DNA from: Yuukianura sp. NJ FZ-2021
Lineage: Eukaryota
NCBI GenBank assembly: GCA_046563655.1
Contig: CM102289.1
Span: 4,402,001 to 4,466,000, forward strand
Direction: 5' to 3'
DNA: 64,000 bases
In this document: in pieces, positions 1 to 64,000 of the stretch
Layout: each line of letters opens with the position of its first letter
Numbering within the stretch: position 1 is the first letter of the stretch
Program-made: the position numbers and the translations under genes
Notes under the pieces: model-generated
What the model was told of the DNA's origin: nothing
Databases searched by the model: none
The model's input: only the letters and a program-made list of their open reading frames with translations

Positions 1-2201
1 GAATGACCTTGGCCCACGCCCAACGTTCTTTTGTTGCCTGCAATTATTCCTTCCTCCGGTTTGTGGAACCACTGCAGAAGAAAAGTTTAGTACATATTCT
101 TTCACCCACTATATTCCGCAAATATTGTCGGTATAGAATATATTCGGGTGAATCGTGGTTAGTTTCAAGTTCAGTTCCCATACTCATACTCTAATACCCG
201 AATTCCAAGGTTAGGTTTGTTTACGAAACCTGGGTTCTTTTGGGTTTACGTTAACATCGCCTGATTTGGGTATTAGAAATACGACGAAGGACTAAATATA
301 TAATGTGCAAGGACATCATTGTATTTGTTACGTAAGAGCATGGGAATTGACCTGAAAATTGGTAATGTATAGAAATAACCCAAATCCATCCCTTAAAATA
401 GTCATACCGTTCCAGTTCTTCCTGTAAACCAAAGTCGTGTCCAATCGGTGTATGAAGTATAGTGTACAGTGTAAATCCGTTGCTAATTTCAGCGTTAACG
501 ACTTAAGTTAGTGAAGTTATGACACCTGTGAAACACAAATTCGAAGTGAGATAGTGTTAATTTCATCTAACACTGCACTGGGTGCAATTTAACCTACACC
601 TTCCTTTGAAAGTTGTTGATCTTCGTAGAAAGTTTCACTCCTCAGACCTTTGCAGATATCGGCAATTTCGGTGCCGCACTTTTTTTTCGTTCAAGTGAGT
701 TGTGGGTGCAACTTTTGAGAATTTAGTGCAGAAATTGCCATACTTCAGGCATAATATCCATCTACCCGTGCCTTAAAGCTACCAAGCGTTAATTTTGGTA
801 AACAATAAGCATATTATAAAATACACTGTATTTCACTATGTTTCTGTTAGTACGTAATGATCAGTTGAATTAGAGTATAAAGCGCGTCCTGTTTCTTTCA
901 CTACTTGGCCTCCCCCTCATGATTACCTATCAATTGGCAAACCACAACCCTCATGTTGCAAAATACAGCAACGTTTAAATCGGTTCAGGTTCTTATTATT
1001 ATGCGACCGAATGATGAGTACTAAAGTTGTTTACTATAAAAAGGAAGCTTACGCTTTTGGCTTTTCCTTTAAAAAAATTGTTCAAATCGAACATTAGTTT
1101 CTCACCGGACTATTCCGACTTTTCGTGTTATGAAATGCTAGGAATTTTCGTTACTAGTATTAAAAGGCCATGGGGGGTAACAGAGGTAATGCAGAGCATT
1201 GAATGATAAGTTCTGAAAAATTTAATCAAACTTTAACAATTTATGTGAAGTCCCGCCAATTAAAATTGTATTAAGCATTGCTGGGTTATATGTCACCGCG
1301 TGTATCACTTGCACATACCCGTACAGACAACTCTTAACATGTTTCTTGTTGGCCTTGAAGCTTTCAAACCAGAAAATCGAGTTTTATATTTCTGGGAGCA
1401 GTAAATATGTAATTGTTATATCTTCCATGCTTTTTATTTCCGACTACTTGGTATTGTATCATTTCTAATCCCGCTTCTATGCTTCTGAAAACCTTTCATT
1501 TTATAGTTTAAGCAAGGTTCCGTTTTCTCAAAAATGGTTTGCTGACTATGGCTCTGATGGTAGTAGTAGCTACCATCTCAAAATCCGTTTACAATAAATA
1601 CATTTCCGGTTTACTTTAACAGAACTTTGAATTTCACCCTACAAATGCTGTTGTACCAATACTTTCCGACGATGCAGAGGAATAGTGCCCAAACTTTTTT
1701 CATTACCATCGCATAACGCATTGCAGATTGTTCTGGTTGTTCGTTCAACCCTTCGCACTACTTTATGGCATGGCGAATTCCACCAATTGACGCTGAGGAA
1801 GTAACGCTTTGACGAGAAATTGATTTTAAATTCAGCTCGTTTTCTGATGTTGTGAAAATTTATATTGATAACAATACTACGCCTCCGTTTTCTTATTTTA
1901 ACATTTTGATTTCGCCCAGGAAAAACTTCCATCATGTTTATATGGGAAACCAAGCGCAATCAAAAATTTATAGTTTTTATGATGAGGCAACTTAAAAAGA
2001 AATTATGTGGTGAAGAATGTTCGAATTTTGAAAAGTCAAATTCGAGAAGAAAATACTTTTTTTTATTTAGAAAATTTTTTTCCTACCTACTTTCAACACA
2101 AAGGAACTAATAGCTTAAATGTATTCAAAAAACAATTTTGGTGGGAATTAGTTTGCTAAATGTTGTCAGTTTCCTTGAATACCTACTTAAGGTTTGACAT
2201 A

Positions 2202-3144
2202 CCGTAAATGCTCTAATATAAGCGCGCCGCTTATAAGAATTTTCGACCTTTCGGACGCGCCTCTATTAGAACACTATTTATTACCGGAATAATTAATAAG
2301 TTTTAAGTGAGCCAAAATTCAATTAATAGTGATCCCATTCGTCGCTGGTGTCACTGTTGCTTTCTTCAAGCCTCCTCCAACTGTGCCCACTGTAGCAATA
2401 CTTGGCATGTCAAAAAATATTCCAGTCATATGGCAATAATATTTGGGTTGGAAATTTTATTCGTGACAGCGAGGTTGGAAGTGTACATGACGAACTCAAC
2501 AAGCTTCTCAAATAACGAATTTGGATCTTTTTAAGCCAACGACGTTTTCTTTCTCAAACTGAGGTCATGGCGCTTCATAAATTTTTGTAGCCAACCACTG
2601 CTGGCCTGAAATTCGTTTGTTTGAAGCACTGCAGAGTAGACTTCCCTAGCTTTCACACGAATAGATTTGAAGGAGACACTTTGCTGGTTGGTGCGCTGAT
2701 TTAAAATCCAATCCTAAACCATTTTATCTGCTTCTTTAGAAAGTTGTTTTCTCCAGTCGAAAGCTAAAATTCGTTAAATTTTTTACCGATTTTATCATTT
2801 TGCTTCAGCCAACTGAAGACTTGTTTTCGGTGTATTCCGAAGTGAGCTGCGGTACCGTCCGTGGTAATAGTAGAAGCGTTATGAACCACTTTTAACTTAA
2901 AACTGAGATCAAACGATTGTCTTTTAGTTACACCATTTTTAAAACTTGCATTTAAGTGCTACAATTTGATTTGAATCAAATTAGCAACGTAGAAGTTAAA
3001 CAGAAGATGTCACTTTGCTCTAACCTCTGTTTTAAACTCAAGTTACCTACCGCGCTTATATCGCAATTTGCCCCCGCTCAAACCGCGCTTGCATTAGAGT
3101 ATGCGCTTATATTAGAATACGCGCTTGCATTAGAGCATTTACGG
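2202..3144 (-). mobile_element. Internally deleted, non-autonomous pogo/Tigger-type (Tc1/mariner superfamily) DNA transposon
   Basis: Inverted termini CCGTAAATGCTCTAAT(AT/GC)AAGCGCG at 2202 and 3144, each flanked by TA (2200-2201, 3145-3146). Subterminal GCGCTT(GC/AT)ATTAGA repeats at about 3085-3135. The minus strand encodes a degraded transposase: Brinker-type HTH (KRQSFDLSFKLKVV..AAHFGIHRKQVFSW), CENP-B HTH (FQASSGWLQKFMKRHDLSLRKKT), a frameshifted first-Asp motif (NIIA..TGIFFDMP) and an acidic tail (EESNSDTSDEWDHY*). Confidence 0.9.
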
Positions 3145-3389
3145 TAGTATGTATTGGTAAATTTGTAAATTCAAACAGCCCACTACCCCGCCTTTCTCAA
3201 GTTCAGATCTCATTTCGATTAAAAAAAGAAGCCATTTGTGACGTTAATTTACTTTAACATGTCACTTTATATCTTAGCAAAAGAAACTTTACTACTAGTT
3301 CGTCCTTTGTCAATGTAATTAGAGTTTGAATTCGGAGCAAAAAAACAATTCTTTCTTTTAACAGTGAAAAGTTTAATTAAAATACCAAC

Positions 3390-4799
3390 ATGAAGCTCCG
3401 ACTATTTTCGAAAACAGTGAACTTCAGTTTTTTGGTGTTCCTCACCTCGTTTCAATTTGACCCAAAATTTCCAAATTTTATGTCATGTCCAACAGAGAGT
3501 CGACGAAAACGAATTTGGCGCTTTCGTCAAAATTTCCTTATTTTTAGTCGTTTTGCCTATTTAGTCTTTTGTCAGTTCCAATTCAAAGGTGGGTATTTGA
3601 CCCTAAGCAAACGCGATGGTGACGACTTGACTCGCCGCCTAATTCACGCGTCGTTCTTAATCTTTCTCAAATATATCTTGAGGAACAAAGAACAAGAACT
3701 AGCCGAATTTACCACACAACTTCTCAGAGTCCAATACCGAGTTGAACGTTAGTCTTTACATGATTTTTTGTCTTGTTTAGAATATTTCTGTAAATAAATT
3801 AATATTTCATGTAACCTGTGTTGTAATATTTTGTGTATATAAATTCTGAACTCAGAAACTTCCGGCCCCTACTATGCAAAAATATGGGTGTGGCTAAATA
3901 GACTCATGAAGCTGTTTGTCGTCGGCCTGCCACTTCTCCACGTCAGCCCTATAATCTCTGCGTTTGCGCGTTATACTCCAAAATTTCTATTAAGCGCAAG
4001 AATTATTTGTTTGAATTTCCCCTGTATCACGCTACTGGAAAATTTTGTAGATATTTATTTGTTCATGGTTTACCATGCTACGCTGTTGCCTCCTGTTTTT
4101 ATACTCGTAATGTACTTGACCTTGACCTCCAGGGGCCTCGAAGGTCTGCATGCGCAAAAAACGTAAGTTACATGACGGATATTGTTGTACTCTAAATACA
4201 TAATAATGTTTTACACTGATTAATACAATTTTTACTTTTTCCATGTTGTAAAACAGTAAATTACCTTTGGCCCTTATTATAGTTACAAATATTATCATAT
4301 CATGTTATGTTTTATTTACATAACAACTGTATGAAACAAATTCAGTTACAGGAAAATAGAAGAGGATGTGATGGATTACAGGCGCCTTTCGTTGGTGAAC
4401 ATTCTGTTCAACAACTGGTATGACCCATGCTTCATGCCTGCCGTCATTGGTGTCCATGCATTTACGTGGATTAGATGCATTTATATTGCAGTTCGTACGT
4501 ATTCCACTGTACCTGCGAGTGTTTACGCAGGAAGCGTTTTTATAGTAGTTGCAAATACTATGTTCGGTATCGGTGTTTCGTCAGTAACAGGAAAAGTTCA
4601 TCGCCAGTCTTTGGCAGTTACAAACCAGTGGCGGGGGTCAGCTCAGCCACAGAGTGGTTTCGAACGTAGTCTGGTGCGCAGTACACGGCCATTTGGTGTG
4701 CGTGTTGGTCCGTTCTATGTCATTCGGCACACAACGAAAGTGACTTACCTACGCAACATCTTTGAAACCACCATCAACGTTCTACTCAGCATTCCCTAG
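3390..4799 (+). CDS. Divergent 7TM chemoreceptor (gustatory/odorant receptor superfamily-like), 3 exons, about 370 aa
   Basis: Exons 3390-3747, 3856-4162 and 4352-4799 join in frame via GT-AG introns (phases 1, 2). Several hydrophobic segments. C-terminus RSTRPFGVRVGPFYVIRHTTKVTYLRNIFETTINVLLSIP resembles the arthropod GR/OR TM7 region. Confidence 0.7.
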
Positions 4800-5142
4800 T
4801 TATTCCAACTCAAATCTAACTCAAGTGCAATTAACCAAGAATTTATTCTATTGCCTACTAAATACCGTCAAACATTACCACATAGTAGTACCTCGCTAGA
4901 ATGCAGTTGATAACATTAATCTAAGACTCCCTCAAATGCGTAAGCGCAAAACTGATGCCTTATAAGAGGAGAAAGTTAGCGTGTAGTGCGGTGAAAGTGA
5001 AAGCATACTATCATATCATTTCACATCTGATGAAAAGAAAAGAGAAACTGTGAAAGTGAGCTTTCCTCTTCTGCAAATACTATTAAATCCTAAGTCAAAA
5101 TATTGCTTCTAATATATCACCGTTGTTAAATCGTTTATACAA

Positions 5143-8100
5143 ATGGCTGAAGGAGTAAATCAAATGTTGTGGTTCATAATCTATTGGATGTTTCATGTAG
5201 GGAACGGTTTACCACAAACGATTAGACTGGGTGAGCTATATTTGTGATTAAATATAATGAGATTATTATACAAACTATCTTAAAACCTTAACATTATAAA
5301 CATTTAGGAGCATTACTTGATGAATCCTATTCGCCAACCAGATTAAACTTAATCACAGATGCGATCAACTTGGATACAAGAATTCTGCCAAAATCAAGAC
5401 TAATACTGGAATCTCCGCAACAAACATCCAATAATTCCTTTCACAACGAAATAGCTCGTAACTTTTTTAATGATGGTTTTTATTTTAGAATTTTTAAAAT
5501 TGTTAAAAGTGAATTTGTCCTGTAGTGTGCCAACTTCTCCATGTGGGCGTTGCTGGAATTGTGGTAAGTTCTGAAGTTGACACCGGTGGTTATGTGAAAT
5601 CCTTGTGTACCAAATACGACATTCCGTACATTGACATCAATCAACCAACGGAGTCTCAAGCAAAAGACAAAAGATCCGCAATTCATTTCTTCCCAACAGC
5701 AGAAACCATGTCCAAGGTAACAACCTAAATTTTAGTTTAGTATAGACTTACTATTTAGCACAAAATTAACTTAATCGATACTAAATGTTTTCCTAATTTA
5801 GACCTGTTGTGATCTGATGAAGAAATTAAAGTGGAAGCGTTATGTAATACTTTACGACTCTCCACAAAACTTATTTGGTTTCCGTAATGTTTTTGAAACC
5901 GAAAATTCATCTGACTCTGGATCTCCTCCTATCCTACGTCAACTACCAGAAACGAAAAATTATATGTGAGTTTTTTCCTCAACGTCGGCAAAATAGAATC
6001 AATTTTTACAGTTGTTTTTTTATTTACTTTTTTAAAATTTTTAGAGAATTTCTTCAGAAAATTCAGGAAATTGGAGCTTCAAATGTTTTGATTATCGCAA
6101 ATACTTTTGAGACGGAAGTAATCTTGACGCAAGCTCAAGAGCTAGGCATGATGACACAAGAATATTCCTACATCGTTACAACATTGGTAAACTATATCAC
6201 TTCATTCTTTGAAAGCATTTTAATATTTTACATTGTTGAAGGATTTCCATTTGCTCCCAATTTCAAAATTTCAATATTCTGGTGCAAGTATCAGAGGCTT
6301 CCGGTTGGTCGATACTAATTCAGCAGAAGTGCAAAAAGTATTTAGTGACCACAATACATTTCGGAATTCAGAACTCGGCAAATTTACTAACACCGCTGTT
6401 CCAGTCAACAAGCTTAAAATCTCGGTAGTTTCTTCAATTCGGAAATCGGGTTTTAATCGACCATTTTCAATCTTGCTTGTTATTTGTGGATTTTCTTTTA
6501 CTGTTTTTAGACTTCCGTTGTAGTCCTCTACGACGCTCTCAAAACGTTTGCGAAAACTCTCCACATTTTGGATTCGACGCAACAGATTAACATCCGTAGT
6601 CTAAATTGCAACAAAGCAGAAACGTGGGGCTTTGGATCTACAATTTTAAATTACATCAAAATGTTGCCGACACATGGACTCACTGGGAAGATTGACTTTG
6701 ACAACACGCCATTCAGAACAAACATTCTTCTGGAAGTGGTTCAACTGAAACAAAATGCAAGCAAATTGCTTTCTTTTGCCATTCTCCTATCGCAATTCTT
6801 TCTATGCTTTTAAAAATTAATTTATGCGCTATTATATCTAAATAATTTAAGGGAATTCAAAAAATTGGATCTTGGAATACAACTGCTTCTCCAAGACTAA
6901 ATCTATTGCAACTCTCAACTTCTAAGGACAATTCAAAATTAACTACCAATGAACCTCTGGTGGTACGCTCGGTTCTGGTAAATTTTCATATTCAACAACA
7001 GACTAAATTTTTTTCTCAATTCAAAATTAAAGTTTAAGTATGCACATTTTGATATAATTTTCAGAGCAGGCCGTTTCTAATGTTGAAAGCAGTACAGGAA
7101 AATCCGGAAGACAAATTTCAGGGTTTTTTGGTGGACCTATTAACAAAACTTTCACAAATTTTGAAATTCGGATTTACTCTTGAAGTAATTGAAAGCAAAG
7201 AATCCAATGAAGAAAACAAAGACAATTTGTGGGACGCCGTGATTGAGGAAGTGTTTGAACAGGTAAATAAAGGTTACTAAAGTATTCAATTATATGAACA
7301 ATAATTATTTTCATAATAAGATCGTTTTTCTTAAATTTTTTTTAGAAGGCAGACTTTGCCATTGGAGATTTGACCACAACGAGCGAACGGTTGAAAAAAG
7401 TTGAGTTTGTTCCGTTTATGCACTTTGGACTTACCGTAGTAACCGCAATACCAAACAACACGAACCGAAACTGGTTCTCGGTTTTACGACCGTTTTCAAC
7501 TTCTGTTTGGATTGGAATTGTTGGAGCATATCTTGCAGTTTCAATTCTATACTACGTAGTCACTGAGTAAGTAAAAGCAATTGTAATATATAAACATATA
7601 TACTACTTTAAGATCATTATAAATTATACATTATATATAGTTTCAAACCACAAAATTAAGAAACTAATACTTATTGTAATAGATTTATTTATACATTACA
7701 TTTATACATTACATATATAAGAAAAAAGTTGTAGTACTTACTTAAGTACATCTATGTTTTGGGATTATTTGATAGGTTTCCAAAATCTGGCGAGAAGCGC
7801 AAGTGCGGTAAGAACAGAAGTCAAAACAGAGAGCAGCCGAACCAAAATATCTTCAATGGCTTATTCTGCATGATCTGGAGTAACCGACTACGCATAGGGT
7901 TGCATTAAATTCATTATATTTATCAAAATATATTTAGATTATATTGTTAAATACATGATTTTATTTGCATTTTCTGTATATCTTAGAAGTCATTCAGCTA
8001 AGATGCTTGCTCTCTCTTGGTCAACATTTCTCATCCTCATTGTATCTACGTACACTGCCAATTCCGTGTCATTTTTCCTGAACAAAGGTCAAGGATTAGA

Positions 8101-9162
8101 GGGTGCAGACGTGCAAGACCTTTTCGATGGAGGTGTGCAGTTTATTTGTGTTCGAAACAGTACAACTATGAAGTATCTACAGGTAGGCAATATACGTGCT
8201 AGTTGAACACTTAAACGTAATTAAACTAATTACATAACTCGTAAACCTAACTTTTTCTGTGATTCACTCTTTCGTTAGTTGTCCACAAGCGAACTAGAAA
8301 AAAACATTTGGAAGCAGATTGAGGCCAACCCCAAATCATGCCTAAAGTCTTCCATTGATGACGCCATTGCTGAAGTATTGCATGCCCAAGGACGCATCGC
8401 GTTTCTAGGGGAAACTCCTGCAATCGAGTACAGCGTCAAAGGCGCATGTGGACTCAAGATAGTCGGGAATCCCTTCAACTCATTTTCATACGGCATGGGA
8501 GTACACAGAGGTAAAATTGTTTGAAATTTGTAACCAAAATCAAATTAGAAAATGTTTTAAACGGCTTATTAGCACTAAAACGTTTTTTGTCTTAAAGAAT
8601 CAAAGTGGTTGGAGCCATTACGTGCAGCAATGATAAAGATCCAAGAAGATGCGTTTTTGTCTGATTTAAAACAGAAATGGTGGAACACCGAAGAAAATTT
8701 GGCGATTTGCAAGGTTTTAACCATGTTTTAAAAATTTTGAATCTCACGGTGCGTAATTTTACGTTTCTATTTTTTTAGGAAGCCCAAACACAAGTACAGC
8801 CAGTCACTGGGCCAGAAGTGTTGGCTCTTTTCATATTTCTAGCAATTTCCTCCCTTGTCGCAATCCCAATAAGCCTTTGCTCTCGTATTTCAAAATGGTT
8901 AAGCAGTACATCCGTGAGTAAAAGAATTTTTTTTCTTATTTCTTTTTAGAATTTATACTCAAATATTTAATACTTCTATTAGCGTTCACAGCGACAGGAC
9001 TTGGTGAAAGATGTCGAATTTGTGCAGAAAGGTAAGCGTGATGGAAGTGAAGCCGTTTTCACCGACGAAAGTCTCACACCTTACTTGGATCTAGGAATAA
9101 ACGCTTACGGATTTCCAAGTTGTGGCAGCAGTGTAGACGTAGCAACAATTCAATTGACCTAA
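5143..9162 (+). CDS. Ionotropic glutamate receptor, kainate-like and divergent, multi-exon, with amino-terminal domain
   Basis: Signal peptide followed by LPQTIRLG; LIVBP-like ATD exons (CQLLHVGVAGIV, HGLTGKIDFD); S1 FQGFLVDLL..ADFAIGDLTTTSER; M1 PFSTSVWIGIVGAYLAVS; M3 STYTANSVSFF; S2 NSTT, AFLGETPAIEY, LKQKWW; M4; stop TAA at 9160-9162. The junctions checked by eye keep frame. Confidence 0.9.
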
Positions 9163-10793
9163 TTCTAAAAAAATTGAAACTCGTAACCTAAAGTTTTAAG
9201 TTCCTAACGCTTCACGTCATAAGCTTTGTCCAAAAATCTAAGATAATTGCTGAAGAATTTCATTGAGTTGTGTGATGTTAAACTAATGTTTAAAACTATA
9301 GCAGTGTCATGTGATGGTGATTGTAATCATAAAGTCAAATGGGCCACAGCCCAGTAGTCGATCATCCTAAATTGCTTCCATGTTGGTTAATTACAAGTGT
9401 ATTAACTTGCAAGGTTTCTCAAAATTTCTTATTTCTGTGTAACAAATTCAACGACATCGGGATTCAGTAATGAGGTAATGAGGCGGAGTAGGCAGCATCT
9501 TTAGCCTTCTTGTACATTTAGACCCCTAGAATTTTAAAGTTCATAACGAAGTTGCTAATCTAACCTAACATTAATAACCTGACATGACAAAGCGTTTAAA
9601 ACATTTGAATAATCAGTCCAACCTCAATTAAATTCTACTTGGTCTGCTCGATTTGAAACTGAAACTGAAATCCATACTACCCAGAGGGGCCATAGAGCAG
9701 TGACTTTAATGTCAGCTACTGGAATGCTCTCCATTTATTAAAAGAAGTTGACTTTTTGGAAATATGAAAGCCTGGAATTTCAAAAATTAGTATTCCTGGC
9801 GTTCTGCAAAGTACGTAACCCAGTACAACTACCTTGCGCTTATCTCGCTTCTACTTAAACTCAAATCTGCTTTAATTGCGACACTTAAAAGATATTAAAT
9901 ATTTCTGACACTAAATAGTAACTGATTTTCATGAGTTTGTGACGATTAGTGTTTGGCATCGTATTACCCCTCATAAAGTGTAGTACAATTTCATTATATA
10001 CCTTTGAGGGCCCATTTCGCTAATTTGCAGAAGGAACTCCACGAAATGCGCAACAGATAAGTTGTAGTGCTTGTAATTATCTTTCATTTGCCGCTTTACT
10101 TGGGTAGAACCGTCAAACCGGTAGGGCGGTGAGAATTTTCAAACTTGACCCAGAAATTCATATTTTGCTTAATAACTCGGCCATTTCACGATGCAGACAC
10201 AACTTCCTCAGAAATTTAGGTTCAGAAAAGCCTTGATAATAAGTCCCCTAGCTCAGGATCCCGAAGTTTCACTCTACCACCGAAATATCCGAATTTCGGA
10301 TTTTTCGGAATTTTAAGTTTTTCGATTTGACGCGTACTTTTTTTCAATTTTTAATGCATTTTTAATTATGTAATCTCAACCAGTTTTCTTGTAGGTACAA
10401 CTTCATGGAAAAGAAAAGAGGATTCAGACCTTTAGTGAGTCCAAACTCTCGCGTCTCGCAATAATTCCGCTAAATAGTATGTTGGACTCGCATTCGCATT
10501 TCCTCACGCAAAATCGGCACACTTATCTGTTAAAGAACAGGATTAGTCACTATTAGGAGGTACTTTCTAACACGTGTGAACTTTTTAGGAAATTGTTGGT
10601 GTGCTTCGCTTCATCACACTGTTGTTAACTCGAATTCGAATTGAATAATACAAAGTTAGTTACCGTGTACTAAGGTCGATTAAGGATCGCGATTGGGCCA
10701 TTTTTAATTTGGGTGAGACAGGCGCTGACAGATGAAGTATAAAATTCATTATATATTATAACATAATATATGAATATTCTAGGATCCAAAACA

Positions 10794-13700
10794 ATGGATG
10801 ACAAGAAGAAAGTACATCGAGTATCTAAGTCTCGCAGGAAGGCGAAATCTGCACACGATACCAAAAAAGATGAAAATGTTGATCCCGTAATCCGAAATCC
10901 AAAAGCTTTCGCAATAAATTCAGTGGTAAGAGCTGAAAGGAAGTTCAGAAGAGCCAGAGATATACAGACGAAGAAAGAAAGAGCACCACAAGTTGACCGT
11001 GCTCCAGTCGAGCCACCACCCATAGTGATTGCAATTGTTGGCCCTCCGAAAGTTGGAAAGTCTACCCTGTTTCATAATTTAACAAAGCATTTCACACGAC
11101 ATGTGCTTCACGACGTGAAAGGTCCAGTGACAATTGTATCGGGGAAGAAGAGGAGATTGACTTTAATCGAGTGTAATAATGACATACACTCCATGATTGA
11201 TACTGCTAAGGTCGCCGACCTAGTTCTACTGCTAGTAGATGCCTCTTTTGGATTCGAAATGGAAATTTTTGAATTCCTAAACATTTGTCAGGTACAAGGA
11301 AGATTTGCCCTAATTTCAATCTCGCAATTGTAGCCATTGACCGTAATTGGATTTATTTTACAAATCTGTTCAATAGGTGCACGGATTTCCGCAAATTATG
11401 GGAGTTTTGACTCATTTGGATCTTTTGAAGAATAAAGTGCAGTTGAAGAAAACCAAGAAAACACTGAAACATAGATTCTGGACTGAAGTTTATCCTGGTT
11501 CTAAGCTGTTTTATTTGTCCGGTTATCATCCGATGACCAACTCCTACCCGAAGAACGAGATCCATAACTTGGCAAGATTTATATCGGTTATGAAGGTACG
11601 CCAAACTTCCTGGCGGTCACAACACGCCTATGTTGTCGTGGATCGAATAGAAGATCTCACATCCCCGGAGGACATCAGACTCAACTCCAAGGTTGATCGC
11701 AACATTTGTCTCTACGGTTATGTGCACGGGACATATTTGAAGCCGGACATGCCTGTTCATATTCCAGGTGAGTCGGAGAACTCTATATCCCTTTCTGCGG
11801 TTATTGATCACAAGAAAATCGCTGTTTTTTACTAACACTTAAATATATCTTCGTATTTTCAGGCCTCGGCGATTATACACCAGAAGCAGTAAATGCATTA
11901 GATGATCCATGTCCTTTACCTATGAAGGAAAGGATTCTTCGTCGTTCCTTGAATGAGAAAGAGAAGGTTATTTATGCCCCGTTTTCCGGTGTTGGAGGGA
12001 TTGTTTATGATCAAGACGCCGTTTATATAGATTTGGCTGGAAGTCACAGCCATAGCCATAAGCGTCCGGACAAACGTGAACAAGAAATGCAACCATCAAT
12101 CTCCCCATTTGTTAGTGAAATACAGAAACTCAAGGCGAGTTTGGATGAAAAAATGGAGTCTTCAGGTCTTCAACTTTTCAGTACTTCGCGTCTTATTACG
12201 CCAGCGGATGGAGACGATGCAAGAGGAACGGAAAACTTCACTGATGTGGATGATGACTATGAAGAGGTTGACGAAAACACAGAAATCGAAATTACTAATA
12301 CCCACCAGAACGTAGAAATTGTTCGTGTTTCCGATGGTCGACGTCGACGAAAAGTAATTTTCAATGACGAAGATGAAGGTGACGTTATCTCGGAAATGCA
12401 GACTGAAATTAACAATCTAAAGCAGTCTGCAAATGATAATTATTCTTCCAGTGCTAAGAAAAATGTCACGAGTTCAGAACGCACTTCTAACGAAGAATCG
12501 TCCCATTATACTGCTGAAGACTTTGAAGTCGAGAACCTGTGTGCTCCTCTAGCACGGCAACGAGAGACTTCCACTGCTAATGTCACCTCCGTTAAGCGAC
12601 AAGCCCATGACAACAGCGTTGTTGACGTTTCCAGCTTAGCACTTAAGCTTAAAGCCAGACTTGACAAGAATGCTGCTGTGCCAGTCGCTTGTGCTGAATC
12701 CGACTCGGATCTGACTGACGAAGGGATAGCCGAATTCAGTGAAGAGAATGATTCGGATATGGAATTAGGCGAAGATGGGGAAGACGAAAAAGAAGAATCT
12801 GTGCTGGGAAAAAAAGAATTGACGAATACCAAATTCCACGACCGCCAACAGGATGATGACTTTAGCGATGAACCTAGTCACCACACAGAAATTACGAAGA
12901 AGAAAAGCTACCTCGACGCAGAAGCTGGATTTTACTCAAGATTCTATAAACGCTCCCTTCAAAGGGCAATTTATGAACCAGCGACGGAACATTTTAACAT
13001 TGGACCAAAGGCAGACTTCGACCTCGCTAACTGTGCTGTAGATGAACTTACAGGAGTGCAGCGTGAAAGTAACATTGGAGATGAAAAAATGAAGGGATTT
13101 TTCATCGGCGGCGAATACGCGGAAGCTGCGAAGAACATTCTGGAAGATGATGCAGATTCTACCAATTCGTGTGATGGCGACTTTCAAGAGTTGGACAAGG
13201 CTAAAGACGACGAAGATGATGAGGATTGTAGTGATCAAAGTTGTTCAGAATTAGAAAAACAGAAGCGAGAGGATAAGAAGAGGGAAGAAATGAAGAAACA
13301 ATTGAAGGAGAAGTTTGATATGCAGTACGATGCATCCGGTAATGGGAAGGAGAAGGACTTCTATGCTGAATGGAAAAGTGAAGTAGAAGAACAGACGAAG
13401 GTCAGTTACATAAATCCACGATTAAAACTTGCGATTTAGTACTCTGAGCGATGTGCTTCTTTTCTCTTATAGGTTAATCAAACGTTCTTCAAGGACGTGG
13501 AAGACCCAGCCTTGCTTCAAGACTTGCAAGGTATTGCCCCGGGAACTTACGTTCGATGTCTACTGCTACGTCTGCCTTGTGAATTTGTCACAAATTTTGA
13601 CCCTCAGACAGCATGTCCTCTAATACTTGGCTCCCTGGACTCACCTAATCAAGAAACTCTTGCGGTTGTCCAGGCTCGTATTAAAAAGCATAGATGGCAC

Positions 13701-15095
13701 CGTAATATCCTCAAGAATCGTGATGCAATCATCCTGTCCGTTGGATGGAGAAGATTTCAAACAGTAGCGCTCTATTCAATTCATGACCACAACATGAGGA
13801 ATCGGTAACGTATTTTCAAAATTGACTTGACTTTTGTTAATTTGGCTTTTGCTTTCAGCGTTGCCAACAATTTATCTGCTCCGTGTCATTGCAGTATGCT
13901 AATTCCAATATTCTTGTGATTATACAGAATGATCAAATACACGCCGGAGCACTTGCATTGTGTAGCAAACTTCTATGGCCCCATTACACCACAAGGGACT
14001 GGAATACTGGGAATTGCTCCTGACGGTTTTGACGGGTTTCGTATTACACTGACTGGCACAATCCTTGATATGGACAAAAGCACGGAGCTTGTGAAGAAGC
14101 TCAAATTGATTGGACATCCGGCTAAAATATTTAAAAAATCAGCCTTCGTTAATGGTAACTACCCGTTCACCTGATAAAATTCATTTAACCTTACTTCAAC
14201 AAAGCACAGATTTAACTAATATTGGGGATTGTATCTAAGGCATGTTCAACTCCCAGTTGGAAGTGGCGAAGTTTGTAGGAGCTAAAATTAAGACAGTCTC
14301 TGGTATACGTGGAGTTATCAAGAAACAACTCAGAACGCCCGCTGGCTCCTTTCGTGCAACATTTGAAGACAGAATCCTGCTCAGTGGTTAGTCAAGTCAT
14401 CTAATCAATATCATTACTAAAAACTCTCATGCCATTTTCCTTATGTTCTGTTCCGTTTTATAAAGATGTCGTATTTTGTCGTACTTGGGCCAACGTGGAT
14501 ATTCCGAAGTTTTACCTGACTATTCCTAACCTAGTTGTGCCAAATACGCGTTTGGTCAAAACAGTGGGTCAATTAAAACGGGAAAGTCAGGTTAAAGCAA
14601 CCCCTGATCCGGACCACTTGTATACCCCCGTAGTGAGAGCAACTAAGGAATTCAAGCCACTTCAAATTCCAAAGAAATTGCAGGAGAGACTTCCATACAT
14701 GGACAAGCCGAAAGTAAAAGCAAAATGTCAAGAGGTGCAAAGAATTGCTGTGATCAAGGAACCTCACGAAAGAAAGGTACGCCAATACTTGAGAAATGGT
14801 GGCTTTTTTCTTGACAAGCGCTTACGAACTCGGCATATTTCTACAGTACTTGCTCGTCCAACTAAAGTCGCAATACTAATACTATGTCTTTGTTGAACAG
14901 ATGACGACGCTGCTCTCCGAGATGAAATCACGGATGAGCAAAAAAGAAGCAAAAGTGAAAATGGAACGAGGGAAAAAAGCTGCAGAGAAGGCAAAAGTGC
15001 AGAAACGGCTGGAAGAACAACAAACTCGTCGCCAAAAAGAGTTACGGAAAAAAATATTCCGTACACTCGGCAAAATGAAACCAACTAAGAAGTAG
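10794..15095 (+). CDS. BMS1: Ribosome biogenesis GTPase BMS1, about 8 coding exons
   Basis: RNPKAFA, P-loop [82 protein letters not shown]. Approximate exons 10794-11291, 11376-11767, 11863-13400, 13473-13804, 13928-14154, 14240-14386, 14466-14776, 14901-15095. An alternative in-frame ATG is at 10770. Confidence 0.97.
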
Positions 15096-16328
15096 TCTTC
15101 TGATGTTCTGATGACCATTCTGATTCTGATTTCTGACAGCGTATCGTTAAGGACTTTGAGTTTACTCCTTTTAGAGCTGAAATGTCTAAGTTTGTTTTTC
15201 AAAAACACTATTTTTTTGTATTAAACTCAACTTTCTATTACTGGCAAACCTTGGTGGAGAAACTAAATCCTACTTCACGAATATCTTGTTATTTCCGAAG
15301 TTAATATTTAGTCCAACAATGCAATCAACATTGAGATTTGAGCGTTCTTGTGACAAAAGTAAAACAAAATTGTATTTGAAAATCCTAGCGGATCCTACAT
15401 GTGAATTGCTTACTTGTATGAAACACACCGTCACGTTATTATAGGAAAAGTGTATCATTCTAAAAACGATTTACTGCACCACTATAAGTCTGATGATTTG
15501 CCACCGCAATCCTCGCTACAATTCTTTTCCCAGTTTCTCTTTTCGGCCGAAGTCAAGAAATTCGAGAATGCTTAAAACACAACAAATTAATGTTATTATT
15601 TGAATTTCTTACATTTGTTCAAAAGAATTTCATAATTAAAATCCCCTCCCTTGTTCATAAATACAGAAAAAACGGCAAATTTAAAGGTATCTGCATAATA
15701 TCTAGAATTAATATAAAATCTTAGTACTAATGTAAATATTTTTCCATAGGCATAGTAATATGCTATTATATTCCTGTTGAAAATTATGTCTAGTTGCTAT
15801 TATTATATAGCACCTAGCCTGTAATATTATATTGTATTTTTATGTTTACTGTAATAATAGAATATAATATAAGAACTATAGTATTGCAGGCGATATTATT
15901 ACCTATGTAAAATATTAGCTGAGTATGGTAGGAGTTTTGTATAAGAATATTATGGTGGAGCGTTGTCCTAAAACCCCCTACAGTTGCCCAGAATACCGAG
16001 TAACAGAAAAAGTAAAAGTTATTATCATCTCATATAATTTTTAAGTAAAAAATGTAATGTTTTTAGTGTAATTCATTTGTTCAAATTCATTTGTTAATTC
16101 AATCTAAGAAAAGCCAATGAGATTTTAAGTGGAAAGCTTAATTATTTTTGTAGTTCATCTGATCTTCTAGTCTGAAATGATATGCTGATCTGAGGCATTA
16201 CTTAAGCGGAACTCTGTCACTGTCTTTTCTACGTTTCTTGAAACCCGCCGCTCTATAATTTGGGGTGTCAGAATTTAGTTGATGCAGAAATTGAGTAAGA
16301 TCGTCTAATATCGTTCAAACTTACCTCG

Positions 16329-19252
16329 TCAAGAATCAGAATCCTCTTTGTCCCGCTCCCCGCCATTGGCCTCACCCTTATCGTCATTATCCGTACTTAC
16401 AGCGCAGACACTGTCCCCGACATTCTTCTCTTCTGCCACTGTTTCATCCAGGACAGGCTCTTCAATCTTCTCAGGCTCCTTAATATTGGTTTTGTGTTTG
16501 ATTGTATCATCAACCGAGGAAGTGGTATGTTTTCTATCGGAAGTTTTAACTGTAACAGTATCTGCAGTATTGCTCGAGCTTCTATCCCCATCATCCGAAC
16601 TTAACGGTTCATCTCTCAAAGGATCTTGATCTACTAGTGTCGGCGCATCATCTTCCGAAGATTTAATAGTCACCTCGGGATCTTCTGACACGTCGGGCTC
16701 CAATGAAATCTTAGCCATATCCGAACTGCTAATTGAATCCGTCGTCCCATTAGTACACAAGGTGGTATTGATTTCTCCTTTGCCGTTCCGGTTGTCGAGT
16801 TCTTCTGACTCGGAGGGTGCCGGATCTCCAGAATTCAATTGAACACCGCGTTGACGAGAAGACTTGCGAATGGGCTGCATAACCACATGTACTCGTTTTT
16901 GTTGGCGCTTTATCGGAACTTTGGAATCGTCCACAAGTTTATTGAGTTTCGAAGTCATCGAACGGACTGCTGCTCCGCGCTTTTTTCTCCTAACCCCAAA
17001 TAGGCGATTGGCTGTTGGTTTTCGTTTCAATTTGGCGTTTACATCAATTGGCATCGCGTGGTCCATGCTTTCAAAGTCGCTGATCTCCGTGGAATTGTTT
17101 GCAGGACTCTTTTGAGTTGGAGTGCCGGAGCTCTCTTCGCCGATGACTTCCATGTCCCCGTCTGCTGGAATCTGCGCTTGGTCATTGATGTCTGCTGCTA
17201 TTGCCTTGTCCTCATCCATGGCGATCGGAATGGAATCACTTTTCAAGTCTTCTCCTTCCTGGATTTGTTCGTGATCGTTGTGTGCCTCTGCTGTATGCCT
17301 CTCAAGGGAGAGTGCTGAAACAAACGTCTTTTGACAGTTCGTGATAATGCATTTATGCATTTCAATCTCAGCGTTGGGAATAAGGTGAGTGTTGTGAACA
17401 TGTCGTTTGAAGGCTTCTTTGCTGCTAAATCCTTTGCCACAGTTGTTCACGTCGCACTGGTACATTTTGCACTCAGGGTGCGTGTCACTCTCATGACGCA
17501 GAAGACGGTTCCTTGCGGTATAAACCTTCGGACAGTAGGCACATGGAAAGAGTCCTTCTAAAAACAGAAAAAAGAGTTCAGCGTGCTGGTGATTCAATTA
17601 TAACAACTGTGTAATAATAGTGGTACCCACGATTACTCACCTCCATCAAGGCACGGAACAATCACCATGTCTTCGTTTGATTTTAGTGGGCTTAACCCAC
17701 TATTTCGAGTAGGACGCAAGGTAACACTGCTAGAAAACGTTTCCTCGCCTTCACTCTTCGTTTTCCTCACAGGTACAGGTTCCACCGTAGCCACTACATG
17801 TGGCCGCTGTGAAACTTTCAAGACTTTCCTGGGCTCTGCGCTGTCACTAAACCAACGTAAAACGTTTAGTCTACGGGTCCAGTCCAAGTCATGACGTTTA
17901 CTGATATCAATTCAATAGAACTACCATACCTTTCCATTTCGGAAACTTTCCGCTTGCTCTTGATCAAACCTTGTTCTTCATCATTATAGTATACACCACC
18001 TGGAATATGCTGTACGTCGTTCACAAACGATTTGCTGTGTGGAGCAAATCGGTTTGATAGCTTAGGCACCGCAAGTGGAAAACCTACGGATTTCCTTAGA
18101 CCTGAGTTTGAAGGTCTTCCTGGTAAACGACGACGCCCCGCAGTAAGTTTGTTGCACAAAACGTTTCTTCGTTTCTGATCAGAAATAAGTGAGGTTGAGA
18201 ATCGACTTTGGATTCCTCCTTTTACAGTATCGCGAAATCCTTTCTGGGGGGACAAAAGAGGTGGAGCGCATTCCCTTGTAACTAGTTCTGGTTTAATGGT
18301 CGCCATCTGTAGGTCTTTTCTTGGGGATGTGACAGACAGCCTTGCATTTTCTAAGAAACAGAAGAACCATTTAGAAAGAATCGTAACTACGATTAACTGC
18401 GTTCATTAGTTGAGTCAAAGATATCATCTACGAAAAAACTTCAATTTAACGCTTTATAAACTGATTTATACCAAAATCCACTATTCCAAGTTGGTCCTCA
18501 TTCGCAGCAGCGGTGTTGCCTCCGACGAAAATCCGCCTGTTGGTAACATCATTGCAAGAATTCTTCTGCTGGGAGTGACAAATGCAGATGAAGTTGCCGC
18601 AGTTATGTGGCGTTGCACTCCGCTCGGAGGCAATATATTCTAGCCCCATTTTATCTTCGGAATGAACTGGAGCTTTATATTCATCATACGTCATTTTCCA
18701 TTCTATAAAGAAAAAAAACAAATATTAATTATTTCCGGCATATGTAGCTCTGTACTGTCTTCGTCTCTTTAGAATGCGATGAGCTTAACACTGGGATCGA
18801 AGAATTGAATAAGGTAAAATCCTACTGTCATGTATTTGTTGGCGGATGAAGTCAATTGGTCCATCTCTAGAATTCTGGGCGATAGTTTCCACGATAGTGA
18901 ATGCGAGGTCATTTCGGATACTGTTGTACTTGGACCGAATATTCTGAAGTTCAATTTGATAAGCCGCCATTACTGACACTTTAGTGTGGCACTGAGGACA
19001 GAATGGTAGTGATAACACCTCGTCATCGTCGCCGTCACCACCATCAGATTTCAGGGAATTTTCAATATCCAGTGACAAGTAGAAGTTCTTGATCATGTTG
19101 GAATCCCAAACTTCAGAATTAAATTCAAAAGGGGTAAAATTCTTGTAGCAGACGACGCAGCATTGTTGCTTTAACGGCGGTGGTATCTCCTGAAGATGTG
19201 CCAGTCGTGGAATATGATATTGCTGGCGCGGTTGATGTTTGCCCCTCGGCAT
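16329..19252 (-). CDS. ZAD-like (CxxC...CxxC) plus three C2H2 zinc-finger protein with acidic low-complexity tail
   Basis: N-terminal CVVC...LPFCPQC followed by a coiled segment. Fingers CAYCPKVYTARNRLLRHESDTH, CDVNNCGKGFSSKEAFKRHVHNTH and CIITNCQKTFVSALSLERHTAEAH. Five coding exons join in frame. A 5'UTR intron has a donor near 19504 and an acceptor near 19268. Confidence 0.8.
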
Positions 19253-20421
19253 CTTTGTTCTTGCTATCTAAAAAACAAGCTAAAAGGATTTTAGTAAAAT
19301 CCTAATACTCTGCTCTTCTGCTTCAATGAACATCGGCGAATCAGTTACGAAAAAAAAAACAAATATAATTCCTTGGTAAATAAATTCTTCGACATAAGAA
19401 TGAGAAATAATGGAATTTAGAAATACGTATAATATGTTCCACTTCGGAATGTCAATGATTCGTGTTTTTTTTTCTGAATTCACTCTCAAAACTATTTTAC
19501 TCACGTCGGCACTTTTCGATCTTTCCACTCAACTCTTTAACAGTTTTCTCCTTCTAGATGTCGGCAAGAGTTCAGAGGAAGGGTCGGGAACTGCCGAACA
19601 CTTTGCTTCGTTCCATCGCATCCGTTTCTCGCACTAGTCTAGTACTACGGCGTCTTTCCAAACAAAAAAATTTAAATCGACTTTATAATAGTGTTACCGT
19701 TGACGTTGAGCCCAATTATGGGCAGAGTTCAGGAAAATCCGTTCCCGTTACCCGCTCCCACGTAAATCCCGATCCCGATCTGATTCGCCTTGGAAGGTCC
19801 CCTTCTTAAATACTCGGCAGGATTTCCGACCGCTTTCAATTAGTCGAGTAACCAAATTGAACTTTAGTTGGAGTCACGGTGTAATAGCCATCCCATTTTC
19901 TTGCAGTTAAGTTATGAAATGTCATGTCATACAGGTTATTCTGCTGCAATGTGTGTGCACTGATCTGACTGACTTAAATCTTTCATCTAACGCAACTCGT
20001 GAGGGTGGATAATCCTCGGAAAAAAAATACTCACTACATATTGCAACTTGAATTATTATGAATATATGTCTGCGCACACACTAATCCTCTGAAATTTCAG
20101 GATGACGATCCGCATTAAATATAAAACTGGAATCATCCGAATTATCAGTAAAGAAACTGATTGTAAACCGCAGATTGCGGTGCAGCTTAAGCTGAATCCA
20201 TACTTCGTGGTTTTCCTGCTATATTCCCGTTGAATTTCATTCCATTTTCGCGATCCATACTTTTCCATCGTTGTTTCGTGGTTTCTACCAGAAGCGATGA
20301 TGGTATGCAAATGGCGCTTAGTTAGTTGTATTTTGAAATTTCCGTTCGCACTACATTCTATTGCCATTCGAGTTACATCATGGCACTGAACTCACGAGGG
20401 AGTTCCCAATTTGCCGTCGAG

Positions 20422-20510
20422 TTTTAGTCTTCTTTCATCTTCATGTCTACGCATGCTGAAGAAGACTATTGATACGACTTTGTCTGTCTGTCTGTCTGTC
20501 CGTCTGTAAC
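20422..20510 (+). mobile_element. 5' end of a Helentron/DINE-1-like (HINE) non-autonomous element
   Basis: T-run, then TAGTCTTCTT (20425-20434) with its inverted copy AAGAAGACTA (20459-20468), then a (TGTC)n/GTCC microsatellite (20481-20507), then a tandem array. This is the DINE-1/HINE order of parts. The 3' end was not found. Confidence 0.55.
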
Positions 20511-20520
20511 GGGGATTATG

Positions 20521-21346
20521 TATTTAGAAAGAGTGATTTTCCTACTAAACTTTTAACTTTTTGGAATTTGGAATTATGTTATTTAGAAAGAGTGATTTTC
20601 CTACTAAACTTTTAACTTTTTGGAATTTGGAATTATGTTATTTAGAAAGAGTGATTTTCCTACTAAACTTTTAACTTTTTGGAATTTGGAATTATGTTAT
20701 TTAGAAAGAGTGATTTTCCTACTAAACTTTTAACTTTTTGGAATTTGGAATTATGTTATTTAGAAAGAGTGATTTTCCTACTAAACTTTTAACTTTTTGG
20801 AATTTGGAATTATGTTATTTAGAAAGAGTGATTTTCCTACTAAACTTTTAACTTTTTGGAATTTGGAATTATGTTATTTAGAAAGAGTGATTTTCCTACT
20901 AAACTTTTAACTTTTTGGAATTTGGAATTATGTTATTTAGAAAGAGTGATTTTCCTACTAAACTTTTAACTTTTTGGAATTTGGAATTATGTTATTTAGA
21001 AAGAGTGATTTTCCTACTAAACTTTTAACTTTTTGGAATTTGGAATTATGTTATTTAGAAAGAGTGATTTTCCTACTAAACTTTTAACTTTTTGGAATTT
21101 GGAATTATGCTATTTAGAAAGAGTGATTTTCCTACTAAACTTTTAACTTTTTGGAATTTGGAATTATGCTATTTAGAAAGAGTGATTTTCCTACTAAACT
21201 TTTAACTTTTTGGAATTTGGAATTATGCTATTTAGAAAGAGTGATTTTCCTACTAAACTTTTAACTTTTTGGAATTTGGAATTATGCTATTTAGAAAGAG
21301 TGATTTTCCTACTAAACTTTTAACCTTTTGGAATTTGGAATTATGC
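20521..21346. repeat. Tandem array of 14 x 59 bp
   Basis: Unit TATTTAGAAAGAGTGATTTTCCTACTAAACTTTTAACTTTTTGGAATTTGGAATTATG(T/C), near-identical copies. A partial 15th unit resumes at 22229 after the MITE. Confidence 0.99.
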
Positions 21347-21348
21347 TA

Positions 21349-22228
21349 CAGTGAATTCTCTAAATAAGGGACAGGAGCTCCTCCTCTTTCTCACTTTCAC
21401 TCGAACTCGCGGTACAGTAAAGTTTTAATTTTGGAGGGAACGTATGTTTCAGTTTATCGGCTTATTTTTTACGATTGTTTTTTTTTGGTTAATTTTTTTT
21501 GGCGCGAAACAAAAGTAGTTAGATAGGTAATATGCGCAACAATATACTGCGCAACAGCGCACAAACTGCGCAACAGCGCACAAACTGCGCAACAGCGCAC
21601 AAACTGCGCAACAGCGCACAAACTGCGCAACAGCGCACAAACTGCGCAACAGCGCACAAACTGCGCAACAGCGCACAAACTGCGCAACAGCGCACAAACT
21701 GCGCAACAGCGCACAAACTGCGCAACAGCGCACAAACTGCGCAACAGCGCACAAACTGCGCAACAGCGCACAAACTGCGCAACAGCGCACAAACTGCGCA
21801 ACAGCGCACAAACTGCGCAACAGCGCACAAACTGCGCAACAGCGCACCAACTGCGCAACAGCGCACCAACTGCGCAACAGCGCACCAACTGCGCAACAGC
21901 GCACCAACTGCGCAACAGCGCACCAACTGCGCAACAGCGCACCAACTGCGCAACAGCGCACCAACTGCGCAACAGCGCACCAACTGCGCAACAGCGCACC
22001 AACTGCGCAACAGCGCACCAACTGCGCAACAGCGCACCAACTGCGCAACAGCGCACCAACTGCGCAACAGCGCACCAACTGCGCAACTGCGCACCAACAG
22101 CGCTACAGCGCACAAACTGCGCAACAGCGCACAAACTGACCGTTTACCAGAAATCTTACGGTACTGGGGGAGGCGCCTACTACCAATCCTCCAATAGTGA
22201 TTTTTTCCCTTATTTAGAGAATCCACTG
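21349..22228. mobile_element. MITE with 23-bp TIRs and TA target duplication (Tc1/mariner/pogo-type ends)
   Basis: CAGTGAATTCTCTAAATAAGGGA (21349-21371) and the reverse complement of 22206-22228 (CAGTGGATTCTCTAAATAAGGGA) differ at 1 base. TA at 21347-21348 and 22229-22230. The host 59-bp unit continues across the insertion. Confidence 0.9.
21546..22138. repeat. Tandem array of about 31 x 19 bp (GC-rich) inside the MITE
   Basis: Unit ACTGCGCAACAGCGCAC(A/C)A. It accounts for the spurious long repetitive ORFs in the ORF track. Confidence 0.99.
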
Positions 22229-22809
22229 TATTTAGAAAGAGTGATTTTCCTAAATACGTGTCTGCGTGGGTGCAAAGGAAGCAGCGCGAAAATTTTAACG
22301 GGTGGGGACAGTTGAACTCGACAATATTCAAATTTGGATTGAATGCCCGTTTCGAATTCACCGACGATTTTGTCGACACTGTTTTTGTTAAGAAAATTTT
22401 AATGCGTTGTTTTGATGTTTGGACATCTGAGACAGTTCGGTGCAACTTTTTAACCAGTGTTCTGCTCGTACAGCAATTTCCAAATGTCAAAACTTGCGAA
22501 TGTTAGGTATGTTTAATTGGGTTAGGTCTAAGTGCTATGTTCGTTTCATTTTGTGTAGTTTGAAAGTTTTCTATATTCACAGGTTCCTCTAGTACATCGT
22601 TGTGTTTAATTTTTATGTAACTTACTTTTATTGTAAAAATGCTTAAGGTACTAGTAGGTAAAGTTGTAAAACTGTATTTTCTAACAATTGGCACTGAGTG
22701 AGGTAGGCACAGTTGTTAAGTTTTTAGTAATTTATGTTTGTTTGTTTTTCACAAAATAACATTAAAATAAATTTTAGCACAGCTTCCGACAACGCATTTG
22801 TTAAATTAC

Positions 22810-22818
22810 AAAAAAAAA
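22810..22818 (-). terminator. Pol III oligo-T terminator of the tRNA
   Basis: Run of 9 T on the minus strand, 3 nt downstream of the tRNA 3' end. Confidence 0.8.
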
Positions 22819-22821
22819 TTC

Positions 22822-22904
22822 CGTGGCTAGTAGGATTCGAACCTACGCTCCCAGAGGGAAATAGATTTCTAGTCTATCGCTTTAGACCGCTCAGCCATAG
22901 CCAC
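22822..22904 (-). tRNA. tRNA-Ser(AGA)
   Basis: GTGGCTA/TAGCCAC acceptor stem, discriminator G, D arm GCT..AGC, anticodon arm ATAGA-CTAGAAA-TCTAT, long variable arm CCC-TCT-GGG, T arm GTAGG-TTCGAAT-CCTAC. Confidence 0.95.
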
Positions 22905-25900
22905 TAATACACGAATGAGTGCTTTTAAAAGAATATATAAAATTCTTCCTCATTTACTCTTAAATAACATCTTCCTTCGATTAAACATAAAATAGAGAAT
23001 ATCAATTAAAAGGCATATGAAATCAAATTCCAATTGAAAAATTCCAATAGAAAAACATTTGCTAGCGTTAGCAATTAAATGTAAAAAAAAACTATTTTAA
23101 CGCAATTTCTAGCAACAAAAAAATAAGTTAAGTTAAAAAAGTTGTTTGAAAAAAAAGTTGTTTCGAACGCTTCCAATAATTGTTGTTTCTCCATATATTA
23201 GCTTAACTTCACTAACAGTATTGATTGTGAATTACTTTTGAATTTTGGAAAGAATAAACTTATGATGCCAAGGGTCAAAACTCTCTTTGGTTGGCCTTGG
23301 CCATTGATTTATGATAAGTTTGGAAATGTTTTAGCAGAAGAAAAGCAAGATGATGGATGTGATCGGTTACCCAAGAGAATAACATTCATCATCATCCTTC
23401 TTAACGGAAACAGACTAGGATTTATGAGAATTCATTGATTACAAAAATTGGCACAAAAAACTTTGTTCTAGCTTCGAATTACTACAAAAATTCAATTTAT
23501 TCGTTTCAAAGTTATAAGGTTTCACTTTCTTAACTGGAGCTTTTAGGTTTTCTCTGCTAACAAGTTTAAGAATTCTAGAAAACTATAGTAATAAAAGTCC
23601 ATCAAACTTTGTAATTAGGGTCATCAATTAAAGTCTCACCCATTAATCATGTCGTCAGAAGCACAAAAGTTTGATAAGCTTTAATAATCCGTACAGGCGG
23701 CGTAAAGTGTAAGGGAATTATTATTATTCTTAGAAAGTTAGGAAAGAAAATTGTGTAAAAAGTTTGAAAGACAATATATGTACACAGTTTCTTCCCAAAA
23801 AATTACATTTTGAATTTTTTTATGAGCTTAAGATTAAATTGATAAAGTGTTTTGTGAAGTGCTCGAAGGATGAGTGCTCGAGCTTCGTGTCGCTGTGTAA
23901 GCCATCGCTGCAAGCAAAGTAAAGGGGTTTTTCAACTTTCTTATTTGAGAAGCACTTCATCCTCTTTGGACGACATTGTTTGGCCCTTGAGTTTTCATTG
24001 ACGCGTTTTGGCGCTGGTTTTTGTTGATCTTTGGAATAAATCCGTTGGTGGGTCTTTTAGAAAGTGCTGATGGGACAAATCCATCAATCAGGAACCAACT
24101 CTAACTTTCTCTTCAAACAGACATAGAGATAAGGGAAAGACAGCAAACAGAGCGGCCATTTTCTATCCGCCTGCTTTCGTAACGCTCTAATTTCAAATTG
24201 GCTGCATTTCAAATTTAGAGCTGGGTCAGATCTACCGAGACAGTTTTGACGTCATTGCGGTCGCAGCTTTGGACTTAAAAGTATTCAGTTGGGCAAAGTT
24301 AGGTTTAGATATACGCGGATGCTTTTTACATAATTCAGGAGAGTAAAGTTTTATTTTTTTGAATCCAAATATAATTTTGAATACTATGTCGCAGGGGAAT
24401 TTGGAATCATTTTACAATTTTTTTTTCTGTACCTTGACATGTTGTTGCGTGCCGTGGTTAAATGAAATGCAAATGAGCACACGCCCACCTTCCTAATGGA
24501 TGGTTACGTGCAATGTAAGTGCGGGAGATGATGGACGTGAATCCAGTGGGACTTTGTCGGTGGGAGGCTAAGTCCCAGTTGGAATATTAATCTTGTTCGG
24601 AATCTGATTAGAGTCACTGGATGGCACTTTCACTCCACTTCCCCACGGTGGCTGCGGCTCAATTTCCATACAGAATTTTAGCTTCCCTTCTTTGATTTAA
24701 TAGAAGCAGCCAAAGGGCGCTGCGAGCATAAATTCACAAAGTCTCTGACTTCATAGTCTCTCTCCAGGGTTAGTCGCCGCTGGGGAATTTTACATCTAGG
24801 ATACTAGCATACTTTCATCCATAAGTTATGGCACATAAGGTATAAAATACGCTCTTTTGGATAAACCATAAGTTAAAGAAACAAATGTTTTCCGAGCTAA
24901 GCAATGCAATGTGCACATAGTAAAATGTAAATTTAAAAAAAAATGCTTATTATAAATGCTCGTATTTCGTTTAAAACAAGATTCTCCTTTTAGAGAAAAA
25001 AAAAACGAACAGCAAAGTCCGCCCTTTAAAATCCGTTTACTGGTTTTGGGATGATAATCAAACGTAATGTGTAAAGCACAACTCTGCCCGGGGTATGTTC
25101 GGGCGAGAGATCGTGAAACCTTGTTCTAAACTTTCTCTGTCGTAGGGGGAGAACAAAAGACGAAATCCGTGCCCTTTCCGTGCCTTGGAAGCAGAATGAA
25201 CGAAAGTGTAACTTTTAGTGAAATAAAAATTGATTTGGGAAATGTAGTTGATCTCCACCTGGGGAAATGAAGTCATTGATTTAACACAACCATTCCTTTG
25301 GTTTCTCTCAATTTAAAATTCCAATGGGAGAGGCATGTCCTCATCTACAGAAAGAGGGTGGTGGTTGTGCTGTGTCCCGAGTGAAAGCAAGTTTCCAAGC
25401 GAAACAGAAGGAGAATGAGGGATAATTAGAAAGAATTGGGCCTTTGAGTCCCTGTAATTCCAGCTCTTTTCAATTCTGCTCGTTAGGTTCCAAAGTCTGC
25501 TGGAACTGGATCAAACAAATAATAATTGTGGCAGAATTAGGCTTCGAACAAAAGCAAACAACTCACATCAACCAGCAGAAGATTGACTTTGAGGAGAAAG
25601 CACAGGTCCGTCCAATGCTGCTGAACTTTTAAACTTTTCCCAAACAAAAGTTGAAAATGGGATGTTAAATATTCATCATCTGAAGCATGTTTTTGTAATA
25701 GCGGTTACGTTTGCAAGTTAGTTTTAAAAAAAAATGGAGTCGAGTGTCGCATGGCCCAGGAATAACATGGGGTATGCAACAGAGTGGGAATAAAAGGAGC
25801 TTGTTTGTGCTTCCACAAGTTCAGTTGGGGATTGGCTGTGGAGGCATCGTCAGTCCTCCGTTTCAGTTTCCTTGAAAGTGAAAGTGTGATATACTAACAT

Positions 25901-26021
25901 AGCGCCAAGGAAAATTGTTTTCTGCAGTGCGTGTTCTTGAAACTGTGGTGGGTGTTTGAATCCAGAAGATTGATTGTGGAGGGTGTTTAATTGACTTTTG
26001 TGTGGAATCCAGTGGAGTTGC

Positions 26022-29000
26022 ATGCTGGATGCTGCGGATGGAATGAATCATGAGATGAGTCTCAGGCATGAAGAACTTCTGCCCAACAACACAAGGCTCA
26101 TCATCATCCACCCTACGAGTAAGTTCAAATAATTTTCATACTGTTTTCACAATCGTGTTTCATTAACTTTTTCAAAATACCGAACTTTATCTCACCTAAA
26201 AGCTAAATTTGTTTTAAAAGGCGCCAAAACATAATTTGATTCTAGAATGTCAACGAAAATCAGCATGACGCCGGTAAATTAGATTATTTCAAGTTCCACA
26301 ATTCTCTAACAAATTGACCTACACACCCACCTATTTAAAAGTACAGCCTATGTTTCCAAAAGTTAGGTATTACGGGTATCGGCGGCATACCTGTATATTG
26401 CGATGACGCCAATACGGGTATGGAGTGTGTTTGACTTTATAGGTAAGTTAACCACCAAAACCATGTAAACCTTGACGAACCTTTTGGCTTTGTGACTGGG
26501 AGAGTGATGAGCGTGATTACAGCTTTATGAAGGAGATTCCCATTTATCAGCGTCCGAGAGAAGCAACTACTTTCTCTTATGAATCGTCTTTCTCCACACT
26601 ATCTAGCCGTTCTCCAACAACAGAAACGGAAGTTAAGATTGGTTTCTGGCACAATGAACACATGGAGTCTTTCTCCTGGAGTACATTTCATCTTCACTTA
26701 TTCAGGAGCACGACTGAAACCATCTTCATTTGTGTCTAGTGTAAGTGTATAGCGAGTATCGCCTCTACAGACGATGACAACGCATCCCAGTCTATCGGCA
26801 CGCGTCACTCGGAGGCTGCGGTGAAAGCAATTATTTCAAAAACTTCGAGATTTTTAAGAACTTTATTATTTTCAACTTTCATTTCCTTTTCCTTTCCAAC
26901 TCATATGGGGACATGCAAACATTAACGCAACTCACACATAACAGAAACGTCCCAAACTTAACGTTTGAATGTACTTTGATGACTGAAAATTTTTCTCTAG
27001 ATATTTACCATAAAAGCATTTCGTTCTTGACGTTTCGTACTCTACGTTCCCTGCACATAACAAAACCACATATGCGAACCAAACATGTTTTACTACTGGA
27101 TTGGGTTTGAGCCAACAACGTGGTGGCTAAAAGCACACAATGTGATGTGATGAATTATCGGTTTGTTGCGTGATTAAAATCGATGAAGTATGGATTCTAA
27201 TCAGGCTGTTTTATGAGCTGGAAAGCTGTTAGATGTGTGTCCCTCTGGCATAAAATTTTTACGTTTAGCTTTGTCCTTGATGGGACAAGGAGCTTATCTT
27301 TGCAAAAAAGCTCAATTTAACTGTGGGCCATAAATCGAGTAGCGCTTGGCGAGTGAGCAGATAATTTGGCAGCGCTGTTTGGCTACTGATAAGTAGTCGT
27401 GGGAAGAACGGGTGACGGCGATCGGCGTCTCCGTCGACAGAGGCGTAGGGGACTCTGCTAGAAGTCGAGAACGATGCTGGAAGTAACTATAAGCATAGTA
27501 AGCTATAGTTGGAGATGGAAGTGCCAGGTCAAATGTCAATTGGCTCCCTGGTCCCAAGCCTCTAATTCTATTGGAGATTTCCTCATTTTGTGACAAAGTG
27601 AAATGGATACTCCTGGGACAAACCTTCAAACTTTCCAGCCTGCTCCACAGTTTCCTCTGAGAGAAAGTCCGTTTTGTGCTAGAAATGGGCTTTCTAATAC
27701 ACGCCGCCAAACTACTAAAGTGCTTGCAATGCAGCGATGAGCTCGTATTCCAAAAAACGCTCAAAATTTTTGACATGAACGCTGTTTTTTGAGTTCCGAA
27801 TACTTTTTTTAAGCTTGAAACGCGTCTTTTACTTTTTCAAAATTCCGTTTTTCCTTCATCCCATGCATGAAATTTCCATCAGAAAAGTACGAAGTTAGGA
27901 TATAAAAGCTTGCAAACGAAAATTGATTTAACATTTATCTACTCCCAGCAATTTCTCTGAGGTTAACGTTAGGTTCACCTAAAATTCCCAGGTTAGATCA
28001 GCAACTTGGCCGAACCTAGTGTTTGACTTAATGCTGGAAATGGTAGCTTAGGTGTAGTTCATTTTTCTTCTGGCTTCGTACTGATTGAAATTGGGTCAGT
28101 TACATTATCTCGAGGAAAGCTGTAGTGTCTTGTAGAGGAAGTAAAATAAAATATATGGATCTCTCGGCTGGTACTACGTGATTAATAAAAGGCAGTCGAG
28201 AATTTCATGTTAATTTGTGTAGGTTTTGTGTCTAAGTGAGTCTATTGTAAAGGCTGAAGCCAAGTGAAAGGAAGTGAAACTCGGTCGTAATTCAGTCGCA
28301 AGGGAACCGTCTCACGTCCCATTCCTTCCGAAACTAACTCATTTCTCCCCATCTGATTTCGGATCTAAAACATAATTTATTACAAACTATTTTTAGAAAG
28401 GACGTTTCAGCCAGCTCTGCATTCCAATACAACTCAGCTTTGGGATTTCTTTAAGACTCAAGAAACCTATAGTGTACGAAAGTCTTCACTTTGTGTGAAA
28501 ATTATTCAATTTCTTATAGTCGATTATGAACAGTTTAATTCCAAATATTCAGTCAAGGTTATGTCTTATTTTCAAAGTTAATCTTCATAACTTCTAACTT
28601 TGTTCTCATAAACTGGAACATCACTGAAGTAGGTTTTCATTCTCTATATCCTGGGACAGGAGCTAAAACTTTTTGAAAGGAAAAGCACAGCATTATTTTA
28701 GATCTAACAAAAATCTAGACTAATAGATAGAAATAAAGTTTTATGCAAAAGTTAGGCTCCTCCTACTGAAAATCGCCCATGGAGGTAGACTGACGGTTAA
28801 CAATTTTAAATCGAGTAAAATTGTGTAGGCACCCTGTGCTTTTTTTTTTTATCAATTTCTTGTTACAAAGATTATAAACAGGTAATCGATTATAACAGGT
28901 ACTGTTATTAACAGGCGGTCAACTTTATCTACAGGATAAAAGCAGTCAAGTAAACTCAAATTTTTTCTTCAACTACAAATAACGTGTGTAGACGAAACAT

Positions 29001-30948
29001 GGAGCAGGCAAGCAAAGCCGAACAAGGAAAGCAATATTTCTCCATTTGTTTGTTCTTCTCCAAATTACTTTCAACCAAAGAAGTTTTGTGGAAAAGAAAC
29101 AGAAAAAACACAGGTTATTTGCTAAGTAAAAACACAAGACACACCTTGGCCTGGGGGATTCCGGACGTCCAGAAAACAGTCGTCTGGAACGAAGCAATTT
29201 TCTTGTGACTGATGAGACTGGATGGAAAGTTTTTATGAGGGAAAGGAGGAAATGATGCTACTTTTGGGAGGAAGGGAACGACGGGATAAATCATCAGAAA
29301 CAGAAAGTTTTTGTGCATAAAACAGGAGAGAAAGCAATAAGGAGAAAGTGCCAGGCAACGATGCATAATAAAATAAATGGAATATTAGGAGGACAGTATG
29401 AATATTACTGTAGGGGAGGTGCAGTGAGTGTCTTTTCAAGGAAAATTTAAAAAAAAAGACAGTAGAGAAAACTTTGTCAAACTTGGAATTTATTTACAAG
29501 CTGATTGATTTTTAAAGTTGAGTTTTGTTCGTTTCAACAAAAAGTTTTGAACTCCGAGTCTTAAGCTGCTCAAAAGTTGAAAAGTTGAAAGGGCGTTCCA
29601 ATTATTTGCTACTTTCTGATTTGAAAGATGAAGATTCCCTAAAACGCTTAGAACACTTTGTAAATTAGTTATCAAAACAGCTTTACTACAAATTGGTAAC
29701 AACGTTTACAAAAAATGGACGAATGTAATAATCACAGTAAAGGAAAAAAAAATCGAATATGCTAAATTCCTTAAGTTGCTTTTAAATAAGAATGAAAAGT
29801 AAAAAAAAAACTTCCTTTTTTTAAACTTGAATTTTGTGTAGGAAAGCAACAAAACAGTTTGAATTTGTTCAAACAAGCTGCATCTTCCTTGCAAGATTCG
29901 TTTGTGAAAGAGTTTTAAAGAGCAGAATAACCAAATCCAAAATAAATAATAAATTTGAATTATGTATTCCACCTGCTCCGCACAAATTCGGAAAAATGGA
30001 TTTCAAAACTGCAGCAGACGGTTTAAGTGAAGCAGGCATCTGGCGGGCAATTCAAAATGAAAAATTGATTCGATTCTTACTCACTACGTAGAGTATTTTC
30101 TGATGTTCTGGTTTTTGATGGTATCGGTCTGAAGTTTATAGAAGACGAGCTATTATTTCTCATGCGTCTCACAGTCTGGTCAAATATTTTTACCGCGCCT
30201 GCTAAATCTCATTGTCAAACATTCAGAGCACGTTTTTAAACTCACGTAATTCGGATTGAAAGAATTTGTTGAATGTTGTTCTAACGCTTGATGGCGTGTT
30301 TTGTTGGTTGTAGTAGACCCGGAGGTTGTCATTGTGCCCATTGTGTCAAGCATATTCGTCTTTCCCATCGTGGCGTTCCTTGTCATTTGTTGCCTCAAGA
30401 AAAGAGCCGCAAGAGCTCGTCGGAAAGCACGATTAGCCAAACGGTATTTCCAGTCTTTTCAAAGTACTACTTTTGACTTTATACTTTCAAAGGATGGCGG
30501 GATACTTCAGTTTGCCCTGGGGAAAACCGCATGACGATTTGCCTTTAGAAACTCTCTAGACGAAATTTCTTGTGGTGTAAACTGAGATTTCCCGCCAAAC
30601 CACAGTTCTTATGTAGTCATTTACATTTAGCTTTTGGGAACCACGTAACTTTAATGTTGTGCTAATGTTTTTCTGACTTTTCTCCCAGCGATATTCCTTA
30701 CGGCGAACAAAGTTGTGCTTCGATGGCTCGACTCAGTCCGCCGCTCAGTGGAACCAACTCGGGTAAGTTGGCGTGTGTGGACGCACTAAAGTATAAAATA
30801 GGCGGAATGGTATGAATAAATAAAAATGGATAAACATTATCATATACTTTCGGTTTTCATTGCGACTGACGATGTAGGTGGGCGTCGCTTTACCAATATT
30901 GACGTGGAACTGACAACTACTGTGGAGATTGTGACGCCTGACAGCTAA
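26022..30948 (+). CDS. Small single-pass (type III-like) membrane protein of unknown function, 123 aa (99 aa with the alternative first exon)
   Basis: Exons 26022-26118 (or 29996-30020), 30314-30443, 30689-30762 and 30878-30948 join in frame via GT-AG introns (phases 1, 2, 1). TM VVIVPIVSSIFVFPIVAFLVI followed by CC and KKRAARARRKAR. AATAAA at 31195-31200. Confidence 0.75.
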
Positions 30949-31955
30949 CATCCGGCCTACACTAGTCACGAGCCCTCCGCTGTAACTTCTCAAAGTCGCA
31001 CTTCGATCCAGAAAGACGTCGAAGCAGAAGCCGAGCTATGACCTATTAAGGAGTCGTAACCTTTGACTTTACTACGGGTGGTGCATGATGGCTTTGAGCT
31101 GAAGGGAGGTGACCAACAGTGTCTGCTAAGATGTGATGCCTATTTTTCTATACAAAAGCCCGCTACACACTGTCTAAACTCAAAACGGGACTCAAATAAA
31201 ACGTCATTTTACTTTTCTCGCCATCGTCCAAGCCTACGATATTCATCGCCATTTCGTGTGTTTTTATTACGTTTAGTTTCGTTTTAGCCTGGTCAACTTA
31301 CGGTTTTTACTAGCGGCAGTTATGAGAGAGATGACCACGTAAGTACAACTGGTCGTTTGTGCCTAAAAGTCACGAGGCCCACTTAAGTTTATGACGGCAG
31401 GCTCGTGGGGCTTGTGGTTTTAGTTGGAGTGGGCCATAAAATGGCCGCGGAATGTGTTTGCACTGCGCGCCAGTTGTAAAAATTTCCAACCAGTTGAGCA
31501 TAATTGAGAAGCGCCTATTTTTAAATCTGATTCTACTCCAACGCACCCAGCTTGAAACCATTTCAAAAACTCTACGATGTTTTTCTTCAAACCATGGAAA
31601 GCAAACACAACCAGGATTTCACATTTCGTTGACTTTTTGGAACGAAGAATAGTTTTTTTTGTTTGGAAAAACTGTTCCCTTGTGTCACTTTTTAGTCTAT
31701 GGCTTTGCATCACAAAAAACGTAAAATGAAAGGAAAATGGATAATGGATATAAAAACCAACGTCGATTTTGATGACGTTGATGCGGGTGAGTTGACGAGG
31801 CAACTGGAAAACTTCGAAAATCAACGAAAACAAACGCCTTTTGTTTTTTGTTTTCAAATGACTACGTAAAAATGAGGAAATACTATGAGCATTTTGATTA
31901 GGGAAGATAGGTAAAGTTTGGAAAACTTTTTGAATTTGAAATTATCCGCTAACTT

Positions 31956-33650
31956 ATGGCTTTTACTTTCCAAAACTGGAAGTTTTGGCGGTTTTCGGGA
32001 ACACGTTTGAAAAAGTTTGAACCGCTCAGGTGGAAGAGCAGCGATGTGAAGAAAGTAGTGAAGCTAGGAGTTCAAGGAGCGCCGTTTGAACTTGGTCAGG
32101 TACGAAATCGTAGCTTTTAATATTAGTTTTTCTTAGGTTAGAATGCCTTTTAGGCTTTGAAATAAAGCATAGATGCGGCTAACCTCAAAAATCTTTTTGG
32201 TTGAGATGTCTTTTTCGTTTGTTTTGTTTTTGAAAAAAATTTTTTTTCTGTAGACGAAGGAAGGACTGGTGATGGCACCCACTGCTCTCAGGAGTACAGA
32301 ATTTATTGATAGTTTTCGACAAGTGGGTGTGTCTGCAGCACAAAATATACTTTGCTCTTCTTTGATTTTTTTTTTCAAAAAAGCTGTTCAAGTGTTTTTT
32401 TTTCTGTTTGAAGAAAAAATTCTTTAACCTGTTTATAAAGTAACGTTTTGATGATTTTTCAGTGAAGTTGGATGTGAAGGACTATGGAGACATTGACTTT
32501 AGTCAAAAGTGTGCCTTTGCCCTTGAAGGTTCCCATTTTGGGCCCCAGTTGCACCTTCCAAGTCGCAAAACACATCGCCTCAGGGTCACCCCCTCGGTTC
32601 CGACTTTGAGAATGTCGGAAGTTGGCCAAGCAGCTCGCGAAGTAAATAATTAATACAAATTCTGTTAGGCTTTTGGACTCGGATGGAATTTCTAAAATTT
32701 TCAATTTCTTGCCCCGGGAAAATTGACTGCGGATGAATTTATATGGACCAGATTGCGTCCAGGACTGCTTCCATTTTGGAAGATGGCAGATTCCCACTGA
32801 CTCTTGGTGGAGACCACAGCATTTCCATTGGAACTGTGGCTGGCGTGGCTCAGCACTTCCCTGACCTCGGTGTCCTGTGGGTCGACGCCCACTCGGACAT
32901 CAACACCCCTCTGACGACATCTACAGGCAAAATGCACGGCATGCCCGTCGCCTTCCTCCTCAAGGAAATGATTCCGTTTCTGCCTTCATATCCGGAGTTC
33001 TCTTGGCTAGGACCTCCGTAAGCATATTCTCGTTTTTCTTCCGAAAAGTTTTAAGGTTTGCTTTTGACACAAAAAACTGAAACACAAGTTTTTCTAATTT
33101 TAGCTTGCAGGCAAGGCGACTAGTCTACATAGGCCTCCGTGATGTGGAATCATACGAAAAGTAAAAAAAATTGAACAGTTCTGTCAAGATTGTTTTTGTT
33201 TTACTCTACTTTTGGTGTAGGTCTTTTCTGGACTTGTTGGGAATCCGGATGTACTGTATGGCTCAAGTGGACAAGCTAGGTATCAACACTGTCGTAGAGC
33301 TTGCTCTGCAGCATTTAACCGAAGGTGACCCTCTGCGACCTATCCACGTTAGTTTTGACGTAGATGCGTTGGATGACGTGGAAATGCCTTGCACGGGCAC
33401 TCCTGTTCCTGGGGGATTGACCTTGCGCGAGGGAATGACCTTGATGGAACACGTCTTCTCAGAAGCTAACTTTGTGTCCATGGACGTGGTGGAGTTCAAC
33501 CCAGAACTGGGTTCTGCTTTTCAGCTTATCCGTTCTGCAAAAGCAGTGAAGGAACTGATCTTTTCCAGTTTCGGATACGACAGAGGTGGAGTGGCCGTTT
33601 TAGACAAACATGGCAACCCTACTGCTCCATTGCCCAAACCTAGAGCTTAA
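31956..33650 (+). CDS. arg: Arginase (ureohydrolase family), 6 exons, possible mitochondrial presequence
   Basis: [70 protein letters not shown] and DVVEFNP. All Mn-ligand motifs are intact. Confidence 0.95.
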
Positions 33651-36600
33651 TAAATGTCTATCTTATTTAACTAAACTAAATTGTATTTACAAAAAAGCTA
33701 CTTTTATCCTCGCCATGTTTAGTTTTGGACTCTTTTAGTTTCTTTCTTTAGAACTCTTAAGTCTCCAAATTAGTGTTTTAAAGCAATTCGTCAAAGCTAA
33801 ACACAAGGATAACGCTGCGAATAATGCGATTTGATTTCAGATTGACACAGGAGTGGATGGAAGGATGAAGAGGCCAGAAACGAGTTCCTTTTTTTTAGTC
33901 TTGCGTTGAATAAATAGCAGAGCGATTGGAATCACTATCACAGTAAAGTAAACCATTTCCATAAATTCGACTCCCAAATTGACAATTGCCTTGCAAATTT
34001 CTGTCAAATTTGGGCGCAAATTGTGTTTGGTTAGTTAGTCTGGAAAGCATAATGACTACTAAATAGCTATGTGGCCTCAGAGGCTAACAACCAACTGAAT
34101 ATGGACTTTTAGAGCCAGCGGTTTTGTTCTTAGTGCAATTGCTGTCCAGGTGAAAGTAGGATGGAGGTGAAATGGGCCATTTGGTTTCTCCGTAACAAAC
34201 ATAATGGAAGCCATACGGAGAGTGAAGTGAAAGGTTGGCCTCTCATCTGCAATAGGCCTTAATGGGAATATCAACAACCATTCAGAAGGAAATCCATAGG
34301 CACAAAGGAGATTCTTGTGCAGGTACGCCAGAAACCACTTTGGGAATGCCATAACATGGCCAGACAGACATAACCTGAATAACCTAAACAATAACCTAAA
34401 AGCCTAAACAGGGCAACTCTAAAAGCATTTCCATGACTTTATGTCCCAAACCATGAATTTATTTTCTCTCCTCCGGCTAATTTCCATTTCACTTTCCCTC
34501 TCACTTGAAAAAGCTTAAGCTTTGGGATTTGGGAGAGATTTGTCGTGAAAGAGAAAAGCTTTCATGATTTGGTTTCGTTAGGTTATTGTTTTCACAACGA
34601 CATTAGACTAAACCCATCTAACGACGACATGAGGATAAAACGATCTAACCGACATAGCCCCACTCGATCTGCTTTCAGCATAAAGTGCAAACAAACATAA
34701 AAACGGTACTACAACAGAGTGTCCAAAAATTACTTTACTTCAAAGAGCAAAAATATAAGCACAATTCAAACTACGCAAAAAAACACGATGCGAAACATAA
34801 AGTAAACGATTTTCGGTATGGTTCTAAACGCTAGAAAAATTATCGATAACCGCTATTAAACTGGCTCTCACCAATTTATATTGAACTTAATCCCGCCGTT
34901 ATTAAGAGAATTTAAGATAAACTGCCTATCCTGGGCTTGCCGTGTAAAAAACGCTTTAAATACCTAGAATGCACAAGAAACAGAACTGGAAGCTCTACTT
35001 TTTTTATTGGCACGTTAATGACCAACTTTTTTTTCGAACATGGGTGCTTGGGGGATGTTGGAATTGAGTGGTTAGGAAGTGCAGTTGGAATATTGGGGAC
35101 GTTGTTAAAGGGCACTTGGAAGTGTGACAAGAGACTTTGAGTGTTTCTTGCCAACTTTTGGAGATCGTTAATGTTTCTGTGTCTATTTTGGGCTGCAGAT
35201 TTGATCCTGCAAATAAATTCAGAGAGTAAACCCAGTGGAAGTTAAATGGGCAGAAGGAGACAAAGGCTTCAGCATTAATCACACAGTGGGACAGACACAA
35301 GACAAGCACAACTTTTTGAGTGCCAACAAACAGAAAGAAAGTGAAAGTGTTTCAACTTTCGCCCGTCATGCGAGGTCAAATCAAAGCAAAACACTTCAAA
35401 CGTTGCTACTTCCAGCCAAAATAATTTTGGCTCAAAAAGCATATTCTTTGTTTACATAATCTAGCCTTCTAGGGTTCAGGAGCTCCTCAAAAAAGCCGCA
35501 CTGCGGAGCCAAAACTGACATTATTTAAAAACACATCAACAGTTTTGACTAAGATTGGAGATGTGCATCAATAATTTACTTCACGCATGTTAATTTGTGA
35601 ATGATTTTCAAAGGGCATTGAATTTTATAAGTTATTTGAAGCACGAAATGAGATTTCTGCTATTTGTCAAATTGTTCTTTTGTGCATAAATTACTTTACG
35701 AAGTAGTGCACGGAGTTGACAGTTTTTTAATTTGGAAGAAACTTGAAAGATAGTTGGTTTGGTTAATTATAATTTTGACTCAGAAAACGAATGGAGTGGA
35801 TAGTTTCGTTCCGAAAGGAAATTTCAATTTTACACAAACGGAAAATCAAATCTCGCAGCCTGATGAAAGACTTTGTGCTTTGTACAAAGCAGAGCCTAGG
35901 AAGTACGTGCTTCCCAGGCTGTTCATCTGCATTTGACTTCTGAATTAATTAAGTAAAGTTGCCCTTGAAAGCTTCCTTTTGAACTCTCGAACAATATTGC
36001 GTAAGTTCTACTAAATTTCAAAACTGAAAAAAGAATTCCGCCAAACTTTCACATAGATTTTGCTTAGAGTTTCGCAGATATTACGCTAAAAACGTGCCAC
36101 AGTAAATTCCTTTCTCGTGTTTTAAATAAAACAGTTTCAAAGCGAATTCTTTTAAACTTCGGCTGTGTCTGGCTTTTAAGTGCGGCTTGGGCGCAGCGTA
36201 AATGGAACAAAAACAAATGCTTCCTGTTTGGCGCTTTCGTTCAAGGATGCTGACGTTAGTGTTCTTGGTCTCTGTCAAACATTGTAAAATGATGTTGATA
36301 TTTAATGTGCTCGTTGTGTTTACTTGTCTAGTTTCCGTTTGTTCCGCTACTCCGAACCTACTGCTAGGAACCTACGAGTAAATTCGAATCTTGAACTCAG
36401 TTGTCTTGTCGTCACTCTAGTCTAAATTCAATTTGGTGCTCTCACTTTCTTCATGTCGAGCGTAGTGACAAGGGACTTCCGCCACTTCCTCTTAGAATAG
36501 GCGTGAAAGAATTGTGTTTGGATTTTTATGCAACTGACAGTGACGCTAGGCAGGTTTTTCAAAAAAAAATGCCACTGCAACCACCGTCTTGACTTTACAT

Positions 36601-39600
36601 CCGAAAGAACTGGCAAATGACAGCAAAGAGAACAAGGAAAAAGGGAGAAAGCTAACGCCTGAATTGCTTTTGCATTCTCTGCTCAGATTTAGTCAGTCCT
36701 CATCTTCGCCGGGTTTAATGGGTTTTCACTTAAATTTAATGTTAAATTGTTGTATATACTTTGAACGGAACATGGCGGGTTGGCGGGAAGTACAGAAACT
36801 GATACCACTTTGTTTTACTTTTGCTAGCTAGACTTTTTTGAAATTTTTTTTGAAAGTGTTTTGAAAAAACACTTATTGTTTAAAGAAAAATGTCTTTTTA
36901 AAGTGCCCAGGGAGTACTGGGTGTCCGGGTAGTCTGTTGGAAATGCAGTACTAGGCGTGTTGTGTGATGAATTAAATGGGAATGGAGTAAGCGAAGCGGG
37001 GAATTATTCATCACCCATTCTTTTCTCCCTGGCTTTCTCCTTGCCGCACACAATGCAGTTTCACTTTCTCGAAAATGAAACCCTAGCTCAAATTTAAATC
37101 CTCCTTCTCTCGCTTTTTTAATCTCAATTTGAAATTCTCCTTTTCGAACGAGGAGAAGAGAGGATGGTTCTTTGAGCTCAGGACTAGAGCATGAATGCTT
37201 CCTTTGTGTGCATATTTGGGCTTAGATTTTGATTAAAGTTAAGGTGGATGGAGAAAGCGCGGGTACTTACCACCATTCTTAATCTGTGGAAGCAGTGGTT
37301 GGGAAAGTGCGGGAGATTTTCAAAATGAGGAGTTTGACTTCTGCACTGATGGATTAACCAATTTCCACAGGAACCTAGCCGAACTCCCCACAGGTTCATG
37401 GGGAGGCATAAATCTAGTGCCCTCACCCTTCACCAAAACGAAAACCTTCAATTTGACAAATTTCCAGTCGCTGAAATTAGGTTCGTGGCGGTGCGCCTCA
37501 TTTCACTTGCACAAAATTACATGTAGGTACTACATGTTTACAGGCATTTTAAACCAACTGGAGGCGCTTTTTTTGCGGTGGTAGCGCACAACACGGTAAC
37601 AAATTTTCTTTTTCTCCGCAATTCTTTTTTATGTCAAGATCCGTAGACATTTTAAAGCCTAAAGCAACAAGTCCAAATTGTTATTGTTCAATTACTTTAA
37701 AGTAGGAGAATAGCAAACCGTCATCTTGTAGACCCGACTAGATCAACAAAAACTGAAATGGGATTCAATAAAAATAAGAGAATTCTTATTATAATTGCGA
37801 AAAGCGGGGAGAAAGGAATAGAAGCGAGGTCAATGACCTGTGGAATGACCTCCATTAGGATAGGGAAAAAAGACAAGACATGTTTGATACTTTGTGTCCT
37901 AATGGCTTCGTGATACTTTGGATTGGGGGTTCCTTTTGCATGAACAACTCACATTGTGAACTGTCCTCAAGGGAGGGAAAAGCGGAGAGAAAGTGAATGT
38001 TTCACCGCAAATCGAAAGTCACTGAGCTCCTTCCGTGTCTTGACTTGTCCCATCAAAGTTCAATTTAGGCATCACTGCCTTCTCACATCAATTCACTAAC
38101 CACATACGTACGAGATCCCACTCTGCCATTCGAAATGAGCCATAGACTTAGAAACCTTGTAAAATAATATTTTCATTCTCCGCGCTCTCATGTGTGGAAA
38201 TGGTTTCAGGGGTGGCCAGACCCCGCACATACTATTGGGTATTGTGGAGCCCAGTTATGCCCAGGTTAGCGCCTGGAATCTCCAAACCCTGTATGCTATG
38301 CAACTCAACACGAATGACTTCGGTAAAATGCTTGATTTATTTTTTAAAAGTACTTTATTTTGGCGCTATTTTTATTGAAAGGCTATGGTACGGTATTACG
38401 TGGGAAATGGGAAATACCCGGGTTCCCGAAGTACCCGAGTGGCAACAAACCCTGGTGAAATTCGTTTTTGGCGGAAATGCTGAGAGTGAAGAAGGGAACG
38501 GGAGTGGGAGAAAAGCGAATTCCATGGAGATCCAAGACAACAGATTGAATTCCTTTCGGTTGTCTTCAAGGACTCTACTTCCACTACAATCTTTATTGGA
38601 AACAAATTCAACCGAAACCAGAAATTCCATCTAATCTCATCCACAAAACAGCGGGCAACCGGCAGCTAAGGTTAAAGGGCCAATTTCAATTTTTTGAAGT
38701 ATCCCGCCTCTCCGGAATTCCGCTCGAACTGGAGCCTAATGAAGAAAGTTGAAGCGGCCGCTGGTTTCATCTTCCCCACTTTGTATTTCTCCCTTTTCAA
38801 AGTTTCGTGTTTCAAACTTCATTTTCCAAAAGTTTGTAGATTTTTCTACAGCAAAACTCCAATCTGCAGTAGAAAAAAAATCACAGGATCTCCACGATGA
38901 TAAATATCGTCTAATATTAGTCATTCGAAAGTGTACTTGTACTTATGAAGTTTTCAGGTTTTGAAAAAGCCTTGGAGCAAAACGACTGCTTGTTCTAAAC
39001 ATTTTGTTTAGAAAAGTTTTTCCTTTTGAAAAATATGACACAGTGTGTGCGCATATGCGATGGGATTTTGTAGGAAGATGAACTGATTGTGTCGGGGAAA
39101 ACGCTGATGGTTGGGAATTTGTGAAGTTGGAGCCAACTTTCCCCTTGATTAACTCTTCCATACTTTCTCCAAATGACCAAATTCAACCACAATTCCAACA
39201 AAATTCCTCGCCCGCAATCACGTTTAGACATGGCATGTCATTGACGTAGAGACGTACCATTTATCACACTGACAGAGATGAGTTTTCGCTTTTGAGTTTA
39301 TTCTCAACTTATCCCTAGTCCCCTAACTATACTAGTAGTTGGAAACCCACGGTATTACGTAGTACATATTTTTAAACCGTGCACCGTTTGCAAAAAAAAA
39401 GTAGAAGCTACCAGGCGATGGATCGCATTACTAATTAAGTATAATTACGGAGTGTGGCAAAAGTCTAATCATCTAGTGAAGTCAAATAAAAACAATAAAC
39501 AGGAACAATATATCAAAAATAATGTAATAAATAATTTTTATAAATTAATTAAATCTATGTGAAAATTGAATCATCAAATCAAATTTGAGGACATCCTCAA

Positions 39601-40662
39601 CTGAGACAAAGCACTGGATACGCGCTTAAAGTTTTCTCTAATGCGAGTCCCCTGGAAAATTTGCATTCAATCAAACGAACGTTCCATTTCCGCCGAACAC
39701 TAAAAGCTGTTAAAAAGAAAGTTTTTGGATGTTAGCGCCACACGAAACGAAAGTGTTAAAGCAGAAAAGTTTGAAAGGAACTTTAAATGAACCGGACGTG
39801 TTTGGTGTCACACTCTCCGCCCTGTCGAATAATAAGCAAACATTCCCGTGTTATGTTCAAATCGTCCTGTTCAAACAGATAACACAGGTTATACGAACTT
39901 CTGGGCTGGAAAAATTGGAAAAAAATTCTTTTCTTATAAAAATTTGTAAACAAGAAAATTGGTTGACACGCGACGGTGACATGCTCAACATATTACATCA
40001 TCGATTCCTCGGTAACAAGAAAGTCTCAGCGGCAGACGTCTTGAGAGTAGCTGAAATCGATCACTTAAAGGTGCAAAAGAGGTGACGCTGTTCTGGAAAA
40101 TATTTTTCGAACGTAGCAGTAATTTTTTCTCATGTTATCGTTTCCGTTCAGACTAATACTTTTTTTGTTCTCGAAAATTTCTTTAAAAAATGGGCTCGGA
40201 ATGTTCACGACAATAAATTTATTCTTGGCACAAAATAATAAATAAGCTTTGTAAGGTTATTTTTAAGTAGACAGGATTCGCCGCTAGTAAGCGTTCATAA
40301 AGCTGCCATCTTTCTCTGAAATACTCTCCGTATTATTGCACTACTCACTCAGTAATAATCAAAATTTATATTGAAAAGCATAGCCAAACCTTCAATCAAA
40401 AAGTTTAGAAAATTTCACGATGAAAAGACTACAAGTACTATTAAATGCGTTATTGCTCTGCTCCCTTCAAAGTGAGGTTGAATTATAGCTGACTAACATT
40501 TTAGGCTGACTTAATAAATCATAATAATCTTACTAGCCAAAAATTTACTTAACTAAAACATCCAGTGGTTTGAAAAAACTCGCAGAATGAAATCACACAT
40601 CTTGTACTGCACAAATTTTTTAGAAATTGGGAATATACTGTTTATACTGGTCCCTCTGTAAA

Positions 40663-43600
40663 TTACAAGTTAGTTGCTTTCTTTCGTCGAAGGAAGCTCA
40701 TTAGGCCGCTGGATTTCTTGTCCTTGGACTTTTGTGAATGTGAGGCAGGAGAATCACTCTCCGAGGAACTTTCACTCAATCGACGTCGATGTTTTTCCGG
40801 TGTTACGGAGGTTTGCCGTCGTTCATGGATTGGCGCATTGCTACTCCCAGGAGGAAGCGTACCTGGGGGTAGCGATGCTGTTTTGGAAAACCTCAGGTCG
40901 TGACGTTTTGAAATATCAGATTCCGCTGCAAAAAGAAACAATGAAATCGAATAAGTAAATGAAATAGAAAATATGAAGTAATAGTACTTTACAAAAGCAG
41001 GTTTCGAACAAGTCGAAAGCAGCATAAAAGTAACACAACAACAAATTTTAAAGAAAAAAGCACAAAACTTGACCAACCAATGTGTTGGTAAGGAATTGCA
41101 TTCCGTTGATCCACATTCATCGTAGAGGGAGGTTGATGGGGAAATTCCATTTGACTTTCTAGGAATCGTTTTCCGAGTGGAGGAAGCAGATGAGTTGGCG
41201 GGGTTTTTAGCGGTAAAGGCAACGGAGGTGGACCGAGGCCAACTTCAAGTTTCATAAAAAGCGGCACATGGAATGAAGCAAACGATGACACAAACATTTA
41301 AGGCAAGTTGCGATGTTTTTGAACATGCTCTATGCGCATAAGCTGCTAAATTTTACTACTTCTTTTATATAATAAGTCCGTGCTAACATGCAAAAAGTAA
41401 GTTAGAAGATGTTGTTACCTCTATCGAGTGAAAATCTCTTCTGCGCACGCCCGTCCGGCTCGTCACCGGCCCCGGAATGCCCATTTCCAAAACTTCTGTT
41501 TCCGTTAGTACTAGTGGTAGGGCTCTGGTAGACTGGCACAGGACTCGGTTTAATCTCTAACGTACTCCCTGCCGGTGAGGTACTGTCAGTACTTAATTTC
41601 TTCGGCAAGCTATCGATACTGGAAGTACGCGGAGGGAGCGGTGGTTTATGAGCAAGTCGAGGCTCCTCGGAATCCTGAAACACAAAGTAATTTATAAAGT
41701 TATTTCTCCACATACTACGATATTTCCTTTAATGTCACCCTCCTCTAACTTTACAAGCAAAAACAGACTAACTACGACTTAAGAGTGGATTTAAAACAAA
41801 GCAAAAGAAATAAGCCAAACAACAAACCTTTAAAACGTCTGTATTGGCATATACTGGCTCTCTTGATCTAGGCTGCGCAAGGGCTCTTCTCCCAGTATCT
41901 GGCGTTTGGGAATCCGTTGATGAAGATGAGCTGGCATCTCCGTCGTCACCGCCGCTTTGATCCTGACGTCTACCCGTACGACCTCGACTTGGCGGGGTTT
42001 CTGTAGGACTCAAGGAATCACGACTTTGACGTACAACTGCTGCATCACTGGATCCATGAAAGCGCTATATGCATGCCATGGAAATAATAATAAATAATAA
42101 TAAGCCACTCAAATTGCAGTTTCGCAGTTTCAAACCAAAAACAAAAAGAGGTGCTACACGTTGATTTTTTAAGATAAAAATCAAACAACATGCTTTTCTA
42201 CACGATGAGTTAACAATCTAATGATGTTTTAGTCAAGATAAAACTTAAAACAAATCCATACATGCATAACTTACCGACTGGGATTCGTAACTCATCAACT
42301 GTTGACTTGGAGGAATCTCAGCATGGAAGGAAATTTTGGCAATCCAGTTTGCCATGATGGCTTCTGTGTCAGAGGTAAATAAGTACTCCGACCCGTCAGT
42401 TGGCTTGATTCTGCATAAAACAAGTTTGAAAGTGAACTGACAATTCTTAATTTTGAATCATTGAAAAATTCATCACTTTAGTAAGGACGTACCTGAAGAC
42501 GTGTTTACGTTTTGTATAGTCCGAAGCCTTTTCGCACTTAGCTTCGTACACAACGATCGGAGTACTGCCGGCCTTGCTGGCGAGGAAATCTTCTCTGTCC
42601 TTGAAGAAACAAAGTAAATGGCCGCAAAGAACAACGTAAAAGTGTTTCCATGATCGAAGAGCTGCTTTCTTCCCGCCACATTGAAGCTCGTGCTTTCTCT
42701 CCAAGAAGCCCTCCATTTCTGCTGGTGGCAAGTCGCCCACGTTCTCCATTTTCTTCAATTTTCGGAAACTTTGAGTTCTTCGCCTCGTGGTAAAACTCGG
42801 AGTGCGCTTCGGTTTCTTGCCGCCATCGCTCTTGAAACTTTCGGCTCGTTTCACATCCCCTAAAACAAAGTAGATTACACTTGTGACTGATTTATTCACG
42901 CTATACTTAACTGTATTTCCACCCGCTCCCAACACTGTGAAAGCAGTGCAACAACAACAACAGCAAAGCACTAAACTCCATACCCGAGTAAGTCAAGCAA
43001 TTAAATAATAGTAATAAGAAAGTTTCGTCTTGCTGGATCGCTTAAGCGTGTAAATTTTTTCGCAGTGCAAAAACCTTCTTGAAGAAAGCGAATACTGTCG
43101 ACGTGTCAATCCGCAGTCGGTTCGAAACAGTGCAGAAGGCAACGCTACAAAGGTGAAAATGACGAAACGTGTAAAGCCAAAGACTAAACTACTTAGAATT
43201 GAAACGATTTTGAAAGACACATCATCAAAAGAAGACGCGTTCCCCGTCATCACAACAAACTCACCAACTTTTATGACTGGTGCCAGAAATGAATTTTTGA
43301 CCTCGCCTGGATCACTTCCTGAATTGAATAAGGCAAGACGAAAAGTTTGAAATTATAAGAACAAAAGAGTTAGAAAATGCATGCAAGAACCTCCATCTTC
43401 GTAGTTAACTTCATGCAAAGTGGTTATGTTTCCCATAAGGCACCCAATTTACCAATCTCAAAATTGTTACTTCAACTTCCCATTTCACCTTTACAAATGC
43501 TTACCTCGTCGTAATGATCCAAAGAAATGACTAGGGTCCAGAAAATGTCCGCTAGTAAGTCAATAGCAAAAGAAAGTAAATTAAGTTAAAAATTAAAGTC

Positions 43601-46600
43601 AATTATAATTACAATTCGTTGTAAATTCATACCGGTTAGGTTCGTTCAGCTTCTCTGACGATCGTGATTGGCCTTTCCCCAGCGTATCCGAGTCGTCACG
43701 AGTGATCTTAATTTCTTGCGTGCGACGTCGCTCGTCTTCTCTCTTCCTCTCCTCAGTAATTCTAAGAACTTCTTTGCGTTTTATGGATTCAACTCGTTCC
43801 TTCTCAGCTCGCTTCGCTTCCTCTCGTTTGGCATCCTCCTCTTTCTTACGCTGATTCATAAAAGCATTTTCAATTAGGGTGGTCCTCTTCAGAGCTTCTA
43901 ATTTTTCTGATTGAGCATCAATTGTCTTTTCAAAATCATCGTGTTGGCGAATTAGTTCCTCAACTTCAGCAATTGAATCTCCTAGAGCTGGATCCCGAAT
44001 TATTGGTTCGCGTGTTGAGAGCCAAGAATCCAAATGAGAAAGATCTCGAAGGAAAATTTGGCAGTCGAGGTTCTGTTCATAGATTTCCTTTCGAGTTTCA
44101 CACATCTTTCTCAAAAAGTCCCAGCGCTGATTCAAAAGTTCTACTTTTTCTTCTATTTCGTCTGCTAAGAAATGACCTTCCCGAATCAACGTTTTTCCTG
44201 TAGTAGAGAAAGTGTCGAATGTCTCTTCTCTGGCATCAATTTCCTTTTGATATTCTCGGTGGCGAAATATGAGTGCCTCGGCTCCAGCAACATCTTTGGC
44301 CAGCTCCGGTGCTGACACCTTTGCAATGGTTTCGTTTACCCAGGCAAGTAGTTCTCTGTAAGTGCCAAAGTATGCTTGAAGTTGTTCCGCCTGCTGCAGT
44401 TTGTCGCGCCTGACTGCTGCCCTCTCCAAGAGATCGTTCCATGACTCTACTGTATCTTCATGTTTCACTTCAATATGCTCTCGGGCATCTGGAAACAATT
44501 CGGCCAGCCTCTTCGCTTCTGTAACAACTGCTTCAACCTGATCCTTGACTGCAGCCAAATCGCGCTCAAACGCTTGATGTTTTCTAACTAGCGCCTGGAT
44601 GCTCTCTAGGTCATGTCCATAATCTTCCGTACTGATTGCCGCGTCTTTTTCTGTTATCCAACCAATTGTTTCGTCGGCTGTCCGGTCAAACATATGAACC
44701 TAAAACAGGAAGTAAGTAATTAATGTATTTTTATAATAAAACATGAAATGTTTATAACACTAACCTGCTTGGCCCCAGCTAGAGCCTCTTGCCGAGCGCT
44801 TGCCAACTCCTTGAACTCTTCCCACATTTGTTGAATTTCCTTGATTTTGTTCGTAACTTTCTCAGGTTCCGGATGTCCCTCATCCAGTAAATCTTCAGAT
44901 AATAGAATAACGATTAATTTTGAAGGATTAAAGTGAAAAAAACTAGTTACTATTTGTATCAAATGGTGAGCTAGAGCTAACCTTTTCCGGCATGATGGAC
45001 TCCAGCAATTCGATTCTCTCCGGCGTTATTCATAGTTACCACAAAGGCCTCAAACTTTTGAATAAGAATTTCCACATGTTCAACATCTCTTCCGTAGTCT
45101 TCGGAGCCAGCAGTGTTCATCTAAAAATGAAACAAAACATTATACATTAGATTCAATCGATTAAAGCTAATCCTAAATCCAAATTGAACTGATTATAGTA
45201 CGTACGGAATCTTGAATCCATTCGCCAACTTCGTCAGATTCCCGGAGAAATCTGAAAAGCTTTTTGGCATCCTTGAGTCGCTGCTTTCGTTTATCGCTAA
45301 GTTTTTGCAATTCGATAAATTTTTCCTTAGCTTCAGCAAAAACTTTAGAGATATTTTCAGAGTCAAAATGGTTTCGTTCGACAAGTTCCTGGCTAGTAGA
45401 TTGTAGTTTTTGGATCCTCTTCTCAAATGCTGCCAGATCCCGTTCCAATACCTCCAGTTTCTTCAGAAGTCCTTCAACAGAATCTTCATCTTTCCCGTAA
45501 TCAGTCGACGCAAAGTACGGACGTTTCTCGACCATCCATGTTTCCGCCTCGGTTGTCTCGGCATAGAAAGATTGTGAGTGGAAAGCATCCGTTAAGAGCA
45601 GTTTTCGTTGTTCTGCTTCTTCCTTCAGTTTGGACATTTGCTGTTGCATAACACCCACTTTGGCAGAAACTTGCTCCGATGCAAAGTGATTTGATCGGAT
45701 CATTTGGTGTCCTCGCGTTGTCAAACTCTGTACAAATGGTTCATGAGTTTGTATTTCCGATTCCAGTGCTTGGTGTTTCTTCAAAAGACTTTGAACATTG
45801 GCAAGAGAGCTGCCCAAATCCTTGGAACAGGCTAGCGGTTCCTTTTCGTTGAGCCACTGAACTTCATCGTCTAAATCACGCAAAAACTGATACAACTTCA
45901 GTGCGTCTTCCAGATTTTCTTTCCTAATATGCATTGGCTCTTGGAGGAGATTGTATCGCTTCACAATTGAATCCACTCTGGTTTGAATTTCATCCGACAG
46001 AAAATGATTTGCAGCCTGAAACGCCTTGGCAGATTCTTTGATTTGTGTTATTTGGTCAGAATGATTTGTAAAATCTCGGTCCAGTTGCTGCCACTTCTTG
46101 AGGAGATGTTGAACAGTAGCTAAATCTTTGCCATGATCTTCTGACTCTAGTTGTTGCTCCATATCATCAATCCATTCTTCCAAATCATCCAAGTTTTGAT
46201 GAAACAAAAGAGACTGATAGGCTTCTTGAAGGCGATCCCGCTTAAGAGCAGAAGCGTCATGAAGTTGTCTCCACAAACTACGAATGTCGAACAGTCTGGC
46301 CAAAATTTCTTCGGCAGCGAAATGCTCCTTTTCTCCCGACAGCAGAATTTCTCCTTCTTCATTTATAGCGGTGACCCGACTTTCATTCGCTGCTAACTCA
46401 GAATCAAATGCTTGTTGTTTCTGTATCTTGCTCTGCAAATTTGTTCCGTCACGATAGTTTTCATCTCCAGCAAGTTGCATCTTCTCCAACACCCATCCTT
46501 CCACTTCATGAGCATTTCTTAGGAATTGGTAAAACGCCTTCGATGCTAACAATTTTGAGTGTCTTAGCGCTGACGCCTTCTTCACCCGGCGTTGTGATGA

Positions 46601-49600
46601 CTCAATTCCCTTAATGCGATTTCGAATGCTGTCACTGGAGTAATGGCCAGAGTTGAGGAGACTATTGCCAAACTTCTTAAGGTCTTCAACTCTCCCAAGC
46701 TGAACGTCCATTGTATTTTCAAATTCAGCGTGCTTTCGAATTAGCGTCTCTACGGCTGAAGTGGAGTCTCCCAAATCAGAGTTGTTCAGAAAAGCTTCTT
46801 TGTCACGAATAACAGAATCAGCCTCGTCGGCCATACTGTTGAACAGTTGAAGTTTGTGGGCTTGTTTTAGTTTGTTCTCTCTCTGGGTACAACTGTCATT
46901 CAACTTTGTTTTCAGCGCCGCCAAATCTTTCACGATTTGAATTAATTCTGATTCGGCTGAATGCCCTTCCTTGATCAATCGATTTCCAAATGCAGTCAAG
47001 TACTCAAAATTGTTCTGCCTCCCGAAGATTTCTGCTTTGCGTTCTTCATGTAACTGAAGTAGAGCTTCCGCTTCGACTGTAGTTTTCGGTAACTCTCCTG
47101 AGTCCATTTTCCCAAGCATGTCTTCTGCCCAAATCTCAAGGTCTCTAACTTCTTTCAAAAACTTTTGAAAAGTGTGTGATTCCGTAAGAACGTTACGTCG
47201 ACTCAAGCAGGCATCACTTAGAGCACCCCATCGCTCTTGTAAGGATTTCAGCTTCTCTTTCAAAGATTTAGCAGACTCTGGATATTTTCGACTTAACTTC
47301 TCTTCTTCCTCCGTCAAGTCCATTATTTTCTGACTAATTGCGCTTACATCACGATCAAGAGTTTCTTGTTTTCGAATAAGGAGTTCCACAGACATCAAAT
47401 CCTTTCCAGTATCCTCAGATGCTAGCAACAAAATCTTCTCGTTAATTCTCTCCTTTGTGTCATCCGTGTCTCTAAAGAAGGCATGTATTTCCAAAGCTCC
47501 TGAAAGCGTTCCACGGTATTTGTTCAAGGCTCCCGCCAAATCCTTCCATTTCGCATTGAGTCTATTTCTCCGTTCATCAATCGCGTCGCATGTGGCATTA
47601 TGTTCTTTCTTCGGATGTTGACCCAGTAGTTTTTCTGTCAAAGTATTAATGTGCTTAATCCTTTGGTCATCCACCCGCATATCAGAGTTGACGTCGTCCA
47701 ACTTCTTTTGGATTTCTAGACAATGCTCATAGTCTCTTCCAACATCTCCAGCTCCTACTAGCAACTCTTTTTCGCGAATCCAAGCTTCAACTTTCTCGAC
47801 CTGATTGTTTAAGTCCAGTATTCCTTGAGCCTCTTCAAGTCCTTTTCCACATTCATTGGACTCTTTCAAAAGAGTATTCCAGTTCTTTACAAGCTTCTGA
47901 AGTTGGTTGTCAATTTCCTCCGATTTTTCAGGGTTTTTATGTTTCAACTGAGCTCCATTGTCCAAAATGTGCTGGATCCTTGAACGATTTGCTTCCAGTT
48001 CGGCTTCAAATGCTTGGTGTTTCTTCAATTTCTTGATTTTTGATTCCAAATCGACAACAGCAGCTTGTGATGCTTCATAGTCCAATTTCTTTTTCTTCTC
48101 GTCAATCCACAATTCGGCTTCAGCCACATCCCGTAAAAACTGGACATAAAATAGCGTCACGGCAAGCCGGTCCCGTTTCTTTTTCGACATTGCTTGAACA
48201 TTGTTTCGGTGATTCACGACTTCTTCAATCCTTGCCTTTACTTTTGCTGACTCAAAGTGATTTTGTCGTACGAGTTTATTCCCATGCTCTTCCAGGAGAC
48301 TGAACTTTTCTTTCTGTGTAGCAAGTAACTTCTCAAAAGCATCATGTTTCTTAACAGAAGCATCAACTTCTTCAACAGTATTTCCAATATCAGGGTTCGA
48401 CAGTGTTAGTTCTTGCCCACTGCAAATGGAATCTAACTGTTTTGCATCTCGGAGGAAGAGTTGGAGATCAATAAGTTGATCCAAGTAGATTTTCTTCTTT
48501 TCCCAAGCCAATAGAAGTTTCTCCTTCTCTCTGAACAAAATGTCCAGCTTATCTCGTACTTCCGCTGATGCTGAATGCCCATCTGCTATCATTCGATTTC
48601 CAAGCTTTTTGGCTGACTCGAAATTTTCTACCCGAGCTTCAATTTCACTGTTATGTCGCTCGTGTTCAGTCATCAAGTTCTGAGCTCCTTGGATGTTTCT
48701 CACTTGGTCATGAGTTACAAGCGTAGCTTGTAGATTTGTTGCCCAATTCATGAGATCTCTAACCTGTTAGACCATAATGTTCTATGTAAAATATTTCACA
48801 TGTCAATTTTTCATGTTTCCAAAATATTACCATTGAAGAAAAACGATGAAAGTCACAAGCAGCTTCCAGCTCATCCTTCTTATTAGCTGCACGACTCTGT
48901 AGTTCGTTCCAACTGTCGACCACAGCGCTTTGCTCAGTCATGATGTTCTCTGCATTTGTTGGGTACACGGTTTGTAATTTTTCGGCGTCTTCAACCAATA
49001 CCTTAATGACATTCCAAACGACGCGTTACAAAATGTTGACAAATCAAAGATTTTTTTCGTTTTGAAGTTTACCTGAAGCTGGGCTTCAAGTGCTAACAAG
49101 TCATTCTCGAATGCTTCATGGAGACGCAGCATACCCTCACATGCGTTAACATCACGTCCGACACCTTCCGGGATGAACGAAACCTTCTCCTGAATACGCG
49201 CAAGTGCATCAGCTACATCTCGATGAAACCGATGTATCTCCCCTGCTCCATGAAGCTTAATGTCACGGGCCTCAATATGTCCAAGCAAGTTTTGCCACTT
49301 CACACTATAAAAACATCAACAATCACATATCTCACTACATTAAAGTTAAACTAAGGCGATTGCGGCTTCACAGGCTACTTTTTATAGTAGTGTAGCCATC
49401 GATAGCGAGACACACCGTCACCACAAGGGTTATGTACTAAATAAAAATTAGAGTAAGATACTAATTCGCTTATTGCTAGCTTACCAAACAGCGTCATGCT
49501 TCAGTGCAACTAATTCTGGGATATCATCACTACAAAATAAGAAAGCAAACGAAATAGTAGTTGTTAATATTAATTACTACTAGAAGTAAGAACCAAAACC

Positions 49601-52600
49601 ACCAAGCCAAAAAACAGGATTAATGCAAAACACGTTGAAGCAAATTCACAAACAGAAATCAGAAAAAACTTACTGGAGGTTGGTGATTCCATCATGTACT
49701 GCCTCAGCGTGCATGTTATTACTTGAGATAAGTTTCTTGGCGAGTTCGTCCAGGAGCTTGAAGCGTTCCGAATTGGCATCCACTCGAAGTTTGAAGTCAT
49801 TGAATTTGGAATGAAGGATCTAAATTTCAATCACACAAAACTTGTTAAAGTGAAAAAAGAATCAATAGTTGGCCAGTTCAAAATTGTACCAATAAATGCT
49901 CGTAATCTTGACCGTAATCATCTGATCTAGCAGTTTGCAGCTGATCGTCAATCCATTTCTCAAAATCTTCTGCTTCAAGGAAGTACTCATGTCGCTGCAT
50001 ACTTTCCATAAGTTTTCGTCGTCTTTCATTAGCCGCTTGCTTCAAGTTCTTCATCTGTTGAACTATGGCTTCCTGCTTGTTGTTGATTATTTTGGAATCA
50101 GGATGCTTGGCATTCACCATTCCTTGAGCCATGTTACCCATCTCTTTGACAAGACCATTGTAAGAGTCCATTTCCAGCTCCAACGACTAAAATTTACATT
50201 TACATGTATTTAGAACGTTCAAAATCCACGCGTGTGAAAATCTTACTCTTTTATGAACTGACCTTATGTTTTGTTAGAAACTTCACCGAGGCATCTTTGT
50301 CTTTCCCGTAATCTGTTGAAGAGAGTAGACTATTCTTTTCGTTCATCCAAGCTTCGACTTCAGACGATTCGTTGAAGAATTGTTGCGCCTTCAACGCAAG
50401 TTCTAGCCGTTTATTCCTATCTTCCGTTGCTTTTTCCAGTTCTTCCCAGGCTTTCTTCAATTTCTTGCATTGGTCCTTGACCTGAAAGCATAAGACGAGC
50501 ATAATCAATTGGGCAATTCCTAAAACTTAGAATCATTTCATTCATACATTGTCTTTTTGCGGGTGCTGCTTTTCGACAAGTTCCTCTCCTTTAGTAAATG
50601 TCTTCTTAATCATCGGTGCGTGTCCAGCAATTTCGCCTTCCAATTTCTTATGTTTCTTGAAGAGGCTTTGAGCTTGGTGCAAATCTTGTGGTAATGCGTC
50701 GGATGAAACAGCCGTTAGTCGTTCTTTGATCCAATGCATTTGTGCATCAACTTCAAAAGTGAAGTCGAAATACTGAAGTGCCTCTTCAAGGTTCTTCCTT
50801 CTCCTTGCTGCGGGACCTTTCAACTCATTGAGCCTCTCTTGACATTCTTTGCTTTGTTTCACAATATTCGGGGCATCAAAATGTCCATCCGATCCTGAAA
50901 AAGTAGTCAAAATTTGATTAAAGGTGATGCACAGTCATAACTTTTTTTAGGTATAGTTAGTTACTTACCCATTTCTTCTCCGAGATTTACAAGATCTTCA
51001 ATTTTAATATCCCATTGAATGATGTCCGCTTCAAGAAGTTGGTGCCTTTGGAGCATCTCTTTACAGGCTCTACGATCCGATCCTTCTTCCTTCGACCGTA
51101 GAACATTTCCCATCTCGTCCAACTTTTCTCGAACGCTTTCCAATCGCTTGTAGTAAGTATGCTGGGCTTCAGCTTGTCGCAATTTGTTCCCTTTCTCGTC
51201 AGACTGTACACGAAGGTTAGCCCAAGCCTCATTCAGCTTCTCCAGCATGTCTTCAATTTCATCTTTCCTGTAGTTATCATTGTCTTGAATCAGTTTCAAA
51301 CCAGCTCGATTGATTGAACGCAGTCGAATTTCATTTGCTCGTAATTCTCCGGCGAAAGCTTCGTGCTTTTGTAACTTTCGCTCGAGATTTGTTAATTCTT
51401 TGTATGACTCATCAGAAGCAGTGGCTGTTTTGTCTCCAATCCACTCCATCATGTCATCAACGTCTGTCTTGAACTCGTGATATTTAAGTGATGTTCCAAG
51501 TGCTGCTTTTCTTGCTTTCGAGCGGTTCTTGACTGCTTGTCGTTTAGCCAAAACTTGATCTCTTCTGTCCTCGATGTTCTTGCTATCGAAATGCTTAGCA
51601 TCAATAAGTTTTGAAGCCATTTCACTAAAAGCCTTCAGTCTCTCATCCTGAGCAACCAGTGTATTTTCAAAATCATTGTGTCTCTTCAGAAGGCCCTCAA
51701 CTTCATCCAAACCATTTCCCAAATTTTCAAAGTCAAGGAATGCATGATGACCTGCCGTGGCAGTGTCAATGTGATCCGCTTCATGGATAAATGCTTGCAA
51801 CTCTCGTACTTGTTGTAGCCAATTTCCTTTTTCTTGCCATCCACGATGGAGCATTGTTCTGGCTGCTTTGAGATCCTCAATTCTATCAGCCACTTCAGAA
51901 GAATTTGGAGTTCGATGTAAGATACTAGCTCCTAGTTCAATAACCTCATTGAATTCATCTTCATGTGCTCTGATGTCATCTCCAAGGTCAGAATGCTTCT
52001 TTAGTAGAGCCTCGGCCATTGACACGTCTTTTGCCGGTTCATGTGCTTTGAGAGTCTCCTTCGTATCGCCTACCCAGCTTAGCAAAGATTTTGAGCTGTG
52101 CATAAAAATTTGTTGTCCGACTGCCTCCTCGAGACGAGCTCTGCGATCAATTGCCTTTGCCTTGAGCTTCTCCCACAGCTCATGGATTTCAGCGAGACGA
52201 TTGTTGACATTTTGTTTTTCATGAGGATAAGACTCTTTGACAGCGGCGCCTAACAACTTTACACGGCTCACTTTCTCTTCAATCGGAGATACTTCACGCT
52301 CCAAGTTTTGATGGCGACGCTGAAGGGCTTGAACTGTTTTCAAGTCTTGTCCCATGTCATCCGTGTCAATTTGCCTCATCTTTTCTATCACCCAGTCTCG
52401 AGCCTCATCGCACGTTCTGAAACACATATTTCATTGTACATAATTTTTTCTCCCGGATATTGCACAAAACTTGCAGAAAGTTACCGATTGAAGAGTTCGA
52501 CACTAGAAGCTCCTTCCAGAGACCGTTCTTTTGTACTTTTCAACTGGTTGAGGTTATCGTACAATTGGTGAATGTGTTTTTGTCGTTCTCGTACTTTGTC

Positions 52601-55600
52601 CATTTGTGAATGACCCGCCTTGACAAATGCTTCCACAGTCTTATCGATTTGTTCAATTCGCTTAGAACTAGCGGATAGATCAGTCAAGAATTTCTGAAAG
52701 ATAAAAACGCAATGAAAATTTAATTGAGCAAATTCCGTATAAAATAAAACACCAATTTCGCCTTTTGCTAACCTCAAATTTTCGTTTGGCACTTTCCACA
52801 TTGTCATCTGGATCGTCGTTTTGGAGCATTTTTTCCTTGTCTATAACCAAAACAATAGTGAAAATCAATTACAACATCAGCGTTTTTGCTTATATTAGTT
52901 ATTTGAATTAAAAAATGTACAAACAATTAAATTGAATTTATAGCAACAGATTGAAAATTGAACATATTAATGATTATATTCTTAACGAAAAATTACTAAC
53001 CTCGAATCCATTTCTCAAAGTCGTTACATTCCTTGTAAAATGCAAACAAACGGATAGCGTCTTCCAAGTAAGCATGTCGTTTCTGCAACAAAAACATAAT
53101 ATTCATTTTTTAAAAATAATAATTTGACGATTTGAGAGGCATCTGATCAAATCCGAGGAAATGCTGAAACGTTCTAGGTACTATTTAGAATTAGCATAAT
53201 TTTAGCGTCTTATTTTTCTGGATAACTCTAAATCCAATCCAATAGTTTCAGTTTCTATCACAACTGAACGGAACAACGCAGTTGGCACAAATCAGCAAAT
53301 CACAAACAATTAACAGAATTCACGCAGATTGCGAAGTTGAAGTAACTTCGCGACTCAAACAAATCGAATACTTTGTTTGCAAAATTCGATCGAGGGGAAA
53401 GTAGGAAAATGGTGGGCCAAATGGCTGGATTAAAAGCTGTCCAGAAGCTTACGACTTTTGAAATATCCCCAAAAGTTGTATTGACGGGAATGGGAATGGG
53501 CTTGGGCGTGGCATTTCTCTCAGAAAAAAAGGTGAATTTGGACACAAAACTTGCCAAAAAGAAACTAGCGAAGGCGTTTTCGGCCGATTCAATTGCAGCT
53601 GGGTAACCAGAAATATACTTCATCTCGTTATACAAAAAATAAAAGAATTTTAGAATCCCATTGATTTTTTTTTCTACAGATTTCAAACAGTACTTCCTGA
53701 CCCCGAGATTCGAAAAATAGTGGTCATCAATACTGCGCAGAGTTGAAATCGTAACTTTCAAAAAGCCCTTCACTAGGAGCTGATGTTCATACCGCACCGA
53801 CCGCCCTCCCACCAGTTTCAACAATCGAATATCTCGAACCCAATTAATCATAAATCCTCAAACGAAATTCAAAATCACAGGCTTGTAAGTTCACAACGAA
53901 AAACGCAATAAAATTTTTGTGTAAACTTTTCAAATGAATGTAAACATTCAACTCACCTTGGCGGAGACGACTATGTCGTGATACCCAGTATTCACTCTGG
54001 TAAGCCGTTTCTCGACAGGTTCGTTTTCCTCCGCTGAACGCTTTCCACCGCGCACTGCAAACAAAATCAGTAAATATGTCAATGTCAATATTCTGAGTAA
54101 TCACCACTTCTAACTTCCTAATCAAAAACAATCTTAAAGACAACTTACTCGCTGGTTTTGGACTCTTGGTTTTCTTCACCATTGCGTTCTGCAACACCAT
54201 CTTTGTCTTTTTGACTCTGCGAACCTCTCGTACAATCTCAGGCTTACGGGCTTGGACTTGAACAACTTTGGGCTCAATTTCTTTCACATAATTTGCTGGA
54301 ACAAACCCGTCGTTTCCATTCGCTTGACGCACGTTCCACCAATCATTGTTCGTCTTGTTCAGAAGAAACATTACCTACAACAACAAAAATCAATGTTAAT
54401 TCTGTAAAATACTCTCCAGCGATTCCGATTACCTCTCCTTTCTTAATGTCAATATCCTGCCCCTGAAATTGATAGAGCGCCTTCACTTGTGGTACTGATC
54501 GTTCTTCCGTGACTGTTTTATATTCTGTTCGCTCTACAGGCTCTTCTTCCCAATATTCTTGTGGGATAAGTTTTTGCTCCTGGACCCATTCTTCCTCTGC
54601 TGGAGGTTCAGGTTCCTGCGTCTATTGTTTAAAAAAAATATTTCAAATGAAAAAATCAATTAAACTAGGCAAAAGTTTTAAAACAGTTGAGCATACCTCT
54701 AATGTTGAAATGCCCAAACGAATCAACTTCTCTGCCTGAGCATTCAGCGCCTTGATGTCACCTTCGTACGCAGTTATTTCACTTTGTAATGCCTTGTGTC
54801 TCTGTAGTAATGCTTGGGCGCTGGGCTCATCTTCTCCATAGTCAACGGAAGTAACTAATGGCTTCTTCTCATGGAGCCACGAGTCTGCTTCATTAGCATC
54901 AGCATAGAACTGAAAAATCACAAGACCAAAACGTTGTATTCAAGTGCCACTGATTAACATTTACGGGAAAACTTACTTGGTAAGCTTCTGCCGCATCTTT
55001 CAACTTTTTCTCCTTCACCATTGCCAAATCCTGAAGAGTTTTCCAATGTTTCGTCAAACTTTCTATTCGCTGCTGGATATCTTTGGACTCTGGTGGATTT
55101 GCTGACAGTAGTTCTTGACCCGCTTCAATAATTTTATGTGACTTTGGTAACCTGGCTTTCATTTCATCTGCTACTGCTTTGTGTTTCTGCTGAAGACTGA
55201 TGACTGCCCGTAAGTCCTTAGCTGAAATCCCTGAATTACATATTCGTTGCTTCTCAATAAGCCACGCCTCCTCTTCTTCATGGTCTTGAACAAATTGGAA
55301 AAAACTGCGGGCATCTTCTAATTTACTCCTTCTCTCGGCACTCATTTTGAGCAACTTTTTGTACTCCTCTCCCAATTTCTCTAGTTGCGTCTTTAGAGCT
55401 GCACTTTCACGTAATTCCGAAGTGACGTATTGGGCACCCTGACGATTCAGTCGCTTCAGGGTCTCTCCCATCGATGCGATTTGAGATTCCAGAAGACTGT
55501 GTTTCTGGAGAAGGTCTTCAACCGCTAGAAGATGGTGCCCAACGTCATTTGATAGAAAGTTTTCCTCTAATTCATGGATTGTGCTGCTCATTGTGTCAAT

Positions 55601-58600
55601 TTCTCTGAGCATCGACATAAGATGACTATAGGTGCCCAATTTCGCTCTATGTGTTTCCAGTAGCTGCAGTAACTTGTTCCAAGTTTCCATAATTTCATCT
55701 GCCCGTTTCTGAATTCGAGTCTTTCCATGGTATCCTTCTCGTACTAAATAATCTGCGATAGTCGTCAGTTGGGCACACCGTTCCTCCTGAAATCATAAAA
55801 TCAGAACTCTGTATTCAAGACGAGACAATTCAACTCAGGTAAACCAAACGCAAGGTTTGCGTAAATCTGAAACAAGTTTTGTGATAGGCCGAAATTTTAT
55901 AGCATCGAATCAAATTTCCTTACCCGTGCAAGAATATCTGCGGAGATGGCTTCATGTTTCTTAAGAGTTGCCTCAACTTGTCCCACGTTCATTCCGTACC
56001 TTGGATCACTCAAAACCAGAATCATGTCCTTCAAGTATCCTTCTCTCAGTGCAATTTTCTTGTCAAATCGTTCTGCCAACTGTTCCAAGTGTGTTTGTCG
56101 AAGTAGCTCTTCTCGTAAAGCCAATTCACGTTGATTTTCTGCCTTCTCAAGGCTGTTCCAGGCCTTCTCAAGGTCATGAATTTGTTTTCCATCGGGTGGA
56201 TTGTATAGCAGTTGCTTTAGTTCCTTCAATCTCGTGTTGATATTAAAGTAACAGACTTCAATCTCACTCTTTTCATTGTACTTTGGAGGTTTCTCTACGG
56301 TCCGATATTCCTTAAACTTCAGTAGTTCCTTCTGGATCCCTTCAAAGGAATTTGGAAATGTGTGGTCATTTAATTTTTCAATCGTTGTTCGAATCCATTC
56401 CATAAGATCTGATGTGAACAGTTCATATTTGTTTTTTAGTTTGTCTGCATCAACAATTTGACCCACAATCTGAAAACGAATGGAATTGAAGAAACACGTC
56501 ACATAAATATGAATTCCATTTTTATTTTAAGTAGATTCAGAAATTCACAGTTGGTTTACATTGGCAATTCGACGGCCGCCCTTCATCTCATTCTTCATTC
56601 GTGCAAAAGTGTGGTAGTAGGAGGCAACATACGTCAAAACTGACTTCTCATCAGGTTTGGCAGTATCAATATCTATTGAAAAATCATAAAAAATTAATTC
56701 TACACTGCCATGATAAATAGAAAACAGTTTGATTGCAGTCCTTGAACGTCATATTTTGACAAGTATCGAATTCAATCATGCTCATTTAAACCAAAGAAGC
56801 ATCTTGCAAACTCACCCTCTGCATCCAGCAGTCGAGGGATGCCCAAATCCCGTTCTGCCACATCAAATGCATTGTTCAAGTTGTCAATATGGCGAGATGG
56901 AACCAAGTTATCAAAGTCAATGAGATCTGGTCGGTGGGCGTGGATGAGCGCATTGAATCCAAGTCCAGTTCTCCAGCTACCTGTTATACAAAGAGTAAAT
57001 CATAGAAATTAAATTGAAAAAGGCATAAAACTGATGAGGTTTTTGTAATTGCAAAAACAAATTGGCCAGTTTTGCATCCAGTACCTGTGAAATCTTGGAT
57101 ATTGACGTTGTTGTATCCATTTGTTCTCCTTTGACACCACAATAAGAGGGCATCTTTGGCTGATTTTTTCTCACTACTTTCATTCTCCTCATCCTGTTCA
57201 AATTAGCAAACCAAAACATGTACATGTTAATAGTCCTGTAATAAATCCTGTTACTTAATGTACTCATTTCAAACCCCATTCCCCAAAGTTAGCATTGCTG
57301 TGACAAAAATTTTAAACGCATCACTTAACAGGGCTACCATTCGAGTCTATTGCTTTTCAAATGTTTTCCCGCGAATTCAGGCATTTTCTCTCGGTGTAAG
57401 AGCAAACAATTAGTAATTTAATGAAACTGCTGTCGCATAATTCCTAAAATATTCCCAACTCGGTCAAGTTTATTCCATCGTATGCTATACGAATTTGAAA
57501 AAAAAAGACAAATGACCATGAGTAATGCTGTTTTGCTTTTTAGCTTTTACGTTTACCCTACATCGCGGCGTCACACAGCATTTACCTCCTTAAGCGTCTC
57601 TAAATATAAACAAAAGCTTCTCCTGCTGAGGTTTTATTTTTCAAAGATGCACACATTAAGCCGTTGGACTTAAAAGAGGAGTCGGGAGTCAAGAGATTTT
57701 TAAAAGATCAATATTATTGTTGAGCTCTGCAGCTTCCACTGCAAATGAGCACAAACAATCCCATCTTTGGAGCTTTCATGGGGTGAGTTTGTTCATCTAA
57801 GGACAGAAATGCCCCGTTTTCAGCCTTTCAACCCCAAATGTTAAAACTTTACTCAAGTTCAAGTTCCATCTGACTCTGGCAACGCCTTAAAATTATGCAT
57901 GCAGACTTAACAAGGGAGAGGATGAGCATTCATTTCATCAAAGCAACTCTTAGAACGAGTTTACATTGTACTACTCCGTGATTTATACAACCGAAACTTA
58001 TTAAGTTCTATTAAATATATTTGCCCTCACGCATTTCATGTCTACGGACGAGGAAAAGGCGAGGCCAGGGTTAAGTGTATGCTCAGCTTACACTATACTT
58101 CAAAAAATTATGATCCCATAATAATATTCTCTCTCACTCTTGTACAAAGCTACGTAAGTGCAAAGGTGTTGACGTCTGATAGTTGACAAATTGCTCGGTT
58201 CATTGTATAGCCAATGGCAGCATCTTGTAAAATAAAATTCAGATTCAAGTAACGTGCTCAGTATCGGATTCTGGCCGCTAGTCATGTTGAAAATTACTGC
58301 GCATGTCCACAATGATTACTCCTTTAGACCGTACAGGTAACATGTTCCGGGTTTTGCTAAAACTAAAAGCATAATCTAATCGTAAAGTAGTCATCTGAGA
58401 AGTATTAAGCTTCAGCCTATCTAATCGCTTTTGACCTCCGCTTGTACCAATGTTAGAATTGTTAACTTTGGTCGGCATTTTAACCAAAAAGTGATCAGGA
58501 GTATTTAATATTCTGAGTAAATCTTTAAAACAATTCCGCTTGTTGACAAACTGCGTGCCCTCCTGTCGTTAACGACAGTAACAGTAATGAGAACGCAAAC

Positions 58601-61600
58601 GAGCCAAAATTCACCGACTTTAAACAACAGTCTATGATGACATTGTGGAGGCGACATCATGACTTTGACAGCGGTCCAAAAATTTAATGGTGTTGAAAGA
58701 CCATTTTAAGATAAAAAGTTAAACGGTCGCGCCCCATTACGCCTTTCTGACGGCAGTGCTTAGCAAACATCAGATTGGAAGATCAATCAGCACTTCTTTA
58801 AATGCCAATTGACAGTCTCATGACAGTTGCCATCACTCATACCGTAGCGTCCCAATAAATTTGTCCTCTTATATAAATAGAAATTAAGTTGTCTCTTACC
58901 ACATCAATTTCAATTTCTTGAATTTGGAAGCGCAGAATAATGGTCCACAGTAGTCCTAAAATTAGTCTTGGATTTCCATCTACGATATCCTCTGCTCCAA
59001 TGCTTTCTAGGCGGACCTAAATTCAGTAAAAAGATTAACAATGTGAAACAATTGCCATTGTCAAGGGTGCTTCTGTTTTCATTGAAAGAACAAATGTGGT
59101 TCCTTCAATCTCATCGTTTTATTCCCCTTACATCCCAATTTCAAGTTAAATTATTTCCAATTTAACAAAATACTTAAGCATTCGCTCAGCGAATAAAAAA
59201 AAATTATGGCATGAATTTTACGCTCTAATAAAAACCTTACGAGGATTATCTCTTATACACATTTAGCATGAAAGTAAAAAAAAAATAACTCGATCCAATT
59301 CGCACCAAATTTTAATTCTACCAATGATGAAATAATAATGCCCTGCATAATCTTGATTTTCAGAAATAAAAACAAGGAAACAGGTTAGGCTTCCGTAAAG
59401 TGCAAGAGCAGTAGTTTCCTGTACACATTTAAGTACGTTAAGGGAACAGCGACTTTTTCCTTCCTTGACAGGATTCTAAAGATTGTGCTACGTTTAGGAA
59501 CCTTATACCACACTTTGATCAAGTGGACGACGTCAACTTACTTTGGAAAGAAGAAATGCTAAGCTCTTGTTAACATTTTCAATCTTGTGAACTCTCATTT
59601 TCCCATTGTTTGGCTTCCCTAGTTTCTCTCCAGAAATAATTTCCAGGAGTTTCAGCAGTTTCTTTCCATCTGCCAAGTCCACAAATAGGTCGTCCACTTC
59701 CATACGAACCTGAAAAAGTTAACAATCATAAACATTATTACTATCCATTGTAGTAAAATACTACTTTACCTAATACCACTTTTGTTGACACTTTTTTTCG
59801 TGAAAAAAATTATTAGGTTACGTTTTGATGATTCATACGTACATAAGTCTAAGTCTTAACTCATTAAGTTTCGTAGAAATCAAGCGAATTCTACCCTGTC
59901 CGAACCAATTCTGCTGAAACCGCGTCTAAAGTTGTCGCGCTTCCAAAAAAAAGTTTCAAAAACACCTACGCAATTGATGAGTCAACTTAGATGACTTTCT
60001 GACACATTGGCACAGATACCCGGGGATCTAGGGTGACAGATTGAAAAAGTATTTTGAAGATGCATAACAAATGACTAAATTCATTCAAATCAACGGATGA
60101 GACTCGAGTGTTTCCCATTTGTCGTTGCTTGTTGCTTCAACTGAAAAAAAAAGCTTCCGGTGACGACTGAAAACGGGAACAGCACATCCTTTCGTTCTTT
60201 GCTTTCTCAACCTCATCTTCCTAATTCTTAGTTAAACAAACTTATCGTTAGTTAAATAAACAATTAAAAATGAAAACATTAACATCCTTTTCCAAAATCA
60301 AGAACCCCTTAAGGGAAAAAGTGCTAAGCTGTATCAACAAAAAGATCTCCCAGTTGAACAATAAGATGCTGATGTATTATTTAGCCCCATCATCACCCTA
60401 TATGTTAAGAACACTCTAGAAATAGCATTGTTAATTCACTTCAGACGTTGTTGGTCAGTTCTAATGGCGTTCGTAAGTATCGTGACCTTCATGTTCCACA
60501 TTTTCCATTTGTATGCGTCACCCCCGCAAAATTAACAAGCTGAAGAATGCGACACGTCAAGTCCGGCGGAGCCGGTTTAGATATAGCTAATCATCATCGG
60601 CTTTGTAAAATTCATTTAACGAAATGACATCACCCCATTTTCTCTAACCTTCATTTCATCTCTCAAACCTTTTGTCACTTCAATTTGCACTAAAAATGAA
60701 AGTTAAGCTTTCGTATCTCATGCATACATGATTGCAAAAATGTTTCTGGGAAACAACCCTTCGTAAACAGCAATCTATCAGTACTGAATGCTAGTGATTT
60801 ACAACCTCAGTTTCCCGTTTCACTACGTATCACGTTAACTTGTTAAAAATTGGAATTGTACAACTGTCTGTCTTGTATAGTTTATCTGTTAATCAAGTTT
60901 TCTAATTTTGTTGTCTTTACTACCTTATATATTACACTAACCTACTATACAGACTAACCTGCATCAGATTTTTATGATTACAAGGAAAGTTTAAGTCGTT
61001 AATGAAGAAAAATAGCCAGAGGCAATTTCCTCTTTTGATCTAAACCTATTATGACATGACTTAAATGCACAATCCCTGAGAAATTAGTTTTGGAATATCA
61101 CATTGTTCAAATGGGCAGGGCGTCCTTAGTATTTTTTCCCATCAAAAGTTACAAAAAGTCAATTTAAAATTTACGCAGGAACACAATACAATGCATTTAG
61201 TGGGTAGATTTTAGAAAAAAAAATTCAGATTAGAAGGTCGAGATATGAACCATATCTAAAGTGAACATGCTGATTTTGAGCACTCAGAACATAAAATATC
61301 AAGTTCAGCAAAAATTCATCCCCGTATAACTTCTTTTGGCGTCATTTGCTATTGAACACATACATGCTCAATAGAAGAAAAAAAAACTTCGCCACTTTCA
61401 CAAAAGAGCGACAAGTGGATTCAAAACTGGCTCTTTTAGTTCTAAATGTTCTCAGAATTTAGAAGTGTTTGTTTAGTAATCTACCTTTCCCAGGAATGAA
61501 TTCATCCATTTCGTAAAAGTCTTTTTCTGTATGTGAAGTCTTTCCTCTTGCAAGGCCTTGATTCGTCCAGTCTCAAATTTTAAGGCGTCTTCCCTCTGAG

Positions 61601-61604
61601 ACAT
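40663..61604 (-). CDS. kst: Beta-Heavy spectrin (karst / spectrin beta-V ortholog), full coding region
   Basis: Start [38 protein letters not shown] (61604). Tandem CH domains, many spectrin repeats, an internal SH3 ([27 protein letters not shown], about 54290-54490), a PH domain ([24 protein letters not shown]) and a low-complexity tail ending RRKKATNL* at 40663. The internal SH3 and the length distinguish it from conventional beta-spectrin. Confidence 0.96.
53409..53746 (+). CDS. Candidate nested antisense two-exon microprotein (86 aa) in a spectrin intron
   Basis: Exon 53409-53602, 77-nt GT-AG intron with a strong pyrimidine tract (TTTTTTTTTCTACAG), exon 53680-53746. Inr-like TCAGTT near 53248; AATAAA at 53907-53912. 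Confidence 0.55.
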
Positions 61605-64000
61605 TTTAGGAATGTTGAAATGTAGATGGGATTTATCCGATCACTGGAATGGAAACACTGAATATATTAAAGTTGACAGTCCAGCTCACTCCAAATGGAA
61701 AGTTGTACTAGTGTCGTGGAGAGGCCTTGAATAAATCCGCCTGTAATCGGGGCGGCTCTCAGGAGATAATTACGTTTCCCACTCAAGTTGTAGACTGAAC
61801 ATGAAGTTTGATTCCAAAAAAAAGAGAGAAAAAGTTGGGACACCGACACCGATGTCGAAGTGGTTGAGAAGAGGAGATGATGGTGTTGGTGGGAGGGGTA
61901 CTACTAGGTTTAGCGTCGATGTCCTGTCTTCTCTTCTTCGTTTGTTCCACTACTGCTCCTTGTTTTGTTCGTTCTTACTCCACACAATTCTGAAAACCCG
62001 TTACCAATTCCTGAAATTCAAAAAGAACCGATATATGAGAAACCGTACCATGCTGAACAATTGGCTTCTGGGGCCACAGCCACCAAAAACTTAAATCTTC
62101 ATAATAATGAGGGTACACGCTTAATTAGAGATTCTAACATCGTAGTGTAAAAAAGCAGTTTGAGTAAAGGAGCAAAACAGTTTATGGAGATTTTTGAAAA
62201 TTGAAACTTGCAACATATCATAAATTCAAGAAGCGTAGTAAATTCATAACAAATTCTGTAAATTCTCCGCTTTGTGCTTTTTTACTACTAAAATATTGAA
62301 ATAAAATTTTCTTTAACTGGGAGAGGCTTAACATAACAACATGAAGCGGACGTGAAAATAGACATCGAGCTGCGCATTCGCCGGATAACTTAACATGTGA
62401 CCTTAGGAACCCGGTCCGGTAGTTCGGTAGTTGTCATGAGTGTTCACATGAAGTGTTTATGACAATGGCTCCTGCCACATGGATTACAGTTAACCTAAAG
62501 CTGAGCTAATGAAAAGCACAACCTCAAAAATTTCAACTAACTTACGTTCCTATCGATCAATCAATCTAAATCCAACCTGTCAAGTTAATGCGGGTCGTCA
62601 CCTCACAAGTCAGAAATATTTTTCAGCAAATCCTTAACCCAGTCTATATTAACTTTAACACGCATTTGGAGCTTATTCGTTATTGCAAAATCTAAAAATC
62701 TAATGCTCGCTTGCTCAGTTCGTAACTAGTCAAAATTCAAACTTGAACTTGGTTAGGCGTTTTATAAAAAAAACTGGGCTGTTTGCTTTTCCTGAACCAT
62801 GTACTTTGGGTCATTAGTGCGGAAGAGGTGTGATGTGGATGACAGATTTTATCTTTTTAAATTCCAATGTATTTATCTACTAAACTTTCACTAATCGAGC
62901 TGTTCTAATTAATTCCTATTTTGGCATGTTAGCCTTCAACGTCGCAGTAGACAAGCCTTGATATGATAACTCAGGGGATAGATGATACCTTCATATGTAA
63001 GTGGAGCACTCATGATTAATTCCGAAATAGCAAACAGGTAGTGTCATTGCCATACCCCGAAGGAGTTCACGGTGACCTTCCTTGATTTTCAATACAAATG
63101 GAAGGCTTTTCCATTTGGATTCAGAATCAAATTCCGTGTATCCCATTCTCTATGTGATATTTGATAGGTCTGTATCAAATACTAAAACTGAATAAATACG
63201 TAACGAATAGTTGTTAGAATGGTCATGGTAGCGCCGATGAACTCTTAACCTGTGATATCAAGTTAGGATTGGAAGGGTTAGGCCTGGGTAACCCCAACTT
63301 AAGAATAATTACTGACTTTAGAAGAATTACTAACTGGTTATTAGTGTAAATTAGTCAATGAATCCTAAGTCAAACTACAATAATAAAAGTATAATGTAAC
63401 ATGGATTCAATTCTAATTGAATGTAAACCACCACCATCAGTAGTAAGTTGCGTTGCACCCCTCATCTGCCTAGTATTCTCAGCCATTACTCGCCAAGGTA
63501 AAGAAAAACTCTTTCGGCCATTGAACTTTTACGTTTACCCTACCTTTGTACCTTTCATTTCATCTCATTCATACAAACAAAATTTTCTCCCTACATGCAA
63601 TGCAAACTACTTCAAAGATCAAAACCATTATATTAATTTTGTGACTTGCTTTTAACAATGCAATGCATTCTATTTTTGCGTATACATCCGCACTTACTAT
63701 TTACTAATCTCAGTATGTAAACAAATAGTACTGACCCGTGTCATAATAGCTGCAGGATGATGTTTGGACTTCTCGAATACGATTAAAAAGGCGGCTGAGT
63801 TGCAGTACGTTCAATGGACGCAATTTCTTCGCTGAGTAATCTGGACCCAAACAGTTTGGAATTGGAGTTACTTCAGATTGAGATGAGTTGATTGGGTGGG
63901 AACTTTTGCTTCGTCGATGAAGCCTAAAACTTGACCAAAACGGCCGACATTTAAGGCACCAGATTCCGCCAAATAACGGAATTTCAATCCTAGAAACCAC

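What the first reader, a model, noticed from the sequence alone, without database searches (positions are those of the whole stretch)
53248..53912. Candidate hidden gene nested antisense in a beta-H spectrin intron: 86-aa single-TM microprotein
Seen: the kst intron at about 53085-53957 is far longer than its neighbours. On the opposite strand it holds a full transcription-unit signature: TCAGTT initiator (about 53248), ATG 53409, GG|GTAACC donor, a 77-nt intron ending in a T-tract-CTACAG acceptor, stop at 53744-53746 and AATAAA at 53907. Product: [86 protein letters not shown]. Inference: a Gly-rich (GxxxG-containing) hydrophobic segment followed by a Lys-rich helix resembles small mitochondrial or organellar membrane proteins. 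I do not recognise the family.
Basis: partly seen in the sequence, partly recalled or inferred. Interest (0 to 1): 0.7.

Follow-up and report, generated by a model that had tools for sequence, protein, structure and literature searches.

The report
Conserved small gene inside spectrin intron
A long intron of the beta-heavy spectrin gene holds, on the opposite strand, a two-exon gene for a roughly 86-residue glycine-zipper protein that a distant relative has kept intact, so it is very probably a real, unannotated small-protein gene of an ordinary kind.

Summary
A metagenome scan with a nearby kst exon returned two relatives, L001 and L002.

L001 carries the same gene in the orthologous intron, on the same strand. 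It has a start codon, a phase-2 GT..AG intron at the homologous codon, a second exon with a conserved PDPEIR motif, and a stop within 2 codons. Synonymous sites of kst are saturated between the two genomes (pS 0.77). Even so:
- 35 of 81 aligned residues are identical.
- dN/dS is 0.27.
- All 3 indels in the coding sequence are multiples of three.
- Mismatches fall 34/24/47 on codon positions 1/2/3.

L002 has an ORF of the same build at the same place, but its sequence similarity is not significant.

No transcript data could be obtained. No homologue was found in Pfam, 5.8 billion proteins or 1.84 billion representatives. One feature-based search pointed to Mic10 (score 0.87, a lead only).

Verdict: a real nested microprotein gene. 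A membrane or mitochondrial role is inferred, not shown. Interest is moderate.

The parts
53086..53956 (-). Host intron of the beta-heavy spectrin (kst) gene, 871 nt. It is bounded by AAG|GTGAGT on the 53956 side and by ..TTGCAG|AAACG on the 53086 side, both read on the minus strand.
   Evidence: The sequence is. The flanking exons carry Spectrin and SH3 Pfam hits and align to beta-H spectrins. The orthologous intron in L001 is 1673-2467, 795 nt.
53248..53253 (+). TCAGTT initiator-like motif, the putative transcription start.
   Evidence: Present. It lies 161 nt before the ATG. L001 has TCAGTT 159 nt and 89 nt before its ATG. L002 has none. Shared upstream k-mers are not significant: 2 shared 9-mers against 0.88 expected, and 119 of 500 shuffles reach that count.
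53254..53408 (+). Putative 5' UTR, free of ATG.
   Evidence: There are 0 ATG in the 161 nt from 53248 (2.6 expected). The corresponding 159 nt of L001 also have 0 ATG (3.1 expected).
53409..53602 (+). Coding exon 1 (64 codons plus 2 nt). It encodes an N-terminal basic segment, a GxGxGxG hydrophobic helix and a Lys-rich segment. A second in-frame ATG lies at 53421.
   Evidence: Translation is. It is homologous to L001 2216-2026 on the minus strand. Gaps in a frame-agnostic nucleotide alignment are 3 and 6 nt. It is the only one of six frames without stops in both genomes and has the most identical residues, 24 of 64.
53603..53679 (+). Intron of the nested gene, 77 nt, phase 2 (GG|GTAACC ... T-run CTACAG|A).
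   Evidence: Sequence. The homologous L001 intron (2025-1934, 92 nt) has the best-scoring GT of 44 and the best AG of 49 on that strand in its host intron. Gap lengths here are 5, 3 and 7 nt, not all multiples of three.
53680..53746 (+). Coding exon 2 (1 nt plus 21 codons plus TGA). It holds the conserved PDPEIR..IV.IN motif.
   Evidence: Translation is. Of 20 codons, 11 are identical to L001, with pN/pS 0.30 and no stop in either genome. Nucleotide identity is 0.67. The exon-2 frame has no ATG of its own in either genome, so it can only be translated after splicing.
53747..53912 (+). Putative 3' UTR ending in AATAAA (53907-53912), 44 nt before the upstream kst exon.
   Evidence: Sequence. AATAAA begins 161 nt after the stop. 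L001 has ATTAAA at 1694-1689 on the same strand, 175 nt after its stop (my arithmetic) and 16 nt from the kst exon. Identity to L001 is 0.42 of aligned columns, which is no more than background.
53303..53857 (-). 185-codon stop-free frame antisense to the nested gene, in kst orientation. I judge it a by-product, not an exon.
   Evidence: Listed. No Pfam hit at E<=10. In L001 the longest kst-sense ORF overlapping the nested CDS is 44 aa. In exon 1 this frame shares third codon positions with the nested frame (my arithmetic) and has a stop in L001.
53002..53085 (-). kst exon just downstream (in kst sense) of the host intron.
   Evidence: tblastx gives 96% identity over 28 residues to L001 2465-2548. 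Nucleotide identity is 0.84.
53957..54060 (-). kst exon just upstream (in kst sense) of the host intron.
   Evidence: Aligned to L001 1569-1672. Nucleotide identity is 0.68.

Best explanation
This is a real protein-coding gene nested in an intron of the beta-heavy spectrin gene and transcribed from the opposite strand.

Proposed course:
1. Transcription starts near the TCAGTT initiator at 53248.
2. The first AUG of the transcript (53409, or the in-frame 53421) opens the reading frame.
3. One 77-nt phase-2 intron is removed.
4. Translation ends at TGA 53744-53746.
5. The RNA is cleaved after AATAAA (53907), just short of the next kst exon.

The product has about 86 residues. It has a basic N-terminal segment, one hydrophobic helix with a GxGxGxG glycine zipper, a Lys-rich helix and a short conserved C-terminal PDPEIR..IV.IN motif.

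What is shown: the sequence features, and conservation of the ORF, the intron position and phase, and the stop codon, with a coding-type substitution pattern in a relative whose synonymous sites are saturated.

What is inferred:
- That it is transcribed and translated.
- That the glycine-zipper helix sits in a membrane and packs against like helices, either its own copies or a partner's. I put this at about 0.4.
- That the membrane is the mitochondrial inner membrane, Mic10-like. I put this at about 0.25.

The confidence below is for the claim that this is a functional protein-coding gene.
For: 1. Orthologue in place. A scan with the 489-residue kst exon matched 22 stretches, of which 2 encode a relative (L001, L002). 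In L001 the orthologous intron (1673-2467) holds, on the same strand, the following:
- ATG at 2216.
- Exon 1 running to 2026 (phase 2, GG|GTAAGA).
- A 92-nt intron.
- Exon 2 ending in TGA at 1872-1870.

2. Protein similarity. 35 of 81 aligned residues are identical. The local score is 160, against 26 +/- 4.9 for shuffles; 0 of 2000 and 0 of 3000 shuffles reach it.

3. Neutral sites are saturated. For kst between the window and L001, pS is 0.774 and pN 0.114 over 484 codons. Retained similarity in an intron therefore needs selection.

4. Coding-type substitutions.
- Nei-Gojobori on 81 codons gives pS 0.672, pN 0.346 and dN/dS 0.27. Fisher p is 1.6e-5.
- In a frame-agnostic MAFFT nucleotide alignment, mismatches by codon position are 34, 24 and 47 of 85 each (chi-square p 0.0016).
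- The gaps inside the CDS are 3, 6 and 3 nt. Outside it they are 54, 13, 3, 1, 24, 5, 3, 7, 4, 3 and 6 nt.

5. Frame control. The proposed frame is the only one of six without stops in both genomes in exon 1. It has the most identical residues (24 of 64 in exon 1, 11 of 20 in exon 2) and the lowest pN/pS (0.66 and 0.30).

6. Splicing.
- The window acceptor is the best of 43 AG sites and the donor second of 31 GT sites.
- In L001 the homologous donor and acceptor are the best of 44 GT and 49 AG sites.
- Exon 2 has no ATG of its own.

7. Intrinsic coding signal. Codon log-odds trained on 3218 kst codons are positive only in the proposed frame: window 0.169, L001 0.126, L002 0.254. Of 74 non-coding ORFs of 50 codons or more, 0, 1 and 0 respectively reach these scores.

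8. ATG-free leaders in the window and L001.

9. Not a repeat. The host intron has no second copy in the window; the next best hits are 12-33 nt at E>=0.16. There is no paralogue in the window, L001 or L002.

10. For the functional guess.
- GxGxGxG lies at residues 27-33 in the window and 24-30 in L001.
- A feature search with the L001 protein ranks PF04418 (Mic10) clusters first: score 0.87; 174, 169 and 184 of 256 features shared; recognition 2908.
Against: - The coding signature rests on one informative pair, the window against L001.
- L002's ORF is not demonstrably homologous by sequence. 144 of 3000 shuffles reach its score against the window and 43 of 3000 against L001. A two-sequence HMM gives it E=16 among 2615 ORFs.
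- In exon 1 the antisense frame that shares third positions is a close second: 21 of 61 residues identical, pN/pS 0.76 against 0.66, with one stop in L001.
- The protein-guided alignment used for dN/dS favours the proposed frame.
- Promoter conservation is not significant, and the 3' UTR is not conserved (0.42).
- The donor GTAACC is only middling.
- No homologue exists in Pfam, in 5.8 billion proteins by word search (only the two metagenome ORFs themselves), or in 1.84 billion representatives by phmmer.
- Against the functional guess:
  - Hydrophobicity is borderline.
  - The AlphaFold2 model of exon 1 has low confidence (mean pLDDT 56.8).
  - The Atlas search with the window's own protein gave only 0.76 with recognition 1427.
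  - A score of 0.87 is by the tool's own statement a lead only.
Confidence: 0.82

Rival explanations
1. The region is a conserved non-coding element, such as an antisense lncRNA or a regulatory element of kst. It happens to be open in one frame, and no protein is made.
For: No transcript or peptide evidence was obtained. The flanks of the ORF, the promoter and the 3' UTR are not measurably conserved. No protein homologue exists outside the two metagenome contigs.
Against: A non-coding element does not predict any of the following:
- Gaps of 3, 6 and 3 nt.
- The excess of third-position mismatches (p 0.0016).
- pN well below pS (Fisher p 1.6e-5).
- An open frame with the same phase-2 intron and a stop at the same place in a genome whose neutral sites are saturated.
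- Codon usage that matches the host's coding exons in that frame only.
Confidence: 0.07
2. Only exon 1 is translated. The RNA is not spliced, and the product is the 65-residue protein that ends at the TAA formed by the GTAA of the supposed donor.
For: The frame stops at GGG TAA in the window, and likewise in L001, where GGGTAAG is read. The window donor is only middling at 5.7 bits.
Against: Exon 2 is the best conserved part: 0.67 nucleotide identity, 11 of 20 residues identical and pN/pS 0.30. It has no ATG of its own. The donor and acceptor are the top sites in L001, and the acceptor is the top site in the window.
Confidence: 0.05
3. The constrained reading is on the kst strand. The 185-codon open frame 53857-53303 would be an alternative or cassette exon of kst.
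For: It is a long stop-free frame in AT-rich sequence. In exon 1 it shares third positions with the nested frame and scores second in the frame control.
Against: In L001 no kst-sense ORF over the region exceeds 44 aa, and that frame has a stop. In L002 the long kst-sense ORF (111 aa) lies in a different relative frame (my arithmetic). There is no Pfam hit. Codon log-odds are negative in all three antisense frames.
Confidence: 0.02
4. It is a chance ORF, a decaying pseudogene, or a fragment of a mobile element.
For: ORFs of this size occur by chance in introns. There is no known family.
Against: It has no second copy in the window. It is kept at the same place in a relative with saturated neutral sites and intact in frame. 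dN/dS is 0.27. It has an intron, so it is not a retrocopy.
Confidence: 0.04

Closest known systems
MIC10 / MINOS1 (Pfam PF04418, DUF543), core subunit of the mitochondrial MICOS complex
   Same: It is a small protein of 70-100 residues. It has a GxGxGxG glycine motif in a hydrophobic helix, followed by A and an aromatic residue. In MIC10 this motif drives oligomerisation (passages of PMC10803214 read). PF04418 clusters are the first hits of the feature search with the L001 protein.
   Different: MIC10 has two transmembrane segments in a hairpin, each with a glycine motif, and conserved cysteines in animals. This protein has one hydrophobic segment and no cysteine in any of the three versions. 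The PF04418 model does not match at E<=10.
The 'longer smORF' class of Drosophila (about 80 residues, rich in transmembrane helices, several located at mitochondria)
   Same: Its size (86/84/86 residues) matches, its conservation is like that of canonical proteins, and it has a hydrophobic helix. [quoted passage not shown]
   Different: That class is defined by measured translation in Drosophila cells. Here there is no translation evidence, the organism is not a sampled insect, and there is no sequence relation to any annotated smORF.
Genes nested in introns of larger host genes on the opposite strand (common in arthropod genomes; recalled, no call)
   Same: It lies wholly inside one host intron, on the opposite strand, with its own start motif, intron and poly(A) signal. 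The arrangement is kept in a relative.
   Different: Nothing unusual for the class. The particular features are the small size of the product, and a 3' end that abuts the host exon: 44 nt in the window and 16 nt in L001.

Membership tests
MIC10 (PF04418) | Match to the curated family model | tested here: not met
   There is no Pfam family at E<=1 or E<=10 for the exon-1 products of the window, L001 and L002. HMMER's filters drop most matches above about 0.1, so a very weak likeness is not excluded.
MIC10 (PF04418) | Length of about 70-100 residues | tested here: met
   The spliced readings are 86, 84 and 86 residues. The range comes from PMC10803214.
MIC10 (PF04418) | Two transmembrane segments forming a hairpin | tested here: not met
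   There is one glycine-rich hydrophobic segment, and the best 19-residue Kyte-Doolittle means are 1.49, 1.18 and 1.96. The AlphaFold2 model of exon 1 has helices 3-15, 21-39 and 49-56 at mean pLDDT 56.8. By my reading of the sequence, only the second helix is hydrophobic.
MIC10 (PF04418) | Conserved GxGxGxG motif in a membrane helix | tested here: met
   Gly lies at 27, 29, 31 and 33 in the window and at 24, 26, 28 and 30 in L001. L002 has Gly at 21, 23, 25 and at 29, 31, 33.
MIC10 (PF04418) | Conserved cysteines of animal MIC10 | tested here: not met
   There are 0 Cys in all three products. The feature is as described in PMC10803214.
MIC10 (PF04418) | Mitochondrial inner-membrane location and association with MICOS | not testable with these tools
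   This needs tagging, fractionation or co-purification.
Translated 'longer smORF' class | ORF under 100 codons with protein-like conservation | tested here: met
   The ORF has 86 codons. dN/dS is 0.27 against L001 while kst synonymous sites are saturated.
Translated 'longer smORF' class | Evidence of translation (ribosome profiling, tagging or peptides) | not testable with these tools
   No reads could be laid on the region, and no proteomic data are at hand.
Nested intronic gene with its own transcription unit | Lies wholly within one intron of the host, with its own exon-intron structure | tested here: met
   All parts lie within 53248-53912, inside intron 53086-53956. The same holds in L001.
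Nested intronic gene with its own transcription unit | Own promoter and poly(A) site in use | tested here: inconclusive
   TCAGTT and AATAAA/ATTAAA are present in the window and L001, and both leaders are ATG-free. Upstream conservation is not significant, and there are no RNA data.
Short-chain dehydrogenase (Rossmann TGxxxGxG) | Full dinucleotide-binding domain of about 250 residues | tested here: not met
   The only likeness is a weak profile hit to the N-terminus of an SDR chain (5ig2_A, E 0.084), beside an equally weak unrelated hit (1vmk_A, E 0.12). The product has 86 residues and its stop is conserved.

The most novel reading that the evidence does not exclude
The gene encodes a one-helix 'half-Mic10'. 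This would be a lineage-specific protein that carries only the GxGxGxG oligomerisation helix. It would insert into the mitochondrial inner membrane and cap or tune Mic10/MICOS (or another glycine-zipper) oligomers. It has been held inside the same spectrin intron over a divergence at which synonymous sites are saturated, which would also couple its transcription to that of its host in antisense.
Probability: 0.1. Interest if true: 0.6.

Novelty: new member of a known kind. Interest (0 to 1): 0.4.

Why it matters
Small genes like this are routinely missed by annotation, and the two metagenome ORFs carry no name. This case shows that an 86-codon gene read off raw sequence can be confirmed by synteny alone, even when neutral sites are saturated.

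It adds a small glycine-zipper protein family from an animal lineage with no close annotated relative; its kst is at most 53% identical to any database protein. If the Mic10-like lead holds, it would give a natural single-helix variant with which to study how GxGxGxG helices assemble.

Otherwise it is an ordinary nested microprotein gene.

Tried and rejected
- **RNA evidence.** No RNA holder was listed for window 52400-54700, so no reads could be laid. This is no evidence either way.
- **Whole genome.** None is held for this window.
- **Earlier findings.** Nothing by place, by sequence or by relatives.
- **Rfam.** No match at E<=1 in 52900-54100. At gathering scores the only match in the whole window is one tRNA.
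- **Protein searches with exon 1.** No Pfam hit. No word-sharing candidate among 5.8 billion proteins. No phmmer hit at E<=0.001 among 1.84 billion representatives.
- **Profile search.** A search with the three-sequence alignment found only the two metagenome ORFs themselves.
- **Protein Data Bank profile search.** Two weak, unrelated hits at E 0.084 and 0.12. I took them as noise from the glycine-rich stretch.
- **AlphaFold2 of exon 1** with the 3-row alignment. Mean pLDDT was 56.8, too low for a fold search, so none was run.
- **PF04418 against L001 and L002** through the genome search. The records are not held.
- **The same scan with the single protein.** It gave one locus, L003, in a bacterial MAG.
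  - It is a Mur-ligase (FolC-type) protein that shares a 9-residue string seeded by the exact search pattern.
  - The L001 protein has no alignment to it at E<=100.
  - I rejected it as chance.
- **Self-association of the glycine-zipper helix** (complex prediction, 4 copies). The job was never accepted because the queue was full, so there is no result.
- **Literature on a nested gene in a karst / beta-heavy spectrin intron.** One search returned one irrelevant paper. That is the only basis for saying none was found.
- **L002 as a sequence homologue.** Not supported. I kept it only as a positional and architectural match.
Full report
**Observation**

- TCAGTT at 53248-53253.
- ATG at 53409.
- GG|GTAACC after 53602.
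- A 77-nt intron ending in a T-run and CTACAG at 53679.
- TGA at 53744-53746.
- AATAAA at 53907-53912.

Exon 1 read straight through stops at once (GGG TAA), giving 65 residues. Exon 2 in its own frame gives 21 residues and the stop. A second in-frame ATG lies at 53421.

**Host gene**

The host gene runs on the minus strand from about 61640 to about 41000. Its exons carry Spectrin and SH3 domains, and its best database matches are full-length beta-heavy spectrins.

The host intron is 53086-53956, 871 nt. I modelled 19 further kst introns with a guide protein. The 20 lengths are 58, 65, 67, 67, 68, 70, 71, 74, 76, 79, 85, 89, 104, 137, 143, 160, 525, 871, 1706 and 1775 nt. The host intron is therefore much longer than its immediate neighbours, but it is not the longest in the gene.

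**Organism**

The largest kst exon (1197 residues) is at most 52% identical to any of the 120 listed full-length spectrins: insects 46-52%, decapods 49-51%, spiders 48-49%.

In a quick FastTree of 28 rows the window has a long end branch (0.7). It falls outside the well-supported insect clade, and no starred set holds it. The host is thus an animal, probably an arthropod or near one, with no close annotated relative in the databases used. It is not demonstrably a fly. This matters because the absence of database homologues for a short, fast-evolving protein then says little.

**Intrinsic signals**

A splice matrix from the 20 kst introns gives these results:
- The proposed acceptor scores 11.8 bits. 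It is the best of 43 AG sites on the + strand of the host intron and above all 20 kst acceptors in leave-one-out scoring.
- The donor scores 5.7 bits. It is second of 31 GT sites, and 6 of 20 kst donors score lower.

The 77-nt length lies in the modal class of kst introns. No ATG occurs in the 161 nt from TCAGTT to the start codon (2.6 expected).

Codon log-odds learned from 3218 kst codons against off-frame codons are +0.169 per codon in the proposed frame and -0.36 to -0.58 in the other five. None of 74 stop-free non-coding ORFs of 50 codons or more from long introns and intergenic parts of the window reaches +0.169; their mean is -0.159 and their maximum 0.164.

The host intron has no second copy in the window. 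Rfam finds nothing in it.

**Relatives**

A metagenome scan with the 489-residue kst exon, which lies 1 kb away, matched 22 stretches. Two of them encode a relative: L001 (14,657 nt) and L002 (2,668 nt). blastn and tblastx map the flanking kst exons and place the orthologous intron at L001 1673-2467, 795 nt.

On the strand opposite to kst, L001 has the following:
- An ATG at 2216.
- A 191-nt exon ending GG|GTAAGA.
- A 92-nt intron ending in TAG|A.
- A 64-nt second exon ending in TGA at 1872-1870.

The intron interrupts the same glycine codon in the same phase as in the window. The homologous donor and acceptor are the top-scoring GT of 44 and AG of 49 on that strand of the L001 intron, scored with the matrix built from the window.

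L001 has TCAGTT 159 and 89 nt before its ATG, no ATG in the 159-nt leader (3.1 expected), and ATTAAA 16 nt from the kst exon.

**Is the conservation of the coding kind?**

Between the window and L001, kst itself has pS 0.774 and pN 0.114 over 484 codons, with 383 residues identical. Synonymous sites are saturated, so unconstrained intron sequence should not be alignable. Indeed, outside the ORF the aligned identity is 0.42-0.52, which I take as background.

The evidence for a coding signature is as follows:
- The two spliced products share 35 of 81 aligned residues. The local score is 160 against 26 +/- 4.9 for shuffles; 0 of 2000 and 0 of 3000 reach it.
- Nei-Gojobori counts on the 81 codons give S 58.2, N 184.8, 39.1 synonymous and 63.9 non-synonymous differences. 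That yields pS 0.672, pN 0.346 and dN/dS 0.27. Fisher p is 1.6e-5.
- A MAFFT alignment of the whole intron, made without regard to frame, has gaps of 3, 6 and 3 nt inside the CDS. Elsewhere the gaps are 54, 13, 3, 1, 24, 5, 3, 7, 4, 3 and 6 nt.
- In that same alignment, mismatches fall at codon positions 1, 2 and 3 in 34, 24 and 47 of 85 columns each (chi-square p 0.0016).
- In a six-frame control on that alignment, the proposed frame is the only one without stops in both genomes in exon 1. It has the most identical residues (24 of 64 in exon 1, 11 of 20 in exon 2) and the lowest pN/pS (0.66 and 0.30).

The runner-up in exon 1 is the antisense frame that shares third positions: 21 of 61 identical, pN/pS 0.76, with one stop in L001. 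That script stopped with an error after the tenth of twelve rows.

Exon 2 is the best conserved part (0.67 nucleotide identity) and has no ATG of its own in either genome. This argues that the intron is really removed.

**L002**

L002 is the more distant relative: kst pN is 0.207 against 0.114 for L001. In the same intron and on the same strand it has these features:
- A 60-codon ORF from an ATG.
- A glycine-rich hydrophobic segment at the same distance from the start.
- A phase-2 CG|GTAGGT donor, second of 32 GT sites.
- An acceptor, second of 33 AG sites, that would add 26 residues, for 86 in all.

Its codon log-odds are positive only in that frame (+0.254; 0 of 74 controls reach it).

Its sequence similarity is not significant, however. 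144 of 3000 shuffles reach its score against the window and 43 of 3000 against L001. A two-sequence HMM gives it E=16 among 2615 ORFs. Its alignment to the others is also ambiguous around a PEPE motif that lies before, not after, its donor. I count L002 as a positional and architectural match only.

**The antisense open frame**

The window has a 185-codon stop-free frame on the kst strand over the whole nested gene, 53857-53303. It has no Pfam hit.

In L001 no kst-sense ORF over the nested CDS exceeds 44 aa. L002's 111-aa kst-sense ORF is in another relative frame (my arithmetic). All antisense frames have negative codon log-odds. I take it as a by-product of the nested gene's composition.

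**What the protein may do**

The three products have 86, 84 and 86 residues, 11-12 Lys+Arg, 6-9 Asp+Glu and no Cys. Gly lies at every second position over seven residues: 27-33 in the window and 24-30 in L001.

The hydrophobic segment is short. The best 19-residue Kyte-Doolittle mean is 1.49 (window), 1.18 (L001, on another segment) and 1.96 (L002). A membrane span is therefore plausible but not secure. AlphaFold2 on exon 1 with the three-row alignment gives three helices (3-15, 21-39, 49-56) at mean pLDDT 56.8, which is too low to use further.

Searches for relatives gave the following:
- No Pfam model matches.
- The PDB profile search gives only two weak, unrelated hits.
- The Atlas feature search with the window's exon 1 gave nothing useful (best 0.76, recognition 1427).
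- The Atlas search with the L001 protein, restricted to named clusters, put three PF04418 (Mic10) clusters first at 0.87, sharing 174, 169 and 184 of 256 features, with recognition 2908. Other small mitochondrial inner-membrane families followed at 0.79-0.82. The tool rates such scores as leads only.

According to passages of PMC10803214, MIC10 has 70-100 residues, two transmembrane segments in a hairpin, a GxxxG or GxGxGxG motif in the first segment, a conserved GxGxGxG in the second that mediates oligomerisation, and conserved cysteines in animals. The present protein shares the size and the motif. It lacks the second membrane segment, the cysteines and a match to the model.

I therefore do not file it as a Mic10. 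I keep 'works like the Mic10 oligomerisation helix' as the leading but weak functional guess. The homo-oligomer prediction that might have borne on this never ran because the queue was full.

**Comparison and novelty**

Genes nested in introns on the opposite strand are common in arthropods (recalled, no call). So are roughly 80-residue smORF proteins with hydrophobic helices, several of them mitochondrial; the abstract and passages of PMC4359375 were read.

What is new is this particular family. Its only members in the collections searched are the window and two unnamed metagenome ORFs. One literature search for a nested gene in a karst / beta-heavy spectrin intron found nothing relevant.

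I rate it a new member of a known kind. Confidence that it is a functional protein-coding gene is 0.82, and interest is moderate (0.4).

Noticed in passing
window 53303-53857 (-): A 185-codon stop-free frame runs antisense to the nested gene, in kst orientation. It has no Pfam hit. It is not kept in L001, where the longest such ORF is 44 aa. I judge it a by-product.
   Followed up: yes
window 52841-53000 (-) versus L001 2547-2549: The 160-nt kst intron just downstream of the host intron has no counterpart in L001, where the two exons are contiguous. This is an intron gain or loss between relatives, right next to the conserved long intron.
   Followed up: partly
window 20515-21345 and 21546-22138: There are two near-perfect tandem arrays: a 59-nt unit x 14.1 copies at 99% matches, and a 19-nt unit x 31.2 copies at 98%. 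The second explains why 21449-22502 is open in six frames.
   Followed up: partly
window 22822-22904 (-): A tRNA-Ser gene with anticodon AGA is the only Rfam match at gathering score in the window.
   Followed up: no
window 5848-6315 (+), 10767-13436 (+), 16332-17597 (-), 33165-33647 (+): Exons of other ordinary genes were seen by Pfam: an ANF_receptor fragment; MMR_HSR1 and AARP2CN, which I read as a Bms1/Tsr1-type ribosome-biogenesis GTPase; C2H2 zinc fingers; and arginase.
   Followed up: no
window 45176-48766 (-): The host's beta-heavy spectrin is at most 52-53% identical to any listed database protein. It sits on a long branch outside the insect clade in a quick tree. The genome belongs to a poorly sampled animal lineage.
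   Followed up: partly
L003 1614-3011 (+): A bacterial Mur-ligase (FolC-type) protein shares a 9-residue identical string with the N-terminal part of the window's product. It was seeded by the exact search pattern and is not shared by L001, so I take it as chance.
   Followed up: yes
L002 254-290 (-): In L002 a PEPE motif like the PDPE of the other two lies before its donor site, not after it. Either the intron position differs or the likeness is accidental.
   Followed up: partly
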